The notes under the pieces were generated by a model. The model was not told where the DNA came from. It made no database searches and was given only the letters and a program-made list of their open reading frames with translations. A stretch of DNA of 64,000 bases, taken from the sequence record PP724615.1. One strand, written 5' to 3'. Positions 1 to 64,000 of this stretch are shown one piece after another (the first letter of the stretch is position 1; each line of letters starts with the position of its first letter). The position numbers were made by a program, and so were the translations under genes. This stretch comes from Escherichia phage HK6.

Positions 1-53
1 ATCCGCCCTCGAATGAGTTATAATAGTAGTCTTAGTTAGAGAAGGAGAGTATA

Positions 54-1928
54 ATGAATCGCAATGAAGAACTAAAGTATAAAGAAATGCAGGCGTTAAT
101 TAGAAACTGCAAAGAGATTATCGAAGGGTCAGCAGATGAAGAGCTGCTGTTTAATAATGCTAATAAACCCTCAGAACGTTTCCCTACACAAAGGGATATG
201 CTTGCAGGTGAGTTGAGTAAGTATCTGATTCTAGAAGAAATGCCAATTCAGATTCGAAATGCTCATATGATTGGGGATATTCATTTCCATGATGCTGATT
301 ATGCTGCATTAGGCATGACTAATTGTTGTCTGGTAGCTCTGGAAGATATGTTAAAGAATGGTATGAAGGTTGGTAATGCTGAAATTAGCACTCCAAACTC
401 TATTACCACTGCGGCGGCTATTACTGCTCAAATTATCACTCAGGTTAGCTCCCATCAGTATGGTGGTACTTCTGTAGATCGCCTTGATGAAGTATTAGCC
501 CCTTATGTTCGTAAATCCTATGACAAAAATCATGCGTTTGCAAAACGTTGGACTAAGGATGAAGCCAAAGCATCCGTAATGGCTACGGAGATGACTGAAA
601 AAGAAGTCTATGACGCTTGTCAGGGTTTAGAATATGAAATCAATACCATGTTCAACTCTAATGGTCAGAGTCCATTTATTACCTTTGGTTTTGGTCTAGG
701 AACTTCTTGGGAAGCACGTCTAGTACAGAAAGCAATACTGAAAGTACGCATGGATGGTTTAGGTATCAATAAACGTACAGCTATCTTCCCAAAACTGGTA
801 TTTGTACTTCGTGATGGTGTTAACATGAAACCAGGAGATGTTAATTATGACATCAAGAAGTTAGCTATGAAATGTACTGCTGAACGTATGTATCCAGATT
901 ATATCAGCTATGACAAGGTTGTAGAAGTTACTGGAGACTACAAAGTTTCTATGGGCTGCCGTTCATTCCTAGCTGCTACAGAAGATGGTGAAACTGCCGG
1001 TCGTAATAACTTAGGTGTTGTTTCTGTAAACTTGCCTAGAATTGCTATCGAAGCTGAAGGAAATATTGACCTATTCTTTGATTTGCTTGAGCTACGTGTG
1101 GATACAGCGTTAAAAGCATTGGAGTGGAGAGTTGATCGCTTAAAATACATTCAAGCTAAAGCTGCACCTATCCTCTATATGTCCGGAGCCTTTGGGTTAC
1201 GCTTGGGGCCTGATGAGTATGTGTTCGATCATTTCTATAACCGTGCTTCTGTATCTCTAGGGTATATTGGTTGCCATGAAATGCTACAGTTCATGTTTGG
1301 CAAAGATGTAGACACAATGTCCGAGACCTGCATCAAGTTTGTTCAGCGTGTATTGCAGTACATGCGGGATAGAGTCGATCAGAAGAAGGAAGAGACTAAG
1401 TTAGGTTATAGCTTGTATGCTACACCGTCAGAGTCCCTATGCGATAGGTTTTGCCGTTTAGATCGTGAATATTTCCCAGAGCATGAAGATATTCTGTCTA
1501 AAGGATACTACACTAACTCGCACCACCTTGATGTAGAACGTAAAGTTGCTCCCAATGTGAAATTTGATTATGAATCTAACTTTACTCCTATTGCTTCTGG
1601 TGGGTGCATTTCCTATGTAGAACTACCAGATATGAAACGATTCCCAGATGCACTGGAATGGGTTATTAATTATGCTGCTAGTAAAGTTCATTACTTCGGT
1701 ATTAATACTCCAGTGGATTCTTGTGGTAAATGTGGATTCTTAGGTGAAACAGTAGCATCCGAAGATGGGTTTAAGTGCCCTATCTGTGGTAATCATGACC
1801 CCGAAACTCTTGAAGTAACTCGTCGAGTTTGTGGGTATCTTGGAAATCCAGGTGCTCGTCCATTTAACCCCGGCAAACAGCACGAGGTAATGGGCAGAGT
1901 GAAGCATCAAGATATTCGAGCTAAGTAA
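54..1928 (+). CDS. nrdD: anaerobic ribonucleoside-triphosphate reductase (class III RNR), 624 aa
   Basis: ATG at 54 preceded by AGGAG; C-terminal glycyl-radical motif RVCGYLG and Zn-ribbon cysteines CGKCGF...CPICG typical of NrdD. Confidence 0.85.
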   Translation: MNRNEELKYKEMQALIRNCKEIIEGSADEELLFNNANKPSERFPTQRDMLAGELSKYLILEEMPIQIRNAHMIGDIHFHDADYAALGMTNCCLVALEDMLKNGMKVGNAEISTPNSITTAAAITAQIITQVSSHQYGGTSVDRLDEVLAPYVRKSYDKNHAFAKRWTKDEAKASVMATEMTEKEVYDACQGLEYEINTMFNSNGQSPFITFGFGLGTSWEARLVQKAILKVRMDGLGINKRTAIFPKLVFVLRDGVNMKPGDVNYDIKKLAMKCTAERMYPDYISYDKVVEVTGDYKVSMGCRSFLAATEDGETAGRNNLGVVSVNLPRIAIEAEGNIDLFFDLLELRVDTALKALEWRVDRLKYIQAKAAPILYMSGAFGLRLGPDEYVFDHFYNRASVSLGYIGCHEMLQFMFGKDVDTMSETCIKFVQRVLQYMRDRVDQKKEETKLGYSLYATPSESLCDRFCRLDREYFPEHEDILSKGYYTNSHHLDVERKVAPNVKFDYESNFTPIASGGCISYVELPDMKRFPDALEWVINYAASKVHYFGINTPVDSCGKCGFLGETVASEDGFKCPICGNHDPETLEVTRRVCGYLGNPGARPFNPGKQHEVMGRVKHQDIRAK

Positions 1929-1970
1929 GCTAATCAGCCGGGTTGCTAGTCGACCTGGCTTTTATTTTAT

Positions 1971-1999
1971 TTGCTTTCATCCAAAAATTTATATATAAT
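1971..1999 (+). promoter_or_regulatory. sigma70-type early promoter (TTGCTT-17-TATAAT) with downstream ATAAATTTGAGAGGAG element
   Basis: -35 TTGCTT 1971-1976, 17-nt spacer, -10 TATAAT 1994-1999, 28 nt upstream of ATG 2028; same architecture recurs at 8927, 11169, 21209 and 53777. Confidence 0.6.
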
Positions 2000-2027
2000 A
2001 GATTTATAAATTTGAGAGGAGAAAGAT

Positions 2028-2408
2028 ATGGAATTAAAGCCCTATATAGTTGAATCTACATGTGGTAGTTTCCATCTGGGTGTGGATGATATTGCTGAGG
2101 CTGTCTTTGCTGCTACAGGTGATTACTCGCATATAGAGGGTGTTGCATACCCTACCATTATTGGCGATTGGGTGGAAACAAATCTAGATGTATCGCCTTA
2201 TAACCCATATTGCTTGTTTGATGAAGACAGAGATGAAGTAAAATGTAATCTTGAATTTGTGTATAATAGAGTGTTAAAAGTATACCAACGTAGCCCCAAT
2301 GGGTACGAAGATATTACTTGGAGTATTAAACAGTATCTTAAAGATATATACTCTAGTTTTTCTGACGAAGACCTAGAAATAGTTGCAGTGGAGTTTAATA
2401 ATGACTAA
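2028..2408 (+). CDS. hypothetical acidic protein, 126 aa
   Basis: ORF with GAGAGGAG RBS 8 nt upstream, directly downstream of a strong promoter; D/E-rich; no recognisable motif. Confidence 0.6.
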   Translation: MELKPYIVESTCGSFHLGVDDIAEAVFAATGDYSHIEGVAYPTIIGDWVETNLDVSPYNPYCLFDEDRDEVKCNLEFVYNRVLKVYQRSPNGYEDITWSIKQYLKDIYSSFSDEDLEIVAVEFNND

Positions 2409-2607
2409 GAATGTGAAACACCTTAAATATCGCTTAATTTACAACGGACGTATGGAAACAGAAGATCTGGCCCAGTTAGCTATTAATTCTAAGGAGGTTA
2501 CAGTGCGTGCGCTGGCAATTGAAAAGTTGCGTGCCTCTTATGAAAATCGTGTTATGGAATTAGAGGAGAAACTTTATGGCATTCTCGAAGCCGATGCTAC
2601 CAGATAA
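2401..2607 (+). CDS. hypothetical protein, ~68 aa
   Basis: ATG at 2401 overlaps the stop of the upstream gene (TAATGA) with GGAG 8 nt upstream; the track ORF starts 18 nt earlier at 2383. Confidence 0.45.
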   Translation: MTKNVKHLKYRLIYNGRMETEDLAQLAINSKEVTVRALAIEKLRASYENRVMELEEKLYGILEADATR

Positions 2608-2797
2608 GGGTTTAAACGCCGCTTTGGAAAACGCATTAATGCAGCACTGGGAAACTGGCTATAAGGATGGTGTTGAATCCTGCGCTACTATGCTAGAAGT
2701 TATTGCTAATACCTTAATGGAGAAAGGCAATAAAGAATTAGCTGAGCTATTAGATAGTATTGGGCAAAACTTCAGAGAACAGGTGAAAAATGCGTAG
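2576..2797 (+). CDS. hypothetical protein, 73 aa
   Basis: ORF with GAGGAG RBS; overlapping start and stop with neighbours suggests translational coupling. Confidence 0.5.
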   Translation: MAFSKPMLPDKGLNAALENALMQHWETGYKDGVESCATMLEVIANTLMEKGNKELAELLDSIGQNFREQVKNA

Positions 2798-3626
2798 ATT
2801 AATTATTATTAGTGGTGCAGGTTTGAGTGTTGAAAGTGGTGTACGAGCTTTTCGTACTAATACTGCTAGCGGTAAAGCATTGTGGGATGATTATGATCTA
2901 GAAGAAGTATGTAATATTCATGCCTTTCGTGGTAATTTTTATCATAAAACCCATATGTTTTACAACAAGCGTCGTGAAGAGCTAAAAACTGTTGAACCCA
3001 ATCTTGCGCATTTGCGTATTGGTGAATGGTATAAACAATATCCAGGTCAAGTAGTAAACTTGACTACCAACGTTGATGACCTTATTGAGCGTGCTGGCGT
3101 TTCACATAGTGACATTCTGCACATTCACGGATATTTAAAAGAGGTTGTTGTAGCTGATAGCTACAATAGTAGCAATAAACGGATTATTGATGTAGGATAC
3201 AGTTCTATCGATCCGGATGATTATAAATGGGTTAAACCTAATGTAATCTTCTTTGGAGAGCATGCTCCAGCATATGCAGAAATGTACAATGTTTTTGATG
3301 GTATTACCAGTCAAGATATGATTGTTGTGGTTGGTTGTTCTAACCAAGTAATTAACTTCTACTGGGAATTATTTCCTGTTCTTAATTTGACTGCTGCGAA
3401 ACTTATGGTTGTTAACTACCATGATAGTGCCCTCGCAGCGGAACCGGGCTATCAAGGTATGACTCGTAGTGAGATGTACCAGCTGGAGGAACGCGGTATC
3501 CCTTACTGGAGTAAAGGTGCGGTAGATGCTTTCAGTGACCCTGATTTTATTGCTCGTGTAGAAGCTCATTTAGAGGGTAGACCTTATGTGTTGAGAAGCA
3601 AGGGAAACAGATATGTCCATAGTTAA
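2790..3626 (+). CDS. Sir2-like (sirtuin-family) NAD-binding protein, 278 aa
   Basis: N-terminal GAGLSVESGVRAFR matches the sirtuin signature GAGxSxxSGIPxFR; downstream HIHGYL (catalytic His) and PNVIFFGEHAP motifs; no CxxC Zn-binding pairs. Confidence 0.6.
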   Translation: MRRLIIISGAGLSVESGVRAFRTNTASGKALWDDYDLEEVCNIHAFRGNFYHKTHMFYNKRREELKTVEPNLAHLRIGEWYKQYPGQVVNLTTNVDDLIERAGVSHSDILHIHGYLKEVVVADSYNSSNKRIIDVGYSSIDPDDYKWVKPNVIFFGEHAPAYAEMYNVFDGITSQDMIVVVGCSNQVINFYWELFPVLNLTAAKLMVVNYHDSALAAEPGYQGMTRSEMYQLEERGIPYWSKGAVDAFSDPDFIARVEAHLEGRPYVLRSKGNRYVHS

Positions 3627-3795
3627 ATCTGTATATACACATCCCGATGACATATTTGTATGGGCAGATGGTAGTTGGTGCTATCGATGTGAGTTATGGG
3701 AAATGGACTATAAATCCGATGACTATGGCGTCATATATGTTGATACGGTTGAGTATGATACGTTCTTAGAAAGGAACAAAAATGGAAATAAGTAA
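3613..3795 (+). CDS. hypothetical protein, 60 aa
   Basis: ORF overlapping neighbours in an operon-like arrangement; Trp/Tyr/Asp-rich; no motif. Confidence 0.4.
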   Translation: MSIVKSVYTHPDDIFVWADGSWCYRCELWEMDYKSDDYGVIYVDTVEYDTFLERNKNGNK

Positions 3796-4288
3796 TACTC
3801 CAATTATTTTTCTAGATATTGATGGGGTGCTCAATTCGAGCATCTCCCACCATCATGCACCTGATAATGAAAAGATTTTCTTTGGAAGTGACTGGGTTTT
3901 CAAACCGCTTCTCAAGGCTTTTCAGGATTTTATTCGTCCTTCTCCGATAATGATTGTTGGAGTATCCTCATGGTTCTCTGTCAGGAATGAGATGGAAAAC
4001 GTTCAGATTATGACCGGATTAGGTCTTATCGATCGTTTTCTTGGTACAACGGATTTTACTGGGGGTGGATTATCTAGGGGTAATTCTGTTCTTCGCTTCG
4101 TTGAAAAGCATAAGCTCAAACATTGGTGTGTGCTTGATGATGCTGGTGCTATGATGTATCAGTATCCAACGGTTATAGTCAACGGTAGGACTGGGATAAA
4201 TCTTCAAGATTTAAAAGCTGTTAGCTATATGCTAGAATTTAGCCCAGATCTTGAAATGTGTAAATCCTTACAACAATTTAAGGTGTAA
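3782..4288 (+). CDS. HAD-superfamily phosphatase-like protein, 168 aa
   Basis: Motif I IIFLDIDGVLNS (hhhDxDGxL) at the N-terminus and motif IV CVLDDAG; RBS AAAGGAA. Confidence 0.55.
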   Translation: MEISNTPIIFLDIDGVLNSSISHHHAPDNEKIFFGSDWVFKPLLKAFQDFIRPSPIMIVGVSSWFSVRNEMENVQIMTGLGLIDRFLGTTDFTGGGLSRGNSVLRFVEKHKLKHWCVLDDAGAMMYQYPTVIVNGRTGINLQDLKAVSYMLEFSPDLEMCKSLQQFKV

Positions 4289-4290
4289 AT

Positions 4291-4719
4291 ATGTTCAATA
4301 ATGTATTCTCTAAAGAAGCTAACCCAATTTTGGTTAACTTTTGGCGTACTCTCCCAGCTAGCCTGTATAATGAGGCTATTAACTCCTTGAAAATATGGTG
4401 TGAGAATAATGAAATCTCCTTTGCTTTTAAAGATGATATTGATGAGGCCCCCTGTATTGGTTTAATTGTTCAGGTAGAGGAGGGTCTTGAGGAGATTGTC
4501 GGCTGGAAAGAGTTAGATGAAATAGGCTTAGTTTTTGCGTTAAACTATAAGCTGTTTATGCCTGCTAAGCATCGCCTCGTTGTTAACTATAAAACTAGTG
4601 AATCTCCTGGTTTTCAAGTTAATGAACGTTACGGTTGGTCTTACTTACCGGAAGAAGTAAATGATGGTATCCAAAAACTTCGCCGTTTTGGTTATCAAAT
4701 TCCGGGTTTAACTGCTTAA
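4291..4719 (+). CDS. hypothetical protein, paralog A of a tandem pair, 142 aa
   Basis: AAGGTG RBS; shares PCIG...GW.ELD/S..GL..ALN and R.G...PGL segments with the next ORF. Confidence 0.6.
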   Translation: MFNNVFSKEANPILVNFWRTLPASLYNEAINSLKIWCENNEISFAFKDDIDEAPCIGLIVQVEEGLEEIVGWKELDEIGLVFALNYKLFMPAKHRLVVNYKTSESPGFQVNERYGWSYLPEEVNDGIQKLRRFGYQIPGLTA

Positions 4720-4728
4720 GGAGGAAGA

Positions 4729-5121
4729 ATGGAACAAGTATATTGGCGTCAGATTGACCCTAGTTTGGTGAAGCGTGCGGAAAAGCTGCTACAACGTTGG
4801 TTAGGGGTAAGGCAAGCCTCCTTCACTTTTCCGGAGCAGCAAACGGATGATCCCTGCATTGGCGTTTTCCTGTCTGGATATGCCGGGGAATGGGAGATGG
4901 ACTGGAATGAATTGTCAGCTATGGGTTTAATTGTTGCCCTAAACTTCTCTATATTCCATCCACGTGGTTTGGCCATATGTCGCGTGCCTGATGACGGTTG
5001 TTCGCCCCATCTTTTACAGGTGGAAAATGATATTTGGGAGTACACTCCAGATATTCTCGCAGAAGCTAAAGAACAATTAAATCGTGTTGGGATTTATGTT
5101 CCGGGATTAAATGATGAATAA
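4729..5121 (+). CDS. hypothetical protein, paralog B of a tandem pair, 130 aa
   Basis: AGGAGG RBS; sequence similarity to ORF 4291-4719 (DDPCIGVFL, MGLIVALN, GIYVPGLND). Confidence 0.6.
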   Translation: MEQVYWRQIDPSLVKRAEKLLQRWLGVRQASFTFPEQQTDDPCIGVFLSGYAGEWEMDWNELSAMGLIVALNFSIFHPRGLAICRVPDDGCSPHLLQVENDIWEYTPDILAEAKEQLNRVGIYVPGLNDE

Positions 5122-5308
5122 GGAATTTTGGAAAATAAAAGGGAAGATTTCTAAGTGGAATACTACAGGGAAAATTAGTAAGTCTCTAGAGATAGAGATA
5201 GCTAGAATGTTTACTGATCCTAATTTTGATATAGAAAAACTAAGCAAAGTAGATGCTAAAAAAGTAGATAAGTATATAGAAGAGATTAGAAGTATTTTAA
5301 GTGTCTAA
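5111..5308 (+). CDS. hypothetical Lys-rich protein, 65 aa
   Basis: ORF overlapping the upstream stop; followed by an intrinsic terminator. Confidence 0.45.
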   Translation: MMNKEFWKIKGKISKWNTTGKISKSLEIEIARMFTDPNFDIEKLSKVDAKKVDKYIEEIRSILSV

Positions 5309-5315
5309 TCCACGT

Positions 5316-5342
5316 AACCGAGTCATTTTGGCTCGGTTTTAT
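5316..5342 (+). terminator. rho-independent terminator
   Basis: Hairpin CCGAGTCATTTTGGCTCGG followed by TTTT. Confidence 0.55.
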
Positions 5343-5384
5343 CCGTACTCAAGACCAATGATAGCACCATCCGGAAAATTTTAC

Positions 5385-5413
5385 TTGCAGGATGCCCAAA
5401 ATCTTGATATAAT
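5385..5413 (+). promoter_or_regulatory. sigma70-type promoter (TTGCAG-17-TATAAT)
   Basis: -35 TTGCAG 5385-5390, -10 TATAAT 5408-5413, followed by ATTTATATTGAATTGAGAGA resembling the downstream element of the other early promoters. Confidence 0.45.
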
Positions 5414-5911
5414 ATTTATATTGAATTGAGAGACATTAGTAAAAATTGATTTTGCTAATTTTTCTTGTTTACAATCCGCGATACGGAACAGTTAGGCTGC
5501 CCCATTAAGGGTTGTTTTAACTGTTACGTGTTAGTTTTTAAACAAATAGTTAATAGAATACTTAGCGATCTACATCCCGTAGGAACCCTGGTAAGGCCTC
5601 GAAGCAACCTAGTGTGAGGTGGTTGTGAAGTGAGACGGGAAGAGTGAAAAACTCTGAGAAGTGATGACGTAAGGTATACTGCATCTAGTATGAGCTAGTA
5701 CATGAAGCATTAGGTGAGCAAATCTGGCTTAGCGGCCATCCTCAAGGATTTGTGCGGTATAGTGAAGCGGCAGTGTAGCGTGAAAGGGGAAGTTGCCACC
5801 CCCCTTCAGTATTTGCGATTAATTGTTGAGAAATTGACAGTAACAGTTGTTCTATTCTTTCTGAATAGTCCTAAAGAAAACTTATTTCATTTCCAACACA
5901 GGAGTATTGTT

Positions 5912-8701
5912 GTGTTCTCAATCCTACAAGGTCATGCAGGATTTCATCGCGACTTAGCCACAGGCATTTGGCGAGAAGTTAAAGCAGAAGACTATCTTTT
6001 TGCTAAAAGATTTTCCTCAAAGCATCCTGAAGGTAAACCAGCTTCAATGCCCTTCAAGTTTGATGTAATTGATGAAGTTGATCCTCAAACCCTAGTAGAA
6101 ATGCTCCCTCTTATGAGACGTTTAACGTCTGACCCTCATATCGTTGCGGTACGAGGTCGATGTCTTGCACCCAAAAATAACGTGCGGCGTAAGAAGGGCA
6201 ACTTTAATGTATCTAACCCAAGTCATATAATTGCATTGGACGTGGATGGTATTGTAGATACAGGTGGTTGTAACAAGTTTGATCTTGTTGGCATGGCTCG
6301 ACATATTATTAGGATGTTAAATAGTATTAGTGAGGATATGTTTCCTCTTGATGCAGGGTTTATTGCTCATGCATCGTCTTCGGCTGGGCTAAAACCAGGT
6401 ATCCGAATGCACTTAATACTAGAATCTAATGTTAAAGTAACTCAGGGTCAAATCAAATTCTTATTTACATCTATCAACGAAAGTAGTAGACAAAAGTATG
6501 GCTTTGATATTGCCGACTTAGCTTATTACTCTTCCGTACAGCTCCATTATTTTGCAGATCCGTTATTTACCGATGGTATAGTAGATCCGTTTAAAGCGGA
6601 GGGTGCCTCACGTCTGGTATTTGTTAAGGGTTCTAAAGTAAATTTACCTAATAATCTGGTTGACTATGAAACAACTAGAGGTGAGTTTAAAGAGGAGTTC
6701 TACTCTTTACTCGACCAAATTAAGGGTAAAAAAGCTGCCTCTGATAAAGTAGAGGAAACTATCAGCGAACTAGAAGAAGCTGAGGATGGAGTGTACCTAC
6801 GTATTATACCTAAACTCTATCATAGAGCTTTGGAGGATGGTGTTGATTTTGCATGGCTAGAAAAAGAAATCCGTCCAGCCTTATCAGAATATATTGCAAC
6901 TAAAGATAATAGTCGCAATATTCAAGATTACTTTAATAACGGTCGTAAGCAGGCTCTAAAAGCATTTGTTAATAATTCTAAACGTGATATACCTGATGTT
7001 TTAAAAGGTATTCCACTTAAAAAGCTAGAAACTAACTCTCTAGAAACTGATAACTTCTTGAAATTAAATACTGTACCACCAGAAGGTTATATGACTTTTG
7101 TAAAAGCAAGTCTAGGTACAGGTAAAACTACGGCGGTTGTGCGTTGGTTAGATTCAGGAGTTATTAAAGGTAATTTCTTAGCAATTACCAATACTCGAGC
7201 ACTGGTATCTTCAAATGCTAAGAAATTTAGTGCAGGACAATATGATAAGTCTGTAGATATGCTTAATTTTAAGCGTGGCGCTATTGACCGTATGTCCACA
7301 ACTATACATTCTTTGCATAAGTTCAAGAGTTTTATTGGTCAAATTGATGCAATCTTTATCGATGAATGTGATGCTGTAATGAATGACCTATTATTCGCCC
7401 CGGTTGTTAAACAACGTCGTGAATGTATTCAGGTTCTTCGGGATATTCTTGCAACTGCAAAAATCATTATATTATCTGATGGGGATATTAGTGCAGAAAC
7501 AATTGAAGCATACGGTTCTTTGATTGAGTTTGATAAACCAGTAGCATTTTATAATCATCACCGTAAGATGCTGTCAAAAGCTCATGCTTATGAGTTCCCT
7601 GACGAATCCAGTATTTGGGTTGCACTTCAGACTTCTCTAGAGATGGGTGAGAAATCTATCCTAGTATCTGACTGTGGTCCAGATGAACTGAATGAGAAGG
7701 GCATGGCGTTGCGTCGTAATACGGGTGCGTTAGTTAAGGAAATCCACTCAAACTCTACGTCTGATGTAGATATTCGACGTATTCTGGATTACACAACTAA
7801 TGAGTTAATTGACCAACAAATTGATTGCTTATTATGTAGCCCATCCGTAACGAGCGGTGTTGACTTTAACTATTTTGATAACGTATTCGTTATTACTAGG
7901 ACCAGTAACCAAGCGCCAAACATGCGTTTTCAAGCAATCAGGCGCGACCGTGGCGCTCAGAACATTTATTATTTTATTGATAAATCTACGAGTGGATTCT
8001 CCGCAGGTTCTGAGCAATATAACATTGACGAGGGTTGGCTGGAGTTAGCACAGCAATTATACGCACGTCGCAGAGAGCTGGAATCTAGGAACTATACTAG
8101 TACTTTACGTTACTATTTGCTTGATCAGGGTGCAACTATTGATATTTTCAGTGAAAGCTGGGGAACTATCGAAGGTGCGGGGAAAGAATATACAGAAGAG
8201 CGAATCAAAGCCATTTTGTATTCAACCCCTGATTATTGTGCTCCACGCCATGCAGATGCGTATGAAGCTAAACTACTTCTTGTACGCTATTATCATCTTG
8301 AGTCTATTAAAGATGTAACAGTTGAGCATGTTGAACAATATATCAAGGATAAACCGAATGATCGAGCTGCATTCTTCCATAAGATGCACGAGATGTTCTG
8401 GGAAGATATTAAGAAGTGTTCAAATGTCACTATCAAACCATTCATAGAAGCTCTGAAAGGTAAGAAGAAAGATTTCTTCCTTAAAACAGGTCAGAGTGCT
8501 AACCCAAAATATGCAAGAATGTATCTTGGTATGATGGGTATTGGTAAGGATATGAACACGGAGAATATTGTAGACTGGTACAGAACCTATTGTAAAATCG
8601 AGTGTATGCCAATCCCATATAAGTTTATGACTGATGAGGAGAAACATATGCATGATGAAGCAATGGCAGAGCTAGGTGCTAGAAATGACAGTGAAGAATA
8701 A
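5912..8701 (+). CDS. replication-associated P-loop helicase (replication-origin-binding-protein-like), ~930 aa
   Basis: Walker A ASLGTGKTTAV, Walker B IFIDECDAV and later LLCSPSVTSGVDF; proposed start is GTG 5912 with AGGAG 7 nt upstream; the track start at 5714 is an in-frame GTG without RBS, and ATG 6047 is an alternative. Confidence 0.6.
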   Translation: MFSILQGHAGFHRDLATGIWREVKAEDYLFAKRFSSKHPEGKPASMPFKFDVIDEVDPQTLVEMLPLMRRLTSDPHIVAVRGRCLAPKNNVRRKKGNFNVSNPSHIIALDVDGIVDTGGCNKFDLVGMARHIIRMLNSISEDMFPLDAGFIAHASSSAGLKPGIRMHLILESNVKVTQGQIKFLFTSINESSRQKYGFDIADLAYYSSVQLHYFADPLFTDGIVDPFKAEGASRLVFVKGSKVNLPNNLVDYETTRGEFKEEFYSLLDQIKGKKAASDKVEETISELEEAEDGVYLRIIPKLYHRALEDGVDFAWLEKEIRPALSEYIATKDNSRNIQDYFNNGRKQALKAFVNNSKRDIPDVLKGIPLKKLETNSLETDNFLKLNTVPPEGYMTFVKASLGTGKTTAVVRWLDSGVIKGNFLAITNTRALVSSNAKKFSAGQYDKSVDMLNFKRGAIDRMSTTIHSLHKFKSFIGQIDAIFIDECDAVMNDLLFAPVVKQRRECIQVLRDILATAKIIILSDGDISAETIEAYGSLIEFDKPVAFYNHHRKMLSKAHAYEFPDESSIWVALQTSLEMGEKSILVSDCGPDELNEKGMALRRNTGALVKEIHSNSTSDVDIRRILDYTTNELIDQQIDCLLCSPSVTSGVDFNYFDNVFVITRTSNQAPNMRFQAIRRDRGAQNIYYFIDKSTSGFSAGSEQYNIDEGWLELAQQLYARRRELESRNYTSTLRYYLLDQGATIDIFSESWGTIEGAGKEYTEERIKAILYSTPDYCAPRHADAYEAKLLLVRYYHLESIKDVTVEHVEQYIKDKPNDRAAFFHKMHEMFWEDIKKCSNVTIKPFIEALKGKKKDFFLKTGQSANPKYARMYLGMMGIGKDMNTENIVDWYRTYCKIECMPIPYKFMTDEEKHMHDEAMAELGARNDSEE

Positions 8702-8918
8702 AAAATGGGAAACAAGGAAGTTCCCAGTAAAAGAACGTAAAGTTCCTGTTTACGACACTTCGGAAAAGCTATGTAGGGTAGTACCGCATAGATTAGCTGG
8801 CATCCCTAACATATCCGAGTGGTTACTTAAACAACGGAAAACAAACGTGTCTCTTCGTATCGGCTTTGAGTTAGATAAAGTCTACGCTGAACTTGCTTCT
8901 TTGCTCAAGGAATCGTAA
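8676..8918 (+). CDS. hypothetical protein, 80 aa
   Basis: ORF overlapping the 3' end of the helicase gene; start uncertain. Confidence 0.35.
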   Translation: MLEMTVKNKKWETRKFPVKERKVPVYDTSEKLCRVVPHRLAGIPNISEWLLKQRKTNVSLRIGFELDKVYAELASLLKES

Positions 8919-8926
8919 AAATTTAT

Positions 8927-8955
8927 TTGCTTTCAGGAAAATTTTTCTGTATAAT
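8927..8955 (+). promoter_or_regulatory. strong early promoter, matches the classic T5 PN25 promoter as I recall it
   Basis: AAAATTTATTTGCTTTCAGGAAAATTTTTCTGTATAATAGATTCATAAATTTGAGAGAGGAG; -35 TTGCTT 8927-8932, 17-nt spacer, -10 TATAAT 8950-8955. Confidence 0.7.
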
Positions 8956-8986
8956 AGATTCATAAATTTGAGAGAGGAGTTTAAAT

Positions 8987-9691
8987 ATGGCTGGTTCTCG
9001 CAGAAAGAAACATATCCATGAAATCCCGGATGAAGTCTTTAAAAAGGTTATAGAGCATCTGGAGAACGGTGGTACTAAGAAAGCAGCATGTGAAATGCTC
9101 GGCGTATCATCCAATCCAACTATGGAAAGGATGATTGAAGAATGGCAAGACCGCCAGATTCAAGTTGCCGAAATGAAGAAAAAGAAACGTGGTACACTCA
9201 TTGAAGGCATTGAGTTAGCTAACGTTATTGAGCAGTATTTATCTGGTGATTCTTTTGAAGAAATTGCCGATCGTAATTATCGCTCTGTAGCAATGGTCAA
9301 ATCAGTTTTGGAACGCTATGGTGCTTTACTTCGTTTGAACGATATTGTAGACCCATTGAATCCTCCAATTATTCCTGATGATGCTGTAGCAGAAGAATTT
9401 GCAGTTGGTGAGCTTGTTTGGGTTCCTGGATACCAGTGTATAGGCGAAATCAAAAAGGCAATGGATAATCCTGTAGGTTGCTACCGTGTATGGCTTCTAT
9501 CGGAAGGCAAACAACAGAACGTCCATTATATGAATTACGAGCTGGCCTCTGTTAAACATCTGGAAAAATTAGGGGTTGACGTAAAATCTCTAGGGTACAA
9601 GTGGACTCGTGAAGAAGTAATTTCATTAATTAATGAAGCTGTTAAGGCTGCCTTGAAACTTGATAAAGAAAAAGGAAAACGCCGTGAGTAG
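8987..9691 (+). CDS. putative HTH DNA-binding protein, 234 aa
   Basis: Directly downstream of the PN25-type promoter with GAGAGGAG RBS; N-terminal HTH-like segment GGTKKAACEMLGVSSNPTMERMIEEW. Confidence 0.55.
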   Translation: MAGSRRKKHIHEIPDEVFKKVIEHLENGGTKKAACEMLGVSSNPTMERMIEEWQDRQIQVAEMKKKKRGTLIEGIELANVIEQYLSGDSFEEIADRNYRSVAMVKSVLERYGALLRLNDIVDPLNPPIIPDDAVAEEFAVGELVWVPGYQCIGEIKKAMDNPVGCYRVWLLSEGKQQNVHYMNYELASVKHLEKLGVDVKSLGYKWTREEVISLINEAVKAALKLDKEKGKRRE

Positions 9692-9935
9692 GCTAACTGA
9701 TTTGCTTAAAGATGGGGAAGTAAAAACTCTCTATCGTAGAAGCTGGGATAATGATAATAATGGCTTAGTATTACTAACTCTAGATGCTGACTCAGATGTA
9801 GTTACCCAACATACCTGGGTAGCTGGTAATTATCCCTATAGTGAGGTTGTTACGTTAACAGTATGCGAAGCTATTGCCGACGATTGGGAGGTTGCCAGCA
9901 TCGATGATATGCTCGCTGTTGGCCTGGTGGAGTAA
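9660..9935 (+). CDS. hypothetical acidic protein, ~85-91 aa
   Basis: ORF overlapping the upstream gene end; start ambiguous (ATG 9660 or GTG 9687). Confidence 0.4.
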   Translation: MIKKKENAVSRLTDLLKDGEVKTLYRRSWDNDNNGLVLLTLDADSDVVTQHTWVAGNYPYSEVVTLTVCEAIADDWEVASIDDMLAVGLVE

Positions 9936-10038
9936 CTACAGAAAAATTTCAGTTGCTTAATCCTATAATTCTTGATATAATATTCTCATAGTTTGAAAGA
10001 ACTATTCTGTTTAATTCTTAATTAAGGAAATATAAAAT

Positions 10039-10449
10039 ATGACTACTCCAACTCAGTGGACTGATGAACTGTTCGAAAAAATGTCTTCCGAATACGTTGC
10101 TCGCATGGAGCAATTTCCAGAGGATGAACGTCCGGGTGTTAGCATGGAAATTGTTAGCGAAATTGCCCAGGAAAATGGTGTAACTCCGAATGGTTTTCGT
10201 ATGAAGCTAACTAAAGCAGGTGTGTATATCAAGAAAGCTGCTGGCTCCGCTTCTAAATCTAGCGCATCTACTGGAGAAAAAGCTTCTGGTGGTTCTCGTA
10301 CTTCTAAAGCCCAAGCTCATGCCGACCTTCGTTCAGCATTCTCTGATGCTGGCCTAGCACCAGATTTTCTGGATGATGCAATTATCGACAAACTGACCGG
10401 TAAAGCGGCTGCTCATCTGGCAGAAGCAATCCGAGCTATCACTAAGTAA
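10039..10449 (+). CDS. hypothetical protein, 136 aa, Ser/Ala-rich low-complexity centre
   Basis: ORF with AAGGAA RBS; highly optimised codons suggest strong expression. Confidence 0.55.
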   Translation: MTTPTQWTDELFEKMSSEYVARMEQFPEDERPGVSMEIVSEIAQENGVTPNGFRMKLTKAGVYIKKAAGSASKSSASTGEKASGGSRTSKAQAHADLRSAFSDAGLAPDFLDDAIIDKLTGKAAAHLAEAIRAITK

Positions 10450-10485
10450 TTTTTAGATAAATCCACCAACAAAAGGAACACAGTT

Positions 10486-10782
10486 ATGACCAAAGCTGAA
10501 ATTATCGCACAATGTGAAAAATTTGGTGAGTTTTATCTTCATTACGAAAAACTTCGTCAGAAAGGAACCACGTACCTTCAGGGTACGATGGAATTTGATC
10601 CAGCTCAAGATAAATATCTGGCTGAGCGTATTAAACGTGAACGTATTCGTAAAGCGAAAGATGATGAGATCCTTGTCTTCTCTCGTACTAATGATAGCTT
10701 CCGTTTTATTCCTGTCGAGAAAGTCCGTCGTGTGACTAGCCTCCAATCAGAGTTAGATCGTGCTTCTCCAGTAGGCCGATAA
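10486..10782 (+). CDS. hypothetical basic protein, 98 aa
   Basis: AAAGGAA RBS; followed by a terminator. Confidence 0.55.
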   Translation: MTKAEIIAQCEKFGEFYLHYEKLRQKGTTYLQGTMEFDPAQDKYLAERIKRERIRKAKDDEILVFSRTNDSFRFIPVEKVRRVTSLQSELDRASPVGR

Positions 10783-10789
10783 GAAACCA

Positions 10790-10816
10790 ATTAGCCCCTA
10801 TATGGGGCTTTTTGTG
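10790..10816 (+). terminator. rho-independent terminator
   Basis: Hairpin AGCCCCTATATGGGGCT followed by TTTTTG. Confidence 0.6.
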
Positions 10817-10832
10817 TATTTGGGATATGTAA

Positions 10833-11141
10833 ATGAGCGAACAGGTAAATCAAAACTATGAAGGACACGTTGATGACCAGTCCATCATACTCTGGGAGAA
10901 GGAGGGAGAACAAGTAAGATTAACAGTATCTGAATTTCGTGGGAATCTATACATGGGTATTCGTTACTGGCTTCTTGATATTAATGATGAATGGTTTCCA
11001 ACGAAATCTGGCTTCTCTTTTCCTTACACCCTAGAAACAACATCACAGCTTTTCTATGCGTTTACACAGATTCTTAGCGAATCTGAGGTTTTACATGAGG
11101 TACAGAAACGAGCTGAAGAACTCAAAGCCAAGAATGCCTAG
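10833..11141 (+). CDS. PC4-like ssDNA-binding protein, 102 aa
   Basis: RLTVSEFRGNLYMGIRYWLLDINDEWFPTKSGFSF resembles the PC4/Sub1 fold signature (F.G..y.dIRey...dge..ptkKGisl). Confidence 0.5.
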   Translation: MSEQVNQNYEGHVDDQSIILWEKEGEQVRLTVSEFRGNLYMGIRYWLLDINDEWFPTKSGFSFPYTLETTSQLFYAFTQILSESEVLHEVQKRAEELKAKNA

Positions 11142-11158
11142 TTCTTGGCTTTTTCTTT
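11127..11158 (+). terminator. rho-independent terminator
   Basis: Hairpin GCCAAGAATGCCTAGTTCTTGGC overlapping the stop codon, followed by TTTTTC. Confidence 0.6.
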
Positions 11159-11168
11159 ATAAATGTAT

Positions 11169-11197
11169 TTGCTTTCAACTCAGTTTTGTTATATAAT
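11169..11197 (+). promoter_or_regulatory. sigma70-type early promoter (TTGCTT-17-TATAAT)
   Basis: -35 TTGCTT 11169-11174, -10 TATAAT 11192-11197, downstream ATTTATATAAATTAATGAGAGGG. Confidence 0.55.
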
Positions 11198-11227
11198 ATT
11201 TATATAAATTAATGAGAGGGTTGCAAA

Positions 11228-11500
11228 GTGAAAAAGATAAATATAAGTACACTTAAACCTTTCCCATATATCGGACAGCCTCTTATACTTATGTGGGAGG
11301 AGAAGATTAATGGAGAAAAGTATACTAAAATTAGAAGTGGGTATAAGCTGATTTCACTTCATTACGAAAAAGAAGTATTAACAGCTGAAATATACTCTCC
11401 ATTATCAGATAGGCTAGTAAAAACCACGTATTTGCATCTCTGCAAAAATTTTACATGGCACGGATCCACTAGACAGCCCACGTACTATGAGGCAGAATAA
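11228..11500 (+). CDS. hypothetical protein, 90 aa (GTG start)
   Basis: ORF starting at GTG with GAGAGGG upstream, ending immediately before the ligase start codon. Confidence 0.4.
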   Translation: MKKINISTLKPFPYIGQPLILMWEEKINGEKYTKIRSGYKLISLHYEKEVLTAEIYSPLSDRLVKTTYLHLCKNFTWHGSTRQPTYYEAE

Positions 11501-12472
11501 ATGACTAATGTAAAAGACTTTATTAAACGTTGCCAAGAAGCGTATTACCAGGGAATGTCTTTAATCTCTGACGAAGAATATGATCGTCTGATTAAAAGAT
11601 TTCCGTTAGAAGAAGAGATCGGGCCTAAGGGCGATATTCCACATCTGTATCGTATGTATTCTTTACAGAAAGTTTATTATAATCGTGGAGATAAACCTCC
11701 ATTTAACCCATTAGGTCAGGTAGAAACTGATAAGTTAGATGGTTGTGCGATTTCTCTGTTATATATTAATGGAGAATTTGTTCAAGCACTAACTCGTGGT
11801 AATGGTATTCTAGGGAATGATGTCACAAGCAACGTAAGATTGCTGAACATCCCTAAAAAGATTTCCCAAAAAGTACCTACTCAAATCACTGGTGAAGTTC
11901 TAATTACAAAAGAAGTAGAAAATAAACGTAACTTTGCCTCTGGTGCTATTAACCTCAAAGATAGTGATGATTTCGTACAACGTATCGGAGAAGGTGGTTT
12001 AATCTTCGTTGCATACGGTATCCAGTGTTCTGCTGAATCTGTAGGTATTACAGAAGCATATTTAAAAGATATGCTTTGGCTAGAGAATGAGGACTTCTTA
12101 ACAGTTGTTAATGTGCGTTCCTTCTTTAAATGGATTCCGACGGACGGTAAAGTTGTTCGTATTAATGATAACAACAAATTCTTTCGTGAAGGCTGGACTA
12201 ATAAATTTCCTCGTGGCGCATTCGCTATTAAAGAAGATGAAGAAGGCGAAATTACAACTCTTACTAAAGTTGAATGGCAGGTAGGGGCTTCTGGTAAAGT
12301 AACTCCAGTTGGTTATTTCGAACCGGTAATTATTGATGATGCTACAATTGTTAAGGCGACTCTTAATAACGTTGATTATATTAACTCTCTTGATCTAGAG
12401 ATCGGTTGCCAGATTCGAGTAATTCGTGCTGGTGGTGTGATCCCGTGCATAGTAGAGCGAGTATACGATTAA
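11501..12472 (+). CDS. NAD-dependent DNA ligase, N-terminal part (adenylation/OB domains), 323 aa
   Basis: N-terminal Ia-domain-like segment (YYQGMSLISDEEYDRL) and adenylation motif I KLDG (ETDKLDGCAISLLY). Confidence 0.8.
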   Translation: MTNVKDFIKRCQEAYYQGMSLISDEEYDRLIKRFPLEEEIGPKGDIPHLYRMYSLQKVYYNRGDKPPFNPLGQVETDKLDGCAISLLYINGEFVQALTRGNGILGNDVTSNVRLLNIPKKISQKVPTQITGEVLITKEVENKRNFASGAINLKDSDDFVQRIGEGGLIFVAYGIQCSAESVGITEAYLKDMLWLENEDFLTVVNVRSFFKWIPTDGKVVRINDNNKFFREGWTNKFPRGAFAIKEDEEGEITTLTKVEWQVGASGKVTPVGYFEPVIIDDATIVKATLNNVDYINSLDLEIGCQIRVIRAGGVIPCIVERVYD

Positions 12473-12522
12473 TACATAACCCTTTGCTACCCATCTACCA
12501 TATCGGAATTATAAAGTGGTTA

Positions 12523-12551
12523 TTGACATTTTCGCCGCTTAGGTATATACT
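12523..12551 (+). promoter_or_regulatory. near-consensus sigma70 promoter between the two ligase genes
   Basis: -35 TTGACA 12523-12528, 17-nt spacer, -10 TATACT 12546-12551; a second T5-type promoter (TTGCTA..TATAAT) follows at ~12614-12642. Confidence 0.55.
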
Positions 12552-12674
12552 ATTATCATTCAGTTGAGGGATAGAAAGTTATGGCGAGGGTAAGCAAAGT
12601 TAGTTAAAATTGTAGTTGCTAAATGCTTAAATACTTGCTATAATATTTATATAAATTGATAAGGAAGAAATTTG

Positions 12675-13454
12675 ATGAAAATCGAAATTCCAACACAATG
12701 TCCCTCTTGTGGTTCTAAGCTAGATCTTGTCAACGGACAATTATTCTGTAGGAATAAGTCCAACTGTCCAGCGCAATCAAGTAAGTTAATTGAGAACTTC
12801 TGTTCAAAAATGAAGTTAAAGGGCTTTGGCCCAAAAACTATTGAGAAGCTGGAGCTGACGAAGATTTCAGAACTATTTTACCTAACCGAAGAAGATTTGG
12901 TTAGAGCCGTGGGTAGCAAGGTTGCCGCTAAGTTAATTAGCGAATTAAATACTAAAGTTCGCGGAGGCATTGACTTTGGTTCAGTTCTCGGTTCTTTAGG
13001 AATCCCTCTAATTGGAGAGGTTGCAGCAAAGAAATTATCCCAAAATTGCACTAGCTTCCACGATGTGAAGGCTGACGGCAAGGCTGGAGAAAACTATAAA
13101 GCCTGGCTAAATTCCCCACAAGGCAAGGATGTTATCGAACTACCGTGGAAATTCTCAACTGGTATTAAGGGCACTAAAGCCGACATCATCATTACAGATG
13201 AGTTAGTTGCCCAGCCAAATGGAATCGCGGTATGTATTACCGGATCTTTGCAAGATTTTGCAAATCGAACGGATGCAACAAACTATTTAGAGAGTCTAGG
13301 ATATACGGTTAAGAAATCCGTTACCAAAGACGTCAAATACCTAATCTGTGAGGATGAATCAAAACGTTCTTCCTCATCTTATAAGAAAGCCGAAACGAAT
13401 GGGATAGAAATCCTGTCGATTAAAGAACTATTGGAGAAAAATAATAATGTCTAA
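12675..13454 (+). CDS. NAD-dependent DNA ligase, C-terminal part (Zn finger / HhH / BRCT-like), ~259 aa
   Basis: Four-cysteine Zn finger CPSCGSKL...CRNKSNCPAQ typical of LigA, followed by a Gly-rich HhH-like region; ATG 12675 with AAGGAAG RBS. Confidence 0.7.
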   Translation: MKIEIPTQCPSCGSKLDLVNGQLFCRNKSNCPAQSSKLIENFCSKMKLKGFGPKTIEKLELTKISELFYLTEEDLVRAVGSKVAAKLISELNTKVRGGIDFGSVLGSLGIPLIGEVAAKKLSQNCTSFHDVKADGKAGENYKAWLNSPQGKDVIELPWKFSTGIKGTKADIIITDELVAQPNGIAVCITGSLQDFANRTDATNYLESLGYTVKKSVTKDVKYLICEDESKRSSSSYKKAETNGIEILSIKELLEKNNNV

Positions 13455-14214
13455 ACTGAACTGGAACGTAGAAGGTGTAACCGAGTCTCTGAAAGCAAAA
13501 GCCACTGCTCTGGGTGTTGCTGTAATCTCTCAAGAACAAGTAGCTGCTATCGCTGCTGAACTGGCTGCTGAAACTGGCAAAGATGTTACTGCTCGCTCTG
13601 TTGGCTCTAAACTGCGTAAAGAAGGTTTTGAAGTACAGAAAGCTAACGAAGTGCAGAAATCTCCGTGGACTCCTGAGCAGGAAGCTGAACTGGTTGATTT
13701 CCTGAACGCTCATGCTGGTCAGTATACCTATGCTGAAATCGCTGCTGCTGTAGCTGGTGGTCAGTTCGGTGCTAAACAGGTACAGGGTAAGATCCTGAGT
13801 CTGGAAATGACCGCTTCTGTTAAACCAACTGAAAAAGCTGCTGCTGTTCGTTCCTTCACTCCGGATGAAGAAACTGATTTTGTTAATCAGGTTGTTGCTG
13901 GTGCTACTATTGAAGCTATCGCTGCTCACTTCGGTCGCAATATTAAGCAGATCCGTGGTAAAGCTCTGAGCCTGCTTCGTGAAGGTCGTATTGCTGCTAT
14001 GCCGGTACAGGAAACTTCAAGTGCTAAAACTCGTGAAGATCTGTTAGAAGGTCTAGATCTGGTTAACATGACTGTTGCTGAGATCGCTGAGAAAACCGGT
14101 AAGTCTGAGCGTGGTGTTAAATCTATGCTGTCTCGTCGTGGTCTGGTTGCTAAGGACTATGATGGTGCCGCTAAGCGTGCTAAACTGGATGCAAAAGCTG
14201 CGGCTGCTGAATAA
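13447..14214 (+). CDS. abundant repeat-containing putative DNA-binding protein, 255 aa
   Basis: Four internal repeats of an HTH-like module (AAIAAELAAETGKDVTARSVGSKLRKEG; YAEIAAAVAGGQFGAKQVQGKILSL; IEAIAAHFGRNIKQIRGKALSLLREG; VAEIAEKTGKSERGVKSMLSRRG); strongly optimised codons. Confidence 0.6.
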   Translation: MSKLNWNVEGVTESLKAKATALGVAVISQEQVAAIAAELAAETGKDVTARSVGSKLRKEGFEVQKANEVQKSPWTPEQEAELVDFLNAHAGQYTYAEIAAAVAGGQFGAKQVQGKILSLEMTASVKPTEKAAAVRSFTPDEETDFVNQVVAGATIEAIAAHFGRNIKQIRGKALSLLREGRIAAMPVQETSSAKTREDLLEGLDLVNMTVAEIAEKTGKSERGVKSMLSRRGLVAKDYDGAAKRAKLDAKAAAAE

Positions 14215-14231
14215 TCTGGTAAATTAAACCT

Positions 14232-14265
14232 AAGGGGAGGGGGCTATGCTCCTTCCCCTTTTTGC
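14232..14265 (+). terminator. rho-independent terminator
   Basis: GC-rich hairpin AAGGGGAGGGGGCTATGCTCCTTCCCCTT followed by TTTTGC. Confidence 0.55.
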
Positions 14266-14296
14266 ATTTAGAAGGCACGAAAGCGTGCAAAGGAGA

Positions 14297-15769
14297 ATGA
14301 CCTTGTTTAACGTGCAAGCTGTAGTGTTGAAGATGCTTCTCGCTTCCGAACAGAAGCAAATAGCATTGGAAACATTCTCAAAACTGCATAAAGATCATTT
14401 TAATGACGCTTTCTCCTCAATTTACCAAGCCGTCCAGAATTATTATAAAAAATATAACACAATGCCGTCCATTGACGCACTTATGCTTGAAGCTAATAGG
14501 AACGCCCGCCTTTCTCAAGCTCTAGTCGTCTTAGCTAACACTCAAATTCCAGAAGTGAGCATGGAACAGGCACTTGAAGTCCTAGAGGCCGAATATACAC
14601 AGGATTTATTCCTGAAGCTTCTAGAAACAGACGTGCTTCAAGATTTAACAATGCTGGATCAGGGAGAAATTCTCAACCGAGTTGCCTCCCTTCACTTAAA
14701 ATTAGAAGAGAAAGTAACGAATACTGGAAAAGTATTCAACGCAGATAACATGCGTATTTTCCAGAGAGAAGAAGATACCAAACTGAACTTAATCGCTCTT
14801 GGTATTTGTAATGAGTTCGACGCTCAAATTGGTTTAGCTCGCACAGAAACGTTACTGCTTGGTGGTTGGCGTGGTACTGGTAAATCCATTATCTGTTCAA
14901 ACATACAGGTTCAGCAATATTTGAATGGGGATATTGCTCCATACTTCTCAATTGAGATGAAAGAACATGAAGTATTTAGACGTAATCTAGCCATGTTAGC
15001 TGGTGTATCAGCATTAGCAATGCGTAATAATACTCTAGAAGGTGCAGCTCTATTAAGATTAGCCAGAACTAGAGCTAGAATGTTTAATGGTGGTGAAGAG
15101 CTTTTCGATAACTTCGTTAAACAGTACACAATGGCTAAGATGAGTGATTTCTACGATATGGAGAGTAAACTAATAGAAGGGTATGAGCTACATACTCCTA
15201 TGATTATTGTTTATGACCCTGAGCTGTCTATTACAACAGTTGACGTAGAATTAAATAAATTAGTTGCTAGATATGGAGATAAAGTTACAGTAGCTTTACT
15301 GGACTATATTAACCAAACCCGACTTCCAGATTCTAAAACCATTGATATGTATGACTGGAAAGAACAGATGGTTGTTAGCTCGTCTTTCAAATCTATCTGC
15401 CAGAAACATAACGTGGCTGGTGTAGCTCCTTACCAGATCGATCAAGATGGTAGAACACGTATGTCAAAGGGGATTCTTGATTCCGCAGACATGGCTGCTA
15501 ATCTTAATGCTGCAAAAGCTGATAATGGTCAAGGTGCTATTATGTTTGACTTCGTTAAGACTCGTTCTTCTGATAGCGTGAAGTTTATGCCTAAAATGAA
15601 CTGGGAAACTCTGCGAATGGATAACACTACCAACCTAGCAATGGAAGATATATCTCAAATGGAAGCTGAGTTCGTTATCCCTATTGAGAAGGATAAGCCG
15701 GCTCAACCTAAACGTGCTAAGAAAGACAAAACTGAAAATTCAACAGGTGAACAGGCCAGCGATATATGA
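14297..15769 (+). CDS. DnaB-family replicative helicase, ~490 aa
   Basis: Walker A GGWRGTGKS followed by FSIEM (DnaB H1a), Walker B VALLDYINQ, and PYQIDQ; ATG 14297 with AGGAG RBS (track start 14246 lies inside the terminator). Confidence 0.75.
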   Translation: MTLFNVQAVVLKMLLASEQKQIALETFSKLHKDHFNDAFSSIYQAVQNYYKKYNTMPSIDALMLEANRNARLSQALVVLANTQIPEVSMEQALEVLEAEYTQDLFLKLLETDVLQDLTMLDQGEILNRVASLHLKLEEKVTNTGKVFNADNMRIFQREEDTKLNLIALGICNEFDAQIGLARTETLLLGGWRGTGKSIICSNIQVQQYLNGDIAPYFSIEMKEHEVFRRNLAMLAGVSALAMRNNTLEGAALLRLARTRARMFNGGEELFDNFVKQYTMAKMSDFYDMESKLIEGYELHTPMIIVYDPELSITTVDVELNKLVARYGDKVTVALLDYINQTRLPDSKTIDMYDWKEQMVVSSSFKSICQKHNVAGVAPYQIDQDGRTRMSKGILDSADMAANLNAAKADNGQGAIMFDFVKTRSSDSVKFMPKMNWETLRMDNTTNLAMEDISQMEAEFVIPIEKDKPAQPKRAKKDKTENSTGEQASDI

Positions 15770-16656
15770 GTAGAATAACAGAACTACTTGATCTGAAAGG
15801 CATTGAATATAAAGACACAGGTGGGGACATCCTCATCTGTTGTCTCAATCCAGATCATGACGATAAACACCCAAGTTTGCGTATTGATCCTGAAACAGGT
15901 ATTATGCACTGCTTGAGTTGTGGCTTCGGTAAAGGTATACCGAGCATTTACCATTATTTTAATGAGACTCAGTACAGACAGTCCCCAAGGCTATCGCAAG
16001 TACGCAAAAAGATTTCAGAGATTAGGAATGGATCAACGAATCTTGCAATTCCTGAATCTGCTTACCTTTTCGAAGGTGATTTCCGAGGTATAAGTTCTAA
16101 GACCTTGAAGAAATATTTTGCTTTCCAACACCAAGCAGACTGGGAAGGCAGAATTGTATTCCCAATCACAGATGCTGTTGGACGCAATATCCTATTTTTG
16201 GGTCGTTCTATAAACAGTTCTGCCCCTCCTAAATACTTAGTAAAACCAAAACAAGTTTCACCGCCGATTTTCCCTGTACGATATAATACTCCAGTGCTTA
16301 TTCTAGTTGAAGGTATCTTTGATATGCTGAACCTAGAGGATAATGGTATAGACTATGCTTCTTGCTGCTTTGGTACACATCAGTTCACTTCAGATAACAT
16401 TGCAGATAAGTTCAGTCCTTATATTATTGCTGGTGTAAAAGTTGTTGTTATCTTACTAGATAATGATGCTTCTGGTAATAAAGCTGCACAAGCGTTGGCC
16501 AAGCTAATTCGTACAAAAACGCGTTTAACACCTGTAGTTGCTAACTTTCTCCTACCTGAAGGCAAAGATCCAGGTGAGTTAAACAAAGATGAAATTGATA
16601 TGTTAGCAAAACGTATTGAAATTTTAGTTGCTGAATCGCTTAAAGATTTGGTATAA
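15766..16656 (+). CDS. DnaG-like DNA primase (Zn ribbon + Toprim), 296 aa
   Basis: Zn-binding CCLNPDHDDKHPSLRIDPETGIMHCLSCG; Toprim acidic motifs EGIFDMLNLED and ILLDNDASGNKAA; start overlaps the helicase stop. Confidence 0.75.
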   Translation: MSRITELLDLKGIEYKDTGGDILICCLNPDHDDKHPSLRIDPETGIMHCLSCGFGKGIPSIYHYFNETQYRQSPRLSQVRKKISEIRNGSTNLAIPESAYLFEGDFRGISSKTLKKYFAFQHQADWEGRIVFPITDAVGRNILFLGRSINSSAPPKYLVKPKQVSPPIFPVRYNTPVLILVEGIFDMLNLEDNGIDYASCCFGTHQFTSDNIADKFSPYIIAGVKVVVILLDNDASGNKAAQALAKLIRTKTRLTPVVANFLLPEGKDPGELNKDEIDMLAKRIEILVAESLKDLV

Positions 16657-16657
16657 T
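16628..16657 (+). promoter_or_regulatory. candidate sigma70 promoter for the polymerase gene inside the primase 3' end
   Basis: TTGCTG 16628-16633, 18-nt spacer, TATAAT 16652-16657. Confidence 0.4.
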
Positions 16658-16718
16658 ATATTGGTAAGTTAGAGAAGAAACACTGAAGTTATACTTACTT
16701 ACCAAGAGGAGATTAAAT

Positions 16719-19286
16719 TTGAAAATCGCAGTAGTTGATAAAGCTCTAAATAACACTCGTTATGATAAACATTTCCAGCTATACGGCGAGGAAGTTGATG
16801 TATTCCATATGTGTAACGAGAAGTTATCTGGTCGTTTGCTTAAAAAGCACATTACTATTGGAACACCAGAAAACCCATTTGATCCGAATGATTATGATTT
16901 TGTTATACTAGTAGGTGCTGAACCTTTCCTGTATTTCGCAGGTAAGAAAGGCATTGGTGACTATACTGGTAAACGTGTAGAGTATAATGGATATGCTAAC
17001 TGGATTGCGAGTATCAGCCCAGCCCAGTTACACTTTAAACCTGAAATGAAACCAGTTTTTGATGCAACAGTAGAGAATATCCACGATATTATCAATGGTC
17101 GTGAGAAGATTGCAAAAGCTGGTGATTACCGTCCTATTACTGACCCTGACGAGGCGGAAGAATATATCAAGATGGTGTATAATATGGTTATCGGACCTGT
17201 AGCATTCGACTCCGAAACCTCAGCACTATACTGTCGAGATGGTTATCTGCTTGGTGTTTCTATGTCTCACCAAGAGTATCAGGGTGTGTATATCGATTCT
17301 GATTGCCTCACAGAGGTTGCAGTATATTATCTCCAGAAAATTCTGGATAGTGAAAATCACACTATTGTTTTTCACAACCTGAAGTTTGATATGCACTTTT
17401 ATAAGTACCATCTGGGACTTACTTTTGACAAAGCACATAAAGAACGCAGGCTCCATGATACCATGTTGCAGCATTATGTTCTGGATGAGCGTCGTGGTAC
17501 TCATGGCTTGAAATCTCTAGCAATGAAGTATACCGATATGGGTGACTATGACTTTGAACTAGATAAGTTCAAGGAGGATTACTGCAAAGCACATAAAATC
17601 AAGAAAGAAGATTTCACTTATGATTTAATTCCGTTTGATATTATGTGGCCTTACGCTGCAAAAGATACCGATGCCACCATACGTTTGCACAATTTCTTCT
17701 TACCAAAAATTGAGAAGAATGAAAAACTTTGCAGTCTGTATTATGATGTTCTAATGCCTGGTTGTGTATTTCTCCAGCGTGTTGAGGATCGTGGTGTACC
17801 AATTTCTATTGATCGCTTGAAAGAAGCTCAGTATCAGTTAACTCATAATCTGAATAAAGCTCGTGAGAAGCTGTATACTTATCCAGAAGTCGTTCAGCTA
17901 GAGAAAGATCAGAACGAAGCGTTTAACCCAAACTCTGTTAAACAACTCCGTGTTCTTCTGTTTGATTATGTTGGCTTAACTCCAACAGGTAAATTGACGG
18001 ATACTGGAGCAGACTCTACAGATGCAGAGGCTTTGAACGAATTGTCTACGCAGCATCCAATTGCTAAGACTCTACTAGAAATTCGTAAGCTGACTAAGCT
18101 GATCTCTACTTATGTTGAGAAGATTCTTCTGAGTATTGATGCAGATGGTTGCATTCGTACTGGCTTCCATGAACACATGACTACTTCTGGTCGTCTGAGT
18201 TCTTCTGGTAAACTGAACCTGCAACAGTTACCTCGTGATGAATCTATTATCAAGGGTTGTGTAGTAGCTCCTCCCGGGTATCGTGTAATCGCATGGGACT
18301 TAACAACTGCGGAAGTTTATTATGCTGCTGTTCTATCTGGTGATAGAAATATGCAACAGGTATTTATCAACATGAGAAATGAACCTGATAAATACCCTGA
18401 CTTCCACTCTAACATCGCACACATGGTATTTAAGCTCCAATGCGAACCTCGTGATGTTAAAAAGTTGTTCCCAGCTCTGCGTCAGGCTGCTAAGGCAATT
18501 ACCTTTGGTATTTTGTATGGTTCTGGCCCGGCTAAAGTAGCTCATTCTGTTAATGAAGCTCTTCTGGAACAAGCTGCTAAGACAGGCGAACCGTTTGTAG
18601 AATGTACTGTTGCAGATGCTAAAGAGTACATTGAAACTTATTTCGGTCAGTTCCCGCAGCTTAAGCGTTGGATTGATAAGTGCCACGATCAAATCAAGAA
18701 TCATGGGTTTATCTATAGTCACTTTGGGCGTAAACGTCGTCTGCATAATATCCACTCCGAAGACCGTGGTGTTCAGGGTGAAGAAATTCGTTCTGGATTT
18801 AACGCAATCATTCAGTCTGCTTCCTCTGATAGCCTCCTTTTAGGTGCTGTAGATGCAGATAATGAGATCATTTCTCTTGGCCTAGAACAAGAGATGAAGA
18901 TTGTTATGCTGGTTCATGACTCCGTAGTTGCTATTGTTCGTGAGGATTTGATTGATCAATACAATGAAATCCTGATTCGTAATATCCAAAAAGACCGTGG
19001 TATCAGTATTCCTGGCTGTCCGATTGGTATTGATTCTGATTCTGAAGCTGGAGGTTCTCGTGACTACTCTTGTGGTAAGATGAAGAAGCAGCATCCATCA
19101 ATCGCTTGTATTGATGATGATGAATATACTCGTTATGTCAAGGGTGTATTACTTGACGCAGAATTCGAGTATAAGAAACTAGCTGCAATGGATAAAGAGC
19201 ATCCAGATCATAGCAAATACAAGGATGATAAGTTTATTGCTGTATGTAAAGATTTGGATAACGTGAGAAGGATTCTCGGTGCTTGA
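16719..19286 (+). CDS. family A DNA polymerase with 3'-5' exonuclease domain, 855 aa
   Basis: Exo motifs VAFDSETSAL, FHNLKFDMHF, YAAKDTDAT; polymerase motif B RQAAKAITFGILYGSG and motif C VHDS; TTG start with AGGAG 7 nt upstream. Confidence 0.9.
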   Translation: MKIAVVDKALNNTRYDKHFQLYGEEVDVFHMCNEKLSGRLLKKHITIGTPENPFDPNDYDFVILVGAEPFLYFAGKKGIGDYTGKRVEYNGYANWIASISPAQLHFKPEMKPVFDATVENIHDIINGREKIAKAGDYRPITDPDEAEEYIKMVYNMVIGPVAFDSETSALYCRDGYLLGVSMSHQEYQGVYIDSDCLTEVAVYYLQKILDSENHTIVFHNLKFDMHFYKYHLGLTFDKAHKERRLHDTMLQHYVLDERRGTHGLKSLAMKYTDMGDYDFELDKFKEDYCKAHKIKKEDFTYDLIPFDIMWPYAAKDTDATIRLHNFFLPKIEKNEKLCSLYYDVLMPGCVFLQRVEDRGVPISIDRLKEAQYQLTHNLNKAREKLYTYPEVVQLEKDQNEAFNPNSVKQLRVLLFDYVGLTPTGKLTDTGADSTDAEALNELSTQHPIAKTLLEIRKLTKLISTYVEKILLSIDADGCIRTGFHEHMTTSGRLSSSGKLNLQQLPRDESIIKGCVVAPPGYRVIAWDLTTAEVYYAAVLSGDRNMQQVFINMRNEPDKYPDFHSNIAHMVFKLQCEPRDVKKLFPALRQAAKAITFGILYGSGPAKVAHSVNEALLEQAAKTGEPFVECTVADAKEYIETYFGQFPQLKRWIDKCHDQIKNHGFIYSHFGRKRRLHNIHSEDRGVQGEEIRSGFNAIIQSASSDSLLLGAVDADNEIISLGLEQEMKIVMLVHDSVVAIVREDLIDQYNEILIRNIQKDRGISIPGCPIGIDSDSEAGGSRDYSCGKMKKQHPSIACIDDDEYTRYVKGVLLDAEFEYKKLAAMDKEHPDHSKYKDDKFIAVCKDLDNVRRILGA

Positions 19287-19776
19287 TTTCAAATTGCCCG
19301 TATATGCTTTACGGGCGTTTGTATCAATTGAGCAAGAAGGTGATTATTCCGTAATTACAACAAGGTATAATAAATACGTGCTAGATAACAGGAAGTTGCC
19401 TGGCACTTTTTCTCAACGTAGGCTTATTCTATTTGAGAAACGGAAAGAATTACCATACAAGCTCTATCCTATTAGAGGTAGAATATCAATGTTGTCTCAA
19501 TTAGTTGGGTCAAAGCGTAGCCAATTTATAGATTCTGATGGAAATCTTATTAACTGGAAGAAAACTACGTTCTATGATGTTGTCACCTCTAAAGTTTTGC
19601 ATTCAGCTAGAATTTATAACGGAAAATACCAATGCTATGTAGCTAAAGTTCCATACCCATTTGTATTATCCTATGTTCCAGCTTATATAAGCTATATTCT
19701 GGTAAATAATAGCCCTGTTATTTATCAAGTCCATCAAGAGGAGCCTGAAATTCCTAGACTTAGAATAAAATTATGA
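19279..19776 (+). CDS. hypothetical protein (165 aa as drawn; true start possibly ATG ~19489)
   Basis: ORF bridging polymerase and helicase genes; its 5' part contains a terminator-like hairpin GCCCGTATATGCTTTACGGGC+GTTTGT (19297-19325), so the real CDS may be shorter. Confidence 0.3.
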   Translation: MLDFKLPVYALRAFVSIEQEGDYSVITTRYNKYVLDNRKLPGTFSQRRLILFEKRKELPYKLYPIRGRISMLSQLVGSKRSQFIDSDGNLINWKKTTFYDVVTSKVLHSARIYNGKYQCYVAKVPYPFVLSYVPAYISYILVNNSPVIYQVHQEEPEIPRLRIKL

Positions 19777-21125
19777 AGGTTGTCATATCTAATAAAGCAT
19801 ATTTCAAGCCCGATGATGAACTTTGGGATTATTGTAGTAAGCAAACCACTTATCACATTGAGACAATGACTAGTAAATACCCTATTATGTATAAGAATAG
19901 TGGTGTTGTTGCCAAAGAGATTAAGTGGATTCCTATTACGCGTCTGGACTTACTAGACGCTAAAGGAGTAAAATACGAATTAGTCGATAAACGTACATTA
20001 GCTCCGGTAGATATACCAAAACCTAAGTTCAAACTGCGTGAAGAAGACCAGCTCCCAATATATGAAGAGTGTGATGATACCTGTATTATTAATGGTAAGC
20101 CCGGATTCGGTAAAACTATCCTAGCCCTTGCACTTGCGTATAAATTTGGCCAAAAAACTCTGGTAATATGTACGAATACATCCATTCGTGAGATGTGGGC
20201 AGCAGAAGTTCGTAAATGGTTTGGGTTTGAGCCTGGTATCATAGGTTCTGGGAAATATAACATTGATCCACCAATTGTGGTCAGTAATATTCAAACAGTG
20301 AATAAACATGCGAATAATCTTTCTAAAGTATTCGGTACTGTTATAGTTGATGAGGTTCACCATTGTGTGGCTACAACTTTCACTAACTTCCTAGAAATAT
20401 CATGTGCTCGCTATAAGATTGGGCTATCTGGAACATTAAAACGTAAAGACGGTCTACAAGTTATGTTCAAAGATTTCTTTGGATATAAGATCTTTAGCCC
20501 ACCGGTTAATAATACTGTTGCACCTACAATCCATAGATACTCCGTACCTGTTGAGTTATCAGGGAACCAAAACGTACCATGGGCATTACGTGCTAACGAT
20601 GTATATAATCATCCTGAATATCGAGAGACTATTATAAATCTAGCACATCTATACGTGAATATGGGGCATAAAGTACTCATTGTAAGCGATAGAACAGAGT
20701 TAATCCAAACAGTACTAGAAGCTCTTGCACAGCGTGGTGTTACAACATATGAAATTATAGGGGCAACCCACTTAGATGATCGATTAAAAATTCAGGAAGA
20801 TATAGCAAAAGGTGGACCTTGTGTACTTGCAGCAGCTCAAAGTATCTTCTCTGAAGGTATTTCTCTTAATGAGTTGTCCTGTTTAATAATGGGAAGTCTC
20901 ATTAATAATGAGTCTCTCATTGAACAGCTTGCAGGTCGTGTTCAACGTATTGTCGATGGTAAACTCGACCCTATTGTTGTAGATCTAATTATGAAAGGGG
21001 GCACTGGACTAAGACAGGCTTCTGGACGTATGGCAGTATATCGTAACAACGGGTGGAAAACTATTACCATGACTCCGGAGAAAGCAGTTCAATTAGCTAA
21101 AATTGCATTTGGCAACAGCTCATAA
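19773..21125 (+). CDS. SF2 DNA helicase (DExH-box), 450 aa
   Basis: Walker A GKPGFGKT, motif II VIVDEVHHC, motif III LSGT, motif VI-like QLAGRVQR. Confidence 0.75.
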   Translation: MKVVISNKAYFKPDDELWDYCSKQTTYHIETMTSKYPIMYKNSGVVAKEIKWIPITRLDLLDAKGVKYELVDKRTLAPVDIPKPKFKLREEDQLPIYEECDDTCIINGKPGFGKTILALALAYKFGQKTLVICTNTSIREMWAAEVRKWFGFEPGIIGSGKYNIDPPIVVSNIQTVNKHANNLSKVFGTVIVDEVHHCVATTFTNFLEISCARYKIGLSGTLKRKDGLQVMFKDFFGYKIFSPPVNNTVAPTIHRYSVPVELSGNQNVPWALRANDVYNHPEYRETIINLAHLYVNMGHKVLIVSDRTELIQTVLEALAQRGVTTYEIIGATHLDDRLKIQEDIAKGGPCVLAAAQSIFSEGISLNELSCLIMGSLINNESLIEQLAGRVQRIVDGKLDPIVVDLIMKGGTGLRQASGRMAVYRNNGWKTITMTPEKAVQLAKIAFGNSS

Positions 21126-21208
21126 ATGATGTATAATATATACATAAATTTGAGAGAGAAAGTTTCGGATTGATAAGAAAGTCCGAAGCAGAAAAATAAA
21201 AATTTTAG

Positions 21209-21238
21209 TTGCTAAATTCTCTCGAAATCTAGTATAAT
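21209..21238 (+). promoter_or_regulatory. sigma70-type early promoter (TTGCTA-18-TATAAT)
   Basis: -35 TTGCTA 21209-21214, -10 TATAAT 21233-21238, then ATATACATAAATTCGAGGAG; a second -10 plus ATACATAAATTTGAGAGAG copy lies at 21132-21160. Confidence 0.5.
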
Positions 21239-21345
21239 ATATACATAAATTCGAGGAGAAAACAAAAATTAAATTCTTCGATTATGAAAAGCTATACTTA
21301 CTAGCTAGAGGAAATTCCGACCTAATTATTAAGCTATTCAAAAGA

Positions 21346-21630
21346 ATGCTTACAGAGCCTGATGCTCACCAATTATTGGTCGGTTCCTCATTCATTTTGA
21401 ATGAATCAACAATAGTTGATAATCCAAATAAATTGTCTAATAGACAACTGGCAGAATATCTAGGAATTTTAAGTCTACGAAATTATGCCGAATACAAGTT
21501 TACAAACGATCCTAGTTTGGACATACAATATGTTCCAGTATGGATACCACGTTTAGTAATCGACACTAACCCACTAATCGCAATTAACAAATCGAAATTA
21601 ATCTTTAAAGAGGAAATAAAATATGGCTAA
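21346..21630 (+). CDS. hypothetical protein, 94 aa
   Basis: ORF downstream of the tandem promoters; weak RBS; no motif. Confidence 0.4.
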   Translation: MLTEPDAHQLLVGSSFILNESTIVDNPNKLSNRQLAEYLGILSLRNYAEYKFTNDPSLDIQYVPVWIPRLVIDTNPLIAINKSKLIFKEEIKYG

Positions 21631-22396
21631 GTCTTGGGGCGAAACTACTGGCGGTTCTAACGATAAAATCGAATTCCTGAAGTTCAACAACGGTATCACT
21701 CGTGTTCGTATCGTTTCTGGTGTTCTTCCACGTTATGTTTATTGGCTGACTAATAAAGATGGTAACGCAGCTCCTTTCGAATGTCTCCGTTTTAACCGTG
21801 ACAAAGAGAGTTTTGTTCGTGGTAAAGCTGATCCGGTTCATGAGATGGGCTTCTTCGAGAAAGAGCTGGATAAAGATGGTAATCGTGTTCCGCTGAAACC
21901 GAAGAAAAACTATATCGCTTTTGTTATCGACCGTTCTGATAACAAACTGAAGGTAATGGAAGTCAAGGCTACTATTCTGAAAGGCATCCAGTCTATCATG
22001 AAGCAGTTGAGCCTGGCAACTCCGTTTGATATTGATATTTCTATCGAGAAAAAAGGTAAAGGTTTCGATACTGAGTATGATGTACAGCAGATTGCTGCTA
22101 TGCAGTTCCAGATTAAGCTGCAAGATCCTAACAGTGCGGAATCTAAGCAATATGTTGCGGATGTAGATCTGATCGGTGAAGCTATGTGTGACGAAGATGG
22201 CGACATCATTAAGTTCGAAAAAGTTCCTTCTCTGGAACAAACCTATCCGGTTCCTACCTATGAAGAGCAGAAAGAAGCAATCCAAGCCTTCATGGAAGGT
22301 CGTGAGAATAAAGATGATGATGCCAAATCTGGTAATAGCAATGCAGGCTCCCAGAAAGGTATTGACTCAGAAGCTGCAAGCGATCTAGACGACTAA
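21623..22396 (+). CDS. putative ssDNA-binding protein, 257 aa
   Basis: AGAGGA RBS; highly optimised codons; acidic C-terminal tail (DDDAKSGNSNAGSQKGIDSEAASDLDD) as in SSB/gp32-type proteins; assignment is inferential. Confidence 0.4.
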   Translation: MAKSWGETTGGSNDKIEFLKFNNGITRVRIVSGVLPRYVYWLTNKDGNAAPFECLRFNRDKESFVRGKADPVHEMGFFEKELDKDGNRVPLKPKKNYIAFVIDRSDNKLKVMEVKATILKGIQSIMKQLSLATPFDIDISIEKKGKGFDTEYDVQQIAAMQFQIKLQDPNSAESKQYVADVDLIGEAMCDEDGDIIKFEKVPSLEQTYPVPTYEEQKEAIQAFMEGRENKDDDAKSGNSNAGSQKGIDSEAASDLDD

Positions 22397-22399
22397 TAA

Positions 22400-22425
22400 A
22401 TAGAGGGGCTTCGGCCCCTTTTCTT
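22400..22425 (+). terminator. rho-independent terminator
   Basis: Hairpin AGGGGCTTCGGCCCCT followed by TTTTCTT. Confidence 0.6.
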
Positions 22426-22433
22426 ATATCTTT

Positions 22434-22910
22434 ATGATTACACAAGATAGACTTAAAGAGCTATTGGACTATGATCCTCTAACCGGTATATTTAGATGGA
22501 AAGTCTCAAGAGGAAGAGTATCAAAAGGATTCATAGCAGGGACGGAAGTATGGGTATCTGATAACTATATCAGATTGGAAATCCGAATTGATGGTAAAAG
22601 GTATAAAGCACATCAACTAGCTTTCTTATACGTGTATGGATACATTCCAGAAGAAATTGACCATAAGGATAGGAATCCATTAAATAATGCCATAGATAAT
22701 TTACTAGACTCTTCTAAGTCACGCAATCAGTTGAATAGAAACAAGAATAGTAATAAAGAATTACCAAAAGGTGTTTTCTTAAAACATTCAACTGGTAGAT
22801 ATTTTGTTCAAATTAAAGGTAAGCATTATGGATATACAGATTCCATATATGAAGCAGAGACTGTAGCAAATGCAGTATATGATAGTCTATTAAGTGAAAA
22901 TACTATTTAG
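22434..22910 (+). CDS. HNH homing endonuclease with AP2-like DNA-binding domain, 158 aa
   Basis: HNH_3-type motif AHQLAFLYVYGYIPEEIDHKDRNPLNNAIDNL; C-terminal AP2-like GVFLKHSTGRYFVQIKGKHYGYTDSIYEAE. Confidence 0.7.
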   Translation: MITQDRLKELLDYDPLTGIFRWKVSRGRVSKGFIAGTEVWVSDNYIRLEIRIDGKRYKAHQLAFLYVYGYIPEEIDHKDRNPLNNAIDNLLDSSKSRNQLNRNKNSNKELPKGVFLKHSTGRYFVQIKGKHYGYTDSIYEAETVANAVYDSLLSENTI

Positions 22911-23871
22911 TGCTGATCATCATATTAAGCTGGGCCAAGATAAGATACCAAAAGAATGGCAGAAGCGTCGCTTCCTGATGCTAGGAGAACGGTTAAATGA
23001 TATATTCCATAGTCATAACTGTGATCTTCATATTGCTGGTGGTGATATACTTGATGTTGCCGACCCGTCGTCAGAAGAAATAGAACTGCTTGAACAGTTC
23101 ATGTCAAGACTTGACCATCCAGGCAAAATCTTTACTGGAAATCATGAAATGTTAACGAAAACCATTTCATGCCTATATCATTATGCAGGAGTTATTAATA
23201 AAGTAACGAGTGGGAAGTGGGAAGTAATTACCAAACCATATCGTTCCCCTGAGTTTGATATTGTTCCATATGACGAAATCCATAAATCCAAATGGAAACC
23301 ATCTGAATCAAAACTATGTTTCACACATGTTCGTGGTGAAATACCTCCACATGTAAAACCAGAAATTGATCTAACTAAGTACAACTGTTATGATACTGTA
23401 ATTGCTGGCGATTTACATTCTTATACTAATAGCCAGACTATCGGATCCACTAGACTTCTCTACCCAGGGTCTCCATTAACTACATCGTTTCATAGAGAAC
23501 GCACAAAAGGTACAAATGGTTGCTTTATCATTGATACCGACACATTAAAAGTAGAATGGATTGAACTCGGTGATTTACCACAACTGATTCGTAAAACAAT
23601 CGGAGCGGGTGAAGAGATGGAACCTAGTGATTATGATCGTGTAGTCTATGAAGTTACTGGTGACGTTGTTCAATTAAAGTCTATTAAAGACTCTGATTTA
23701 TTAGATAAGAAGATTAACCATCGAGTTACTAAAGATGCTAAGTTAAATCTTGTTGATCTTGATATGTTAGGTGAACTTGAACTTTACTTCCGTGAAGTCG
23801 AGAAGCTATCTCAAGGAGACATTGATAGAATCTTAGCTAGAGCTGCGAAATATGTCAAAGATTACAATTAA
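22894..23871 (+). CDS. SbcD/Mre11-like nuclease, 325 aa
   Basis: Calcineurin-like phosphoesterase motifs: N-terminal SADHH, FTGNHE, IAGDLHS. Confidence 0.7.
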   Translation: MKILFSADHHIKLGQDKIPKEWQKRRFLMLGERLNDIFHSHNCDLHIAGGDILDVADPSSEEIELLEQFMSRLDHPGKIFTGNHEMLTKTISCLYHYAGVINKVTSGKWEVITKPYRSPEFDIVPYDEIHKSKWKPSESKLCFTHVRGEIPPHVKPEIDLTKYNCYDTVIAGDLHSYTNSQTIGSTRLLYPGSPLTTSFHRERTKGTNGCFIIDTDTLKVEWIELGDLPQLIRKTIGAGEEMEPSDYDRVVYEVTGDVVQLKSIKDSDLLDKKINHRVTKDAKLNLVDLDMLGELELYFREVEKLSQGDIDRILARAAKYVKDYN

Positions 23872-25690
23872 GACACTAAAATTTAGTAACGTTATGTCTT
23901 ACGGTAAGGACATCGTAATTCATTTCGATAAGAATCCAGTTACTCAACTAATTGGTGGCAATGGGCTAGGGAAATCCACCATCGCTACTGTTATTGAAGA
24001 ACTATTCTATAATAAGAACTCACGTGGTATTAAGAAGGATGCTCTGTTCTCTTGGTCTACTCCGAAAAAAGAGTACGATATGCACGCTTACTTCTCGAAA
24101 GATGAAGATGAGTACGAACTACATAAAGTAGTTAAATCAACTGCTAAAGTAACTCTTATTAAGAATGGAGAAGATATTAGTGGACACACGGCAACTCAAA
24201 CATACAAGATGATTGAGGAGATTATGGGAGGTGACTTCCAAACGTTCACCAAACTAATTTATCAATCAGTGGGTTCCAATCTAGACTTTCTAAAAGCAAC
24301 AGATGCAACACGTAAGGCTTTTCTTGTTAACTTGTTCAATCAAGAACAGTATAAAGAAATGTCAGAAACTATTAAGGCTGACCGTAAAGAAATAGCAAAT
24401 ACCTTAAATAATTTGCAGGGCCAAATGGCTGTAATTACGAAAATCCTTAATGGAAAGAATAATCTAGGAACTCTACAGGAACCTGTAGAAGTACCCGAGT
24501 TTGATGAAGAGCCATTAGCACAAGAACTTACTGAATCGAAAATTAAGGCGGCATTAGCCAAGTCTCAAGAGGCTAATATTACTAAATTGCGTAATTTGGA
24601 CAAAGCTGTACAAGTTGCCGAACAATCTTTCGAGCCTTTCAAAAATTTGCCTGCGCCCACTGACCAAAATGAAGAGATCTCGAGTGTTACGCGTGACCTA
24701 ACGATTGTGACCTCACGTGCGGGCGAAGTCAAGAAACGTTATCAGAAGTTCAAGCAAGAAGCTTCAAATACTGAATGTCCTACTTGTGGTACTCATCTGG
24801 ATACAACTGCTGCTCAAAAAGCAATGGATATGGCTAGAACAGAATATGATCCTCTGTTCAAAGAGAAGCAATCTCTTGAAGCTAAGTTAGAACAGTTGAA
24901 GAAAGAACAACTTGAATACACTGCATATATTAGAGCAAAGGATGCTTTGGATAAAGCAGTGATAGCTAGAGACGAGTTCAAAAATTCAATGAGTGATGCT
25001 TCTTTTGAAGAACTCAATGTGCAAATCCTACAGGTGCAAATCCGACAATTAGAACAGGAAATCGCTGATGGCCGTTCTAAGGTTGCAATTGCCAAAGAGC
25101 ATAACGCAAATGTTGAATTAGCCAATGCAAAATATAAGGCGAAACTAGAACAGATTGAGAAAGCTGAGGCAGAACTGTCTGAGATTACTTCCAAACTGGA
25201 TGAAGTATCAGAAGCTGTTGCTGATCTCGATATTCTGATCGCCGCATTGAAAAATCTGGTAGGGTATAAGCTAGAGCATAGTGTGAAAGTATTTGAAGAG
25301 CTTATCAATAAATACCTTTCCATTATGACTGGTGGTAAGTTCGCACTTGGATTTGAACTTGATGAAACAAAATTACAAGTAGTAATCTTCAATGATGGAA
25401 ATCGTACTAGTATGGAGAATTGCTCTACTGGTCAGCAAAGTAGAATCAATCTAGCAACTCTGTTAGCTATTCGAATGCTACTAACATCTATTAGTAAAGT
25501 TAATATTAATCTTCTATTCCTTGATGAAGTAATTAGCTTTATTGATACTAAAGGACTTGACACTCTTGTTGAATTATTAAATGAGGAAGAAAGTCTAAAT
25601 TCTATCATTGTTTCTCACGGGCATACGCATCCATTGGCTCATAAGATTACTGTCAAAAAAGATGCAGAAGGATTTTCCTACTTAGAATAA
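23852..25690 (+). CDS. SbcC/Rad50-like ATPase, 612 aa
   Basis: N-terminal Walker A GGNGLGKST, central coiled coil with CPTCG zinc-hook-like motif, C-terminal Walker B/D-loop LLFLDEVISFID. Confidence 0.75.
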   Translation: MSKITIKTLKFSNVMSYGKDIVIHFDKNPVTQLIGGNGLGKSTIATVIEELFYNKNSRGIKKDALFSWSTPKKEYDMHAYFSKDEDEYELHKVVKSTAKVTLIKNGEDISGHTATQTYKMIEEIMGGDFQTFTKLIYQSVGSNLDFLKATDATRKAFLVNLFNQEQYKEMSETIKADRKEIANTLNNLQGQMAVITKILNGKNNLGTLQEPVEVPEFDEEPLAQELTESKIKAALAKSQEANITKLRNLDKAVQVAEQSFEPFKNLPAPTDQNEEISSVTRDLTIVTSRAGEVKKRYQKFKQEASNTECPTCGTHLDTTAAQKAMDMARTEYDPLFKEKQSLEAKLEQLKKEQLEYTAYIRAKDALDKAVIARDEFKNSMSDASFEELNVQILQVQIRQLEQEIADGRSKVAIAKEHNANVELANAKYKAKLEQIEKAEAELSEITSKLDEVSEAVADLDILIAALKNLVGYKLEHSVKVFEELINKYLSIMTGGKFALGFELDETKLQVVIFNDGNRTSMENCSTGQQSRINLATLLAIRMLLTSISKVNINLLFLDEVISFIDTKGLDTLVELLNEEESLNSIIVSHGHTHPLAHKITVKKDAEGFSYLE

Positions 25691-25693
25691 AAC

Positions 25694-26176
25694 ATGGCTG
25701 TAGATAGTAGAGAGAAAGGTAAACGTGGTGAATATCAGGTAAGAGATATTTTACGTGAACGTACAGGTCTTGAGTGGGAACGTGTTCCTGGTTCTGGTGC
25801 TTTTGGCCAGAGCCATGGACTAAAAGGTGACATCTACCTTCCACCACAAAGCGGACACATTAGTAAATACTGCTTCGAAGTTAAGTGGTATAAAGATGAC
25901 GCATTATCAAGTAATTTATTTAATGTTGGTGAATCCACTCTAGAGAAGTGGTGGCAGCAGTGCTCACGTGAAGGTGAGCAGATGAACTCCAAACCTGCAT
26001 TAATATTCAAAAAAGACAGAGGACAGTGGTTAATAGCTTTGGATAGCTCAGACCCGATGGTTGACAACTTAATGAGTCGTACCCATATGGTGTTAAATAA
26101 GAAAGACATGGAAATCGTAATTGGTTTATTTGAGCCGTGGCTACATCATGCATCTGTTGAGGACTTAATTAAATAA
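25694..26176 (+). CDS. PD-(D/E)xK nuclease, Holliday-junction-resolvase-like, 160 aa
   Basis: GKRGEYQVRDIL...GDIYL...FEVKW arrangement matches the Hjc-type G..E / D / E.K catalytic motif pattern. Confidence 0.45.
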   Translation: MAVDSREKGKRGEYQVRDILRERTGLEWERVPGSGAFGQSHGLKGDIYLPPQSGHISKYCFEVKWYKDDALSSNLFNVGESTLEKWWQQCSREGEQMNSKPALIFKKDRGQWLIALDSSDPMVDNLMSRTHMVLNKKDMEIVIGLFEPWLHHASVEDLIK

Positions 26177-27051
26177 TGAGTAAATCCTGGGGAAAATTTA
26201 TTGAAGAAGAGGAAGCTGAAATGGCTTCCCGTCGTAACCTAATGATTGTCGATGGAACTAACTTAGGCTTTCGCTTCAAGCATAATAATAGTAAGAAACC
26301 ATTTGCCTCAAGTTATGTTTCCACTATTCAATCTCTTGCAAAATCTTATTCTGCTAGAACTACAATAGTTTTAGGGGATAAAGGGAAGTCAGCATTCCGC
26401 TTAGAGCATTTACCTGAGTATAAAGGGAACCGAGATGAGAAATACTCGCAGCGTACGGAAGAGGAGAAAGCGTTAGATGAGCAGTTCTTCGAGTATTTGA
26501 AAGATGCTTTCGAGTTATGTGAAACTACATTCCCAACTTTCACTATTCGTGGTGTAGAAGCAGACGACATGGCAGCTTATATTGTTAAGCTCATCGGGCA
26601 TCTATATGATCACGTTTGGCTAATTTCTACCGATGGTGACTGGGATACCTTATTAACTGATAAAGTTTCTCGTTTTTCTTTCACAACGCGTCGTGAATAC
26701 CATCTTCGTGATATGTATGAGCATCATAATGTTGATGATGTAGAGCAGTTTATCTCTCTGAAAGCAATTATGGGTGATTTAGGGGATAATATCCGTGGTG
26801 TCGAGGGTATCGGGGCAAAACGCGGGTATAATATTATTCGTGAATTTGGTAACGTTCTGGATATTATTGATCAGCTTCCACTGCCTGGAAAACAGAAATA
26901 TATACAGAATTTAAATGCTTCGGAAGAACTGCTTTATCGAAACCTAATTCTGGTTGATTTACCTACCTACTGTGTGGATGCTATTGCTGCTGTAGGTCAA
27001 GATGTATTAGATAAGTTTACAAAAGATATTTTGGAGATTGCAGAACAATGA
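26176..27051 (+). CDS. flap endonuclease / 5'-3' exonuclease (T5 D15-type), 291 aa
   Basis: N-terminal LMIVDGTNLGFRF, ISTDGDWDTL and the H3TH-like GVEGIGAKRG motif; length equals the 291-aa T5 D15 exonuclease. Confidence 0.85.
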   Translation: MSKSWGKFIEEEEAEMASRRNLMIVDGTNLGFRFKHNNSKKPFASSYVSTIQSLAKSYSARTTIVLGDKGKSAFRLEHLPEYKGNRDEKYSQRTEEEKALDEQFFEYLKDAFELCETTFPTFTIRGVEADDMAAYIVKLIGHLYDHVWLISTDGDWDTLLTDKVSRFSFTTRREYHLRDMYEHHNVDDVEQFISLKAIMGDLGDNIRGVEGIGAKRGYNIIREFGNVLDIIDQLPLPGKQKYIQNLNASEELLYRNLILVDLPTYCVDAIAAVGQDVLDKFTKDILEIAEQ

Positions 27052-27494
27052 TTAAAATTAAATTAACTCATCCAGATTGTATGCCTAAGATTGGTTCCGA
27101 AGATGCCGCAGGTATGGATCTACGAGCATTCTTTGGTACTAACCCTGCTGCAGATTTACGCGCTATTGCACCTGGTAAATCCCTAATGATTGACACCGGT
27201 GTCGCGGTGGAAATTCCGCGAGGTTGGTTCGGTTTGGTAGTTCCACGCAGCTCTTTAGGTAAGCGTCATCTGATGATTGCAAACACCGCAGGGGTGATCG
27301 ATTCAGACTATCGTGGAACTATTAAGATGAACCTTTATAACTATGGTTCTGAAATTCAAACTCTGGAGAATTTTGAAAGACTTTGTCAGCTAGTAGTAGT
27401 ACCACACTACTCAACTCATAATTTTGAAATCGTTGACGAACTGGGGGAGACTAATCGTGGGGAAGGCGGATTTGGAAGTTCAGGAAGCAAATAA
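27048..27494 (+). CDS. dut: dUTPase, 148 aa
   Basis: dUTPase motifs AGMDLRA, GVIDSDYRGTIKMNLYNYG and C-terminal RGEGGFGSSG. Confidence 0.85.
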   Translation: MIKIKLTHPDCMPKIGSEDAAGMDLRAFFGTNPAADLRAIAPGKSLMIDTGVAVEIPRGWFGLVVPRSSLGKRHLMIANTAGVIDSDYRGTIKMNLYNYGSEIQTLENFERLCQLVVVPHYSTHNFEIVDELGETNRGEGGFGSSGSK

Positions 27495-27508
27495 TTTTAC
27501 TGATCCTA

Positions 27509-27720
27509 ATATGATAGGTGTTGATACTAATGCGTCAACTTATCAGATTAAAACTACTGAACCAGAAACGTTTGTGCTAAGAACGGATAAAGAAGGTAAT
27601 GTTATTTTCTGGGATCCTGAAGGTTTTGTAGAGCTTTGTACTAATACAGATAATGAGCAGTTAAAATTACTACTAACTATTTATAATCTTGGCATTATAG
27701 AAGGTTGTAGAAGTGAATAA
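27509..27720 (+). CDS. hypothetical protein, ~70 aa
   Basis: Track ORF 27424-27720 overlaps the dUTPase 3' end; the first ATG after the dut stop is 27509; ends just before the bidirectional terminator. Confidence 0.3.
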
Positions 27721-27722
27721 CA

Positions 27723-27760
27723 GAAAAAACCCCAGTGGATTTTGTCCACTGGGGTTTATT
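27723..27760. terminator. bidirectional rho-independent terminator at the early/late convergence point
   Basis: AAAAAACCCCAGTGGATTTTGTCCACTGGGGTTTATT: 10-bp GC-rich stem flanked by an A-run and a T-run, usable from both strands. Confidence 0.6.
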
Positions 27761-27810
27761 GTACTTAGCATCATAAAACTACGCTAAGTTCTCTATATTA
27801 ACAAGTTTAT

Positions 27811-27975
27811 TTACAGGGCTTTAAGTTCTTCAGCGAAGTTACCGCGACCACCCCAACCGTTACCGATCCAGAAACCAATCAAACCACCAATTGCATCACC
27901 GATACCAGCCGCACCAGCTTCGCTACCAAAGCCGTCACCGCCCAGATTGGTAGGTAAAAGAGTCAAGTCAGACAT
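27811..27975 (-). CDS. small glycine-zipper peptide, 54 aa
   Basis: ATG at 27975 with GGAGA 7 nt upstream; product MSDLTLLPTNLGGDGFGSEAGAAGIGDAIGGLIGFWIGNGWGGRGNFAEELKAL; promoter-like TTTACA-16-TAGTAT at 28075-28048 (minus); below the 60-aa track threshold. Confidence 0.5.
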   Translation of the reverse strand: MSDLTLLPTNLGGDGFGSEAGAAGIGDAIGGLIGFWIGNGWGGRGNFAEELKAL

Positions 27976-28196
27976 AAGAAAATCTCCATATATGGGTTGT
28001 TAGACGGATGTAACCAGTTGGTTACACTGGTAAGTATACTCGCTAACATACTATTTACCATGATATGCGTGTAAATAAATTGTAAATAGCCTGGCATTGG
28101 TACTCCTATAATGCAATGGACGCCATGACTTGAACAAAAGGAGGGAGTTATGTTTAAACGCGGTGCGGTCATAGGTAAGGCGAGAAAGTGACAACT

Positions 28197-28228
28197 AAAA
28201 AAAAAAAAAAAAGGAGCCAAACGGCTCC
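28197..28228 (-). terminator. rho-independent terminator downstream of the tail fiber gene
   Basis: On the minus strand, hairpin GGAGCCGTTTGGCTCC followed by a 16-nt T-run (A16 on the plus strand). Confidence 0.65.
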
Positions 28229-28241
28229 TTAATTATTGTGG

Positions 28242-30899
28242 TTATGGCAGATCGTTGTTAACCACATTGCCCTTCAACGCAGCTATCTCCGCTTTCAAAC
28301 TATCAATTTCTGCTTTGAGCGCTTGAGTGGCGCCCATCAAGTCCATAATAATAGGGTTAGTATCAATTGAAGGTCTGTCTCGGGTCTTCTGTGAAACAAT
28401 TTTCTTCTCGACTTCACGACGAATAAATTTCTGTTCAATGCGTTGTTCTTTGATTTGTTCTGTAATACCAGTTTCGGGGTCGGTATAATCTACAGTAACC
28501 TCTACAGGTACATCCTCGTATATATCCTTATAAACATCCTCGTATACATCCTCATAAATCTCTTCATTGTGCTTCACATATTGTGGGGTGACTTTCTCCG
28601 ATTCTTCTGCAATAATACCAAATCTTATTCTTTCTTGTTCATCATCCTTATAAATAAAAGTGACCATGCGTTGTGCCATGATGCGGTTTAAAGCATCAAT
28701 AGGATTACCGTCATTGATCTCCTTTTTATATGCTAAGCCAGATGTTCCTTGCAGTGCAAGGGTTCCGGCAGCACTCGGAAGCCTAATCCAATACTCAGGC
28801 GAACCTGCTGGGGTATATGTTTGAAATCCATAGCTCCCTACAGTTTCGCTAAATCCAACACGGGTTCGAATAACTCCATTTGCTGCTAAGTTACAAGCAT
28901 AAGACGCTGCACCATTGGATCTAAACGTTGCAGCGTCGGTTCCTGCTTCCCCGCCACCTGCTACAATCCGCCCGGTAATATAGGTAGAGAACGCAAGTGT
29001 AATCCCAGTACCCGCACCCCCAATGATTACCGGAGTAGAATGATACGTGCCATCCTCATTGTAGTAGTAGAATGCATAGGCCCCGCTGGCAGCATGCCCT
29101 GATCGCCATCTTACAGTAGATGGACTGGAAGGTCCAGTATAGGCTGTGTAAGCCGTACCCGCACCCGTCGCTCTAACTAATAGGCTGTCTTGACTATAGC
29201 TCCCAGTTGTCCTGAGCTGACCAACTTCCCCAAATGAATTAGTCTTGTGAGATGGTAGCGTGACTGTTTTAGCTGAAGCGCTGTAGTTAAAGACAGCATT
29301 AGTGCTACTAGTATTATTCTCCTGGAGTCGTATGCTACCGCCATCCATAACCATAACATAGCCAGTTACATCACCTGCGGCGTCAACTTCTTCAAATTTA
29401 ATTGTTGGGTTAGCACTCTTGATTAAAAGAGGGTCACTAGCGGTCGCCCCAAATTCTGCATTAAGGTTAAACTTCTGCTTTTTGGTAAAAGTATTTTCAG
29501 CACCAAGTCTAGCTATGCTGGAAGGGTCCATTGAATCCACATACCCTTTCGCACGGTTAGCTTCCTCTGTTGCTAGGGTAGCTTTCTGCCCTGCGGTTGT
29601 AGCGCTGCCTGCGGCTGCTGTAGCTTGTTTCACCGCTTCGGTTGCACTAGCACCCGCTTGAGTTGCAGAAGCTGCGGCAGCGTCTTTTAGTGGGGTTATT
29701 GCATTAATTGCTTCCGTCTTAGCTGTATTAACTTCTTTGACTGCGTCGGCTTTAGCTGTTGCGACTTCAGTCAACGCGGAGTCTTTAATTGCTTGAGTAT
29801 CTGTTTTTAACTGAGTAACGTCAGCCTTAATCTGAGTAACTGTAGCTACAGCAGCGTTAGTTGTGTTAGCAGACCCCGCCGCGTCAGCTTGTGCTTGTCT
29901 AGCAGCCTCTTCACTAGCTTTTGAGTTAGTTTCACTAGCTTTTGAGTTAGTTTCTGAATTTTTTGCTGCAGCAGCAGCAGCAGTAGCCTGCGTAGCGAAT
30001 ATTTCTGCCTCATCCCTGAATCCTTTGGAATCAGAAGCAGATGCAGCACTACTAGCAGCGTTAGTTTCTGAAGTTTTAGCTGCGGAAGCGGATGCAGCAG
30101 CGTTAGTTTCTGAAGCTTTTGCAGCTGCAGCAGAAGCAGCCGCAGCCGTTTCTGAGGTTTTAGCCGCTGAAGCAGAAGCAGACGCAGCAGTTTTGCTACT
30201 ATTAGCATTAGTCTCAGAAGTTTTAGCCGCTGTTTCACTAGCTTTTGCATTAGTCTCAGAAGTTTTAGCTGCGGTTTCACTAGCTTTTGCGTTGGTTTCT
30301 GAAATTTTTGCTGCTGTTTCACTAGCTTTTGCATTAGTCTCAGAAGTCTTAGCAGCTTTAGCACTGTTAGCAGAAGCAGTAGCAGAAGAAGCAGAAGCAG
30401 TAGCAGAAGAAACAGACTGAGCTGCAGAAGAAGCAGACTGAGTTGCAGATTGTTGAGAAGATCCTGCGGAAATTTCTGCTTCATTCTCAGAAGTTTTAGC
30501 CGCTATTTCACTTGCTTTTGCGTTAGTTTCTGAAGTTTTAGCCGCTATTTCACTTGCTTTTGCATTGGTCTCAGAAGTCTTAGCAGCTTTAGCACTATTA
30601 GCCGAAGCAGTAGCAGAAGACGCAGACTGAGTTGCAGATTGCTGGGAAGATGTTGCGGAAATTTCAGCTTCATTCTCAGAGTCTTTAGCACTTAATTCTG
30701 ACTGTTTAGCATTAATCTCAGATTGCTTAGCTGCTGCAGCGGATGCTTTAGAGGACTCTATAGCAGAGGTTAGCTCTGCAGCAGTAATGGAGCTAATTGT
30801 ATTCCCAAGAACTACAGTGTATTTAGGGTATTTACTTGCAGTTACACTATTTTGGTCCATAGTGACCATTTGTTGTAAAATTATTTTCGTTATAGCCAT
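28242..30899 (-). CDS. tail fiber protein with Ala/Ser-rich tandem repeats and C-terminal intramolecular chaperone (S74-like) domain, 885 aa
   Basis: C-terminal SGLAYK (Ser/Lys dyad candidate) followed by IDALNRIMAQRMVTFIYKDD...RFGIIAEESEKV typical of autoproteolytic fiber chaperone domains; N-terminal half made of (K)TSETNAKASE(T/I)AA repeats. Confidence 0.7.
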   Translation of the reverse strand: MAITKIILQQMVTMDQNSVTASKYPKYTVVLGNTISSITAAELTSAIESSKASAAAAKQSEINAKQSELSAKDSENEAEISATSSQQSATQSASSATASANSAKAAKTSETNAKASEIAAKTSETNAKASEIAAKTSENEAEISAGSSQQSATQSASSAAQSVSSATASASSATASANSAKAAKTSETNAKASETAAKISETNAKASETAAKTSETNAKASETAAKTSETNANSSKTAASASASAAKTSETAAAASAAAAKASETNAAASASAAKTSETNAASSAASASDSKGFRDEAEIFATQATAAAAAAKNSETNSKASETNSKASEEAARQAQADAAGSANTTNAAVATVTQIKADVTQLKTDTQAIKDSALTEVATAKADAVKEVNTAKTEAINAITPLKDAAAASATQAGASATEAVKQATAAAGSATTAGQKATLATEEANRAKGYVDSMDPSSIARLGAENTFTKKQKFNLNAEFGATASDPLLIKSANPTIKFEEVDAAGDVTGYVMVMDGGSIRLQENNTSSTNAVFNYSASAKTVTLPSHKTNSFGEVGQLRTTGSYSQDSLLVRATGAGTAYTAYTGPSSPSTVRWRSGHAASGAYAFYYYNEDGTYHSTPVIIGGAGTGITLAFSTYITGRIVAGGGEAGTDAATFRSNGAASYACNLAANGVIRTRVGFSETVGSYGFQTYTPAGSPEYWIRLPSAAGTLALQGTSGLAYKKEINDGNPIDALNRIMAQRMVTFIYKDDEQERIRFGIIAEESEKVTPQYVKHNEEIYEDVYEDVYKDIYEDVPVEVTVDYTDPETGITEQIKEQRIEQKFIRREVEKKIVSQKTRDRPSIDTNPIIMDLMGATQALKAEIDSLKAEIAALKGNVVNNDLP
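29850..30720 (-). repeat. imperfect in-frame tandem repeats (~39-bp units) inside the tail fiber gene
   Basis: Recurring GCTTTTGCATTAGTCTCAGAAGTTTTAGCNGC units; both-strand long ORFs in the track (29846-30484, 29863-30420) are artefacts of this low complexity. Confidence 0.6.
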
Positions 30900-31321
30900 T
30901 ATTGAGTTACCCCGTCACTAATATAAATTTTACCTTCCATAATACGGAAAGAGCTAGTAGCACTACCAACAGCTGTTCTAGTAATTATAACATCGTAGTA
31001 TCCAGCTAACCTTTGTCTAGGATTATACCTATCCCTTTCTTTGGATGCTTTGGAAGCAATAGTAGTTACGGCATTAACAGGTAAGCTTATAGATGCTACA
31101 CCTTGTCTAGCATCCACAATAGAAGTGGTAAAGGATGCTAAAGTTTCAGCTCCATCTTCTAAGCTACTTTTAATACTTCCTCTAAGAGAGAAGCCAGTAA
31201 GATCTACTGGCTTAGATGTAGCAGGATAAACACTATCATCTACATCCATAAATTGCATAAGTAAACCATAAGGTACGTTTTCGTCTACTACTAAATCAAT
31301 AACTCTATTTTCTGTACTCAT
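30899..31321 (-). CDS. tail structural protein (position and size of the T5 collar/p132-type protein), 140 aa
   Basis: Size and synteny only; start overlaps the stop of the upstream gene. Confidence 0.35.
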
Positions 31322-31325
31322 TATT

Positions 31326-33428
31326 TTACCTTATATGGATATACCCGTTTTGCAGGTCTATCTTCATTTTGTAAGATCCCTCTGGATTAGAGGATAGTGC
31401 TGCTGCACGATCATATATAATATTTACACCAATTTGTGATAAGAAAGCGTTATTAGCAACAATTTTACTAGCAGTTACTGTACCATTAACTATCATATCA
31501 CCATGTAAAACCATTGCAGGGCTAGCCCATGCTGAACCATTCCACTGCCTAGTAAACGCTGTTCCTGGTGCTCCGCTCTTATACTCTGTTAGTACATCAT
31601 ATTTAACAGGACCAGTACCAAAGTTAGATGTAAAAAACGAATTAGCTTGAGAATCATTCCATGCTGTTAAATTCGCAATAGCAAGAGAATACATTCCAGG
31701 ACCACGTTGTCCATTATTACCTGGTCGTCCATCAGCTCCTGGTTTACCATCTGCTCCTGGTCTACCATCAACACCTTCAGTACCACTCCATTGAACTACA
31801 TCTGACCAACTGGTTCCGGATACTAACTGATTAGTAACAGGGTCTAGAGTACCAGTAGAGCAGTAAATATTTTGAGTATTAGATGTTCTATTTGGTGGGG
31901 TTTTAGACCAACCAGAAGGTGGGTATGCAGGGCTTGTTGGTTTAGCAGGTAATGAAGTACCTAGAATATAAATAAATACTGTTTGTTTACCCTGTATACC
32001 CGTCGCTATATCAATGTCGCCATTAGGTGTACCGATCACAACTCCACTAGAAATTCTTAAGGTATCACCATCATAACGAATATATTGTGTAGCATTACCG
32101 ATATCTAGTTTTGGCTTCGCAGTAGCATTATCCATACCCATCCAAATACCAGATTTTGTATCCCCCCAAGTTTTACCTTGAGTATAGATTGCAGGGTTGT
32201 CTTGACCAGTCAAATTAGTCATGACAAAGTTCGCAGCATTAATGGTTTTGGTTATTACACTTCCATCAACGTTAACTATCTTTTTAATAGGGTCAAAAGA
32301 TATTGGTGCTTTTCCTTCGGCATCTAGAAGTCCAATGTTAATTGCACCGGTGGCAGCGTCTATTAGAAAGGTTTGTTTCCAGGTAGATCCATCTTTAATC
32401 TTACCCTTGATGTATGCATAGTTTACTTCGATACCGGTCTCATTAACAAAACTATTATCTAACGGTGTACTCTCATTTAGTATAAATGTCTGTACTGCGG
32501 AATCAGTAACATCTTGAGCATCTGGTCCCCAGGCAATAGATGACACTTTAAATTTATGCTCTACTTTCCATGGGAATGATATAATTGTTGCCGACTGAGC
32601 AGCCCCCACGTTGATTTTTTGTGCTTTAGTCCATCCAGTTCTTGCAAATTCTGCTGAATCTATATAAGAGACAACGAATTCACGAACGTTGGCACCTGCA
32701 CCCCTATTCCAATCCCATTGCACACGTAAATCATAGCGTTCTTTACCGTCTGCTATACGCGCAGCTTTAAACGCAATATTAACAGGAGCTGTAGGGGGTA
32801 CAAAGTTATATCTAACTTCAAAGACAGTAGGATACTCATAGTATCCAGATGAATCAATAGTTACTCCATCTGGTAGGGATATTTGTCCAGAAATTCTTAC
32901 CTTATAGAACCCTATTGGCACACCACCAAACATAATAGTTGGCATCAACGCACCAACATAATATTTAACCCACGGATTATTAGCATTAGAATTGTTTTTT
33001 AATTCTATAGTACAATAATCAGCTTCTCCTGTAGTATCTATATAAACTATTGGCGCTCCAACACCTACGTCTACAGGCTCTGATTCACATCTAGTACCTG
33101 TAATTCTAGGTGCCGACTTCATTTTAAAAGTTTGTTTGTCAGATAGATTAATACCTATCTGAGCATTAAGTAGTTCAGAGTCTATTATAGAATCATAAAA
33201 TGCACCCTGAACTTCATAAGTTGTTGTAGGTTTTAGGTTATTAATAGTTACAGAGAAGGTATCAACTCCAGTAAAATCTCTACGAGTAACATTGCTACCT
33301 TCTTTAAGCCAAAAAGATCTGCCTATAACGTCGTAATCAGAGTAGATAGAATGCTGGATATACGCCAACGTATATCCAGTTAAGACGCTATTTAGGACCA
33401 TTTTAGCTGGTGCATTATTTGAAATCAT
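31326..33428 (-). CDS. baseplate/central fiber protein (pb4-like) with collagen-like segment, 700 aa
   Basis: Size and synteny; Gly-X-Y run [27 protein letters not shown] near the C-terminus. Confidence 0.5.
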
Positions 33429-36278
33429 TTAAATAGTAGCCCAACTAACAGATTGCTCACCATTTTCCCCTTCTGCTCTAATCCTAAATCGTAGTTTACG
33501 ATTAATTCCTAAAGCACCAGAGTTTAATAGTGCAAAATCCGCCTTATTATATGTTAATAGATAGTCATAAGTATAGGCATCCTCTATCCTAATACTACGA
33601 AGCATTCTATCCTGAGAATCATGTATTTCTAGAGTATAATAAATTTCTGGAATTATTTCTTCCTCAGGTATCTTATCCCAAGCAAGCTTCACGTCTGGCC
33701 CAACAAATTCAGTTACATCTCCAGAAGCTGTATTAGTTACTCTGAAGTTACTAACTACACTCAAGTTTCTAGCAGAGTTAAGATCCACGGAAAGAGTAAC
33801 AGGAGAACTACGTCTACCGTTAATATCAACAGCACGTAATTCAAAAATAGCTAAACCAGCAGGCTCACCTATAATCTCCTGAATCATCCTTTCATTAGGA
33901 TTATTCTCTAATTGCTGAATTATGTAAGGATCTACATGACCTGAATGAGCTATAGAATAATATACTACGTTATTAGTAAGACTAGGTAGCCAAGATAGTT
34001 CCCCATTTTTACCTATAGCACCTATCATGCCACCAGGAGTTGGGGTATATTTAAAGTCTCTAGGAGGAAGAACATTATTACTAATATCTGGAATATCATT
34101 GCCGCTATTATCCACTTGATCAGAATTGATGAATACATCTTCACCATACTCTTGTAGTGTTAAATTAATCTTACCATCACGAGTATTTTCTACTTCATCT
34201 ACTAAGAAGAACTTGTCTTTCCACCCATAACGCTCGTAAGTAAAAGCAATCGGGTCATTTGGCTCTATACCAATAAACTTATATGGTACTGAGAAGCTAA
34301 GTGTACGTGAGTACCTGGACTTTTTAAGCTCTCTATCAGCGTAACTACGAGCGGTGTAGTAGTTAGTAATATTTGCAAAAGATAGCTGAAGTTTTTTATC
34401 CAAACCCTTATCTTGTTCTTTAAACTTAGAGTTATAGAATGTAATAGAGTTTGTTTTCCAGCTTAGTGCAGGATCTACTAAAGATGCTTGTACTGAGTTA
34501 AACTTATTCCTACCAGTAGTATCAGATAAGTCTAAGTCCCCATAAGTATCTAGAAAACCTATTTTCAAAGGAGTTGTAGAGTGCTTCTCTACAGTTATTC
34601 TATACTCACCAGATAAGTTATTTATAGCACCACCAAAAGAGTCTAGTACTCCCTGAACGTTTTTAAATACTGATTCGGAGGTGTCTAATATAGTGTTTAA
34701 CTGGACTACTTGGCGGTGTTCAGAAATAGAATCACTCCAACCAATATATCTCCAATAGGGTTGCCAACTAATCTGATAAGACTCATCGATTATATCCAGA
34801 ATTTTTGCTTCTGATATAATTTTTTGTAGTGGAAACTGATCTAGAGTTATATTAGCTCCATAACGTTCAGAGGTTAGATAGTCCATGAGCTGCCAGATAC
34901 CGTTAAGGCTAGTTTTATCAGCTTTAACAGACCCATCAGAGCTATATACTTTAACTTTCTTACCTTGTACTTCGGCACTAATTTCTGGAATTTCAGTTCT
35001 ATTCTCGTTAATAGTAAATCTAACTACAGCATAGGCTGTATCTAAGAGCTTATAACGAGAATCCCAGTACTCTGGACCATTGCCATTTTGATTCTGTAAA
35101 TAGAAACCTCTTCTTTTAGCAATATCTACTAGTACTTGAGCTGCTGTCTGGTCGGGTTTGCCATGAAAAGTCCATATTCTTATATCGCCATTACCATCAT
35201 TATACTTGTACTCCTGGCCATGTACAGAGGGTTGAGAAGTACTTGTACCCGCAGCCAATCTATGCATTGTATCGCCCACTAGTTTCTTACGACCAAAGCA
35301 GGTTCTAGCACTGGAATCCGTTTCATCAAAACAGATCATTGGGCTGTCACCAATATAGAAATCTAGAAATCCGTCAATTTCTCCTTCCGAAAACGCATAG
35401 ACTACATACACTATATTAGGGTTATTTAGCTCAGTATCTGCAAAAATAGGGATACCAGGAATTTTCTGAACCCCATATACAACAGGTATGAATTTAGCAG
35501 CTAAGTTAAAGTCTAAATCAACTTCTTTAGTTACAGTCTCATAATACTTTTTAAGACTGTAACTTCTTGATAGCCCAAAAAGTTTCTTCTTGGACTGAAG
35601 TTTATAGCGTTCTTCTTTTACCTGATATTTAGCTAATATAGTGGTACTTTTATTAGAGTGGAAGAATCCATAGTCTTCTTGGTACTCAGGGCGTTTAGCA
35701 CCATTTGATGGCTGAAGAGTCCCATTAACAACTTCAAGACCTCGGTGAGAAGCATCATCAGTATAACGACCATTCACTCTATCAAAGTCGTAGAACTGGT
35801 TGGAACAGTTCCACGTTATAACAGAAGTTCCTATACCAGAAGTGTTAACATTATCCTTTATTCCTCCGCCAGTAATTTTACCCCGAAAGAATAGTAAAGG
35901 TCCATTAGTATCAGGATCCACAGGAAGAATATTACCTTCTTCATCAATTATAGCTTGATGTATAGTGATAGTTCTATCTAAGAAAGATACTCCATTTTGA
36001 ACTAGTTTTAATACTTCATCTTCTGCTGTACCAGTTATGGTAAAAGATAGGCTCCCAATAGATAGTTCACGGTTTTGTTTATGGGAGCCGATACTTTTTA
36101 CTTTACCAGATCTATATAAGATTCCGTTATAAGTAACATCTCTAAAGTAGTCAGTTAAATAAATATAAGTAGCAGCAGAGCCTGATGAACTAGGAAGCTC
36201 TAAAGCTATAAGACAAGCTGTTTTTAGCTTGTCATGAGTATTAAGATATGTTTTAGCACTATCGAGTATCTGCTTCAT
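33429..36278 (-). CDS. baseplate hub protein (pb3-like), 949 aa
   Basis: Size identical to my recollection of T5 pb3 (949 aa) and position immediately downstream of the tape measure and distal tail protein genes. Confidence 0.5.
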   Translation of the reverse strand: MKQILDSAKTYLNTHDKLKTACLIALELPSSSGSAATYIYLTDYFRDVTYNGILYRSGKVKSIGSHKQNRELSIGSLSFTITGTAEDEVLKLVQNGVSFLDRTITIHQAIIDEEGNILPVDPDTNGPLLFFRGKITGGGIKDNVNTSGIGTSVITWNCSNQFYDFDRVNGRYTDDASHRGLEVVNGTLQPSNGAKRPEYQEDYGFFHSNKSTTILAKYQVKEERYKLQSKKKLFGLSRSYSLKKYYETVTKEVDLDFNLAAKFIPVVYGVQKIPGIPIFADTELNNPNIVYVVYAFSEGEIDGFLDFYIGDSPMICFDETDSSARTCFGRKKLVGDTMHRLAAGTSTSQPSVHGQEYKYNDGNGDIRIWTFHGKPDQTAAQVLVDIAKRRGFYLQNQNGNGPEYWDSRYKLLDTAYAVVRFTINENRTEIPEISAEVQGKKVKVYSSDGSVKADKTSLNGIWQLMDYLTSERYGANITLDQFPLQKIISEAKILDIIDESYQISWQPYWRYIGWSDSISEHRQVVQLNTILDTSESVFKNVQGVLDSFGGAINNLSGEYRITVEKHSTTPLKIGFLDTYGDLDLSDTTGRNKFNSVQASLVDPALSWKTNSITFYNSKFKEQDKGLDKKLQLSFANITNYYTARSYADRELKKSRYSRTLSFSVPYKFIGIEPNDPIAFTYERYGWKDKFFLVDEVENTRDGKINLTLQEYGEDVFINSDQVDNSGNDIPDISNNVLPPRDFKYTPTPGGMIGAIGKNGELSWLPSLTNNVVYYSIAHSGHVDPYIIQQLENNPNERMIQEIIGEPAGLAIFELRAVDINGRRSSPVTLSVDLNSARNLSVVSNFRVTNTASGDVTEFVGPDVKLAWDKIPEEEIIPEIYYTLEIHDSQDRMLRSIRIEDAYTYDYLLTYNKADFALLNSGALGINRKLRFRIRAEGENGEQSVSWATI

Positions 36279-36889
36279 AGACTTTCCCTCAAGGAAAGTG
36301 AAATACCAGAGTAAGTACCATTGTTATTTAATGTAGAACCAAAAGAATCAGCATTCATTAGCTTAGTTCTAAATAGGATACCATTAAAAACTGGTTTTTC
36401 ACTACCCGTAGTAGTAATAAATAGGTCAGGGTATAAGGATAAGTTCCATACATTTCCTGAGCTAGTAAAATTTGTTATTTTATAGACTTTTGGGTGGTTG
36501 GATAATTTAAATAGATCTCCAGCTTTTGGTAGTCCTGTCAAGGTTCCATTAGTATTTAGTATAATCTGAGAACCTTTCTGTCCTGCTGGTATAGTAACAC
36601 TTTTAGTATCACCACGTACTCTAAATGCTTCATACTGAGGTAGAAGTACTTCTAGGTAATCTCCAGTTCTTTTATATTCTAAAATTTTAGAATCTAGGAA
36701 CGCATATTCATCTGGGAAAAGTTCCGGGTATGAGATATTAATTCCCCAGTATTGAGCAGATATTTTAACCTCTTTGACTTTACCATTAGGTAATTCATCA
36801 CGAATCATAGGGTCATTATCTACTACGTTGACGCTTTCAAAACCTAACCCTGGGTACTCTGGGTTCGTGTATGGATCTGGTAGTCTCAT
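36275..36889 (-). CDS. distal tail protein (pb9-like), 204 aa
   Basis: Size and synteny (between tape measure and hub); preceded by a strong RBS AAAGAGGAGAAATTAACT. Confidence 0.45.
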   Translation of the reverse strand: MRLPDPYTNPEYPGLGFESVNVVDNDPMIRDELPNGKVKEVKISAQYWGINISYPELFPDEYAFLDSKILEYKRTGDYLEVLLPQYEAFRVRGDTKSVTIPAGQKGSQIILNTNGTLTGLPKAGDLFKLSNHPKVYKITNFTSSGNVWNLSLYPDLFITTTGSEKPVFNGILFRTKLMNADSFGSTLNNNGTYSGISLSLRESL

Positions 36890-36916
36890 AGTTAATTTCT
36901 CCTCTTTAATAACAAT

Positions 36917-36945
36917 ATTATAATAGTATTGGAAAATTTTATCAA
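36917..36945 (-). promoter_or_regulatory. consensus-like sigma70 promoter (TTGATA-17-TATAAT) upstream of the pb9-like gene
   Basis: Minus-strand TTGATA (36945-36940), 17-nt spacer, TATAAT (36922-36917), followed by ATTGTTATTAAAGAGGAGAAATTAACT ATG. Confidence 0.5.
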
Positions 36946-36954
36946 GAAATTTTT

Positions 36955-36991
36955 ATTTTTCCATAAAGAAAAGGAGGACATAAAGTCCTCC
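36955..36991 (-). terminator. rho-independent terminator after the tape measure gene
   Basis: Minus-strand hairpin GGAGGACTTTATGTCCTCC followed by TTTTCTTTATGG. Confidence 0.5.
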
Positions 36992-36998
36992 TCCAATA

Positions 36999-39900
36999 TT
37001 ACATATTACCAAGAGATTTAAGGGTGGATCCATTCTCATTAAGAGCCAGTTCCACGGCATCTCTTAAAGCAGTGCTGTTATTCGATGCAAAATCTCTAAA
37101 GCTAGCAGCATCCATTGTGCTAATATTCAGAATGATTGGTCTTCCAGAGGTAGTCTTTGATCCATCGGAAAGCTGATCATTAGGTGTGGCTTTCATAGGA
37201 ACCATAGGAGTTACTACTTCGGTACCATGCTCACCCATTTGATAGCTAACTCCAGGATACATCATACCACCTTCAGCACGCGGAACAAATGAGTTAGCAT
37301 TACCAACACCTTTATCACCACGTAAGTAGGATAATTCTCCTGAACTAGCCTGCATAGATACATCAACGTTCTTCTGTCGCTCACCTAAAGTTAGGTACTG
37401 AGTAGTATCTGCTCCAGAATCTGCAATAGAAGACATACCAGATGCAGAAGATGCTTGAGCAAGAGCTAAGGCACCTGCCAAACCTGCCGCCACCATCAAA
37501 GGAATAGAGAACGGGTATGGTACAGCTGTTGCCGCTTGCATTACTGCTACTGCAGTTTGGATGATAATCTGCTTCTTAGCTGCGTCTTGTTGAATCTTCA
37601 GCTTTTCAGCTTCCAACTTCTTCAACTTAGCTTTAGATGCTTCTGATTTACCATCACGTTTCTGCTCTGCTGCAATAGCTTGATCAATGGCACTAACCTG
37701 CTGGCTAGTACTATATTGAATCATAGAGGCTACAGTCTGCATACCGGAAGCAATCATAGACGTAGTATCTAGAGACCCCTGAGAGAACTGAATCATAGCA
37801 TTAGTTAAATTACCCATGCTTTGAGCTACAGCAGTAGCTTCGGAATTTAACTCAGATAGTTTAGAAATTGCTTGGTCATAGGAAGACATCCTATTCTGCA
37901 TATCAGCAAAATCTTTATCCTCTCCAGATAGCCCAGTTGTAGGAGTATACGTAGCTCCTACGGAAGAACCTACCTGTTGCTGCATCTGACTTTCTCTCTG
38001 CTTCCTAAGTTGCTCTAAAGCAGCTGCAGTTTTATAAATCTCATTGCGATACTTAAGCTCTTCTTCAGTATTGCCCTTAGACAGCTCCAGCTGTTGCTGC
38101 AGAATGGATAACCTTTCAGTGAGAATCTGAGACTGGCCAGTAACATTTCTCTGCGTTTGGCTAACCTCTAAGGCATCCATGAGAGCTGACACATGAGTAG
38201 CGGTAGCCTGTTTCTCTGCTTCCCATAGTTCTCTACTTATTTGTGCTTGAGCACGTCTAGACTGTTCAGCCTCTTTCTGTTTGTCCGCTTGTTTTGTATA
38301 CCATTCGTACTTCTCTCTCTCTATAGTTAGTTCTAGTTTTAGCTGAGCTAGTCTATATTGAGTAGTAGTCATAGTACGGTCATTCAGAAGAGCTATCTCA
38401 CGATCTACACCAAGAATTTTATCTGTGTAATCCTTGACCTTCTTCTGGGCTTCCATACCCTGATTGGTAAGTTTAAGTTTCTCCAGCTGAATTTTTTCAA
38501 TTTCTTTTTCAACAGCTTTATTCCCCTGGTTTGTTTGAAGAACGCGGCGTAAAGCAGCTTCTTGCTCTTCTAACTGTTGTAATTCTAAACGCCTACCGGC
38601 TTCCTGTGCCTTTTCTTTATCCTTAGTTTGATTGTATACATCAGCTATCTTCTGTTGAACTGCTAACTGATTTTTAGTTTCATTACCAGTTAGTTTAACA
38701 TACTCAGATAGAGCCTGAGACGCAGTTTTCATTTCAGACAGAGTGTTATACCCCAGGTTAAGGTTTTTAACATACTCATCTGCACTTTTACCAGTACCTA
38801 GAGATAGAGATTCTATGTTTTTTATAGCATCTGCTAAAGTAGCACTAGTCTTAGCAGCAGTATCTGTATTCTGAGCAACGTTCTGTATATCATTAGCTAA
38901 GTCACTAGCAGTTTTCTTAGTCTGATTATATGCTTTTTGTTGTTCAGTTAGTCCTTTTAATACAGTAGAGTTAAAATCGTATACAGCATCAGGATCAGTA
39001 GTATCTCTCTGTAGATTAATCTGTTTCTGAAACTCTGGATTAGCCTTTGCAGCAGCAGCCCCAGCAGCTTGATACGCTGATTTCCAAGCAGTAAGATTCT
39101 CTGTAGAATCAGTAACTTCTTTATCCAAGCGTGCTACTTGTAGTCCCATAGCGGCGGTTTCTGCTACAAATTGTTTATTAGCTTCCGAAGCACCTGCTGC
39201 TGCAAGACCAACAGGAATACCTTCACCAACTTGACGTATAGCTAATTTTGTATAGAAATCTGCTTGTTCCATTCGTTTATCGAACTCAGATTTTAGCTTA
39301 TTACGCTTATCAAGAGATTCCTTATACATATCTAGAGCTTTATTATAGCCCTCTTCAGAAGCGGCCAAACTTAAAGCAACAGCACCAACGTTAGTAGGAT
39401 CTATCTGTCTATTAGTTTTTTCTTGAGCTCTAGCTGCTTCAGCAGATACAGAAGCCTGAGAAGTATAAAATACTGTGTTGATAGCATCAATTACTGGCCC
39501 TAGGTATTTAGCAGCAGCTTGTTGTATTGTTCTTAGTGCAGCATCTGCGTTAGCAGCAAATTGCTCCCACGGAGTAGCACGTAAAACTTCATCTAAGTAA
39601 CCAAAACGTTTAGTAGATTCTGCTATAACAGCATTGGCATACGCTTGCTGTTTCTGGAAGGTAGTAAGGCTATTAATATTATATGTTATACCTGTGTTTG
39701 CAGCATTTAACTGTTTAACGTAATCAGCATAAGCATCGTTAAGACGAATAGTAACACCAAGTTCATCCAGAAGTTCGATTTCTTGTTTAGATACACCCTT
39801 AATTACACGGTTAAGTGCATCAGTCATATCAACGCCAAGAACAGCAGCAGCACGACGAGCTACTAAACCAAATTTATTAAGTTGTTCGGCATCAAATCCA

Positions 39901-40679
39901 TAAGCAGATGCTGAAGATGCCTGTCTCATTGCTTCTTCAAAAGAGATTGCATAGCCAGCTGCCTCTTGTAGTGATCTAGCAAGGGACTGAACAGGAGTAC
40001 CTGTCTGAGTACCTACTATAACACCAAATTTTTCTAGACGATTTAACTGATCACCTAGTTTAAGTTGTTCGAATGCAGATTGCAAAACGAAGATGTTGGA
40101 AGCAATAGCAGCGTATAACAGTGGTAAACCACCACCTACCTTAGCCATTGCCGCAAAATCACGAGTTGCACCACGTGCTGAACCAGAAGTATTACCAATG
40201 GCTCTAGAAGCTCTACCAGCGGCACCAGCAGTATCATTAAAACCTCTAGCTGTACCGCCTAAAACTCTATTGGTATCATACAATCTATCTTGAACTTTTT
40301 CTGTTGCAGCTGCAACATCATTACCCATTGCTTTAACAGATCTAGAAACTCCATCGAATCCAATCTCTAGTTTATCTGTTACTTCAATAAGTTGGATAGC
40401 CAGGTAATCTAGCTTATCACCAATACCATCAATGGATTTAGTGATACCAGCCATACCCCTACTAGCTTGCATTTTAGTAAGACTTTTTGCTGCCCTATCC
40501 GCTGCCCTCTCAATGGAGTAAAGGGTTTTGGGCATTTTACCTAACTGCTCATTTGTCAGTTCGGAAGCAGCAGCAGCGTTTTCCAACGCATCAGATACGT
40601 TTTCAATAGACTTTGCAGTACGAGTTGCCCCCTTCTGCTTAACGTCTATTAGTAATTCTCGTATTAGCTTATCAGTCAT
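36999..40679 (-). CDS. tail tape measure protein (pb2-like), 1226 aa
   Basis: Very long Ala/Gln/Glu-rich coiled-coil protein with hydrophobic segments near the C-terminus (PYPFSIPLMVAAGLAGALALA), placed between chaperone-like ORFs and baseplate genes. Confidence 0.8.
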   Translation of the reverse strand: MTDKLIRELLIDVKQKGATRTAKSIENVSDALENAAAASELTNEQLGKMPKTLYSIERAADRAAKSLTKMQASRGMAGITKSIDGIGDKLDYLAIQLIEVTDKLEIGFDGVSRSVKAMGNDVAAATEKVQDRLYDTNRVLGGTARGFNDTAGAAGRASRAIGNTSGSARGATRDFAAMAKVGGGLPLLYAAIASNIFVLQSAFEQLKLGDQLNRLEKFGVIVGTQTGTPVQSLARSLQEAAGYAISFEEAMRQASSASAYGFDAEQLNKFGLVARRAAAVLGVDMTDALNRVIKGVSKQEIELLDELGVTIRLNDAYADYVKQLNAANTGITYNINSLTTFQKQQAYANAVIAESTKRFGYLDEVLRATPWEQFAANADAALRTIQQAAAKYLGPVIDAINTVFYTSQASVSAEAARAQEKTNRQIDPTNVGAVALSLAASEEGYNKALDMYKESLDKRNKLKSEFDKRMEQADFYTKLAIRQVGEGIPVGLAAAGASEANKQFVAETAAMGLQVARLDKEVTDSTENLTAWKSAYQAAGAAAAKANPEFQKQINLQRDTTDPDAVYDFNSTVLKGLTEQQKAYNQTKKTASDLANDIQNVAQNTDTAAKTSATLADAIKNIESLSLGTGKSADEYVKNLNLGYNTLSEMKTASQALSEYVKLTGNETKNQLAVQQKIADVYNQTKDKEKAQEAGRRLELQQLEEQEAALRRVLQTNQGNKAVEKEIEKIQLEKLKLTNQGMEAQKKVKDYTDKILGVDREIALLNDRTMTTTQYRLAQLKLELTIEREKYEWYTKQADKQKEAEQSRRAQAQISRELWEAEKQATATHVSALMDALEVSQTQRNVTGQSQILTERLSILQQQLELSKGNTEEELKYRNEIYKTAAALEQLRKQRESQMQQQVGSSVGATYTPTTGLSGEDKDFADMQNRMSSYDQAISKLSELNSEATAVAQSMGNLTNAMIQFSQGSLDTTSMIASGMQTVASMIQYSTSQQVSAIDQAIAAEQKRDGKSEASKAKLKKLEAEKLKIQQDAAKKQIIIQTAVAVMQAATAVPYPFSIPLMVAAGLAGALALAQASSASGMSSIADSGADTTQYLTLGERQKNVDVSMQASSGELSYLRGDKGVGNANSFVPRAEGGMMYPGVSYQMGEHGTEVVTPMVPMKATPNDQLSDGSKTTSGRPIILNISTMDAASFRDFASNNSTALRDAVELALNENGSTLKSLGNM

Positions 40680-40689
40680 GTTTTATTTT

Positions 40690-40727
40690 TCCCAATAAAA
40701 AAGGCTCTGGGCAAATCACCCAGAGCC
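40690..40727 (-). terminator. rho-independent terminator immediately upstream of the tape measure start
   Basis: Minus-strand hairpin GGCTCTGGGTGATTTGCCCAGAGCC followed by TTTTTTATTGGGAAAAATAAAAC then ATG. Confidence 0.6.
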
Positions 40728-40762
40728 AAGCCTCATCGTGGAACGCCCATTGGAGGAAACTT

Positions 40763-41131
40763 TTACCGTGCTCGAGATTTAGCATGTGGCTTAACGTTAG
40801 GAATCCTTCCGTTTTGCGGTTTATGCTTCTCAGCACGTTTACGTGCAGCATCTACAGCTTTAGCATCAAATATATTGATAATGTGTAGAACAAATTCTTT
40901 TTCTATAGGATCAGTAATCCCATAAATATCAAATAAAACACCTAATGCAGCCTTATCCTTACCTATAAAAATAGGAAAGTCACCCGGTATGAAACAGTCA
41001 ATTAGACTGTTATAAATATTCATACTAATAGCTACAATAGGTGGAAAATCCTCAAGTTCAACGGGCATAGCCTTAGGATCAGGCTCTATACCCATTGACT
41101 CACAAAGTATTAAATATTGTTGTTTGGTCAT
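40763..41131 (-). CDS. hypothetical protein, candidate tail assembly chaperone, 122 aa
   Basis: Position between the major tail tube gene and the tape measure gene; no motif. Confidence 0.3.
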   Translation of the reverse strand: MTKQQYLILCESMGIEPDPKAMPVELEDFPPIVAISMNIYNSLIDCFIPGDFPIFIGKDKAALGVLFDIYGITDPIEKEFVLHIINIFDAKAVDAARKRAEKHKPQNGRIPNVKPHAKSRAR

Positions 41132-41192
41132 TTTAGATGCTGAGCTTTTAATACATTTATCTGCAAAATCAGCAACAGCATCTAGAAGTTCT

Positions 41193-41597
41193 TTACGCTT
41201 TTGCGCTACGAAAAGTGTCTAAGTGGAACACTGTCTGGTTGATCCAAGAATCAAACGCAGCAGAGTTCTGCATAAGCATTACAGCATTATCGCGACTAAA
41301 AGGAACTTCAGTCTCAGGATCAGCATCTGTTTCAATCAGCATCAGTTTTTCAACGTCACCTACAGTCAAACCAGTCCAACCTTTAATAGCAGCATCAACG
41401 AAGGCTTCAATGAACTTATCATCATCCTGTACCTGAATCAAAGTACCATTAACCCACTCATCACGCTTAGCAGAAGTGATAACTCGTTTAGAAGTAGCAC
41501 GAGACATATAATTAAGCTCTAGCTTAAAATTCGGCATACCTGGGTATGAGAGAGTGACAGTACGAGTTTCTAGAGTAATATCTTTTAAGTTAATCAT
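41193..41597 (-). CDS. hypothetical protein, candidate tail assembly chaperone, 134 aa
   Basis: Position between the major tail tube gene and the tape measure gene; acidic. Confidence 0.3.
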   Translation of the reverse strand: MINLKDITLETRTVTLSYPGMPNFKLELNYMSRATSKRVITSAKRDEWVNGTLIQVQDDDKFIEAFVDAAIKGWTGLTVGDVEKLMLIETDADPETEVPFSRDNAVMLMQNSAAFDSWINQTVFHLDTFRSAKA

Positions 41598-42493
41598 TAT
41601 TTTCTTTCTCCAAAGAAGTTTATTTCTACAGGATCTGAATCAGCAGTAGGTATTACATCATACTCTACCTGATACAAATCTGAGAAGTTTAGGCGTTTTG
41701 AAATACGTGCTAAAGGGAATGTTATAGAAACATATTTATTCTTAATAATTAGTGGAGTTCTTGTTTCAGGGTCTAGATTCAAGAACTTATCTCCTACCAA
41801 TCTCTTAACGTAATAGAAAGCTAGCGTTGCGGAAGCATTCATTTCATTGACATAAGCTCGTTTATTAGTATAAACTTTATTTATATCAAATATACTTCTA
41901 TCTTCTCTCCAAGAACATTGTTGCTGGAAGGACATAGATGCTGAAACTAATGCAGGCAATGGTGCGCTATTAGTATACACAGCTGGAGGACTATATGGAA
42001 GTACTTCACCTTGTGTAATTGTATATCCATCGCGGAAAGTAGATACTTCAGAGAATTTTCCAGACTCAATACCAACATTTAGGATCGGTATACTCTTATC
42101 TAGAGAAAAATCAACTGTTGATACATAACAGTTTTCGAAATAAATACAGCTATTATTAGGATTAATAATATACATATTGAACATAATAGGTTCAATATTG
42201 GGAGTATTTCTTGGCAAAAATAAAGAATTTCCCTCACGCGTGAATCCCATCCAATCAAAGAAATTAGACTCAATAAGCGTAGTACTGAAATTTATTGCCA
42301 ATGAAATAGATGAAGGATCTTGAGCATTAATAATAGAGTCTGCATAGTTTGTACGATTATGGATAGTACGTCTAAGAGTTTTAAACTCTTGAAAAGACGT
42401 ACTAGCATCATAGTTAGAGAGGGCATCGAAATGATACCCTCTACCATCGTACTCAATAACTATTTTAGACTCTCGCATGAGAGAATAAAACAT
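41597..42493 (-). CDS. tail-associated structural protein, 298 aa
   Basis: Synteny (directly downstream of the major tail tube gene). Confidence 0.4.
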   Translation of the reverse strand: MFYSLMRESKIVIEYDGRGYHFDALSNYDASTSFQEFKTLRRTIHNRTNYADSIINAQDPSSISLAINFSTTLIESNFFDWMGFTREGNSLFLPRNTPNIEPIMFNMYIINPNNSCIYFENCYVSTVDFSLDKSIPILNVGIESGKFSEVSTFRDGYTITQGEVLPYSPPAVYTNSAPLPALVSASMSFQQQCSWREDRSIFDINKVYTNKRAYVNEMNASATLAFYYVKRLVGDKFLNLDPETRTPLIIKNKYVSITFPLARISKRLNFSDLYQVEYDVIPTADSDPVEINFFGERK

Positions 42494-42497
42494 TTAA

Positions 42498-43889
42498 TTA
42501 ACCACCTGTTACAGTAATCTGTTTAGTGCCTTTAACTCCAGAACCATCTTTAGCAGTAGCTTCTACAGTTACTGCACCAGTTTTACTAGCATGTGCTGTT
42601 AACAGTCCGGTTGCACTGATAGTAGCTGCATCACCGGCAGTGATAGCCCAAGTAACTTCCTTATTATTTGCGGAAGAAGGAGTAACTTCAACACTCATCT
42701 GAAGAGTAGCCGAGTTGTTTACTGTAGTAGCATCACCGGCAGATTTAACAGTAATTGCGGTTACAGCATCAGTAGCACCATTACCATTAACAATCAAGTT
42801 ATTAATAGTTGTTTTGGTATATTTACTAGAGAAGCCTAAGTAACCTTCATCACCAGCATCCAGATCAGATGGAATAGCCTTAAACTCTACTGAAGTACCA
42901 AGTACATCATCAGTTTCAATAGTAGGAATATTAACGTGGGCTTGTTTAGCTACTAGAATAGCTGCAGGACGTTCATCATCATACTCACCACCAAGTACTA
43001 GAGCGATTTCGAAGCGGTTAACTACCTTCAGAGTTTTGATAAGATCTTTATACAGTTCCATAGAACCAAGAGATTTATCATTCAGATAAGCAGTTAATGA
43101 ACCAGTTAATTCAAAAGCACCAGTAAAGGAACCAATTGGAATAGTGACACGGGACATTACATTAGGTGTTAAATAAGTAATGTTGTTGTTAATAGTAAAA
43201 GTACCACCGGTAATAGGTATGTCATAAGACTTATTGGTATCCATGTCCTTGATCTTCAAGATCGTTAGTTTGTTCTTAATATAAGAACCCTGGATAGTCA
43301 TATAAGTTTCATCATCAATACCTAGTTGATCTGGATCAAATGGGGCGGAATCCAGAGGAATAAGCTGATTACCATTACCAGACCAAGTTACACGGCCAAT
43401 ATCTTCAATATCAACGTTAACTTCTGCCTGATTAATCTGACAGGAATCGATATAACTCCATGCTTTATCAGTCAGAATATAAATATGTAACATTGCTAAC
43501 TCGTGATAAGAGTTATCTTTGAAGTTAACCATGAAGTTAGCTTCGTTATTGTGTGCCCCTGTATTACCTTCTAGATTAATAGCTTTACCACTAGAAAGTG
43601 CATGCCATAACATATAGTCAGGAACAATTTGTTTGTTGGTAGTTTTATCTTTATACGGTAGGATGTAAGTAGAAAAACTCCACTCAGCTGCGTTTAAAGA
43701 GTCGTTAAAACGTTTAGAACCACGAGTTGGACGCGGACCAGCTTCATTAACAGTAATATCTGTTGAGTTACTGTCCTGACCCCAAGAAATATCATCCTGA
43801 ACTAGAATCTCTTGCGTGTTGGTCTTATTATGACCAGTCTTAACCGTAGACACGAAGATTCGAGTATTACGTAATAGTTGTAAAGACAT
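42498..43889 (-). CDS. major tail tube protein (pb6-like) with C-terminal Ig-like (Big_2-type) domain, 463 aa
   Basis: Size and position; C-terminal ~80 aa (ATLQMSVEVTPSSANNKEVTWAITAGDAATISATGLLTAHASKTGAVTVEATAKDGSGVKGTKQITV) has a bacterial Ig-like pattern. Confidence 0.6.
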   Translation of the reverse strand: MSLQLLRNTRIFVSTVKTGHNKTNTQEILVQDDISWGQDSNSTDITVNEAGPRPTRGSKRFNDSLNAAEWSFSTYILPYKDKTTNKQIVPDYMLWHALSSGKAINLEGNTGAHNNEANFMVNFKDNSYHELAMLHIYILTDKAWSYIDSCQINQAEVNVDIEDIGRVTWSGNGNQLIPLDSAPFDPDQLGIDDETYMTIQGSYIKNKLTILKIKDMDTNKSYDIPITGGTFTINNNITYLTPNVMSRVTIPIGSFTGAFELTGSLTAYLNDKSLGSMELYKDLIKTLKVVNRFEIALVLGGEYDDERPAAILVAKQAHVNIPTIETDDVLGTSVEFKAIPSDLDAGDEGYLGFSSKYTKTTINNLIVNGNGATDAVTAITVKSAGDATTVNNSATLQMSVEVTPSSANNKEVTWAITAGDAATISATGLLTAHASKTGAVTVEATAKDGSGVKGTKQITVTGG

Positions 43890-43915
43890 TTAATTATTTT
43901 CTCCTAATCTGTAAC

Positions 43916-44401
43916 TTATCTGCGAAGTGACCTACGTGGAGGCTGATACCTCACTGTTACATTTATTTCTGCTAAACCATATGGGGCCAGTAGACCCTCA
44001 TCTGTACTAACTGATGTAATGATCATATCAGTTGCCTCACATGGGAAGGTCGATCCATTAGGTTTACTAACAGTATATTCTAAATTTCCACCTGTGTCAA
44101 TAACGGTTTTTATATCCGCTACGAGTTTTTCAAGTTGCTCTTGAATGTCTGTTTTCTCTTTATCGTACACCAGGATTGGAAGTTCTAAAAACATCCACTG
44201 TTGGCCTGAAGGAAGATACTGCCCAGTTTCAGTTCCGATATGAACTGCCACATAAGGAAACTCTCGTATTTCCTCAAATTTATAAGTTTGACGAGAAACG
44301 TTTCCGTATAGATTATTAAAATATTCGTCAGGTTGAGAACCATCCATTTGTTTAGAGATTCGGTCAACCATAGCTTGTGCAATACTTGTTCTATGATCCA
44401 T
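43916..44401 (-). CDS. tail completion/terminator-type protein, 161 aa
   Basis: Synteny only. Confidence 0.35.
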   Translation of the reverse strand: MDHRTSIAQAMVDRISKQMDGSQPDEYFNNLYGNVSRQTYKFEEIREFPYVAVHIGTETGQYLPSGQQWMFLELPILVYDKEKTDIQEQLEKLVADIKTVIDTGGNLEYTVSKPNGSTFPCEATDMIITSVSTDEGLLAPYGLAEINVTVRYQPPRRSLRR

Positions 44402-44404
44402 TTA

Positions 44405-45172
44405 TTAGGTTCCTTGATTAACCTTAATTTTATATCTGGAGTGAATCAGGTCTCTTGCAGCTTTTGCTATAGCCTCACCAATAAGTTTTTGTGGGTTTCT
44501 AGCGCCAGGATAAGGTCGTAGAGATAATCTTCTGTATGTAGATACTGCCGGATTGAACACAGAATATGGACGAGTCATATAATTATATGTTACGTTCAAT
44601 TCAGGAGAGCCTTTACTAGCTTCAGAATCACGAAGCATAACATCTTTAATTTTTAAAGAGTTTGCAAAGCGACCCGTTCTAAACTTTAAGGGTGCTCCCG
44701 CTTTTTTCATATCCTTTATTAAGTATTCTTTAGCAACTATCTCTAATATAATCTTCATATTGCTGTTAGACACAAAACGTCCAGAAGCACCTGTTACTGC
44801 ACCAGAGTATCCATCCTCAACATCACTAGGATCACCAAAGTTTACCTGCACTCTACCAGTAGAACGTTTTTTACCTACTGAGGATTTTTTACCAGCAGTT
44901 GCTTGTATTAGATTCTCCAGAGCACCTAAATCTCCAGAAAGATCTAAACTAGAGGATACAGCTTTTAGTATAGAGGCTGTTCTAACATCAAGAAGATCTT
45001 GGGATACAGGTTTTGAAAACTTAAAAGATACTTGAGCAACAGTACCATCTCTGGTAGGATCTTTTAACCCTGTTTCAACAGAGTATACAACAGTATTCTT
45101 ATTATTTTCAGATCGGCCTGCAGTATCTAGCTGCTCTTTAATAATTTGTTTAGCTAGATCGGAAAGAGACAT
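44405..45172 (-). CDS. head-tail joining protein candidate, 255 aa
   Basis: Synteny only. Confidence 0.3.
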   Translation of the reverse strand: MSLSDLAKQIIKEQLDTAGRSENNKNTVVYSVETGLKDPTRDGTVAQVSFKFSKPVSQDLLDVRTASILKAVSSSLDLSGDLGALENLIQATAGKKSSVGKKRSTGRVQVNFGDPSDVEDGYSGAVTGASGRFVSNSNMKIILEIVAKEYLIKDMKKAGAPLKFRTGRFANSLKIKDVMLRDSEASKGSPELNVTYNYMTRPYSVFNPAVSTYRRLSLRPYPGARNPQKLIGEAIAKAARDLIHSRYKIKVNQGT

Positions 45173-45684
45173 TATACTCTCCTATATACTTCAATAATAG
45201 TACGAATATGCTCTGGAATACCAGACTTAGTGCTATTGAAGGTTACTGTTTCACCACCAATTGTTTTAGCTTGGCGATAATCTTGTTTGTGCCAATGATC
45301 TACTAGCATACATGCTGCAAGTTTGAGATCTTCAGGTATTGGATTGAATCCACCTTGTGTATATGCTACGTCCATATAACCTTCTGGAGGATTAAATTTG
45401 AGAAGGATAATACCGTCAGAGTATAGCTTATACTGCTCTGGGTCAATCTCATTATCGTTAATCGTCACTTTAGTTACGGAGGTAGCAGATGGTGAGCTCA
45501 GAAAATATTTCCTACGTGTAGGTTTTGTATTGATTAACTGGTCTACCGCATCAGCATCATCCATGCCTAGAAGGCTCGTGATCAGCGCATTGGCAGCAGT
45601 AATCATCATTTCTACACCAGATTCTAATTCAGGTCGTTTTAAACCACCATATAATCTATAATCTTCGGCTGTGATGATTTGCAT
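45172..45684 (-). CDS. head completion/adaptor protein candidate, 170 aa
   Basis: Synteny only; start codon preceded by the conserved TTTTTTATTGGGAAAAATAA element. Confidence 0.35.
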   Translation of the reverse strand: MQIITAEDYRLYGGLKRPELESGVEMMITAANALITSLLGMDDADAVDQLINTKPTRRKYFLSSPSATSVTKVTINDNEIDPEQYKLYSDGIILLKFNPPEGYMDVAYTQGGFNPIPEDLKLAACMLVDHWHKQDYRQAKTIGGETVTFNSTKSGIPEHIRTIIEVYRRV

Positions 45685-45689
45685 TTATT

Positions 45690-45725
45690 TTTCCCAATAA
45701 AAAAGGAGAGCCGAAGCTCTCCTTA
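45690..45725 (-). terminator. rho-independent terminator after the capsid gene
   Basis: Minus-strand hairpin GGAGAGCTTCGGCTCTCC followed by TTTTTTATTGGG. Confidence 0.6.
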
Positions 45726-45743
45726 TCGGCTGAAAAGCCTGTA

Positions 45744-47120
45744 TTAAGATGCAGCGTAAGCACCAGATACAACGCCATTATTAAAGTAACGTTGCAGGTT
45801 AACACGCTGAGTAACGTAGTACGCATCACGCTGTTTACCAGCTTGGCGCTCACGTTCAACAGTAACAGCACGCTGACGCGGCATTACGAAGTTATCTTTA
45901 TAAACAATAACTGCGAACTCTGCAGAGTTAGCTTTAGCCGGGAAGAACTCAGAAACTACAACCGGCAAACCGTAAATACGACCAACCTGACCTTGCAGTT
46001 TAACAGCATCATTACCAACCTGGGCAACATCCTGCCATTCTTCATCTTCCAGCAAATCGTAATAAGCATCCATAGATACGATCAGTACCAGTTTGCTCAG
46101 TTTCAGACCATGACGGCCCAGTTTACGACGCAGTTTAGAGATAGTTTTAGCAGTTACCAGAACAGAACCATCAGCTTTAGCTTCAGTAATAACTTTAGCA
46201 CTATCGCCTTCAGCCAGTTTCAGCAGACCCTTAGGCTTACCAGTACCGTCACCCGTCATAAACGCTTCTTCGATAGAAACAGCGTGTGCTTCAATCAGAC
46301 GCTTACGCAGCAGAGGTAGCAGGGAGAAGATTGCATCTTCTTCAGTTTCATCAGTAATGAAGGACTTAGCAGCCAGTTTATAGGTTTTGAACTGAATTTC
46401 AGTCAGAGCACCTTTAACTTCGTCACCAGTAGTAGTGTCAGTACCATATGCACTAGCATCTACCCAAGTAGCTTTACCAGCATCTGGTTCAACCAACATA
46501 GTAAGAATTTTGCTAGACATTGGCAGTTCTTCAAACAGAGCACCAACTACTAGTTCTTTCTGCAGGTCACGAATAATACGCTGGGAGAAAATAGTTTCAT
46601 AGCTTTCACTAGAAACTTCTACTGAAGAGGACTGGTTTACAGCTTTCAGGTGTCTCTGGCCATGTTCGGTATCAAATACACCTTTTTCCATCACATAAGA
46701 CAGAAGAACCAGTTTTTCAACTTCATCTTCAAAGTTTTCCTGAGTACCGTACAGTGCTTTAGCTACGCTATCACCAACGAAGGAACGACCTTCACGAGCT
46801 GCTAGCAGAGATTTAATTTCATCCTGGAGACCAACAATAGTTTCCTGCTGTTTTTCTACAGTCTGTGCAAACAGTTCTGCGCTCTTTTTAGATTTTTCAT
46901 CCAGGGACTTAACCAGTTCCAGAGCTTGTTCCAGTTTCTGACGATCTTCGCCAACTGCTTTAGAAACCAGATCATTCATACGAGCCAGTTCTTTTTCTTC
47001 CTGCTCTTTACGCATACGTTCAGCTTCAGCAGCTTTCTGAGCAGCGGTCAGACCTTCCAGAGATTTAGCCAGATCACCCAGACCAAGTTCTTCTTTCAGC
47101 TTATTAATATCAATAGTCAT
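45744..47120 (-). CDS. major capsid protein precursor (pb8-like, HK97-fold type with N-terminal scaffolding domain), 458 aa
   Basis: N-terminal ~150 aa coiled-coil region (scaffold/delta-domain-like) followed by a capsid-type body; size equals T5 pb8 (458 aa) as I recall; adjacent to the prohead protease. Confidence 0.7.
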   Translation of the reverse strand: MTIDINKLKEELGLGDLAKSLEGLTAAQKAAEAERMRKEQEEKELARMNDLVSKAVGEDRQKLEQALELVKSLDEKSKKSAELFAQTVEKQQETIVGLQDEIKSLLAAREGRSFVGDSVAKALYGTQENFEDEVEKLVLLSYVMEKGVFDTEHGQRHLKAVNQSSSVEVSSESYETIFSQRIIRDLQKELVVGALFEELPMSSKILTMLVEPDAGKATWVDASAYGTDTTTGDEVKGALTEIQFKTYKLAAKSFITDETEEDAIFSLLPLLRKRLIEAHAVSIEEAFMTGDGTGKPKGLLKLAEGDSAKVITEAKADGSVLVTAKTISKLRRKLGRHGLKLSKLVLIVSMDAYYDLLEDEEWQDVAQVGNDAVKLQGQVGRIYGLPVVVSEFFPAKANSAEFAVIVYKDNFVMPRQRAVTVERERQAGKQRDAYYVTQRVNLQRYFNNGVVSGAYAAS

Positions 47121-47137
47121 TTTTAAATAATTCTCCG

Positions 47138-47770
47138 TTATTCTTTAACGTAGCCTAAAGCTATCGCAAGTTTTTCTAGTTCAGAAAGATTACGTTCTTG
47201 AGCTGGGACAGCTTTAGAACTTATTGCAGTAAAAGATTTACGCCATTCAGTATAATCATGACCATTCATGCTCTTAGCGAGATTGAATGTCGAGTCCTGA
47301 TTACAAGGTACAGAAACTACCGAAACTTCGTATAGTTCTAAATCTTTAATAATAAATATATCAGTAGCTTCATCCCACTCTGCATCTAGGCAGCGGAATC
47401 CGATACTAAAAGTTTTCAGTACACCGTTTTTAATTAGTGAAAAGATAGCTGGATCAGAACTTTCATAGATCTCGCATTCGATTTCGAGACCCATTTCAGT
47501 AGGGTTAAGATCAATACACTTGCCTATTGGACGACGATGGTCATGTCCGAAAAGAATAATCGGGTTTTTCATGTAGTTGGCAAGTGCATTAGATGTTTTC
47601 CATGCGGAGGCAGGAATTACATCCCCAGCGCGATCCTTACTAATTGTATTAGCGAATCCACGGATTTTTACAACACCCTCTCTGGATTCACTATCAATAG
47701 ATTTAATATAAGCATCTAAATGAACCGGTGCTGATTTTAACTTGTTATAGTCAATAGCAGCTTGTGTCAT
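47138..47770 (-). CDS. prohead protease (pb11-like), 210 aa
   Basis: Position between portal and capsid genes; candidate catalytic His (LFGHDHRRPIG) and Ser (FSIGFR) segments of the HK97-type protease family. Confidence 0.55.
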   Translation of the reverse strand: MTQAAIDYNKLKSAPVHLDAYIKSIDSESREGVVKIRGFANTISKDRAGDVIPASAWKTSNALANYMKNPIILFGHDHRRPIGKCIDLNPTEMGLEIECEIYESSDPAIFSLIKNGVLKTFSIGFRCLDAEWDEATDIFIIKDLELYEVSVVSVPCNQDSTFNLAKSMNGHDYTEWRKSFTAISSKAVPAQERNLSELEKLAIALGYVKE

Positions 47771-47773
47771 TTA

Positions 47774-48262
47774 TTAGCCTCCAACACCAGGTGCAGTTGG
47801 GGTAGCTTTTACTGCCGCAGACTTAGGAGATTCTCCCGCCCCATTAACAGCTACTGCCTGGAAAGTATACTCTTTTGCTTCTAAGGTAGAAATAGTACCT
47901 GTTTTAGAAGACCCAGAATTATAGGTTTTTGGAGTAGTTCCATCAGTATAGTATACTTTATACTGGGTGATTGGTGAGCCGGTATTAGTACCATCAGTAA
48001 TTGTATAAGTTACTGAATTTTCACCTGGAGTTACCTGCAACGTAGGGGCTCCAGGGACAACGTCTACTGGACCAGCCTTACCATAAGCCTCTACAAATTT
48101 CTTCCATACTTTGCGGTTAGTATGCGCAGATGAAAGTCCTAGTTCTCTACGCAGAAAAGCATAGCTAGGAACATATTTATGCGCGGCAACCGTAGCAAAG
48201 AAGATATGAGATTCTGGCAGTTTTTCACCAAAAATGGTCTTTAGACCACTATAATCAATCAT
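47774..48262 (-). CDS. capsid decoration protein candidate with C-terminal Ig/FN3-like domain (pb10-like), 162 aa
   Basis: C-terminal beta-rich segment TPGENSVTYTITDGTNTGSPITQYKVYYTDG...YTFQAVAVNGAGESP typical of FN3/Ig-like domains; size and position. Confidence 0.45.
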   Translation of the reverse strand: MIDYSGLKTIFGEKLPESHIFFATVAAHKYVPSYAFLRRELGLSSAHTNRKVWKKFVEAYGKAGPVDVVPGAPTLQVTPGENSVTYTITDGTNTGSPITQYKVYYTDGTTPKTYNSGSSKTGTISTLEAKEYTFQAVAVNGAGESPKSAAVKATPTAPGVGG

Positions 48263-49476
48263 TCTTTATCTCCCTCGGTGGAACCTTGAGGTCTACCACC
48301 TTCTTGACCGGATACACCTGTTGCAGAACCAGCAACGTTGGCAGGAATACGAATCTTATTCATCTGCTCATCATCTAAAGGTTCAAGGTTTAGCTCTACA
48401 CGAGCTTCGTTACCAGTCATAATACCATTATTAACCAATGAGGTTAAATGTTTAGCCTCAGCTTCTTTATCTGGTGTTAATGCAGCTACTTCCTTAGTAT
48501 TAGGAGTAATCTTATAACCAAAAAAGAAAGTAAGAGAACTAGTCAGTTTGTTCAGCATAGGGATGATAGTCATGTAATAGAACAGTTCGATATTTGGTCG
48601 AATGTTCGCATTATTACCACCATCAAGTAGCACCTGCGGAACACCAAAGGCTAGACAGATAGATTTATTAAATCCTTCTATGTCTTCCTTAAAGTCTAGA
48701 TCTTTAAAAGAGGATATTTGGGAGTACGGTTTAGCTTTCATACCACCATCTAGAATCAGGACAGAGGACTGACCAGTACTAGGATTATAATCTAGTTGTA
48801 ATTCTTCTTGTTTACGCTCACGCAATTTCTTGTTCAGGATTTCATCCGTCTCAAGAATAAGACCAATCACGGTTCCGTTATCTAGGAACTTCTCTTTAAA
48901 GTTAAGCATCTTAGAACGCTTCTCAAGAGAATCAATAACAGTAGCAACACGAGATTGTCCAGAAATTTGAGAATTTGTGCCACACACGTAACTGTTATCC
49001 TTTATAAAGATAATCTCATCTACGCGATAGTCTATCTGATTATTAAATATAAATTTTTTGATAAACTTATTGGCATCTGCCTCTACTTGCATTAGTGCAG
49101 CAGGGACATGGTAAAGTGCTGTGCCATCCCAATAGATGTATGCACAACCTTCAAAAAGTAGGTCAGTGACTACAAGTCTACGGAATGTGCTTATATCCAT
49201 GAATGGATTAGGTCGTACATTTAAGAGAGTGTCTAGAGTCTTTGTCTTGATGCCATTGGCATACGTGACAATATTATATTTATCTCCGACAGTATAAGAA
49301 CACTCCGCCGCACTATCTATAACCATATTAGCAGTTCTATTGAGAATCTCAATTTTACTGTAGGCTTGTCCAGTGGTAAAAGGCTTACGGTTAGTGCGAT
49401 GACTAACTGGTTCCATGTCTCTTATAATACGTTGACCCGGATTTAGCTTTTCAGTAATCCAGCTTTTAAAACCCAT
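48259..49476 (-). CDS. portal protein (pb7-like), 405 aa
   Basis: Size and synteny (between terminase/HNH and protease genes). Confidence 0.5.
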   Translation of the reverse strand: MGFKSWITEKLNPGQRIIRDMEPVSHRTNRKPFTTGQAYSKIEILNRTANMVIDSAAECSYTVGDKYNIVTYANGIKTKTLDTLLNVRPNPFMDISTFRRLVVTDLLFEGCAYIYWDGTALYHVPAALMQVEADANKFIKKFIFNNQIDYRVDEIIFIKDNSYVCGTNSQISGQSRVATVIDSLEKRSKMLNFKEKFLDNGTVIGLILETDEILNKKLRERKQEELQLDYNPSTGQSSVLILDGGMKAKPYSQISSFKDLDFKEDIEGFNKSICLAFGVPQVLLDGGNNANIRPNIELFYYMTIIPMLNKLTSSLTFFFGYKITPNTKEVAALTPDKEAEAKHLTSLVNNGIMTGNEARVELNLEPLDDEQMNKIRIPANVAGSATGVSGQEGGRPQGSTEGDKE

Positions 49477-49913
49477 TATAAGAACCTTGCGAATCCTGAT
49501 TTTGTTTCAGTCTTGACTTGTGTCTTTTCTTGAGGATTCTGTAATTTGTCTTTCTGCTTTTGAACCCACACTTTTTGCTTATTAGCAGAAAATAAAGGAG
49601 GTTCTTTTGTGTAAACCTTATGTAATAATTGGTGATGGTGTACACAAAGGGTAACAGTGTCTTCTACTAGCTCATGCCTATATCGATCATAGAATGCCGT
49701 CCTATTTGAAAGGACTATTTCTTCGTCAGTGAAATCCAATTGGAGTTCTTTAGCAAATTTTTTAACTAGTAGAGACACCGTATGGTAATGATGAAGCTCT
49801 AATTCTTCAGCACAACCGCAGATAGCACATTGAGAGTCTTTTTTATATTGACTTTTTATTCCGTCTCTCATAAGGGATATAGCATCGCGTTTATATTTTA
49901 CATTGCTTGCCAT
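49476..49913 (-). CDS. HNH-type zinc-finger nuclease-like protein, ~145 aa
   Basis: CAICGCAEELELHHYH ... CVHHHQLLH Cys/His pattern of HNH nucleases; ATG at 49913 with GAGGAG RBS (track ORF extends to 50000). Confidence 0.5.
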   Translation of the reverse strand: MASNVKYKRDAISLMRDGIKSQYKKDSQCAICGCAEELELHHYHTVSLLVKKFAKELQLDFTDEEIVLSNRTAFYDRYRHELVEDTVTLCVHHHQLLHKVYTKEPPLFSANKQKVWVQKQKDKLQNPQEKTQVKTETKSGFARFL

Positions 49914-50027
49914 AGTGTTCTCCTCAACTGTATGAATATAGTATACATAATCGTATCGAATTTGTAAAGGGGATTTTAAAATGCAGGAATGGGATACCAA
50001 CTGAGTAGTATCCCATCCTATACTTAT

Positions 50028-51344
50028 TTATTTACCACGGGAAATAGAGTAAATTCCGTAGCGCAGCGCATCACAAAGGTGAGAGTTAGCATCATGACGT
50101 GGTTTTTCACGTGATAATTTCTCTTCGCCTTCTTGGAAATCCCACTTATAGTTCTGCAATGCATGGATTAATGAGGAACATGAAGCATCTACAATAATCT
50201 TATCCTGCTGGAATAGTGCTTGCAAGCATGCTAGACCGTCTAGGACAGACTTTTTAGCTGGAGCTGATGCAATTTCATGTTCATAAGCTAAGTCCTGACG
50301 GAACTGGGCAGCCGCGGAGTCAACGAAGATACGATCTACGTTATAACGATCTATACAGTGCTGAATATACGCAGCATGTTGGGCTGTGGTTTTCTCCGCC
50401 TGCTGGTATTCTTCTAGTACATAGTAAGTATCCGTATCGTAATGATATTTAATAGTAAGAACTGCTGTAGGATCACGATAACCAACGTCAATACCGAGCA
50501 ACGTTTCGAAGGCTTCATCATCTTTAAAGAAGTGACGCATACCTTTGAGGTCTTTAACATGATCTATAGCATTAAAGGTATCAAAGATCTGACCTTCGAA
50601 TACAGAGAAGTCAGCCTCGTATTCTTGGCGGAAGTAGTTTTTACTAACAGTACGACGTGCTTCCTCGATATCATTCAGGTCAGCACGTGGATTATCACGA
50701 TATGTACCATGAATAGATACCCAGTTAGGCAACGTATCATCAAACCCATAGGCATAAAACTCTTTAAACCAGTTACCGCCACGAGGAGTAGAGATAAACA
50801 GAGCCTTAGAATTAGGTTTATCTAGGGTAGGACGCAACTGAACCCTGAAGGCATCACCACCTACATCGGAAATTGCCGCCTCATCAAAGATGATAAAGTC
50901 ATATGAACGTCCAACTGCGGAGTCAGCCTGAGCTGCAGAAGCTAGTTTAAACAGTGAGCCGTTTGCCAGCTCAATTTCTTTATCTTTAGCATTCTCACGT
51001 TCAGTTTGTAGGCCGTACTTTTTAATAAGACCACGAATCTGAGACCACCCGATGTTGGCCAGTGAGTAGTTAGGGGCAACTACTAATACCTTCACATTAG
51101 GTTCCAGCAATTTTAGGAACCCAAGGGTATACGCGATGAAGGATTTACCTACACGGCGTGATACACACGCCGTTACAAAACGATGTCTAGGATCCTCTAA
51201 AGCATTGATAATCGCTATTTGAGGACCATTAGGTGTAATGCCTTCTTGCGCTAATATTCCAGAAACAGGTAGACGAAAGAAACGTTTATCTATTCCGAAA
51301 TCAATAACATCTACTGTGTTAACGTAGGGTCTTGATACTTCCAT
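50028..51344 (-). CDS. terminase large subunit, 438 aa
   Basis: Walker A CVSRRVGKS, Walker B FIIFDEAA, C-terminal acidic nuclease-type residues (GIDVGYRDPTAV, FVDSAAAQ). Confidence 0.8.
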   Translation of the reverse strand: MEVSRPYVNTVDVIDFGIDKRFFRLPVSGILAQEGITPNGPQIAIINALEDPRHRFVTACVSRRVGKSFIAYTLGFLKLLEPNVKVLVVAPNYSLANIGWSQIRGLIKKYGLQTERENAKDKEIELANGSLFKLASAAQADSAVGRSYDFIIFDEAAISDVGGDAFRVQLRPTLDKPNSKALFISTPRGGNWFKEFYAYGFDDTLPNWVSIHGTYRDNPRADLNDIEEARRTVSKNYFRQEYEADFSVFEGQIFDTFNAIDHVKDLKGMRHFFKDDEAFETLLGIDVGYRDPTAVLTIKYHYDTDTYYVLEEYQQAEKTTAQHAAYIQHCIDRYNVDRIFVDSAAAQFRQDLAYEHEIASAPAKKSVLDGLACLQALFQQDKIIVDASCSSLIHALQNYKWDFQEGEEKLSREKPRHDANSHLCDALRYGIYSISRGK

Positions 51345-51826
51345 TACTTTTTACCTCCAGTAGCTAGGGAAGTAATTAAGTCCATGTAGTTTTGATCCCC
51401 AGCTCCAGCAATAATGTTATTCTGGATATTGGTCTGATTAGCAGGAGCACGGACGGCAGCTTTAGCTTTTTCTAGCTCCACCATCATTTTCATTTCCTCC
51501 ATTTTCATCTTATGTGCCTTCCAGAGAATATCCATAATATCTTGGTCAGAACCCATGCCAGTTTCTTCTAGTTCCTCCAGCTTACGTTTAATAACTTCAT
51601 CTAGAACACCGAACAAACGATCTCTGTTACGGAAACCACTCTCCATAAAAATATCATTTAAGTAATTCTTAACTTCACTACGATTCATAATATCTCGAAA
51701 AGCAATTTCGGACATTCCAAGACTACGTGCGGCAGAAGGCACATCGCTGCCGCACTGTAAATAAGCTTCAATCACATCCATCCCTTCAGGGGACATAAGA
51801 TCTGGTACTAATACATCATTTGCCAT
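51344..51826 (-). CDS. putative terminase small subunit, 160 aa
   Basis: Position immediately upstream of the large subunit with overlapping stop/start; N-terminal HTH-like region; inferential. Confidence 0.35.
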
Positions 51827-51836
51827 ATTTCCTCCT

Positions 51837-53756
51837 TTAGGTAAGGCGTTGAATTGTTATTTTTACATTAGGTAAGCAAGCTTTTAGCCCAGTTACATTA
51901 CTAACAGAAGCATTTAACCATACGCTAACATTACCATTACCATCATTTTTTAAATAATAAGTTATAGTATAGTATCCAGTTTGTGCATTACCACCATACA
52001 AGCTAGATACCCAGAAAGCTGTAGGAGTAAACATAGCACCACCACCACCAGTAGCATTAACCGCGGTTCCTTTGATAGTCATAAAAGGAACATACTTTCC
52101 TGATGGTAACGATAAAATTTGGTGAAGTTTTTTACTAACTGCATTACTAGTAATTCTAAGACGACTATCGCCTGTGGTTGCTCCTCTATTGAGAATCTCG
52201 TTAGGATTAAAACATCCAATACCACCCGCGGATAACCAAGTATCATCTAAGAATTCCATAGTACATACAATAGCCCCGTCTCTAGCGCTCTGTATACCTA
52301 ATCCCATAGTAGTTAAATGAACTGAACCCCCGCTATTAAATACAACATTCCCTGATAGTGTTGCAGATGCACTCCCAGATATTAAACGTAAAGGTATGTT
52401 ACTCTCACTCCATACATCACCATATTTATTACCTATTTTTGGTGGAGTACTTTGTACATACCAGGAACTAGAAGGCATAAAACTATAAATACTAACAGTA
52501 CTATTAGTTAACCCACTAATATTACCACCTTTGAATAGGGGAACATTACTTCCGTTAGTAACAGGTACTGCAAAGGTAGCTATACCGTTTACTCCAGTAG
52601 AGGCAGAACCACTACTAACATTATTACCAATATTTCGTATATCGGCCCTACTGCCGGGGTTATACCCAGGTTGAACGAAATTTATAAATTTCCAAGAAGT
52701 GGTAGATAGATTAACTCCACGAATGGTAAAATCAGTAGGACTTATTTTTATATCAGACCCTTTAAATAGGTCAGTACCTACAGTAAAGCCACTACCAGTA
52801 TACCTTAGATTAGTAACGTACCATGTAACTTTTTTAGGTGTTACACCTAAACTTTCACTATATATCCCTATAGGACCACCAGGACCATTATTTGGGTCAG
52901 ACATACCCTCCCAATACGCATACCCATGCGGTGCAGCTCTAGCAAAGCCTACAGCCCATGCCATAGAACTAGGATCAGTAGAGTTATAGTTTTTTACCAT
53001 TTCTGCAGCTGAGCTAGCTACCCCCTGTACTTTACCAGCAGTGGTATGGTTTGGCCCATTGTAACCGTAGACTATTCTGGGACAAGATTTGCCGCGTACA
53101 TAGATAGCATTAAAACCTAAACTTCGTGATCCAGGGTGTCTAACTGAGGCACTTTTAACTGTAAGAGTATTTCTATCAGCCACAACATTACTAGAGCCAT
53201 CCCAGGCGGATTTATAGAGTGCTGCACTGCCCATGAACATAGCTGCAGTAGCAAATCCTCGTCGCATAGCATAGGAACCAAACATGTGCTGACAACCAGT
53301 ACCATCTCGTAGTTTTTCTACTACACTACCAGAAGTACCAGTGTTAAAATACCCTACATCTAATGATAGATCAGCACTAGCGGTTATTTGGACTTTATTT
53401 CCACCACCGCTACTAACCTGAGGGTTTGTAGTACCATAAGCTTTTACCCCCACTCCCATGCTCATACCATTTAACATATGCCTAGTACCATCCGTAAACT
53501 CAACTTCAGTAAGAATAACTAAGTTAGAGTCATTATTATGTAGTGCAGCTATCCTACTTGGTAATTCAGCCCAGTAATATTCATTAGTCGCTAGAGCTAA
53601 ATTAGCAGAATAAGTTTCTGTAATAATAACATGAGGCATATTAGAATGAAATATAGTATTATTGTCGGGGTTAATATGCTGATTAATATCTCCTCCACTA
53701 CCCCTTTTTAAAGAAAGAGTAGGAGTGTTATTTAGTCTTCCTGCAAAAAAGCCCAT
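51837..53756 (-). CDS. receptor-binding tail protein (pb5/oad-like), 639 aa
   Basis: Size matches T5 pb5 (~640 aa); divergently paired with an llp-like lipoprotein gene; N-terminus resembles my recollection of pb5. Confidence 0.5.
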
Positions 53757-53776
53757 TTATCCTCCAAAAATTTAAT

Positions 53777-53805
53777 TGCTTAGATTGCTATAATCTTGTA
53801 TAATA
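53777..53805 (+). promoter_or_regulatory. sigma70-type promoter for the llp-like gene (TTGCTT-17-TATAAT)
   Basis: -35 TTGCTT 53777-53782, 17-nt spacer, -10 TATAAT 53800-53805, then TTATAAATTAAATAGAGGAGGA and ATG 53836. Confidence 0.5.
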
Positions 53806-53835
53806 GTATTATAAATTAAATAGAGGAGGATGTAA

Positions 53836-54069
53836 ATGAAAAAATTATTTTTAGCTATGGCAGTTGTGCTTCTTTCGGCTTGCTCTACTTTTGGACCAAA
53901 AGATATTAAATGTGAAGCCTATTATGTACAAGATCATGTTAAATATAAGGCTAATGTTTTTGATAGGAAAGGGGATATGTTTTTAGTGGCACCAATTATG
54001 GCTTATGGGTCATTTTGGGCTCCTGTAAGCTATTTTACTGAGGGAAATACCTGTGAAGGAGTTTTCTAA
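53836..54069 (+). CDS. llp: small lipoprotein (Llp-like, receptor-masking superinfection exclusion type), 77 aa
   Basis: Signal peptide with lipobox LLSAC; small size; divergent from the receptor-binding protein gene as in T5 oad/llp. Confidence 0.65.
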   Translation: MKKLFLAMAVVLLSACSTFGPKDIKCEAYYVQDHVKYKANVFDRKGDMFLVAPIMAYGSFWAPVSYFTEGNTCEGVF

Positions 54070-54370
54070 AGAGAAGCCCTTCCAGGAACTCATGCCACTT
54101 GAGATGAATCCTAGGGCAAAAGCAATTCACGATGCAATTAATGAAATCATTCAGGGCGTCATACAAGACACTAGGGAAGATGTAATGGGAACATCATTTA
54201 TTCTAGAAGAATCTGGATTTGATGAAATGATGAACCTCGTAGGAACAGTTATAATGGTTCGTGCAATTGCTAGAATATTCCAAATACCACATTTACGGGA
54301 GCATGAAAGACATGTCAAACGGCAACAAAAGAAAGAACAGACGCGGAGAAGTGTACGAAGCGTGGATTAA
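54053..54370 (+). CDS. hypothetical protein, 105 aa
   Basis: ORF overlapping the llp stop; no motif. Confidence 0.4.
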   Translation: MKEFSKEKPFQELMPLEMNPRAKAIHDAINEIIQGVIQDTREDVMGTSFILEESGFDEMMNLVGTVIMVRAIARIFQIPHLREHERHVKRQQKKEQTRRSVRSVD

Positions 54371-54446
54371 CATTTACGGATTTGGTTTTGTATTATTCCT
54401 AGTCTTCGTAGGTTTTTGGTTAGCAGCTATGGCGGGGTGGATCTAA
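54312..54446 (+). CDS. small membrane protein (C-terminal TM), ~45 aa
   Basis: ATG 54312 with GGGAG ~10 nt upstream; C-terminal hydrophobic helix GFGFVLFLVFVGFWLAAMAGWI; overlaps the 3' end of the previous ORF, so one of the two may be spurious. Confidence 0.3.
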   Translation: MSNGNKRKNRRGEVYEAWINIYGFGFVLFLVFVGFWLAAMAGWI

Positions 54447-54601
54447 TGGAATGGGTAATTATTGGCATATTCGTCTTGTTAATACTTCTCTTTGTAGGCT
54501 TACGTGTAATAGATACCTCTGTAACCCAAACAGAAATTAAATTAATGCAGTTGAGTAATAGATTATCTAGAATCGAAACTTTATTAGAGGAGCGTAAATA
54601 A
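54446..54601 (+). CDS. small single-pass membrane protein, 51 aa
   Basis: MEWVIIGIFVLLILLFVGL TM helix followed by charged helix ...RLSRIETLLEERK; start within the track ORF 54416-54601. Confidence 0.45.
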   Translation: MEWVIIGIFVLLILLFVGLRVIDTSVTQTEIKLMQLSNRLSRIETLLEERK

Positions 54602-54708
54602 TGGAATGGGTAATTATTGCACTACTAGGGATTGTGATTATTGGGCAGTGTATTCTAGATAATCACTTAGCTAGAATTGAAACCTTACTATCGGAGAAAC
54701 GTAAATGA
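54601..54708 (+). CDS. small single-pass membrane protein, paralog of the previous, 35 aa
   Basis: MEWVIIALLGIVIIGQCIL...LARIETLLSEKRK; start overlaps the previous stop (TAATG) and its stop overlaps the next start. Confidence 0.4.
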   Translation: MEWVIIALLGIVIIGQCILDNHLARIETLLSEKRK

Positions 54709-54899
54709 TGGAGGTGGCGGTTACACTAATAGTAATATTAGTCTGGGTAATCCTCATTGTCTCTCGTATCGTGTATCTCCGCCTAAAAACTCTAGAAGCT
54801 CAGGTGAAACAACAACAAGTTATTCTAGAAAAGCTAGTACTACTGCAACGCTGTGATAGCACCCGTATTCTGCAAATTGAGAGGGAATTAGATGTTTAG
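54705..54899 (+). CDS. small single-pass membrane protein, 64 aa
   Basis: N-terminal TM helix VTLIVILVWVILIVSRIV followed by a coiled-coil-like tail; translationally coupled. Confidence 0.45.
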   Translation: MMEVAVTLIVILVWVILIVSRIVYLRLKTLEAQVKQQQVILEKLVLLQRCDSTRILQIERELDV

Positions 54900-55137
54900 T
54901 ATTGTAGTTGCTTTTATTATCGGGGTACTCGCGGGGGTTTTCGGGACGACTGCGGCAATCAACAAGCATCGTAAATATATTGCGGAAGTATCGCGGGAGA
55001 TTGCGGAAAGGGAGCGGAAGTTTGACGAGAAACGTGCGGAGTTTGAACGAGAATGGTCGGATGGATCTCGGGCGTCGCGGAAGAGATTTCGCATGTCAGA
55101 ATCAGGAGACAAGCCGGTAGACAGGAGAAGCTCATGA
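54892..55137 (+). CDS. small single-pass membrane protein, 81 aa
   Basis: N-terminal TM helix FSIVVAFIIGVLAGVFG followed by a highly charged tail (REIAERERKFDEKRAEFEREW). Confidence 0.45.
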   Translation: MFSIVVAFIIGVLAGVFGTTAAINKHRKYIAEVSREIAERERKFDEKRAEFEREWSDGSRASRKRFRMSESGDKPVDRRSS

Positions 55138-55607
55138 TATTTAAGAAGATTCCAGATGAAATAGCTGGTAGCTTCTCATATGACCCAGATACAGGACAAT
55201 TCTCCCCTATTGTAGGGTATACAAAGGAAAGTGAAGGATATCTTGTATACCGTCACCCTAAATTTGGGGAGTTTAAGGTACATCGCCTAGCGTGGTGGTA
55301 TACCTACGGAGAAGATCCTGGAGAGTCTCTAATAGACCATAAGAATTGTGAGGGATTTGATAATAGAAAGAGTAATCTTCGTAAAGCATCCCACGAGCAG
55401 AACTTAGCAAATCAGCGATTATCAAAGAATAATACCTCAGGGGTTAAGGGTGTATATTGGGACAATACTCGTAAGAAGTGGAGAGCACGCGGGAGATATC
55501 AAGGAAAATATTTTATCTCGGCCTACTTCGAGAGTCTCGAGGAAGCTGAGAGTGCAATAAGGGAAGCACGTGAGAAAGTGTGTGGTGAGTTCACAAATCA
55601 CGGTTAA
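55134..55607 (+). CDS. HNH homing endonuclease with AP2-like domain, ~157 aa
   Basis: HRLAWWYTYGEDPGESLIDHKNCEGFDNRKSNL (HNH_3 pattern) and GVKGVYWDNTRKKWRARGRYQGKYFISAYFESLEEAESA (AP2-like); ATG 55134 with AGGAG RBS. Confidence 0.6.
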   Translation: MIFKKIPDEIAGSFSYDPDTGQFSPIVGYTKESEGYLVYRHPKFGEFKVHRLAWWYTYGEDPGESLIDHKNCEGFDNRKSNLRKASHEQNLANQRLSKNNTSGVKGVYWDNTRKKWRARGRYQGKYFISAYFESLEEAESAIREAREKVCGEFTNHG

Positions 55608-55780
55608 TAGCGCTAATTTGGAAATCTTGAAATTTCATAAGATTACACATACGGGTGTGCCCAGTGGCTAGGGGGAGAATACTTAGTCTGCTAACCGCCA
55701 CCCCCGTTACTATTACCATGCTAACTATTTCACCCTGCAACCATTTTAATTGCAAGGTGAAACAATTTCAACTTTAATTA

Positions 55781-56515
55781 TTACGCAACCTTTAGTTTCT
55801 CAATATATTGTTGCGGGCTGCAACTATATTCTGCGCGTTCTTCTTCTGTCATACTTTCCCAACATAGTTTTAAGCGATCGGCTAGGAACTGATAATCATT
55901 ATCATCCTCAAGAGATTCATCAATAAAGGTTCCGCCTATCAATGCCACGCCGATTGATAGAATATCATTAACGGCTTGCGCGTCCAACGTTTTAAATCCA
56001 TATGATGCCGCCGCCGCCAATACTCCTTTATGATCATCAATCATTGTAAAATCAGCGTTCGGATATAGTTGCTTAAATAATTCAAAATAATAACTTTTAT
56101 ATACTGCGTCCTTGCTGTGGTATATTTCGCTAACCTTATCAGCCTCAAAATATTTATGCAGTGTATCGCGGGAAAATACACGGATATTGGTATCCCCACG
56201 CCCGCGCAATCCTTGCTTGCGTAGGAAGTAATAATCTGACTTGCTCATCAGGCGAGCGGTGCAAATAATGTTTAAAGTATTTGCGTCATTCATGCATTGG
56301 CGCATATATTCCACCAAAGGCAATAAGGTATCTCGCATTATTAAATGATGTTTGCAAGCCTCGTTTTTGTATTTATTTAAATTTAAATTCCCGTCGCTAT
56401 CAAAGCAAGGCGCGACACGATGAAACGAATTAACGATAGTGCCATCAAGATCCCAGATCATGACGCGGGTAATATGCGGAAAAGCGCGGGTAATATTCGT
56501 TTTTACTTGATTCAT
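55781..56515 (-). CDS. dmp: HAD-family 5'-deoxyribonucleotidase (dmp-like), ~244 aa
   Basis: HAD motif I MIWDLDGTIVNS and motif IV MIDDHKGV; first pre-early-type gene on the minus strand; start chosen at ATG 56515, which has the conserved GGAG element (track ORF extends to 56557). Confidence 0.55.
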   Translation of the reverse strand: MNQVKTNITRAFPHITRVMIWDLDGTIVNSFHRVAPCFDSDGNLNLNKYKNEACKHHLIMRDTLLPLVEYMRQCMNDANTLNIICTARLMSKSDYYFLRKQGLRGRGDTNIRVFSRDTLHKYFEADKVSEIYHSKDAVYKSYYFELFKQLYPNADFTMIDDHKGVLAAAASYGFKTLDAQAVNDILSIGVALIGGTFIDESLEDDNDYQFLADRLKLCWESMTEEERAEYSCSPQQYIEKLKVA

Positions 56516-56595
56516 TTTGTTACGTTCTCCAATAAAGGGATGTAGTTTATCCAGCATTACCCGCTATTTATCAGCGGGCAATAATAAATCAACTA

Positions 56596-56988
56596 TTAAA
56601 GACCATAAGCCAACGCATCAGCGATATAACTAATATCTTCGCCGGATACATGGGAACGAATGCCCGCGCATGTAAATACCTTCGCGCTCATTAGTTGATC
56701 ATCAAAGCAAGCCGGACAAGGCGCGACAACTGCAAACGCTAGGCCGGATTTTACGGCGTCGATGATAATCGTTTCCTGCTTCACCGTATCAACATAAACG
56801 CCGGCGGCCTTGATGTGACTACTTGCACGGCCTTGCGTATAGGCGAAAGTCGTGATCTGTAGCGCCTCATTAAACTCAATTAAATCATCAACAACGTGCC
56901 CCGCCTCAACGTGATACCGCTCACCATTTGAATAAACCAGAACAATGGAAGATTGAGCGCGATCGAATGGAATATTTTGCTTTTTCAT
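56596..56988 (-). CDS. hypothetical protein with HxE ... PCxxC zinc-motif pattern, 130 aa
   Basis: HVEAGH and PCPACFDD are reminiscent of cytidine/dCMP-deaminase-fold Zn sites, but their spacing is longer than typical, so assignment is tentative. Confidence 0.45.
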   Translation of the reverse strand: MKKQNIPFDRAQSSIVLVYSNGERYHVEAGHVVDDLIEFNEALQITTFAYTQGRASSHIKAAGVYVDTVKQETIIIDAVKSGLAFAVVAPCPACFDDQLMSAKVFTCAGIRSHVSGEDISYIADALAYGL

Positions 56989-57055
56989 ATTTATAAAACT
57001 CCAATTAATTTAATAAGGGGCATAAGCGGGGTATATACCCCGCTTATAAATTTAA

Positions 57056-58726
57056 TTATGCGAAAAATTTGCCGTTTTTAAAGTCAATCAAAGTGCGCTG
57101 CCCGTTGGCGTATGTAATTAAATGCGTTTGCGTCCAGCTTGACGCGCCAACGTTATAGCCCATATCTAGGGAACCAGCGACGCCCGCTGTGTATACGCCG
57201 CCGTATATGCTGGCGGTGTGGGTGTGCCCCGTGTTTAACTTGCCCAATTTCTTAAACTGTTTAGGATTGCCACGGCTGCCGTTAATGCCGTTGTGACCGT
57301 GTACGCCGCACTCAATGCCTGCAATTTTAAATGATTGGTCAGTGGTCAGGAAAATCGCGTTAAACTCGCAACCTGCAACCGTACGCAGCGCATAATCTAG
57401 CACGTTGAAAGTATCGTCATGATTACCGATTGCCGCGTAAATCGCAGCATTAAGGCGGTGATATAGTTCCGCATTGGCTGGATCGTCTTTAATGTTAGCA
57501 TTACGATCATCAAGCCAACGAGATAACGCCAGATCGTGGTTTGATTCGACAATGATCGTTTGACTAAAATCGCGCTCCATTGACTCCAGCACGCGCCCGG
57601 TGTCGATGAGATCATCCAGAACCTTATCACGTCCGGCTGCATACTGTTTCGCTAGAAATACACCTGAAGCGCGGTTGTGATGGTTGCGTGATGTAAAATC
57701 ATGCACGTCATGCACAAACTGATATTTTGGCTTGAGAATATCCACTAGCCCATAAGTATCACCGTGCCCCCATGACGCAGCGGCGCACTCCTCATCTAAT
57801 TTTTCAGCGTGTACGTCGCCATACTGCAAGCCTAAAACATGCCCCGACGTTTCAAAACATCCGGCGGGGGTCGCGCAAATATTCAGATCGTAAAACATGC
57901 CGCTTTCGTCCATCGTTTCAAGCTGGCGAACAAAAAATTCCCCGTCCTCGTCGAACTCAACAATCAGCGCGCCGTAATTATGCAATGCTTCAGCTTTTTG
58001 CCCTGCTTTCTGCTGAATGTAGTTTTTAAGTGTTGCCGTTCCGGTTGAGTACATGCGGCGCACTACTTCACCTTTGAGAGCTGGTACGCTTTCTGCGGTG
58101 ATTTTAGCGTGACCAATTGCCAGACCTTCAATATTCAAAGCCGTTGCAGTTTCTGCAAATCCAGACAGCGGATAGTCTGCGGTCGGTAGTACGTTAATTT
58201 CAGCCATGAAAGCGAAACGGCGGTTATTTAAAAACACGTTCTTATTGCAGATATATTTGTCAAAAGCGGAATCATATTTTACACCGTCTGCGCCTTCCCC
58301 ATTCTGGAATCCGTTTTTGTTATAAATATACTTAGAAACAAGCAAATCAGCGCCGATAAATTGGGCGTATTGCTCCAACGCGGCTAAAAAGTTTTTATGC
58401 GGGAAAGTATTATTCTGAATCGATGTAATAATAAAGCGTTTACCTTGTTTTACTTCCCACTGTTCCACCGTGCTAGAAATAATTCCAGCCGCTTCGGGGC
58501 GCTCGTCGTTTTTGATAGCTTTTACAGCTTTCGCCGCTTTTGGTTTTGCTGGTTTATTTGCTTCTAACCAATCACAAATCGCGGTCGAGTGTTTCGTTGT
58601 ATCGTAGACCGCTTTTGAAATATCGTCGCAGACTTCCAGCTTAGTAGCGCGCAGACGTTTACCATAGAAATTAAAGTCAGCGGCCAGCTTCAGGATAACG
58701 GTTTGTTTTTCTGCGGAAATAATCAT
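57056..58726 (-). CDS. A1: A1-like pre-early protein, calcineurin-like metallophosphoesterase, 556 aa
   Basis: Phosphoesterase motifs GDVHAE, GDTYGLVD, VESNHD, GHTHT; 556 aa equals the size I recall for T5 A1; location in the pre-early-type block. Confidence 0.6.
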   Translation of the reverse strand: MIISAEKQTVILKLAADFNFYGKRLRATKLEVCDDISKAVYDTTKHSTAICDWLEANKPAKPKAAKAVKAIKNDERPEAAGIISSTVEQWEVKQGKRFIITSIQNNTFPHKNFLAALEQYAQFIGADLLVSKYIYNKNGFQNGEGADGVKYDSAFDKYICNKNVFLNNRRFAFMAEINVLPTADYPLSGFAETATALNIEGLAIGHAKITAESVPALKGEVVRRMYSTGTATLKNYIQQKAGQKAEALHNYGALIVEFDEDGEFFVRQLETMDESGMFYDLNICATPAGCFETSGHVLGLQYGDVHAEKLDEECAAASWGHGDTYGLVDILKPKYQFVHDVHDFTSRNHHNRASGVFLAKQYAAGRDKVLDDLIDTGRVLESMERDFSQTIIVESNHDLALSRWLDDRNANIKDDPANAELYHRLNAAIYAAIGNHDDTFNVLDYALRTVAGCEFNAIFLTTDQSFKIAGIECGVHGHNGINGSRGNPKQFKKLGKLNTGHTHTASIYGGVYTAGVAGSLDMGYNVGASSWTQTHLITYANGQRTLIDFKNGKFFA

Positions 58727-58823
58727 AGTAATAAAACTCCATTAAAGGGATTAAAAAACGTTTGTTATTGGCAATATTGCCAAATATAACGCCTCCAATA
58801 ATAGGCGTTATAATTTGCAACAT

Positions 58824-59021
58824 TCAACTAATAGGCATCAGGCTAGAACTAACACCACAAACAACGGCGGCAATAAAACAAATCAGACCTAAACGCTTTG
58901 CCAGCCTAGATTTGCGTTTAAAATAATACGAATCTAAGTCATTTTGAAAATATGCGAACAATAACGAGGCCGCCATAATAAATAAGCCTAGAATGAGCGA
59001 TTCAGTGGGGTAAAAGATCAT
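58824..59021 (-). CDS. small two-helix membrane protein, ~65 aa
   Basis: Hydrophobic segments LILGLFIMAASLLFAYF and LGLICFIAAVVCGVSSS; ATG 59021 preceded by the conserved TTAATTGGAGTT element (track ORF extends to 59069). Confidence 0.45.
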   Translation of the reverse strand: MIFYPTESLILGLFIMAASLLFAYFQNDLDSYYFKRKSRLAKRLGLICFIAAVVCGVSSSLMPIS

Positions 59022-59078
59022 TTTAATAACTCCAATTAAAGGGAAATTATAGTGGGGAATAATCCCCACTAATTAAAT

Positions 59079-59486
59079 TTATTCACCTGCGGCCTGCTTT
59101 ACTTCATCGGCAACGCCCAATAATTGCGCCACAGCGTCCAATGTTTCTAATTTCGCGCTTTCAAGGCTTGCCAGATCATCGGCGTCCTTGATAATGCCGG
59201 AATCGATGGCATGTTTTGCAATTACTCGCACGTAATGAGCTTTACGGATTGAGCTGCCGCCGCCTACTTTGCGCGGCTTGTCGCTTTTCTGATAGGCTTT
59301 CGCGCTGGTCAATTTCGAACGAACTGACACGGGAGAAGCCGCGCCCACTGCCTTTGCGATCTCTTTCAAGCCGTCGCTGTTTGCGAATTCTAGCCCGTTT
59401 TCATTGATTAACTGCTGATACATGGAAACAGCCTGCTGAGTGTTTTCTTCGTTCCAGGAAAATTTTGCGGCTTTAACGTTAGTCAT
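59079..59486 (-). CDS. A2: A2-like pre-early protein, 135 aa
   Basis: Size (~15 kDa) and position downstream of A1 in the pre-early-type operon; conserved TTAATTGGAGTT element before ATG. Confidence 0.45.
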   Translation of the reverse strand: MTNVKAAKFSWNEENTQQAVSMYQQLINENGLEFANSDGLKEIAKAVGAASPVSVRSKLTSAKAYQKSDKPRKVGGGSSIRKAHYVRVIAKHAIDSGIIKDADDLASLESAKLETLDAVAQLLGVADEVKQAAGE

Positions 59487-59587
59487 GGTAAAAACTCCAA
59501 TTAATTTAATTTAAGGGATTAAATGATTAACATAATGTTAATCGTTATATGCCCCGAACTACTGGGGCATATAAAGTTAACACTATA

Positions 59588-59839
59588 TTATAAAACGGCT
59601 TCCCATTTTTCGTTGCGTTGAACAACCTTTACAACGTCGCCAGATTTAACGCGAACGCTAAAAACGGTTTTTCCGTTGTTACTGCGCTCATTTTCAGCGT
59701 ATACCGCGTCAATTGTATCGAACGGCATGAGCGCCGCGCCTTTAATACGTTCGGCTTTTCCGGTTAATTCATCCGTTTTAGTAACGAAAGGAATAAAAAC
59801 GGATTGACCAACTTTCGGCGCATTAATAACGTTTTTCAT
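59588..59839 (-). CDS. hypothetical pre-early protein, 83 aa
   Basis: ORF with ACCGGAGTT element 11 nt upstream of ATG, same operon and orientation. Confidence 0.5.
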   Translation of the reverse strand: MKNVINAPKVGQSVFIPFVTKTDELTGKAERIKGAALMPFDTIDAVYAENERSNNGKTVFSVRVKSGDVVKVVQRNEKWEAVL

Positions 59840-60274
59840 GGTATAAACTCCGGTTTATTTAGTGGATTGTTCCGCATTATCTGCTACTTTCTAGCAGATA
59901 ATAAGAAAAAATCCGCTCGCCATTATAAAATCAATTTAAGGAACTCCACGCGGGCCGCTATATCCCAGTTAGGGGGCGGGATGCATTATGGTAAGCACCG
60001 ACCGTCAAATTGTATCAAGTTATCGCTCTTATCGAACTGGGTACATCTTAAAGCCTATCGGCTAGGGTGTCAAATAGTTTTTTCGTTTTCTTTTAAGTTA
60101 GGATTTTCCCAACTGAATATCATTTCGCAAAATATTTTCCCATCTTTATGATGGTAAGCTATTTCGCTTCCGTGGTTCGCGCAAAAACTGATCACTGCTT
60201 CAGCTTGTTCTACCGTGATATTGTTAGCCGTTTCTTTGATTTTCATATCGTCGATTCCTTATATATAATAGATA

Positions 60275-60334
60275 AGTTTACCGCCGATAGGCTTTAAGAT
60301 ATACCCAATTTTTAAAGAGCGCGGCGGTAAACTT
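60275..60334. repeat. 13-bp perfect inverted repeat separated by 34 bp
   Basis: AAGTTTACCGCCG (60275-60287) and CGGCGGTAAACTT (60322-60334). Confidence 0.6.
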
Positions 60335-60952
60335 CCCGCCGTGTAGTTCGTCATTGCCGCCCTACGAGATAAATAATAACAAACAACGAAAAAGGCGCAA
60401 CCTTATATTTGTAAAGAAATGTAAAGACAAACGCCACCGGACACCATGCGGCGGGCTGGGCGCGGCGGCCCAAAATTAAAAGAAACGGGCGCGCGAATAC
60501 CACAAAACAAAGCAGATAGGCAAGTAATTTTTTTTATTTATATTTGCTTTGCCCTACTTGACAAAACCTAAAAAGCTCGTGGCAGCGATAAACGGCTTAT
60601 CCCCTTATGATGGGATGGCTAAAAACTTTACTGCGTTCTGGGGCGTTTTAGGCCGCCTATTATCGACTTAACAAATCATTAACAAAAGCAAAATTGAAAA
60701 ATAGTTGTAAAAGGTCTTGACTTTTAAAAATCAAGGGGCGTTGCGTTAATTTATTAAATAAAATATTTGACTTTTATTTGTTAGTATGCATCGGAAGGAT
60801 AGCAGACTAATAATTGCTAGGATGATAATCATGCTGGTGGATTGTAACGGCCTGAATTATTAGCAGACTATTAATCACGGAAAATCTCATTAGCCAACTA
60901 ACTATTTCATGATATATAATATACTTATAAATTAATGAGAAATAATAAATAT

Positions 60953-61060
60953 ATGAAATCATCACCATTATAATAATAACTATATGAAATCATCACCGTT
61001 ATAATAATAACTATAAGAAATTATCACCATTATAATAATAACGATAAGAAACTATCGGCA
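60953..61060. repeat. 31-bp direct repeats, about 3.5 tandem copies
   Basis: ATGAAATCATCACCATTATAATAATAACTAT / ATGAAATCATCACCGTTATAATAATAACTAT / AAGAAATTATCACCATTATAATAATAACGAT / degenerate fourth copy. Confidence 0.8.
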
Positions 61061-61085
61061 TAAGTGAGAACCACTATCATTTAAG

Positions 61086-61106
61086 TTATCCACAACGTTA
61101 TCCACA
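61086..61106. promoter_or_regulatory. two tandem consensus DnaA boxes
   Basis: TTATCCACA at 61086-61094 and 61098-61106, matching the TTATNCACA consensus. Confidence 0.6.
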
Positions 61107-61152
61107 GCACAAAATAACTTGACACAATAGGCGGCGATATGGGGACTTTTGC

Positions 61153-61195
61153 ACAGACTTATCCACAGGTTATTCCACTGTATAAATATACAGGG
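61153..61195. repeat. left copy of a 43-bp inverted repeat (DnaA box + SOS-box-like palindrome)
   Basis: ACAGACTTATCCACAGGTTATTCCACTGTATAAATATACAG: DnaA box 61159-61167, CTGT-N8-ACAG palindrome 61178-61193; ~39/43 identical to the reverse complement of 63947-63990. Confidence 0.65.
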
Positions 61196-61459
61196 TAGAA
61201 AGATAGTGTTAACGACTGCAATCAATTTTAAGCGGCCTAAAACGCTTTCTAACGAGCTAAACGCTGCGGGGCAATATTAAAGTAAAGACCCAACGCGTCG
61301 GCCTGGTGGCCTCATCGTGTTTTGCTCTTTACTACACCGCTGCGCGGTTAGCATAAAACTAGGCGTTAGGCAAGGAAAATAAAAAAGTAAAATAATCTTT
61401 GCCTATGCTAGAAAATTACCCTTATCATTCACTCACCGATTAACGAGAGGGCCGAACAA

Positions 61460-62452
61460 ATGAGGCTATATAAACCAGATAACGCAACCGTCTTAAAAGG
61501 TGCGCTGCGTAACCTGCTGGATGGTAGCAGAACAACCAGCATCCGGCATTTTGTTTTCAATATTGAAACTATTCATCAAAACTTTTTTGATGAATATGAT
61601 GCTTATAATATGAATAGTTTTCTACCGTTATATAAGCAAGGGGCAACGCTTGTTTTGTATAATCAGGATTATCAATTGCTCACTAGTCGGGGGCCGGATA
61701 CTGATTTCATAATTGTAAAAGGCAACACAGTAAAAGCCTATGATACTGGGGCGAGCTTAGAAGTTTTTTCAATAGAAAACTATGAGGCCAATGATAATGA
61801 TCTTTATGACGTAGAAAATTTTCTTGATTCATTTTGGCGTTATTTATCAGTTGGCTGGAATCGGTCGGATTCTGATGGGTATCGTTTTGCGGCTATAATG
61901 GCCTTTGATGATAACGGTAATTTTTTGCTACCGTCGGAACTATACCCGTATGTTTATAATGATCTGATACAGGAAGCCGGTTTTACTTTCTGGAAAGATG
62001 AAAATCAGCCTATTGACAATATAGAAAAACATGCTGTAAATTCTAACACTCAAAGCGTTATCGCTCAAACTACTGAAAATAAAGGAAAAAACACCATGAC
62101 CAAGATTGCTAACATCGTTGCCGCTAATAAATCCGCCGTTGTAAACGCTGCAAAACTGGAAGCGGGTAAAATTGCACTAACTCAAATCACGAAAGTAGCG
62201 GCTAAAAAAGCGCCGTTCATGATCAAAGGCTATATTGATACGCCGATTGGTCGCGTAGTGATCGCTAACCTGCTGAGTGTAGCGGTTGACCAGTACGCCC
62301 CGAGTAATCAAAAAGCGAAAGCGGTAGCGGGGGCGGCTATGGAAGCGGCAATGTTGGAAATGGTGCAAAGTTTTAACATCGCTGAGATGATCGATGAAAT
62401 GGTAAAAGGTATCGATATTTCTACTTTTACCAATAACACCGAAAACGAGTAA
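61460..62452 (+). CDS. hypothetical protein, 330 aa
   Basis: ORF with GAGAGGG RBS; first gene inside the inverted-repeat-bracketed segment; no motif. Confidence 0.55.
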   Translation: MRLYKPDNATVLKGALRNLLDGSRTTSIRHFVFNIETIHQNFFDEYDAYNMNSFLPLYKQGATLVLYNQDYQLLTSRGPDTDFIIVKGNTVKAYDTGASLEVFSIENYEANDNDLYDVENFLDSFWRYLSVGWNRSDSDGYRFAAIMAFDDNGNFLLPSELYPYVYNDLIQEAGFTFWKDENQPIDNIEKHAVNSNTQSVIAQTTENKGKNTMTKIANIVAANKSAVVNAAKLEAGKIALTQITKVAAKKAPFMIKGYIDTPIGRVVIANLLSVAVDQYAPSNQKAKAVAGAAMEAAMLEMVQSFNIAEMIDEMVKGIDISTFTNNTENE

Positions 62453-62537
62453 TAACTAGCCTATTGTAAAGTTTTGTAAAGGTCGCCTTTTATGGTGGCC
62501 TTTTTTGTTATAATGCCTTTACACCGTTTGAGGACGG

Positions 62538-62801
62538 TTGAAAATTTTCCCAAAATTTTGGAGGCTTATAATGGTTGCTTTTTCTTCTTCTGACGCTCTT
62601 TTCACTGGTAAAGGCTGGGTATCAAATCGCTGGATTATTCAGGAAATGGTGCAAGAATACGGCATTGCTAAAACTTATACTACCATTCAGGCGCTTTATG
62701 ATAATGATCAAATCGATCAGCAAACGGCGGGCTTTTTACTGGATACCCTGAAAGCGGAACATTGCACCGAAAAGCAAGCCGCCAAAATTGTTTTAATGTA
62801 A
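62538..62801 (+). CDS. hypothetical protein, 87 aa (start uncertain)
   Basis: ORF followed by a hairpin (GGGGCGATACTTTCGCCCC) at 62811-62829. Confidence 0.4.
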   Translation: MKIFPKFWRLIMVAFSSSDALFTGKGWVSNRWIIQEMVQEYGIAKTYTTIQALYDNDQIDQQTAGFLLDTLKAEHCTEKQAAKIVLM

Positions 62802-62850
62802 TTAATAACGGGGCGATACTTTCGCCCCGATAACTAGGGGAGTATTAAAA

Positions 62851-63000
62851 ATGGTTATTTTTCAAGCTTTTTTAGCGGGTATCTTGGGCGCTATCTTATC
62901 GTTGTTTGCAATAGCTTTCGACGTTCACGCGGTTATTATTGGCGCGGGTATCGCTGTATTTTCTTATCTGCTGGGCTGCATGACTAGTAAAGGAGAATAA
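62851..63000 (+). CDS. small hydrophobic membrane peptide, 49 aa
   Basis: ATG 62851 with AGGGGAG RBS; product MVIFQAFLAGILGAILSLFAIAFDVHAVIIGAGIAVFSYLLGCMTSKGE; below the track threshold. Confidence 0.35.
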   Translation: MVIFQAFLAGILGAILSLFAIAFDVHAVIIGAGIAVFSYLLGCMTSKGE

Positions 63001-63002
63001 AA

Positions 63003-63215
63003 ATGATCCGCAACGTTTCTCTTGCACGTTCGAAAGGTTTTAAGCTGGTGGATGTTAACACGTTCGAGCGTCCAGACTGTAAAATCGAATATGTAGCACG
63101 TAATAAAAATGCCTTTCGTGTTACTGAAAAGAAATTCGACAAGCGCGGCAACGTGGTCACTGAAACGGTTAAATATTTTGCCACCTTTTACGCTGCATTT
63201 CGTGGGGTACTATGA
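63003..63215 (+). CDS. hypothetical protein, 70 aa
   Basis: ORF with AAAGGAGAA RBS supplied by the 3' end of the preceding small ORF. Confidence 0.5.
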   Translation: MIRNVSLARSKGFKLVDVNTFERPDCKIEYVARNKNAFRVTEKKFDKRGNVVTETVKYFATFYAAFRGVL

Positions 63216-63337
63216 AAAGCGTTATTGTTGTTCTCCTTGCAATGGCTGGCGGTTTTATCGCCACCTTATTTAAGAATGACCCCGTTTCGCTGGGGATCTT
63301 TATGCTTTTATCGGGCTATCTGATCGGGAGGCTATAA
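63212..63337 (+). CDS. small hydrophobic membrane peptide, 41 aa
   Basis: ATG overlapping the upstream stop (ATGA); product MKSVIVVLLAMAGGFIATLFKNDPVSLGIFMLLSGYLIGRL; below the track threshold. Confidence 0.35.
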   Translation: MKSVIVVLLAMAGGFIATLFKNDPVSLGIFMLLSGYLIGRL

Positions 63338-63338
63338 A

Positions 63339-63683
63339 ATGATCATTTACGAGGGAAATCGCTTTGTTGCTAACTGCCGCCCGGCATTATTAGCAAACTA
63401 TTTGAATCAGCTTTCCCCAGCTTATAAGGGCGTTATTAATATTTATGAGGGCAAGGCGCATTATAAAATCAATGCGGTCGTTGCCCGTGAACTAGCGTTT
63501 CAATTTTTAACCTTCGCATCTTGTGATATTCAGGTCATGGGTGAGGCGTTAATTGCAGAAAATGAGGATGATTTTATTAATATTTTTCGCAAGATATGCA
63601 CCGAGCGCCTGATAATCAAAGGCGCATATATTCAATCCACGGCCGATAGTATTGAAACAGCGTTTCGAAAGGTGGCGCAATAA
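63339..63683 (+). CDS. hypothetical protein, 114 aa
   Basis: ORF with GGGAGG RBS, translationally coupled to the preceding peptide gene. Confidence 0.5.
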   Translation: MIIYEGNRFVANCRPALLANYLNQLSPAYKGVINIYEGKAHYKINAVVARELAFQFLTFASCDIQVMGEALIAENEDDFINIFRKICTERLIIKGAYIQSTADSIETAFRKVAQ

Positions 63684-63946
63684 GATTATATAATCACGGG
63701 GCGCAACTATCGAGAAGTGCCCCCAATTTTCAAATGATAATCATTCTCATTTGACCGCGCCCGCGATGGTTAGCCTGCTAATGGTTAGGGTGTTACGTGT
63801 CGCCTTGTGTGATCGTTAGCGAGCTAACTAATTTTCAAGCCTCCTCCAATTTTGCCCTTGTTTTAGTATCCCCACCAAAATTAAACGCGTTAGAATGCGT
63901 TTGAGAGCGTTTTAACGCTATATTAGAACTATTCACTGCGTAGGAA

Positions 63947-63990
63947 TACTGTATATTTATACAGTAGGATAAGCTGTGGATAAGTCTGTT
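63947..63990. repeat. right copy of the 43-bp inverted repeat (SOS-box-like palindrome + DnaA box, opposite orientation)
   Basis: TACTGTATATTTATACAGTA (CTGT-N8-ACAG) at 63947-63966 and TGTGGATAA (reverse DnaA box) at 63975-63983. Confidence 0.65.
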
Positions 63991-64000
63991 AATAACGCCT

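Follow-up and report, generated by a model that had tools for sequence, protein, structure and literature searches.

Codon usage and composition of the pre-early genes in the predicted terminal repeat of the T5-like Escherichia phage HK6

Genes and boundary of the right-end block

The window analyzed here is a stretch of 64,000 nucleotides from Escherichia phage HK6 (PP724615.1). Its right end carries a block of pre-early genes, which is preceded by a homing-type endonuclease gene and contains the following features:

55053..55607, plus strand: HNH_3 and AP2-like homing-type endonuclease, last gene of the unique region and a lineage-variable insertion
55658..64000, no strand: predicted terminal repeat, first ~8.3 kb of ~10 kb; right-end position, adjoining late genes, with homology to the T5 and Spc35 repeats
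55781..56557, minus strand: dmp (deoxynucleoside-5'-monophosphatase) homologue, collinear with T5.001; GC 39.8%, GC3 0.385, AGA 0 of 14 Arg codons
56596..56988, minus strand: T5.002-like pre-early ORF of 130 aa, collinear with T5 939-1334; GC 47.2%, GC3 0.446
57056..58726, minus strand: A1 (DNA transfer/host-DNA degradation protein), 556 aa; GC about 46.3-46.4%, GC3 0.469, AGA 0 of 20 Arg codons
58824..59069, minus strand: small pre-early ORF occupying the place of T5.005 (membrane protein), collinear with T5; GC3 0.37
59079..59486, minus strand: A2 (DNA-binding protein required for second-step transfer), 135 aa, matching T5.006 in length and position; GC 49.6%, GC3 0.526
59588..59839, minus strand: T5.007-like ORF (Pfam DUF7177, E = 7.5e-42)
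59840..61459, no strand: divergent control region that separates the leftward and rightward pre-early operons, including AT-rich 60.5-61.25 kb; T5 hegG absent
61460..62452, plus strand: T5.011-like ORF of 330 aa (Pfam DUF7566, E = 4e-114); GC 40.0%
62478-62503: terminator-like hairpin after the 330-aa ORF; T5 is also annotated with a terminator after T5.011
62538-62801, 63003-63215, and 63339-63683, plus strand: three small pre-early ORFs with the positions and lengths of T5.012, T5.014 (Ung-dependent nickase), and T5.015; GC3 0.39-0.42

T5 nucleotide 1 aligns at window position 55658, and the right repeat of Spc35 is annotated to begin at a position equivalent to ~55659. The block shares 87% nucleotide identity with the T5 LTR over 7.5 kb and 92-93% with Salmonella T5-like phages (megablast). 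Because the left end of T5 aligns at 55,658, we assign the block at ~55,658-64,000 by homology to the direct terminal repeat, i.e., the first-step-transfer DNA, of a T5-like phage (Demerecviridae), with dmp, A1, and A2 among its genes. The possibility of a terminal repeat, already raised in a preliminary description of this DNA, is thus supported by homology to the annotated T5 and Spc35 repeats. The window ends before the injection-stop region, so that ~1.5-2 kb of the repeat lie beyond it, as would its second copy.

The order dmp-002-A1-005-A2-007, divergent control region, 011-015 is shared with the repeats of T5, Spc35, BF23, and GSP044. As in T5 and its relatives, the repeat adjoins receptor-binding and terminase genes, and its left boundary is identical to the nucleotide. 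A1 shows 95% amino acid identity to T5 A1 and 98.6% to its homologue in Salmonella phage SP01, and the collinear ORFs of 213 and 345 nt have exactly the lengths of T5.014 and T5.015. T5.003 and hegG are missing from the HK6 block. The T5 annotation places pre-early promoters in the region equivalent to 59840..61459; a consensus promoter scan of this control region in HK6 gave a score not above shuffles.

HK6 further differs from T5 and its relatives by the HNH-AP2 gene, which matches Pfam HNH_3 (E = 3.2e-8) and scores 28.2 bits for AP2, just below the family cut-off of 33.3. Its 3' end lies 51 nt upstream of the repeat, in agreement with the earlier placement of such a gene at the boundary, and Spc35 lacks the segment corresponding to window 55092-55609. 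In codon choice, the gene resembles the rest of the phage (AGA 6 of 15 Arg codons, no GCGC, CpG o/e 0.88). It is a separate insertion outside the pre-early signature.

Compositional shift and codon usage

GC content is 41.4% at 55,701-64,000 and 39.1% at 1-55,700. Single change-point fits placed the step in bulk GC at 54,920 (LLR 12.4, 0.390 to 0.418), in GC3 at 54,316 (LLR 75.8, 0.291 to 0.418), in CpG at 54,920 (LLR 116), and in GCGC at 55,600 (LLR 61, 0.56 to 6.67 per kb). The 8.3-kb window with the highest GC content begins at ~54.8 kb (0.417 against a mean of 0.393, sd 0.010). The fits and this maximum agree with the direction and position of the step described previously, whereas the 45-52% GC reported for the block was an overestimate: only A1, A2, and the ORF at 56596-56988 reach 46-50%, the highest 500-bp window has 48.8%, and GC falls to just 30-31% at 60,501-61,250 and is 39.5% over 60-64 kb. 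The reported enrichment of GC at third codon positions is clear: weighted GC3 reaches 0.42 in pre-early genes and declines to 0.315 in the early and 0.267 in the late class (Mann-Whitney p = 1e-5 and 3e-6). No such difference between pre-early and other genes is seen at GC1 and GC2. The small GC excess is a by-product of a distinct synonymous-codon dialect.

This dialect is defined by the near absence of AGA, which supplies 1 of 73 Arg codons in pre-early genes but 19% of them in early and 32% in late genes, together with reduced use of AGG, ATA, and GGA and a preference for CGC, GGC, GCG, CCG, ACG, AGC, and TGC. In early and late genes, codons ending in T or A are favored, and AGA and ATA are heavily used. 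ATA accounts for 9% in pre-early, 15% in early, and 27% in late genes, and rare E. coli codons for 3.8, 6.1, and 7.4%, respectively (Fisher p = 8e-5 and 5e-9), so that the use of AGA, ATA, and rare codons climbs from pre-early through early to late.

The correlation of codon frequencies with average E. coli genes follows the same order (r = 0.82, 0.57, and 0.48). The host-only tAI, calculated with tRNA gene copy numbers taken from general knowledge, is 0.308 for pre-early, 0.286 for early, and 0.277 for late genes, and adding the T5 tRNAs gave a larger gain for early and late than for pre-early genes. Relative to ribosomal-protein genes, CAI is flat (0.37-0.39) across gene classes: pre-early genes resemble average host genes, not highly expressed ones. 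The earlier proposal that genes translated ahead of phage tRNA production have host-like codon usage is supported by codon frequencies, AGA depletion, and tAI, with the qualification that CAI shows no such trend. Among two-fold Y-ending codons, the preferred C form is not raised; pre-early genes use TTC and TAC as often as the other classes or less. CTA shows little reduction in the window (18% versus 20-25%), although its E. coli tRNA is scarce, and GCG is enriched without a host-only tRNA behind it. The block had also been described as closer to E. coli in composition. Its Karlin dinucleotide distance to E. coli (147-184) is not smaller than that of the early region (116-158), and the GC3 rise is not conserved.

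AGA depletion recurs in six other lineages of the Demerecviridae. The AGA fraction of Arg codons in pre-early genes and in the rest of the genome is.08 and.24 in T5,.06 and.16 in KpGranit,.20 and.46 in RP7,.10 and.20 in D333,.05 and.43 in My1, and.09 and.43 in GRLPWR. Codon-shift vectors correlate between lineages with r = 0.39-0.74, and the same shift is found in Proteus, Pectobacterium, and Vibrio phages. Klebsiella phage KpGranit keeps the AGA, ATA, and GCGC contrasts without a rise in GC3. The A1 dS is 0.76 against T5 and >2 or undefined against other lineages; with pS values of 0.71-0.81, synonymous sites are saturated between lineages, and the pattern must therefore be actively maintained.

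These data bear on the distinct evolutionary origin that the preliminary description had offered as an alternative, in which the pre-early module would have come from a genome that was host-like or richer in GC and would still be on its way to the phage's composition. The likeness to average E. coli genes would fit such an acquisition, as would the very large Karlin distance that separates the repeat from the remaining phage DNA (226-245, compared with 75 between early and late regions) and the occurrence of A1 homologues in unrelated phage groups of Caulobacter, Rhizobium, Flavobacterium, and others. We nevertheless consider it extremely improbable, given that GC1 and GC2 equal those of the rest of the genome, that the module has been inherited vertically and remains collinear across seven lineages with A1 identity from 95% down to 34%, and that the same shift appears in phages of Proteus, Pectobacterium, and Vibrio. 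Moreover, at saturated synonymous sites an inherited signature would have been erased unless maintained.

Alternatively, pre-early genes might be less codon-optimized and show the neutral phage composition, with early and late genes shaped by selection. The pre-early GC3 is indeed near the genome GC of 0.39, and early and late genes favor GCT, GGT, CGT, ACT, and TCT, as highly expressed E. coli genes do. However, the homing-endonuclease genes of T5, which are under the weakest constraint, show the opposite style (AGA 40-77% of Arg codons, CpG o/e 0.27-0.79), non-coding DNA adjoining the repeat has a CpG o/e of 0.71 and no GCGC, and the near absence of AGA in HK6 and T5 (3 of 85 in the latter) is stronger than neutrality predicts. 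Relaxed selection is thus quite improbable.

GCGC excess in the repeat

GCGC occurs at 6.6 per kb in the repeat, roughly 10 times its density in the early (0.43) and late (0.73) regions (Poisson P = 2e-38), and reaches the E. coli level (6.7 per kb) despite a GC content of 41%. An excess is present in five of the other lineages: T5 (5.4 per kb in pre-early DNA, 0.7-1.4 in the rest), KpGranit (6.0 and 1.5), RP7 (3.9 and 0.85), My1 (4.6 and 0.9), and GRLPWR (3.1 and 0.76). Vibrio phage D333 shows almost no contrast (3.0 and 2.4). When synonymous codons were shuffled within genes, pre-early codon junctions showed an excess of CpG (z +4.9) and GpC (z +6.5), and 44 GCGC sites were observed against 28 expected. 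In early and late genes, CpG was reversed (z -6 to -6.8) and GCGC fell below expectation.

The coincidence of the composition boundary with that of the repeat (GCGC change-point at 55,600 versus 55,658) and the effect on both opposite-strand operons could reflect a regional mutational bias tied to terminal-repeat status, for example GC-biased heteroduplex repair, strand-displacement synthesis during repeat duplication, or host repair of first-step DNA. Such a bias is very improbable, since the shift is codon-specific (TTC, TAC, and GAC are not increased, while AAA and TTT are), KpGranit has the codon contrasts without the GC3 rise, and intergenic GC in the repeat (0.38) is below the coding GC3. 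T5 provides two further arguments: the non-coding injection-stop part of its repeat is not enriched in GCGC (1.85 per kb), and hegG, an HNH gene inside the repeat, uses codons like the bulk of the phage (AGA 4/10, GC3 0.23), in contrast to the other 16 T5 pre-early genes (AGA 3/85).

A further explanation is selection on the nucleic acid itself, in which first-step DNA or its transcripts need CpG/GpC-rich words such as GCGC and second-step DNA is purged of them. Candidate readers or causes would be the T5 nicking system (consensus R/GCGCRGG), A1-dependent shut-off and DNA degradation, which strike pre-early as well as host genes, or host H-NS or Rho, which would silence AT-rich DNA. The E. coli-like GCGC density, the opposite deviations from the codon-shuffle expectation, and the recurrence in five lineages are consistent with this explanation. 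GCGC positions are also slightly better conserved against T5 than average 4-mers (73% versus 61%), GCGC is contained in the T5 nick consensus (PMC3517423), and T5 DNA escapes A1 in some way. On the other hand, codon choice alone yields most of the gain (from 7 to 28 of the 44 sites), the 55 GCGC sites have no flanking consensus, and none matches the nick consensus on the nicked strand in the window's portion of the repeat. The low GCGC density of the T5 injection-stop part and the weak contrast in D333 also speak against it. Since dozens of GCGC remain on second-step DNA, depletion alone could not shield it from a GCGC-directed nuclease. We therefore regard selection on the nucleic acid as unlikely. 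The cross-boundary excess of CpG, GpC, and GCGC is not explained by tRNAs; it seems rather more likely to belong to the same adaptation to host coding style than to serve a separate function at the DNA level.

tRNA supply during pre-early expression

Internal controls run counter to a foreign origin, to a mutational bias of the region, and to relaxed selection. The codon dialect is probably caused by translational selection set by tRNA supply. The repeat DNA is the first to enter the cell, and its pre-early genes are expressed before the remaining genome enters. We found no tRNA genes in the 64-kb window or in any pre-early block examined. In T5 they lie 28-41 kb into the genome, outside first-step-transfer DNA, and include Arg(TCT), a tRNA at least 95% conserved in about 456 close relatives; in relatives, tRNA-Arg(TCT) lies ~37.8-45 kb into records beginning at or near the left end. 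Pre-early proteins would thus be made while ~24 phage tRNA genes, including those for tRNA-Arg(UCU) and the tRNA-Ile for AUA, stay in the capsid on second-step DNA, and pre-early genes would therefore have to suit the tRNA pool of the naive host. In early genes, and still more in late ones, codon choice may be adapted to a pool to which phage U34/G34 tRNAs have been added. D333, whose tRNA cluster lacks a tRNA-Arg gene, has the smallest contrast in AGA; My1, in which Arg(TCT) is present, has a large one.

Cowe and Sharp in 1991 and Kunisawa in 1992 reportedly found that codon usage in phage T4 varies with the time of expression and is linked to phage tRNAs. In T4, a virulent coliphage with tRNA genes of its own, later genes likewise use more phage-tRNA codons and early genes are nearer to host usage. 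In T5-like phages, however, the separation is physical as well as temporal, with the tRNA genes outside the cell during pre-early translation, and the contrast is correspondingly sharp (AGA 1% versus 19-32%) and coincides with a structural genome boundary. T5 shows the same codon and GCGC contrast in its own repeat.

Mioduser et al. (2017; PMC5683454) report that temporal gene classes of phages differ in synonymous codon usage and attribute the early/late differences in part to tRNA-pool adaptation, nucleotide bias, and GC content. The text of that study mentions neither 'phage T5' nor 'pre-early', and it describes no class bounded by a terminal repeat and no word-level asymmetry like that of GCGC. 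Phage tRNAs have been described as compensating for a codon-usage mismatch or for host tRNAs that are lost (Yang et al., 2021, and van den Berg et al., 2023, both as cited in PMC10644984). Such models explain the host-rare codons in the bulk of a T5-like genome and cover the genes that gain from phage tRNAs; the pre-early genes of HK6 would represent the complementary class, which is unable to gain from them.

Identity and borders of the GC-rich block

Megablast with 55,000-64,000 as query matched 501 phage records, and all top matches were T5-like Salmonella and Escherichia phages (GSP044, 92.6%; Spc35, 92.7%) whose annotations include A1, A2 and deoxynucleoside-5'-monophosphatase. In a three-way alignment, nucleotide 1 of the T5 genome fell on position 55,658, and blastn placed the start of the annotated right terminal repeat of Spc35 (record position 108,779) at about 55,658-55,659. 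The gene order of the block is collinear with the left repeat of T5, with dmp, 002-like, A1, 005-like, A2 and 007-like genes followed by a divergent control region and then 011-, 012-, 014- and 015-like ORFs. Because both repeat starts align here and the genes are collinear, we assign 55,658-64,000, on alignment, to the first 8.3 kb of the ~10-kb direct terminal repeat, i.e., the DNA injected in the first step. This is a known structure and textbook T5 biology, and the two alignments support the suspicion of the preliminary description that the block is the terminal repeat.

The layout of the window and the main genes of the block are as follows.

up to ~27.5 kb, plus strand: early (replication) genes
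27.8-53.8 kb, minus strand: late genes (tail, head, terminase and a 639-aa pb5-like receptor-binding protein)
following the late genes, plus strand: a few small ORFs
55,658-64,000, final part of the window: terminal-repeat block
55781-56557: dmp, collinear with and equal in length to its T5 counterpart
57056-58726: A1, 95% amino acid identity to T5 A1
59079-59486: A2, collinear with and equal in length to its T5 counterpart

A1 and A2, both required for second-step transfer, share one leftward operon with dmp. Its position after the late genes makes the block either the right-hand repeat copy or, in a collapsed assembly, the only one; many deposited relatives were assembled with one collapsed copy. 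The one copy in the window is cut at 64,000, a second identical copy at the opposite genome end would fall outside the window, and positions equivalent to the non-coding injection-stop region of T5 (9140-10149), which has repeats, palindromes and the 7.9% nick at the inner end of the repeat, lie beyond the window end. Genes were called with our own greedy longest-ORF procedure, and the confident pre-early set omits four tiny ORFs in 55.6-61.3 kb that have no T5 counterpart. Scanning 55-64 kb for consensus promoters and terminators gave no matches above shuffles. The most AT-rich part of the block, 60501-61250 (30-31% GC), lies between the two divergent pre-early operons, and T5 hegG is absent there. 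Near its inner end, the Spc35 repeat has an inverted match (76.5%) to a 132-nt segment at 61062-61193.

An HNH-AP2 endonuclease gene had been described at the boundary, and it is indeed there: the ORF at 55053-55607 matches HNH_3, with an AP2 match slightly below threshold, and stops 51 nt short of the repeat. In Spc35 precisely 55,092-55,609 is missing, which marks the gene as a variable insertion. Its 44% GC is distributed over every codon position, its codon style is that of the rest of the phage (AGA in 6/15 Arg codons, no GCGC, CpG o/e 0.88), and its presence shifts the bulk-GC step ~0.7 kb leftward. The composition of this gene is a phenomenon separate from the signature of the block. 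The interval from the receptor-binding gene to the HNH gene holds four small plus-strand ORFs (53836-54899) with intermediate GC3 (0.22-0.37), very low CAI (0.22-0.33) and normal AGA use; compositionally, they belong to second-step DNA. Between flanks that are 92-93% identical to Spc35, the receptor-binding protein gene (51837-53756) and the adjoining downstream stretch show no DNA-level alignment to that phage over 51866-54291; by this pattern, 51866-54291 appears to be a swapped host-range cassette.

Third-position composition and codon choice of the pre-early genes

Change-point fitting detected a step in both GC and GC3. The GC shift reported in the preliminary description was correct in direction and place but overstated about three-fold in bulk GC, which is 39.1% before 55,700 and 41.4% after (43.2% in 55.7-60.0 kb, 39.5% in 60-64 kb). 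Among all 8.3-kb windows the GC maximum falls on the block; the proposed 45-52% is true of only three genes, A1 has 46.3% and the highest 500-bp window 48.8%. In bulk GC the change-point lies at 54,920 with an LLR of 12.4, and in GC3 the LLR is 75.8. As had been proposed, third positions are GC-richer, GC3 being 0.42 in pre-early genes vs 0.315 in early and 0.267 in late genes (Mann-Whitney p = 1e-5 and 3e-6), and GC1 and GC2 are the same in pre-early genes as elsewhere. The effect is real and is located at third codon positions.

Codon shares by gene class
Codon; pre-early; early; late
AGA (share of Arg); 1% (1/73); 19%; 32%
CGC; 49%; 10%; 9%
GGC; 41%; 15%; 11%
GCG; 31%; 8%; 9%
CCG; 43%; 16%; 9%
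ATA; 9%; 15%; 27%

Gene classes separated by expression time differ significantly in synonymous codon usage, as is described for T4. Codon frequencies of early and late genes correlate at r = 0.97, those of pre-early genes at 0.74 with early and 0.67 with late genes. The correlation with average E. coli genes falls from 0.82 (pre-early) to 0.57 (early) and 0.48 (late), and the E. coli tRNA-based tAI, weighted by tRNA gene copy numbers taken from general knowledge, is 0.308 for pre-early genes vs 0.286 for early and 0.277 for late genes (p = 0.02 and 0.01). When the T5 tRNA set is added, early and late genes gain more than pre-early genes. Agreement with host codon usage was judged against E. 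coli only. From the K-12 genome we compiled reference sets of 31 ribosomal-protein/EF genes and 19 dcw-cluster genes. [quoted passage not shown] The view that genes translated before phage tRNAs are made use host-like codons is therefore largely supported by the correlation, tAI and AGA, but not by CAI, and an optimisation like that of highly expressed host genes is ruled out.

A CpG and GCGC signature conserved across the family

The repeat contains 55 GCGC in 8.3 kb (6.6/kb), compared with 12 in the 27.6 kb of early and 19 in the 26 kb of late DNA, and equals E. coli DNA (6.7/kb) despite only 41% GC. The GCGC change-point is at 55,600, and the switch in style occurs within about 60 nt of the physical repeat boundary. 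CpG o/e is 1.44 in the block vs 0.65-0.80 elsewhere and GpC o/e 1.60 vs 1.1-1.2; the most enriched 4-mers are GCGC, CGCG, CGCC, CGGC and CCGC, the most depleted AGAG, TAGA, CTTC and GTAC. The Karlin dinucleotide distance of the repeat from the rest of the phage is 226-245, that between early and late DNA 75. By the same measure E. coli is at least as near to the early region as to the repeat, whose CpG and GpC overshoot the host; a host-like genome signature is ruled out as a general statement.

By shuffling synonymous codons within genes, we separated codon choice from effects at codon junctions. Written in early/late codon usage, the pre-early proteins would yield 7 GCGC and in their own usage 28, whereas 44 were observed (z = 3.6); in early and late genes the count falls short of the expectation from their own usage (11 vs 25 and 19 vs 33). 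Across codon junctions, CpG is over-represented in pre-early genes (z +4.9), the direction also taken by E. coli genes, and under-represented in early (z -6.0) and late (z -6.8) genes. Screening all 4-mers after synonymous shuffling in five lineages, with matched early and late controls present for some of them only, showed CGCC, CTAG and GCGC enriched and GAAC, GGCC and CTCT depleted.

No longer motif emerged around the GCGC sites of the repeat, whose flanks are flat, and the T5 nick consensus R/GCGCRGG (PMC3517423) has no match on the nicked strand inside the window repeat. Matches to this consensus lie at 24650 and 2679 on the minus strand and at 56483 and 62941 on the plus strand. The one at ~24650 corresponds in position to the annotated T5 nick at 78,573, and the two within the repeat (56483, 62941) are both on the opposite strand.

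The contrast between block and rest recurs in the relatives that we compared.

AGA use and GCGC density in first-step blocks and the rest of the genome
Phage; AGA/Arg, block vs rest; GCGC/kb, block vs rest
T5;.08 vs.24; 5.4 vs 0.7-1.4
Klebsiella KpGranit;.06 vs.16; 6.0 vs 1.5
Proteus RP7;.20 vs.46; 3.9 vs 0.85
Pectobacterium My1;.05 vs.43; 4.6 vs 0.9
Vibrio GRLPWR;.09 vs.43; 3.1 vs 0.76
Vibrio D333;.10 vs.20; 3.0 vs 2.4

Codon-shift vectors correlate between lineages (r = 0.39-0.74), and KpGranit shows no rise in GC3 (0.46 vs 0.47); the conserved feature is therefore the codon and word contrast, not GC. At synonymous sites, the A1 gene of the window has diverged by 0.76 from that of T5 and to saturation from those of all other lineages; the signature is present all the same, so it is maintained rather than inherited. 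A distinct evolutionary origin, the other interpretation offered for the block, is accordingly not supported: with GC1 and GC2 unchanged and the signature kept despite saturated synonymous sites, the block does not behave as a horizontally acquired compositional island.

T5 provides internal controls. Its hegG, a homing-type HNH gene inside the repeat, resembles the rest of the phage in codon style (AGA 4/10, GC3 0.23), whereas the other 16 T5 pre-early genes use AGA in 3/85 cases. In the eight HNH genes that lie elsewhere in the first 100 kb of T5, 40-77% of Arg codons are AGA and CpG o/e is 0.27-0.79. Neither GCGC nor CpG is enriched in the non-coding injection-stop part of the repeat or in the non-coding DNA that adjoins it. 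Taken together, these controls speak against relaxed selection and against a mutational process linked to the repeat.

Possible causes and significance

No tRNA genes were found within the 64-kb window or in the first-step blocks of five relatives. The T5 cluster, which includes Arg(TCT), lies at 28-41 kb, that of My1 at 27-41 kb and that of D333 ~30 kb from its own first-step block. The T5-type tRNA-Arg(TCT) is at least 95% conserved in about 456 close relatives and, for records starting at or near the left end, lies ~37.8-45 kb in. During pre-early protein synthesis the phage tRNA genes would therefore be outside the cell, beyond being merely untranscribed. Such an arrangement fits the near-absence of AGA, the lower use of ATA, AGG and GGA, the rise of these codons from pre-early through early to late genes, and the host-only tAI result. 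The contrasts in AGA, AGG, ATA, GGA and ACA, like tAI, fit the pattern of host-poor codons served by phage tRNAs. Translational tuning to a host-only tRNA pool is probably the main cause of the pre-early codon style.

My1, which carries Arg(TCT), has a large AGA contrast, and D333, whose cluster lacks tRNA-Arg, the smallest; that the AGA contrast tracks the presence of tRNA-Arg is suggestive at most, coming from two lineages. The D333 (L011) cluster, at 62.8-69.6 kb of its record, comprises 17 predicted genes without a tRNA-Arg, one of them with an odd 4-base anticodon call, and this phage also has the weakest contrast between pre-early genes and the rest.

Tuning to the tRNA pool does not account for the preferred use of GCG, for CTA staying unchanged in the window, for the reduced TTC and TAC or for the CpG/GpC excess at codon junctions, and the additional CpG/GCGC layer beyond codon choice is left unexplained by it. 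Selection at the nucleic-acid level on CpG- and GCGC-rich words, acting in addition to translational tuning or instead of it, is in our view unlikely.

We also considered that the tenfold asymmetry in GCGC and CpG words, rather than being a side-effect of codon choice, is how T5-like phages tell DNA apart. Second-step DNA would be purged of words typical of host DNA, these words would be read by a phage function (A1-dependent degradation or shut-off, or a GCGC-centred nicking system), and first-step DNA, retaining host-level word density, would share the fate of the host. Recent work describes A1 as necessary and sufficient for host DNA degradation and leaves the escape of unmodified T5 DNA unexplained. 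First-step DNA is the part of the genome nearest to the host, not farthest from it, in GCGC density and codon choice, and CCWGG and GGWCC restriction sites have been purged from it more than from any other part. That purge fits reports that only first-step DNA is restriction-sensitive (PMC10644984). We consider DNA discrimination highly improbable as the cause of the asymmetry. If true, the shared fate would account for A1 shutting off host genes and pre-early genes alike. The contrast in codons and words bears in itself on the question of how T5 keeps its unmodified DNA intact when A1 degrades the host chromosome.

GGWCC is absent from 70 kb of pooled first-step blocks of seven lineages (the window and the relatives L002 and L006-L010), and all 21 sites in the first 100 kb of T5 lie outside the repeat. 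CCWGG density is 0.17/kb in the pooled blocks, ~1.1/kb elsewhere in the phage and 3.0/kb in E. coli; the window repeat has 2, with 9.1 expected at the density of the rest. Five Chi octamers (GCTGGTGG) lie on the plus strand of the window (12428, 13753, 23035, 60833 and 63044) and none on the minus strand, with ~0.4 expected per strand. In 100 kb of T5 the plus strand carries five and the minus strand one, and the positions of three sites are conserved. The plus-strand orientation is that recognised by RecBCD entering from the right genome end.

A general study (PMC5683454) reports a difference in codon usage between the early and the late genes of phages, and text searches found neither 'phage T5' nor 'pre-early' in it. 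Full-text searches of the literature on T5-like phages returned only remarks on whole-genome codon usage, and an earlier mention of the asymmetry is possible. What this analysis adds is that the codon and word partition is family-wide and sharply bounded, with a CpG/GCGC layer beyond it. Possibly new is that first-step DNA throughout the family is written in a synonymous dialect distinct from the rest of the genome, in which AGA is nearly absent, the CpG bias is reversed and GCGC is tenfold denser. The two dialects constitute a natural experiment on phage tRNAs, in which genes that can never use them stand beside genes that always can. GCGC density and AGA use can also serve as a sequence-only marker that places the boundary of the first-step DNA and terminal repeat, useful for the many T5-like assemblies with collapsed or permuted repeats.

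Follow-up and report, generated by a model that had tools for sequence, protein, structure and literature searches.

The RNase III sites of the T7 early genes (R0.3, R0.5, R1, R1.1, and R1.3) lie at cistron boundaries, and translational enhancers such as the 'epsilon' leader of T7 gene 10 are A/U- or pyrimidine-rich tracts 5' of the Shine-Dalgarno sequence, bound by protein S1. Intercistronic stabilizers and REP elements of E. coli (e.g., malE-malF) are GC-rich hairpins that lack a U-tract, lie soon past the stop codon, and are expected to impede 3' exonucleases and make cistrons differ in abundance. Targets of T4 RegB (GG*AG) and RegA belong to genes whose expression goes off a few minutes after infection; the earliest genes share a GGAG Shine-Dalgarno surrounded by A/U-rich sequence (PMC3014915). 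The T4-type promoter-early stem-loop (PeSL) cassette, a strong sigma-70 promoter joined to an effective terminator stem-loop, forms stereotyped intergenic modules between early genes at sites of gene gain and loss (PMC2839356, PMC4122927).

The locus described here resembles each of these in part. Within the window, a 64-kb (64,000-nucleotide) stretch of Escherichia phage HK6 (PP724615.1), the minus strand from 55.7 to 60.1 kb is the leftward pre-early operon of a T5-like phage. The six gene starts of the first-pass annotation (56515, 56988, 58726, 59021, 59486, and 59839, minus strand) were confirmed both by ORF calls and by homology with T5 genes. In the order of transcription from a promoter-like site, the genes are as follows:

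60045..60073, minus strand: promoter-like site TTGACA-17-TAAGAT, upstream side of the operon; the T5 annotation has P-D/E 20 here
59588..59839, minus strand: T5.007-like gene, 83 aa, DUF7177
59079..59486, minus strand: A2, DNA-binding protein, by homology to T5 A2
58824..59021, minus strand: T5.005-like gene, 65-aa membrane protein
57056..58726, minus strand: A1, DNA transfer protein, by homology to T5 A1
56596..56988, minus strand: T5.002-like gene, 130 aa
55781..56515, minus strand: dmp, 5'-deoxynucleotidase, last gene of the operon

Transcription would start from the promoter-like site, implying a 5' UTR of approximately 200 nt. The spacers carry hairpins, each with a GC core and A-U extensions, that begin 0-14 nt 3' of the stop codons. 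All six dyads that had been listed previously are present, though that list was incomplete and missed three further structures (marked as new below):

59864..59914, minus strand: composite hairpin of the 5' UTR, ~18-21 bp; core 59875-59904, ATCTGCTA...TAGCAGAT, one of the listed dyads
59527..59587, minus strand: hairpin 1 of the T5.007-like>A2 spacer; GC core 59545-59575, extended form 23 bp
59525..59543, minus strand: hairpin 2 of the T5.007-like>A2 spacer, GATTAACATTATGTTAATC (GATTAAC-ATTAT-GTTAATC), new
59050..59071, minus strand: hairpin after A2, TAGTGGGGA-TTAT-TCCCCACTA, 9 bp, 7 nt past the A2 stop codon
58785..58813, minus strand: hairpin 1 of the spacer before A1, TTATAACGCC-loop-GGCGTTATA, new
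58768..58783, minus strand: hairpin 2 of the spacer before A1, TTGGCAATATTGCCAA, nearly invariant
57021..57048, minus strand: hairpin after A1, TATAAGCGGGGTA-TA-TACCCCGCTTATG, 12 bp, 7 nt past the A1 stop codon
56543..56595, minus strand: composite hairpin of the T5.002-like>dmp spacer; core 56555-56584, CCCGCTGATAAATAGCGGG, one of the listed dyads
55723..55767, minus strand: terminal hairpin, ~20 bp, 13 nt past the dmp stop codon, without a U-tract, new

Folding of each spacer and covariation analysis in T5-like relatives, two of the checks proposed in the first-pass annotation, both gave positive results. All seven spacers fold far better than their dinucleotide shuffles (z -3.1 to -5.8; for each, 0-2 of 200 shuffles did as well), with z -4.6 for the 5'-UTR hairpin and -5.8 for the terminal one. 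Across approximately 40 relatives, stem pairing is maintained through compensatory changes while loops drift freely; covariation scores for three hairpins, one of them additionally in its extended form, were 0.19-0.54 against 0.07-0.23 for shuffles (0 of 500 at the observed value) and at most 0.13 for slid controls. Compensatory pairs in the other hairpins were found by RNAalifold, including one U-A to C-G compensation in the hairpin after A2. The 5'-UTR hairpin retains 18 pairs in 21 relatives, and six of these pairs show compensatory changes. In the T5.007-like>A2 spacer, the extended form of hairpin 1 begins immediately after the stop codon; eight pairs of this hairpin have double changes, and all four Watson-Crick types are seen at one pair. 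The consensus for the T5.002-like>dmp hairpin has 17 pairs (seven with double changes, and many sense-strand G.U pairs), and double changes affect 8 of 12 consensus pairs of the terminal hairpin, across two hairpin types. At some sites, relatives have exchanged the hairpin for a non-homologous one in the same position: an unrelated hairpin of ~18 bp occupies the A2>T5.005-like site in eight relatives, and unrelated hairpins also occur after A1.

The hairpins are also biased toward the sense strand, on which they are on average 2.3 kcal/mol more stable than on the antisense strand (172 unique sequences). G.U pairs, which become A.C mismatches on the opposite strand, strongly favor the sense strand at four of six hairpin positions (sense vs. 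antisense counts at three of these positions: 64 vs. 6, 74 vs. 6, and 26 vs. 7); the other two show no strand asymmetry. Covarying stems, drifting loops, same-site hairpin exchange, and sense-strand G.U bias therefore identify these elements as RNA structures, in agreement with the earlier preference for such structures over a shared protein operator. Klebsiella and Proteus relatives and L045 share the same architecture, and a Vibrio relative has hairpins without the initiation box described below; A1 identity to the window across these phages falls from 74% to 34%.

The second repeated component lies at the translation starts. GGAG precedes all six, as previously claimed, but slightly further upstream than the 11-13 nt given: counted from its first G, the distance to the A of ATG is 12-15 nt, leaving a gap of 8-11 nt. 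The surrounding context had been called near-identical; the exact form TTAATTGGAGTT occurs at three genes, and the other three have the variants TTTAATGGAGTTTT, TTTATTGGAGAACG, and AAACCGGAGTTTA. The sequence TTAATTGGAG is found exactly three times on both strands of the 64 kb, at those same three genes. The conserved context is real, and the shared element is longer than had been recognized, extending upstream to a CCC followed by an A/T-rich stretch and (T)GGAG(T):

59837..59865, minus strand: initiation region of the T5.007-like gene, CCACTAAATAAACCGGAGTTTATACC-ATG; CCCC in most relatives
59484..59517, minus strand: A2 initiation box, CCCTTAAATTAAATTAATTGGAGTTTTTACC-ATG
59019..59043, minus strand: initiation box of the 65-aa membrane-protein gene, CCCTTTAATTGGAGTTATTAAA-ATG
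58724..58749, minus strand: A1 initiation box, CCCTTTAATGGAGTTTTATTACT-ATG
56986..57020, minus strand: initiation box of the T5.002-like gene, CCCCTTATTAAATTAATTGGAGTTTTATAAAT-ATG
56513..56539, minus strand: dmp initiation box, CCCTTTATTGGAGAACGTAACAAA-ATG

The box is almost exclusive to pre-early genes, occurring in five of the six operon genes as compared with 2 of ~67 other genes in the window, and at only one gene in 50 kb of T5 early region; the Klebsiella, Proteus, and L045 relatives examined have it too. Centroid structures leave the Shine-Dalgarno region unpaired or weakly paired (at most two pairs) in six of the seven spacers. The sequence flanking GGAG contributes no further anti-Shine-Dalgarno pairing, and such pairing does not account for the role of the CCC element. 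As in S1-binding leaders, an unstructured U/A/C-rich tract lies 5' of a short Shine-Dalgarno, and the box is a putative enhancer; unlike those leaders, the motif is found in a single operon class and has a conserved CCC at its 5' end.

The reading we favor, though with slightly less than even confidence, is that the hairpins block decay or delimit processing and that each core cistron has an open, S1-friendly ribosome site. Host RNA polymerase would make the operon as one long pre-early mRNA, in which each cistron closes with a sense-strand hairpin that lets transcription pass. These hairpins may act as message punctuation, blocking 3'-to-5' exonucleases and setting the limits of endonucleolytic processing in the A/U-rich linker alongside, which is single-stranded (RNase III might cut the longer composite stems), and each cistron would thereby acquire its own stability and abundance. 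Past the hairpin, the leader of a core cistron would be structure-free, pyrimidine- and A/U-rich, with a fixed (T)GGAG(T) Shine-Dalgarno; its CCC-A/U-GGAG box may recruit 30S subunits and protein S1 efficiently, competing with host mRNA in the first minutes after injection. The putative barrier function is the one expected of E. coli stabilizers and REP elements, whose GC-rich hairpins without U-tracts likewise follow closely on stop codons; REP is, however, a sequence family, whereas the stems here all differ in sequence and do not repeat one another. Counting against this reading, ribosomes reportedly stall at E. coli REP elements where a stable hairpin lies no more than 15 nt from the stop codon (Liang, Rudd and Deutscher, 2015). 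No description of these hairpin and box elements was found in the searchable literature, and their layout points to an undescribed post-transcriptional organization of host-takeover genes.

RNase III cleavage of the composite hairpins, which would break the polycistronic RNA up into monocistronic mRNAs, each retaining a hairpin at its 3' end, is an unlikely but credible alternative. As in T7, there is a stem-loop in the sense-strand RNA at each boundary of the first, host-polymerase-transcribed operon, and the hairpin can stay as a 3' stabilizer. Several stems are irregular and ~18-23 bp long: five of the seven structures in the window are irregular helices of 17-23 bp in which the lower stem is rich in A-U, the upper stem is GC, and the internal loops are small, the alternative A2>T5.005-like hairpin of relatives is of similar length, and lower stems are mostly kept in relatives (94.6-95.8% of cells paired, the lowest value being that of hairpin 1 in the T5.007-like>A2 spacer). 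However, the stems after A2 and A1 (9 and 12 bp), and those of 6-8 bp in several relatives after A1, are shorter than RNase III requires. The lower stem of hairpin 1 in the T5.007-like>A2 spacer also competes with the conserved hairpin 2, the two being mutually exclusive. The sequences are unrelated to the T7 sites, which are not paired with a shared initiation box, and cleavage here is hypothetical. Leaky intrinsic terminators or attenuators that set a promoter-proximal-to-distal expression gradient are improbable. In two spacers the GC-rich stems do have moderately T-containing tails (TATAATTTCCC after A2, GGCGTTATATTTGG before A1), but there are no U-tracts in the hairpin tails, nor at these positions in any relative examined, and all seven terminator discriminants are negative (-9 to -53), whereas nine canonical terminators in the window score +19 to +77. 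Neither the T5 nor the Sealy record annotates a terminator at these positions. Since T5 dmp ends ~120 nt from the genome end, transcripts can run off, and the final hairpin is therefore not needed for termination. Maximum group mean TPM values for phage Bas33, in operon order, are 12199, 5207, 1171, 4925, 1143, 4425, and 2218, gene-level values taken at 20 min, long past the normal pre-early phase (PMC13250531, Dataset S1). That the second cistron is 2.3-fold less abundant than the first would suit leaky termination; the rises from 1171 to 4925 and from 1143 to 4425 cannot result from it. These data show read-through and non-monotonic levels along the operon, and the option of attenuation or termination, which the first-pass annotation had left open, is accordingly disfavored. 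Internal promoters could also cause the rebounds. The modules of the window differ from PeSL cassettes: no conserved promoter was found in their spacers, their stems are not terminator-like, and the repeated part is a ribosome-binding box. Each of the two least abundant Bas33 cistrons has a hairpin 3' of it, which a simple protection model does not predict. The coordinated post-transcriptional control proposed earlier is something we infer, and the gene-level RNA-seq is only suggestive of it.

It is also rather unlikely that the CCC-A/U-GGAG box is the operator of a trans-acting factor (a T4 RegA-like repressor or RegB-like nuclease) that switches the core cistrons on or off together, with hairpins insulating each box or coupling it to termination at the preceding cistron. 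Consistent with such control, the box is confined to pre-early genes and is kept in genera where A1 identity is only 43-74%, and the lower stems start at the stop codon, so that terminating ribosomes must melt them. T4 RegB targets GGAG in early initiation regions (PMC3014915), and A1 is required for T5 pre-early shut-off (PMC10644984). The GGAG flanks, which add no anti-Shine-Dalgarno pairing, are slightly more alike within a genome than among orthologues across genera (0.51 vs. 0.43, p ~0.01-0.03), but this effect is weak and confounded by A/T richness. Against such control, none of 12 pre-early proteins has a detectable RNA-binding or RegB-like domain or is a detectable RegB or RegA homologue, the 3' context of the box is U-rich rather than matching the A-rich RegB consensus GGAGRAYARAA, and the upstream CCC has no T4 counterpart; a strong, open ribosome site is a simpler account of the same data. 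A role at the DNA level, as recombination joints for cassette exchange, cruciforms, or sites for a phage DNA-binding protein (e.g., A2), is highly improbable. Hairpin types are exchanged among relatives, the sequence of two A/T-rich dyads, one ahead of A2 and one ahead of A1, does not vary, and extra genes (T5.003-like genes, an HNH endonuclease, and a partial duplication) have entered at precisely the point that separates a hairpin from the box after it. Gene gain at gene boundaries is expected anyway, however; the stems are mutually different, each invariant dyad is unique in the window, the common sequence is just ~10-14 nt, and sense-strand G.U pairs would be mismatches in DNA or on the opposite strand.

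The T5.002-like box CCCCTTATTAAATTAATTGGAGTTTTATAAAT is constant whatever inserts upstream of it in relatives. Hairpin 2 of the T5.007-like>A2 spacer does not vary in sequence among the T5-group loci examined; Klebsiella phage Sealy has GGCTA...TAGCC at this position, differing by two compensatory pairs. Before A1, the hairpin at 58785..58813 is stronger than the adjoining TTGGCAATATTGCCAA and is kept out to Klebsiella phages, with 16-nt loop insertions tolerated in relatives. L045 has compensatory changes in this hairpin and, at the site of the adjoining one, CATAT-ATTA-ATATG instead of TTGGCAATATTGCCAA.

Between 55.7 and 60.1 kb, the minus strand carries the leftward pre-early (first-step-transfer) operon of a T5-like phage in the family Demerecviridae; the record closest to the window is that of Salmonella phage SP01 (94% DNA identity). 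T5.003, which in T5 sits between A1 and T5.002, is absent from the window, and the operon is laid out as follows.

60073-60045, minus strand: TTGACA-17-TAAGAT promoter-like site, matching in position the T5-annotated P-D/E 20
59839-59588, minus strand: T5.007-like gene, first in gene order (83-aa DUF7177 protein)
59486-59079, minus strand: A2, second
59021-58824, minus strand: T5.005-like gene, third (65-aa membrane protein)
58726-57056, minus strand: A1, fourth
56988-56596, minus strand: T5.002-like gene, fifth (130-aa protein)
56515-55781, minus strand: dmp, last

The T5 record places the operon downstream of promoters P-D/E 20 and P-H 22 and annotates neither a terminator nor any other RNA feature inside it. 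Searches with Pfam (12 pre-early proteins) and PHROGs (the six operon proteins) returned DUFs, a DNA-binding protein, a membrane protein, a transfer protein, and a 'polynucleotide kinase'-family match for dmp. The matching family for dmp (55781-56515, minus strand) is phrog_415, labelled 'polynucleotide kinase' (E 1e-56), and the dmp homologue of a Vibrio relative is likewise annotated as a polynucleotide kinase; the label probably reflects a common phosphatase fold and not kinase activity.

Seven non-coding stretches of the operon (the 5' UTR, five spacers, and the 3' end) were folded, and 7/7 are more stable than their dinucleotide shuffles (z -3.1 to -5.8), with a GC-rich stem-loop in all spacers and stem energies of -15 to -25 kcal/mol. 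The six gene starts and six dyads reported in the first-pass annotation are all present in the sequence; that annotation overlooked a stronger hairpin beside TTGGCAATATTGCCAA (58785-58813), a second dyad before A2 (59525-59543), and a ~20-bp hairpin 3' of dmp (55723-55767). Every operon hairpin begins 1-13 nt past a stop codon, and none has a T-rich tail. Five of the seven structures are irregular helices of 17-23 bp that are kept in relatives, and the other two are shorter (9 and 12 bp). The second dyad before A2 has a counterpart before A1 (58768-58783), A2 and A1 being the two essential genes; both are A/T-rich hairpins of nearly invariant sequence across the T5 group, and in distant phages a different small hairpin takes their place at the same position. 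Before A2, this second hairpin and the lower stem of the long hairpin are mutually exclusive, and because the lower stem starts at the stop codon, a terminating ribosome could, speculatively, switch the fold.

Compensatory change was assessed in 37 loci from IMG/VR, T5, and more distant relatives, whose A1 identity to the window is 74% (Klebsiella phage Sealy and a Sugarland-like contig), 67% (locus L045), 43% (Proteus Novosibvirus), and 34% (Vibrio phage).

Covariation in operon hairpins: sequences; pairs (pairs with double changes); score vs shuffles (shuffles reaching the score); slid controls
T5.007-like>A2, core hairpin 1 + hairpin 2: 28; 18 (6); 0.187 vs 0.071 (0/500); <=0.057
T5.007-like>A2, extended hairpin: 28; 23 (8); 0.191 vs 0.085 (0/500); <=0.054
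T5.002-like>dmp hairpin: 24; 17 (7); 0.258 vs 0.139 (0/500); <=0.082
Hairpin after dmp: 26; 12 (8); 0.542 vs 0.228 (0/500); <=0.133

Covariation scores exceed both shuffled and slid controls in three hairpins; the shuffle control ignores phylogeny, and the slid controls, which correct for it, agree. The extended hairpin before A2 (23 bp, 94.6% paired) starts at the first base past the stop codon, and one of its pairs occurs as all four Watson-Crick types. Six pairs of the 5'-UTR hairpin show double changes, and compensatory changes are also found in the hairpin before A1 and in both hairpin types after A2. Two hairpin types likewise occur after dmp, and at three positions unrelated hairpins in relatives substitute for those of the window; RNAalifold recovered no structure when non-homologous types were aligned together, and recovered structures once the alignments were split by type. 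Loops are free to vary, tolerating a 16-nt insertion. The suggestion that the dyads are RNA structures and not a shared protein operator is borne out by covariation above controls, by drifting loops, and by stems that all differ. L045 and the Klebsiella and Proteus relatives share the layout of stop codon, hairpin without U-tract, CCC-A/T-GGAG box, and ATG; the Vibrio phage retains hairpins and lacks the box.

The strand of folding was examined by taking the best hairpin within 70 nt 3' of each stop codon in 172 unique sequences; in these the sense hairpin exceeds its complement in stability by 2.3 kcal/mol on average.

G.U pairs in hairpins folded in the sense and antisense orientation
After T5.002-like: sense 64, antisense 6
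After dmp: sense 74, antisense 6
After T5.005-like: sense 26, antisense 7
After A2: sense 21, antisense 11

No strand bias was seen in this set for the hairpins after T5.007 and A1. In the alignments the same pairs alternate among G.U, G-C, and A-U, with A.C cells rare; together with the sense-strand bias in stability and G.U pairs, this makes folding of the mRNA itself likelier than DNA cruciforms, antisense RNA, or protein operators. A common operator was rejected because the stems all differ and the two invariant A/T dyads each occur once in 64 kb. A role at the DNA level is very improbable.

Intrinsic termination was rejected on the hairpin tails and on a stem-plus-tail discriminant of the d'Aubenton-Carafa type, which gives -9 to -53 for the seven operon hairpins vs +19 to +77 (nT 4.0-7.2) for nine terminator-like hairpins elsewhere in the window, where spacer hairpins are typically canonical terminators with T-rich tails. 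In its best-scoring form the main hairpin has nT 1.1-2.2 in six spacers; before A1 the best candidate is the weaker second hairpin, beside a non-conserved T6 run (nT 3.98, d -15.9), and no U runs occur in the hairpin tails of relatives. Internal promoters were also rejected, as just two matches touch operon spacers, each at threshold level (9 of 12), and the regional count of promoter-like sites (33 vs 26.4 +/- 4.7 in shuffles) shows no excess; the TATTAT of the match before A1 falls in a hairpin loop that differs among relatives. An Rfam search in E-value mode over 50-64 kb returned two chance-level matches, neither in the operon.

The one usable public expression data set found is gene-level RNA-seq of the Tequintavirus Bas33 (PMC13250531, Dataset S1, 'Max group mean'); it covers a late time point, 20 min after infection, and is not end-resolved. 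There the upstream T5.008-like gene stands at 1232 (PMC13250531).

Expression of the pre-early operon in Bas33 (TPM, max group mean; PMC13250531)
T5.007-like: 12199
A2: 5207
T5.005-like: 1171
A1: 4925
T5.003-like: 1143
T5.002-like: 4425
dmp: 2218

Downstream genes match upstream ones in abundance except for a 2.3-fold first step, and these levels therefore suggest that transcription reads through the hairpins, with a non-monotonic profile beyond what termination alone yields. Differential segment stability or internal promoters could be its sources. The T5.005-like and T5.003-like genes lie about four-fold below both neighbours in the operon (bas33_0178-0185; PMC13250531, Dataset S1), and small size does not explain their low levels, since the first cistron, just as small, has the highest level.

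The second recurrent element is the ribosome-site box. Among 73 genes called in the window by a procedure combining ORFs, codon usage, and Shine-Dalgarno matches, ribosome sites outside the operon are mostly AGGAG, GAGGA, or AAGGA; all six operon genes have (T/C)GGAG, followed directly by TT in five. The first-pass annotation had placed GGAG before every gene, 11-13 nt upstream and in a near-identical context. GGAG is indeed present at 6/6 starts, with a spacing to ATG of 8-11 nt; the shared context holds for (T/C)GGAG in 6/6, and the exact 10-mer TTAATTGGAG is found at three of these six operon sites, which are its sole copies on both strands of the 64-kb window. The shared context reaches upstream of GGAG, as captured by a pattern of CCC, 4-20 mostly A/T bases, and GGAG, which occurs 13 times in 128 kb vs 4.9 +/- 2.3 in Markov shuffles. 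Seven copies precede genes: five in this operon, one in the rightward pre-early operon (before 62571), and one elsewhere. In T5, the first-step-transfer region has six copies (five leftward genes and T5.012), and the early region (50 kb, ~90 genes) has one gene-associated copy. The GGAG is complementary to the anti-Shine-Dalgarno and lies at a workable distance from ATG. In centroid folds the box is fully unpaired in two spacers and weakly paired (<=2 pairs) in four, and the box of the 5' UTR falls partly within a 6-bp local stem. In some folds a CCC:GG mini-helix is predicted that would occlude the Shine-Dalgarno; its pairs never vary. A weak signal of concerted evolution in the box flanks was given no weight.

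On the plus strand, the rightward pre-early operon carries three relevant features (62478-62503, 62549-62563, 62809-62829): a canonical terminator, annotated in T5 too, a CCC-A/T-GGAG box before the gene at 62571, and a GC hairpin without U-tract 7 nt past a stop codon, so the module is not strictly confined to the leftward operon.

Among known systems, the nearest are the T7 early RNase III sites, T4-type PeSL cassettes, E. coli intercistronic stabilisers and REP elements, the RegB/RegA-controlled early ribosome sites of T4, and A/U-rich translational enhancers. The modules lack features that define terminators, PeSLs, REPs, and RegB sites. A T4-type PeSL contains a strong sigma-70 early promoter, whereas the operon spacers show no conserved promoter; its stem-loop is an effective terminator, whereas the operon hairpins are not terminator-like. 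PeSL modules flank variable genes and mediate their shuffling; insertions here sit between a hairpin and the next box. REP/BIME members share a consensus sequence, but the operon stems are each different. We classify the finding as putative post-transcriptional operon punctuation with a class-specific ribosome-site box.

Our leading but tentative reading, which could well be correct, is that the hairpins punctuate a polycistronic mRNA and the box forms an open ribosome-site leader; the functional steps we infer. The hairpins would act as barriers to 3' exonucleases and delimit endonucleolytic processing, giving each cistron its own stability; the box, read as an unstructured leader rich in pyrimidines and A/U that carries a short, fixed Shine-Dalgarno, may let the first phage messages compete for ribosomes. 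In T5 dmp ends ~120 nt from the genome end, so transcripts can run off; because run-off needs no terminator, the large final hairpin after dmp makes most sense as a 3' protector. Processing by RNase III is a rather unlikely specific mechanism. Sites of the T7 early type span about two helical turns (~20 bp) of irregular, mostly paired helix; the five long window structures could be substrates, but the 9- and 12-bp hairpins are too short, and RNase III is therefore not the general answer. Leaky attenuation at the hairpins is improbable, being disfavoured by tails without U runs, by the negative discriminant, and by the read-through and level rebounds in Bas33.

It is also doubtful, to a similar degree, that a trans-acting factor recognises the box and so controls a translational regulon. 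In favour of this reading, the box is specific to pre-early genes and kept across genera, and the flanks of GGAG add no anti-Shine-Dalgarno pairing and are slightly genome-specific (identity 0.51 vs 0.43). In T4, GGAG in the initiation regions of the earliest genes is the target of RegB (PMC3014915), and GGAG likewise stands before 6/6 operon genes; however, the 3' context differs, being A-rich in T4 (GGAGRAYARAA) and TTTTAT-like in 5/6 operon genes. Nor was any RegB-like or RNA-binding domain detected by Pfam in the 12 pre-early proteins or by PHROGs in the six operon proteins, results on which a phage-encoded RNA-binding protein or nuclease among them was rejected. Also in favour of the reading, shut-off of the pre-early genes of T5 depends on A1 in a way that still lacks an explanation (PMC10644984). 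In an extended, improbable version of this alternative the box would mark a small translational regulon of the conserved core pre-early genes (T5.007, A2, T5.005, A1, T5.002, dmp) in which a dedicated phage or host factor jointly switches the toxic takeover genes off, supplying that missing mechanism, with stop-adjacent hairpins tying box access to translation of the preceding cistron. The switch between T5.007-like and A2 (23-bp hairpin vs hairpin 2) is a candidate for such translation-dependent access.

This operon encodes the proteins for host DNA destruction, host shutdown, and the second step of DNA transfer. Several of them are toxic, and what governs their levels, and the shut-off that follows after a few minutes, is unexplained. 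Seven to nine hairpins and a 13-23-nt box now provide defined, conserved cis-elements that can be mutated with compensatory controls to ask whether mRNA processing, stability, and translation set stoichiometry and timing. If they merely protect mRNA and start translation efficiently, this is tidy, ordinary operon punctuation. For annotation, the operon hairpins should not be labelled terminators; synthetic operons are a further candidate use, with the elements as natural insulators and ribosome-site parts. No description of the hairpins or the box was found in the searchable literature (Davison 2015 and Wang et al. 2005 fell outside the search), and they are not mentioned in the BF23 genome paper, AKFV33, CRISPRi-ART, Davison's bioRxiv preprint on first-step-transfer (FST) repeats, or the Bas33 daunorubicin study.

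Accessory genes in relatives (two kinds of T5.003-like gene, an HNH endonuclease, a partial duplication) invariably sit between one hairpin and the box that follows it, and the core gene downstream keeps its box unchanged. In one relative (L014:5675-6275, the spacer after A1), an HNH endonuclease gene separates A1 from the T5.002-like gene; a perfect hairpin, CCTCCAATTAAT-gagataat-ATTAATTGGAGG (~5703-5741), sequesters the inserted gene's own GGAGG and reuses the TTAATTGGAG box sequence, and the stop codon of that gene falls inside the CCCTTATTAA of the next box. In another (L025:5666-6146), the 5' part of a T5.003-like gene is tandemly duplicated with its ribosome site, the junction adjoining the 3' arm of the hairpin after A1. 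Just beyond the terminal hairpin (~55690-55722, minus strand; same place in L003-L045), TTAGC(A/T)TG(G/C)TAA(T/G)... followed by a G-rich GGG(T/C)GG is conserved even across differing hairpin types, close to the boundary of the terminal repeat and the end of the genome.

Between the two divergent pre-early operons, the non-coding region (60941-61051 and 61086-61167) contains a 31-nt tandem repeat (3.6 copies) and three perfect DnaA boxes (TTATCCACA) in ~80 nt; a fourth lies near the window end (63975-63983), giving 4 in the window vs 0.68 expected. The region matches the T5-like repeat regions with DnaA boxes described by Davison (bioRxiv 866236). Far from the operon, a stretch containing TTTCAGGAAAATTTTTCTGTATAATAGATTCATAAATTTGAGAGAGGAG (8919-8986, plus strand) lies upstream of the gene at 8987. 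We take this stretch to resemble P-N25, the classical strong T5 promoter of expression vectors.

Follow-up and report, generated by a model that had tools for sequence, protein, structure and literature searches.

Inverted repeats with paired DnaA boxes and LexA-like dyads in the first-step-transfer region of Escherichia phage HK6 as candidate docking sites for host proteins

Background

What is the role of two inverted repeats in the genome of Escherichia phage HK6, each of which carries DnaA boxes next to a dyad resembling an SOS box of the host, and what is the segment of about 2.75 kb between them? We addressed these questions in a window of 64,000 nucleotides (sequence record PP724615.1), which is the whole stretch of DNA analysed here and the frame of all HK6 coordinates given below. 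For about 60 years it has been asked what stops the entry of T5 DNA at 8%. In T5 the distal arm is placed a little to the left of the 7.9% point at which first-step DNA transfer stops, and the arrangements IRC-spacer-IRD and IRD'-spacer-IRC', with their paired DnaA boxes, have been proposed to be the injection-stop signal (Davison, bioRxiv 10.1101/866236); Heusterspreute et al. 1987 and Wang et al. 2005 are among the works cited there for the repeats. The injection-stop role is a hypothesis even for T5 itself, and papers of 2023 and 2026 still describe the transfer mechanism of T5 as poorly understood and its repeats and DnaA boxes as awaiting experiment.

Results

The repeat region and its counterpart in T5

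Our alignments identify the 57-64 kb part of the window as the first-step-transfer (FST) region, within the terminal repeat, of a T5-like phage, beside A1 and A2, both of which are adjacent to the repeat region (Table 1). With 81.3% identity, positions 61063-61260 align to AY587007 6022-6219, a stretch that is annotated there as 'inverted repeat C', 'D' and 'B''. The initial annotation had pointed to a similar organisation around the T5 injection-stop region; by this alignment, the locus is that very region rather than a lookalike. The DNA is 93.5% identical to that of Salmonella phages SE11 and Spc35, and the region maps to Spc35 4962-8835, within the annotated left terminal repeat. Judged by these matches, the two repeats represent a conserved non-coding module of the terminal repeats of T5-like phages (Demerecviridae), one being its proximal and the other its distal copy, and the element is already known. 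An Rfam scan of 59500-64000 gave CrcZ alone, at 19.9 bits against a gathering score of 95, and we take this sub-threshold match to be due to chance.

A repeat search of the 64-kb window gave the two arms as an inverted repeat of 41 nt, 93% complementary, with 2755 nt between them; over the 43-nt span of the initial annotation, for which an identity of about 90% had been given, we counted 38 matches out of 43 (88%). Both arms point inward around a rightward pre-early operon, and each reads, from outside to inside, as a DnaA-box pair, a spacer with TTGACA and another DnaA-box pair, followed at a distance of about one helical turn by a 20-bp dyad. The window does stop near the right copy, as had been remarked, but its end falls inside the right arm and not beyond it: in Spc35, T5 and other relatives this arm runs on into a spacer and a second DnaA-box pair, IRC'.

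A consensus scan (TTWTNCACA) located DnaA boxes at 61086, 61098, 61147 and 61159 on the forward strand and at 63975 on the reverse strand, bearing out the earlier report of boxes in both copies and of two more at 61086-61106. The whole window has eight matches against a chance expectation of 7.15, and five of the eight lie within the two short arm stretches. Two boxes had been overlooked, namely TTTTGCACA at 61147 and, with one mismatch, TTATTAACA at 63987-63995 on the reverse strand; once these are added, all the visible DnaA boxes fall into pairs with a 3-bp gap. There are two such pairs per arm, the second pair of the right arm lying outside the window. The 3-bp spacing of the paired boxes and the variable distance between the arms agree with the published description.

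Table 1. Features of the HK6 repeat region (positions in the 64,000-nt window)
Feature	Position	Strand	Remark
A1	57056-58726	-	adjacent to repeat region
A2	59079-59486	-	adjacent to repeat region
AT-rich tandem repeat, 31 bp x 3.6 copies	60941-61051	.	TRF: period 31, 92% matches; directly left of left arm
Left-arm DnaA-box pair TTATCCACA-ACG-TTATCCACA	61086-61106	+	orthologue of T5 'inverted repeat C', aligns to AY587007 6022-6060
TTGACA within spacer	61120-61125	+	
Second left-arm DnaA-box pair TTTTGCACA-GAC-TTATCCACA	61147-61167	+	boxes at 61147 and 61159
Left arm of 41-nt inverted repeat	61153-61193	+	orthologue of T5 'inverted repeat D' (AY587007 6112-6152)
Left LexA-like box CACTGTATAAATATACAGGG	61176-61195	.	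16/20 consensus matches; 20.87 bits
Inner-flank motif CCTAAAACGCTTTCTAACGAG, left arm	61236-61256	+	overlaps position of T5 'inverted repeat B''
DUF7566 protein, equivalent to T5 011	61460-62452	+	
76-aa protein, equivalent to T5 013	62571-62801	+	
49-aa hydrophobic peptide, equivalent to T5 014	62851-63000	+	
T5.015-type Ung-dependent abasic-site nickase	63003-63215	+	
41-aa hydrophobic peptide	63212-63337	+	
114-aa protein, equivalent to T5 016	63339-63683	+	
Inner-flank motif GCGTTAAAACGCTCTCAAACGCATTCTAACGCGTTTAAT, right arm	63881-63918	-	reverse-strand reading
Right LexA-like box TACTGTATATTTATACAGTA	63947-63966	.	19/20 consensus matches; 25.96 bits; orthologue of T5 'palindrome D' (AY587007 9330-9349)
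Right arm of 41-nt inverted repeat	63949-63989	-	orthologue of T5 'inverted repeat D'' (AY587007 9332-9372)
Right-arm DnaA-box pair TTATTAACA (one mismatch)-GAC-TTATCCACA	63975-63995	-	boxes at 63975 and 63987; spacer and IRC' pair past window end

LexA-like dyads

The palindrome CTGT-N8-ACAG is found at 61178-61193 and 63949-63964, and the window has five matches in total where 0.73 are expected. We scored the dyads with a LexA weight matrix made from 12 E. coli K-12 operators, each verified at its own promoter in NC_000913; the scoring index derived from these 12 operators is equivalent to the heterology index of Lewis 1994. The likeness to the LexA consensus reported in the initial annotation is strong by this measure. 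The verified operators range from 16.8 to 24.3 bits and the right phage box (26.0) exceeds all 12 of them, while the third-ranked site in the window has 16.05 bits and the best score over 200 shuffles of the window is 19.9 bits, below both phage boxes. In sequence, both boxes have what is expected of a LexA operator, i.e. CTGT-N8-ACAG, an AT-rich centre and an operator-range score.

Among 64 unique arms of close relatives, the distal boxes score 23.6-26.0 bits and the proximal ones 17.9-26.0 bits, ACAA replaces ACAG in four proximal arms, and the LexA-like box is about one helical turn from the DnaA boxes in all 64. In a set of 22 different phage boxes the core T and G never vary, the core C hardly does and the centre is variable, with a correlation of r = 0.63 between the per-position information of these boxes and that of the E. 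coli operators. LexA-like and DnaA boxes also occur together in Klebsiella Sugarlandvirus, Pectobacterium DU_PP_V and Vibrio ValDsh2, and likewise in Proteus phage 1, Vibrio D386 and Vibrio Bennett, whose A1 proteins have no more than 32-42% identity. Other flanking sequence has mostly diverged in these Klebsiella, Pectobacterium, Vibrio and Proteus relatives; a motif akin to the inner-flank motif CCTAAAACGCTTTCTAACGAG adjoins the LexA-like boxes in distant relatives. In Aliivibrio phage HNL01 (A1 40% identical), no DnaA-box cluster and no LexA-like box lie near A1, and the genes are arranged differently. The alphaproteobacterial Rhizobium phage RHEph02 was considered for a host-tracking comparison and set aside as uninformative, since its A1-like gene is in an Autographivirus replication module without the T5-like layout. 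The compared hosts are all Gammaproteobacteria with one LexA motif, which gives no contrast for a tracking of the host by the box. Our analysis suggests that palindrome D is a near-perfect LexA-type site kept across the phage family, which is possibly a new point; we found no reading of it as a LexA operator in the literature searched.

Conservation of the module

Of 46 related phage loci that were compared, 44 have both arms, at a fixed position by A2, and no empty site without both arms was seen among these relatives. The multiple alignment is gap-free over the C arm, spacer, D arm and dyad. The TTGAC of the spacer is kept in 63 of 64 unique arms, with exact TTGACA in 56. Between the proximal and the distal consensus, 33 of 39 positions are the same in the C arm and 42 of 46 in the stretch of D arm and dyad, but only 22 of 43 in the spacer. 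As far as the sequences indicate, selection is on the motifs and not on the repeat as a whole. The D arm as a whole is highly conserved in the close relatives, so that the dyad is no more conserved than its neighbours in that set.

The bracketed operon

The six forward ORFs at 61460-63683 form the rightward pre-early operon between the arms, and include the two small hydrophobic peptides (49 and 41 aa) already listed in the initial annotation. All six match T5 pre-early families, and no transposase, integrase or invertase domain was found in them. A comparison with relatives, as had been proposed, does show the bracketed segment to be variable: it covers 1.5-4.6 kb, with gene gain and loss and a flipped orientation in some genera. 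In Sugarlandvirus-like phages and DU_PP_V the operon is inverted relative to A1/A2 with the arms still inward-facing, and the box position is unchanged even there. No orientation polymorphism was seen among 39 Tequintavirus- and Epseptimavirus-like loci. The proximal inner flank of Sugarlandvirus resembles the distal inner flank of T5 (alignment score 45-55 vs 23); as a guide to the inversion breakpoints, this similarity indicates a swap on one side and is ambiguous on the other because of a motif common to both flanks.

Deletion of hegG to 017 leaves a T5 mutant that is viable but has small plaques, and we infer from the gene order of AY587007 that the deletion takes out IRC and IRD. 'Type 4' T5-like phages are without IRC and IRD entirely (Davison, bioRxiv 10.1101/866236). 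This mutant and these phages mark the proximal arm as accessory; we take the operon to be accessory too, and the distal arm to be the copy that counts. The 2.75 kb between the arms is an ordinary, variable and dispensable pre-early operon (T5 genes 011-016/017), and very probably neither a mobile cassette nor an origin.

Discussion

The reading that we favour, and consider probable, is that the two repeats are a T5-like module whose arms would serve in cis as sites at which host proteins dock on the DNA as it enters. DnaA, as proposed by Davison, and LexA, which is added here, are both in the uninfected cell and would dock on the arms. The nucleoprotein complex on the first-entering DNA would help hold, pause or organise the FST DNA until A1 and A2 are made, and we speculate that LexA could leave its site once the A1-driven degradation of host DNA activates RecA. 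Host-factor control of the region, one of the suggestions of the initial annotation, appears plausible. That host LexA and DnaA indeed bind the arms on the first-injected DNA, and that this binding is functionally selected, we put forward only tentatively and with more doubt than conviction. The motif stays at the host consensus despite diverging phage proteins, which points to a host reader. In A2 mutants the host DNA is degraded and second-step transfer fails, and hence LexA cleavage alone cannot lift the block. It is also noted that proteins binding DNA inside the cell have no obvious way to halt DNA transfer, which counts against the docking view.

Phage proteins might be the readers instead, be it an A2 dimer or, following Davison, a palindrome-cutting A1/A2 nuclease that restarts transfer, with the LexA match being incidental. 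A2 is a dimeric DNA-binding protein which is needed for second-step transfer and binds A1; it matches PHROG 1725, 'DNA binding protein', its model is all-helical with two three-helix bundles and weak fold matches to HTH, homeodomain and Myb, and PalD is among the candidate cleavage palindromes of Davison. Looked at as a possible LexA-like winged-helix protein, A2 had no PDB sequence match and no significant fold match. We nevertheless consider phage-encoded readers unlikely. None of the fold matches reaches significance (best E-value 0.35, on a model from a single sequence with pLDDT 75), and the literature searched does not describe A2 as binding any specific sequence. If the reader came from the phage, it and its site should have changed in step, whereas the dyad is at the host LexA consensus where A1 has fallen to the low identity given above. 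By what is established for LexA, a box with 19 of 20 consensus positions should, moreover, bind it regardless. The repeats could also matter as DNA, through pairing or recombination, through a cruciform or 'knot' that blocks transfer, as in the 'Gordian knot' idea of Davison, or as substrates for inverting the operon. The flipped operon between inward-facing arms and the resemblance of the Sugarlandvirus proximal flank to the T5 distal flank speak for such a role. However, the proximal and distal spacers have diverged and the protein-type motifs alone are kept, which speaks against homogenisation still going on and against selection for pairing over a long range; the Vibrio and Proteus boxes do not stay palindromic at the centre of the dyad, the 39 loci of the closer genera have a single orientation, and the second inner-flank comparison is ambiguous. 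We regard this role as improbable.

Could the boxes be classical SOS operators, at which LexA, up to SOS induction, represses a promoter of the pre-early operon or else a promoter within the arm that is antisense or points outward? They are operator-grade in sequence, the left one is upstream of the operon, and a weak minus-strand promoter-like match puts its -10 hexamer within the left dyad. The -35 of this match is not kept in T5, however, and the promoter-like matches in the region number 12 against 10.5 +/- 3.6 in shuffles. No conserved -35/-10 pair was found at the box, and in both arm classes the near-invariant TTGACA is without a -10 hexamer at 16-19 bp. The first ORF is 267 bp downstream of the left box, and the promoter of T5 gene 011, experimentally characterised just upstream of that gene, is annotated at 6331-6420 of AY587007, about 180 bp past IRD; neither box overlaps or adjoins a promoter that it would repress. 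The right box is downstream of the operon, the position of the box is kept where the operon is inverted, and it is established T5 biology that the pre-early genes are expressed immediately in uninduced cells. The classical operator role has, in our judgement, little probability, and even less is left for an oriC-like origin or a mobile-insertion remnant, both of which had been suggested in the initial annotation. The DnaA-box cluster does adjoin the AT-rich 31-bp tandem repeat, and the inverted repeats do bracket a segment of variable content. But the T5 origins, as cited by Davison (bioRxiv 10.1101/866236), were mapped near the genome centre and the replication genes are silent at the FST stage, the six ORFs are ordinary pre-early genes without any of the enzymes of a mobile element that were looked for, and the arms keep their place beside A2 with no empty site.

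If host LexA and DnaA do bind, their binding could be part of the long-sought host component of the injection stop and hand-over, and the arms could sense the A1-driven breakdown of host DNA through RecA activation and LexA cleavage, coupling it to the next infection stage. This would be the first case in which a family of virulent phages retains consensus SOS boxes as cis elements that are not part of a promoter. The repeats themselves are nothing new; palindrome D as a consensus-grade LexA-type site, from Tequintavirus to the Vibrio and Proteus phages, adds a second named host-protein candidate. Even if LexA is irrelevant, the order of DnaA pair, TTGAC, DnaA pair, one helical turn, dyad and inner motif is a conserved arrangement that any injection-stop model must explain.

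Comparison with known systems

The closest system is T5, in which C/D, D'/C' and palindrome D (AY587007; Repeat Regions 2 and 3) have the same terminal-repeat position by A2 and A1. The arms of the two phages are alignable with 81-86% identity and share the order of DnaA-box pairs, spacer, DnaA-box pairs and palindrome, as well as the inward orientation around a rightward pre-early operon. They differ in that IRC has full consensus boxes in HK6 and a small deletion in T5, and in that HK6 is without the HNH (hegG) insertion that T5 has left of IRC. The T5 dyad is named only as a palindrome, and not as a LexA site, in the literature searched.

The LexA operators of E. coli (recA, umuDC, sulA, recN, lexA, uvrA, uvrB, dinB, dinG and dinI) are 20-bp dyads, TACTGTATAT-ATATACAGTA, like the phage boxes, whose scores are within or above the operator range and whose per-position conservation profile is similar. 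Unlike the SOS boxes of E. coli, the predicted phage sites are off any recognisable or mapped promoter, in non-coding DNA of a virulent phage, and about one helical turn from DnaA boxes. In oriC, and in the chromosomal clusters datA and DARS, which do not function as origins, several consensus or near-consensus DnaA boxes lie close together in fixed phase, which resembles the arms. Davison (bioRxiv 10.1101/866236) likens the T5 DnaA boxes to oriC. The HK6 boxes differ from those of datA, DARS and oriC in coming as pairs 3 bp apart, which recur as an inverted repeat and are joined to a LexA-type dyad. Temperate phages of the GIL01 type have host SOS boxes in phage DNA, as HK6 has LexA-like ones, and in GIL01 the promoter P1 is described as repressed by LexA (PMC4551915). 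Boxes of the GIL01 type are promoter operators for the switch between lysogeny and lytic growth, whereas the T5-like phages are virulent and the putative LexA boxes of HK6 are not at a promoter.

Identity of the repeat arms

Positions 60600-64000 match 454 phage records, nearly all of them from T5-like phages of Salmonella, Escherichia and Klebsiella. SE11 and Spc35 are the best matches (93.5% identical), the best match switches along the region in a mosaic manner, and neither an identical record nor a match closer than ~93.5% was found among phage records and IMG/VR contigs. The Spc35 counterpart (4962-8835) lies within the annotated 'left TR; comprises first-step-transfer (FST) DNA'. T5 6022-6219 (AY587007) aligns with 61063-61260 at 81% identity, and the T5 sequence also has the DnaA boxes and the CTGT-N8-ACAG dyad. 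Since the T5 annotation, the alignment, and the boxes and dyad agree, we identify on sequence grounds the 43-bp repeat of the initial annotation as the T5 inverted repeats D and D' (IRD/IRD'), its two further DnaA boxes as IRC, and its SOS-like palindrome as palindrome D. The pair had been likened to the T5 injection-stop region and turns out to match the T5 repeats themselves. For the right arm, the spacer and IRC' fall beyond the window end; Spc35 and T5 show both.

Features of the HK6 window (PP724615.1) and the annotated T5 repeats (AY587007)
Feature	Position	Strand	Remarks
A1	57056-58726	-	just left of 60600-64000
A2	59079-59486	-	just left of 60600-64000
Inverted-repeat pair	60024-60062 / 60283-60321		at T5 IRA/IRA' position; brackets 58-aa ORF 60070-60246
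Inverted-repeat pair	60643-60666 / 61222-61245		at T5 IRB/IRB' position; brackets tandem repeat and left arm
AT-rich tandem repeat	60941-61051		31 bp x 3.6 copies, 92% identity; directly left of IRC DnaA-box pair, between divergent pre-early operons
DnaA boxes, TTWTNCACA	61086, 61098, 61147, 61159	+	motif scan
DnaA box, TTWTNCACA	63975	-	motif scan
DnaA box, one mismatch	63987-63995		TTATTAACA
Inverted-repeat arms	61153-61193, 63949-63989		2755 nt apart; repeat search
CTGT-N8-ACAG dyads	61178-61193, 63949-63964		pattern scan
Left LexA-like box	61176-61195		16/20 consensus matches
Right LexA-like box	63947-63966		19/20 consensus matches
TTGACA	61120-61125		spacer
Inner-flank motif	61236-61256, 63881-63918		operon-facing side of LexA-like boxes
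Six ORFs	61460-63683	+	include homologues of T5 013, 014 and 016 and a small membrane peptide
DUF7566 protein (Pfam)	61460-62452		330 aa; equivalent to T5 011
T5.015-type nickase	63003-63215		70 aa; PHROG 4227, E = 1e-49
T5 inverted repeat C	6022-6060		GenBank annotation
T5 inverted repeat D	6112-6152		GenBank annotation
T5 inverted repeat B'	6184-6209		GenBank annotation
T5 palindrome D	9330-9349		GenBank annotation
T5 inverted repeat D'	9332-9372		GenBank annotation
T5 inverted repeat C'	9424-9462		GenBank annotation

Motifs and their conservation

The inverted repeat, first put at about 90 percent identity, holds up, with the arms 93% complementary over 41 nt and 38 of 43 positions matching over the 43-nt span when counted directly. 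The window has eight consensus DnaA boxes versus 7.15 expected by chance, five of the eight within the two arm stretches, and all visible arm boxes are paired with a 3-bp gap once the one-mismatch box is counted. The dyad pattern occurs five times versus 0.73 expected. The matches at 14893, 15224 and 29281 look like chance, since they lack an AT-rich centre and score poorly for LexA (no more than 11.8 bits in the ranked list).

We scored the boxes with a symmetrised LexA weight matrix from 12 E. coli operators, each confirmed at its promoter in MG1655, which themselves reach 16.8-24.3 bits in-sample. The right and left boxes score 25.96 and 20.87 bits, while the next best site in the window has 16.05 bits and the maximum over 200 window shuffles is 19.9 bits, in agreement with the initial claim that the dyads match the LexA consensus. 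Among 64 unique arms of close relatives the distal boxes score 23.6-26.0 bits and the proximal ones 17.9-26.0 bits. The reading of palindrome D as a putative LexA site is strongly supported as a fact of sequence and as a conserved feature.

The DnaA boxes and the LexA-like box are also paired in more distant phages, where the flanking sequence has otherwise mostly diverged. Klebsiella Sugarlandvirus has TACTGTATAAATATACAGTA in both arms, Pectobacterium DU_PP_V has both kinds of box, and Vibrio ValDsh2 has CACTGTATAAATAAACAGTA (23.1 bits). The boxes of Proteus phage 1 (A1 42% identical) score 19.6 and 24.3 bits and that of Vibrio Bennett (A1 32% identical) 24.3 bits, and Vibrio D386 (A1 34% identical) has TACTGTATATCCATACAGCG and two more boxes, a neighbouring DnaA box being even reversed. 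In four genera, 9-11 bp separate the DnaA-box end from CTGT. Comparison of 22 distinct boxes shows an invariant T and G in the CTG core, with the C kept in 40/44 half-sites; the centre is variable and not maintained as a palindrome, and the information profiles of these boxes and of the E. coli operators correlate at r = 0.63. Within a genome, the proximal and distal arms agree at 33/39 and 42/46 positions in the motif segments and at only 22/43 in the spacer, so it is the motifs that are under selection and not the sameness of the repeats.

Apart from the TTGACA, proximal and distal arms have different spacers. This hexamer is common to both arm classes (exact in 56/64 aligned arms, TTGAC in 63/64), and is probably not an ordinary promoter, as no -10 hexamer is present at promoter spacing. 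The inner-flank motif, approximately CTAAAACGCTCT..TAACGC(A)TTCT.AGCG..TTTAATTT, overlaps the position of T5 inverted repeat B' and recurs in Klebsiella, Proteus and Vibrio relatives (loci L043, L046, L047, L049 and L050), sometimes abutting the box.

The bracketed operon

The six forward ORFs between the arms, two of them short hydrophobic peptides as initially noted, are by homology ordinary T5 pre-early genes. T5 gene 011 is toxic in E. coli according to a 2026 preprint, and PHROG 4227 is labelled 'endonuclease nicking abasic sites generated by host uracil glycosylase Ung' (T5.015 family).

We compared 40 IMG/VR loci anchored on A2, hence unbiased regarding the repeats, together with annotated genomes. 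Of the 46 related phage loci, 44 have both arms; the exceptions are L036, where the upstream DNA is too short, and Vibrio ValDsh2, with one BLAST hit and a degenerate second site. The bracketed segment varies in content and length (1.5-4.6 kb between arms, with genes gained and lost, e.g. DUF7566 absent in several loci). No transposase or invertase was found among the six ORFs, and with ordinary pre-early genes inside and such constant arms, the suggested remnant of an inverted-repeat-bounded insertion, or any mobile element, is unsupported.

The operon and A2 diverge in 39 Tequintavirus- and Epseptimavirus-like loci as well as in Proteus phage 1, Vibrio D386 and Vibrio Bennett. It is inverted relative to A1/A2, with the DUF7566 gene codirectional with A2, in Sugarlandvirus-like phages and DU_PP_V (L040-L043, L045, L046). 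The arms stay inward-facing in both orientations, and inner-flank similarity favours a swap, on one side only.

A T5 mutant lacking the stretch between hegG and 017 is viable but forms small plaques. By the gene order of AY587007, this interval would hold IRC and IRD, and hence the proximal arm and the operon appear dispensable.

Possible readers of the arms

Beyond the identity, anatomy, motif strength and conservation documented here, we infer that the arms probably serve as docking arrays through which host proteins would bind the DNA that enters the cell first. A phage protein, either A2 or A1/A2, is a possible reader of the dyad or the arms. A2 is a DNA-binding dimer, and its single-sequence AlphaFold model (pLDDT 75) is predicted to be all-helical with two three-helix bundles; its top fold hits in the PDB (HTH, homeodomain and Myb domains) are all non-significant, and in our searches A2 fell into no Pfam family and matched no PDB sequence. 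However, both motif types stay at the host consensus, itself invariant across Gammaproteobacteria, while the phage proteins diverge, which argues that the readers would be the host proteins DnaA and LexA. The repeats might instead matter purely at the DNA level, to which the operon inversion in Sugarlandvirus-like phages and DU_PP_V lends some support and which the spacer divergence weakens.

The distal arm is probably the important copy, given its stronger boxes, its position at the stop point and its retention when the proximal arm is lost. The LexA-like box is not positioned as an operator, with 267 bp between the left one and the first ORF downstream of it, and with the mapped promoter upstream of gene 011. 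We speculate that LexA might depart once A1-driven host DNA breakdown activates RecA, with the caveat that second-step transfer fails in A2 mutants even though these degrade host DNA (bioRxiv 10.1101/866236). The hosts compared all share one LexA motif.

Comparison with the published T5 repeats

The element is already known, and our analysis has re-discovered the described T5 repeats. Davison (bioRxiv 10.1101/866236) gives IRC-spacer-IRD and IRD'-spacer-IRC' as 131 bp, and names a 1987 paper as the first to note DnaA boxes here. The eight boxes, of DnaA or near-DnaA type, come 'always in pairs separated by 3 bp', the spacer is constant, and the arms are set a highly variable distance apart, with variable gene content in between. 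That paper argues that the injection-stop signal is the distal arm, immediately to the left of the 7.9% shear point, and proposes that membrane-bound DnaA holds the DNA at it. An origin role is rejected, T5 origins being near the genome centre and replication genes unexpressed at the first-step stage, so the origin-like element of the initial annotation is unsupported as well. Papers of 2023 and 2026 restate this description and note that experiments on the sites are lacking. 'LexA' and 'SOS' are absent from Davison's text, the literature search found no paper combining 'first step transfer' with LexA, and LexA goes unmentioned in the T5/Demerecviridae papers searched. This LexA reading is what our analysis adds to the known element.
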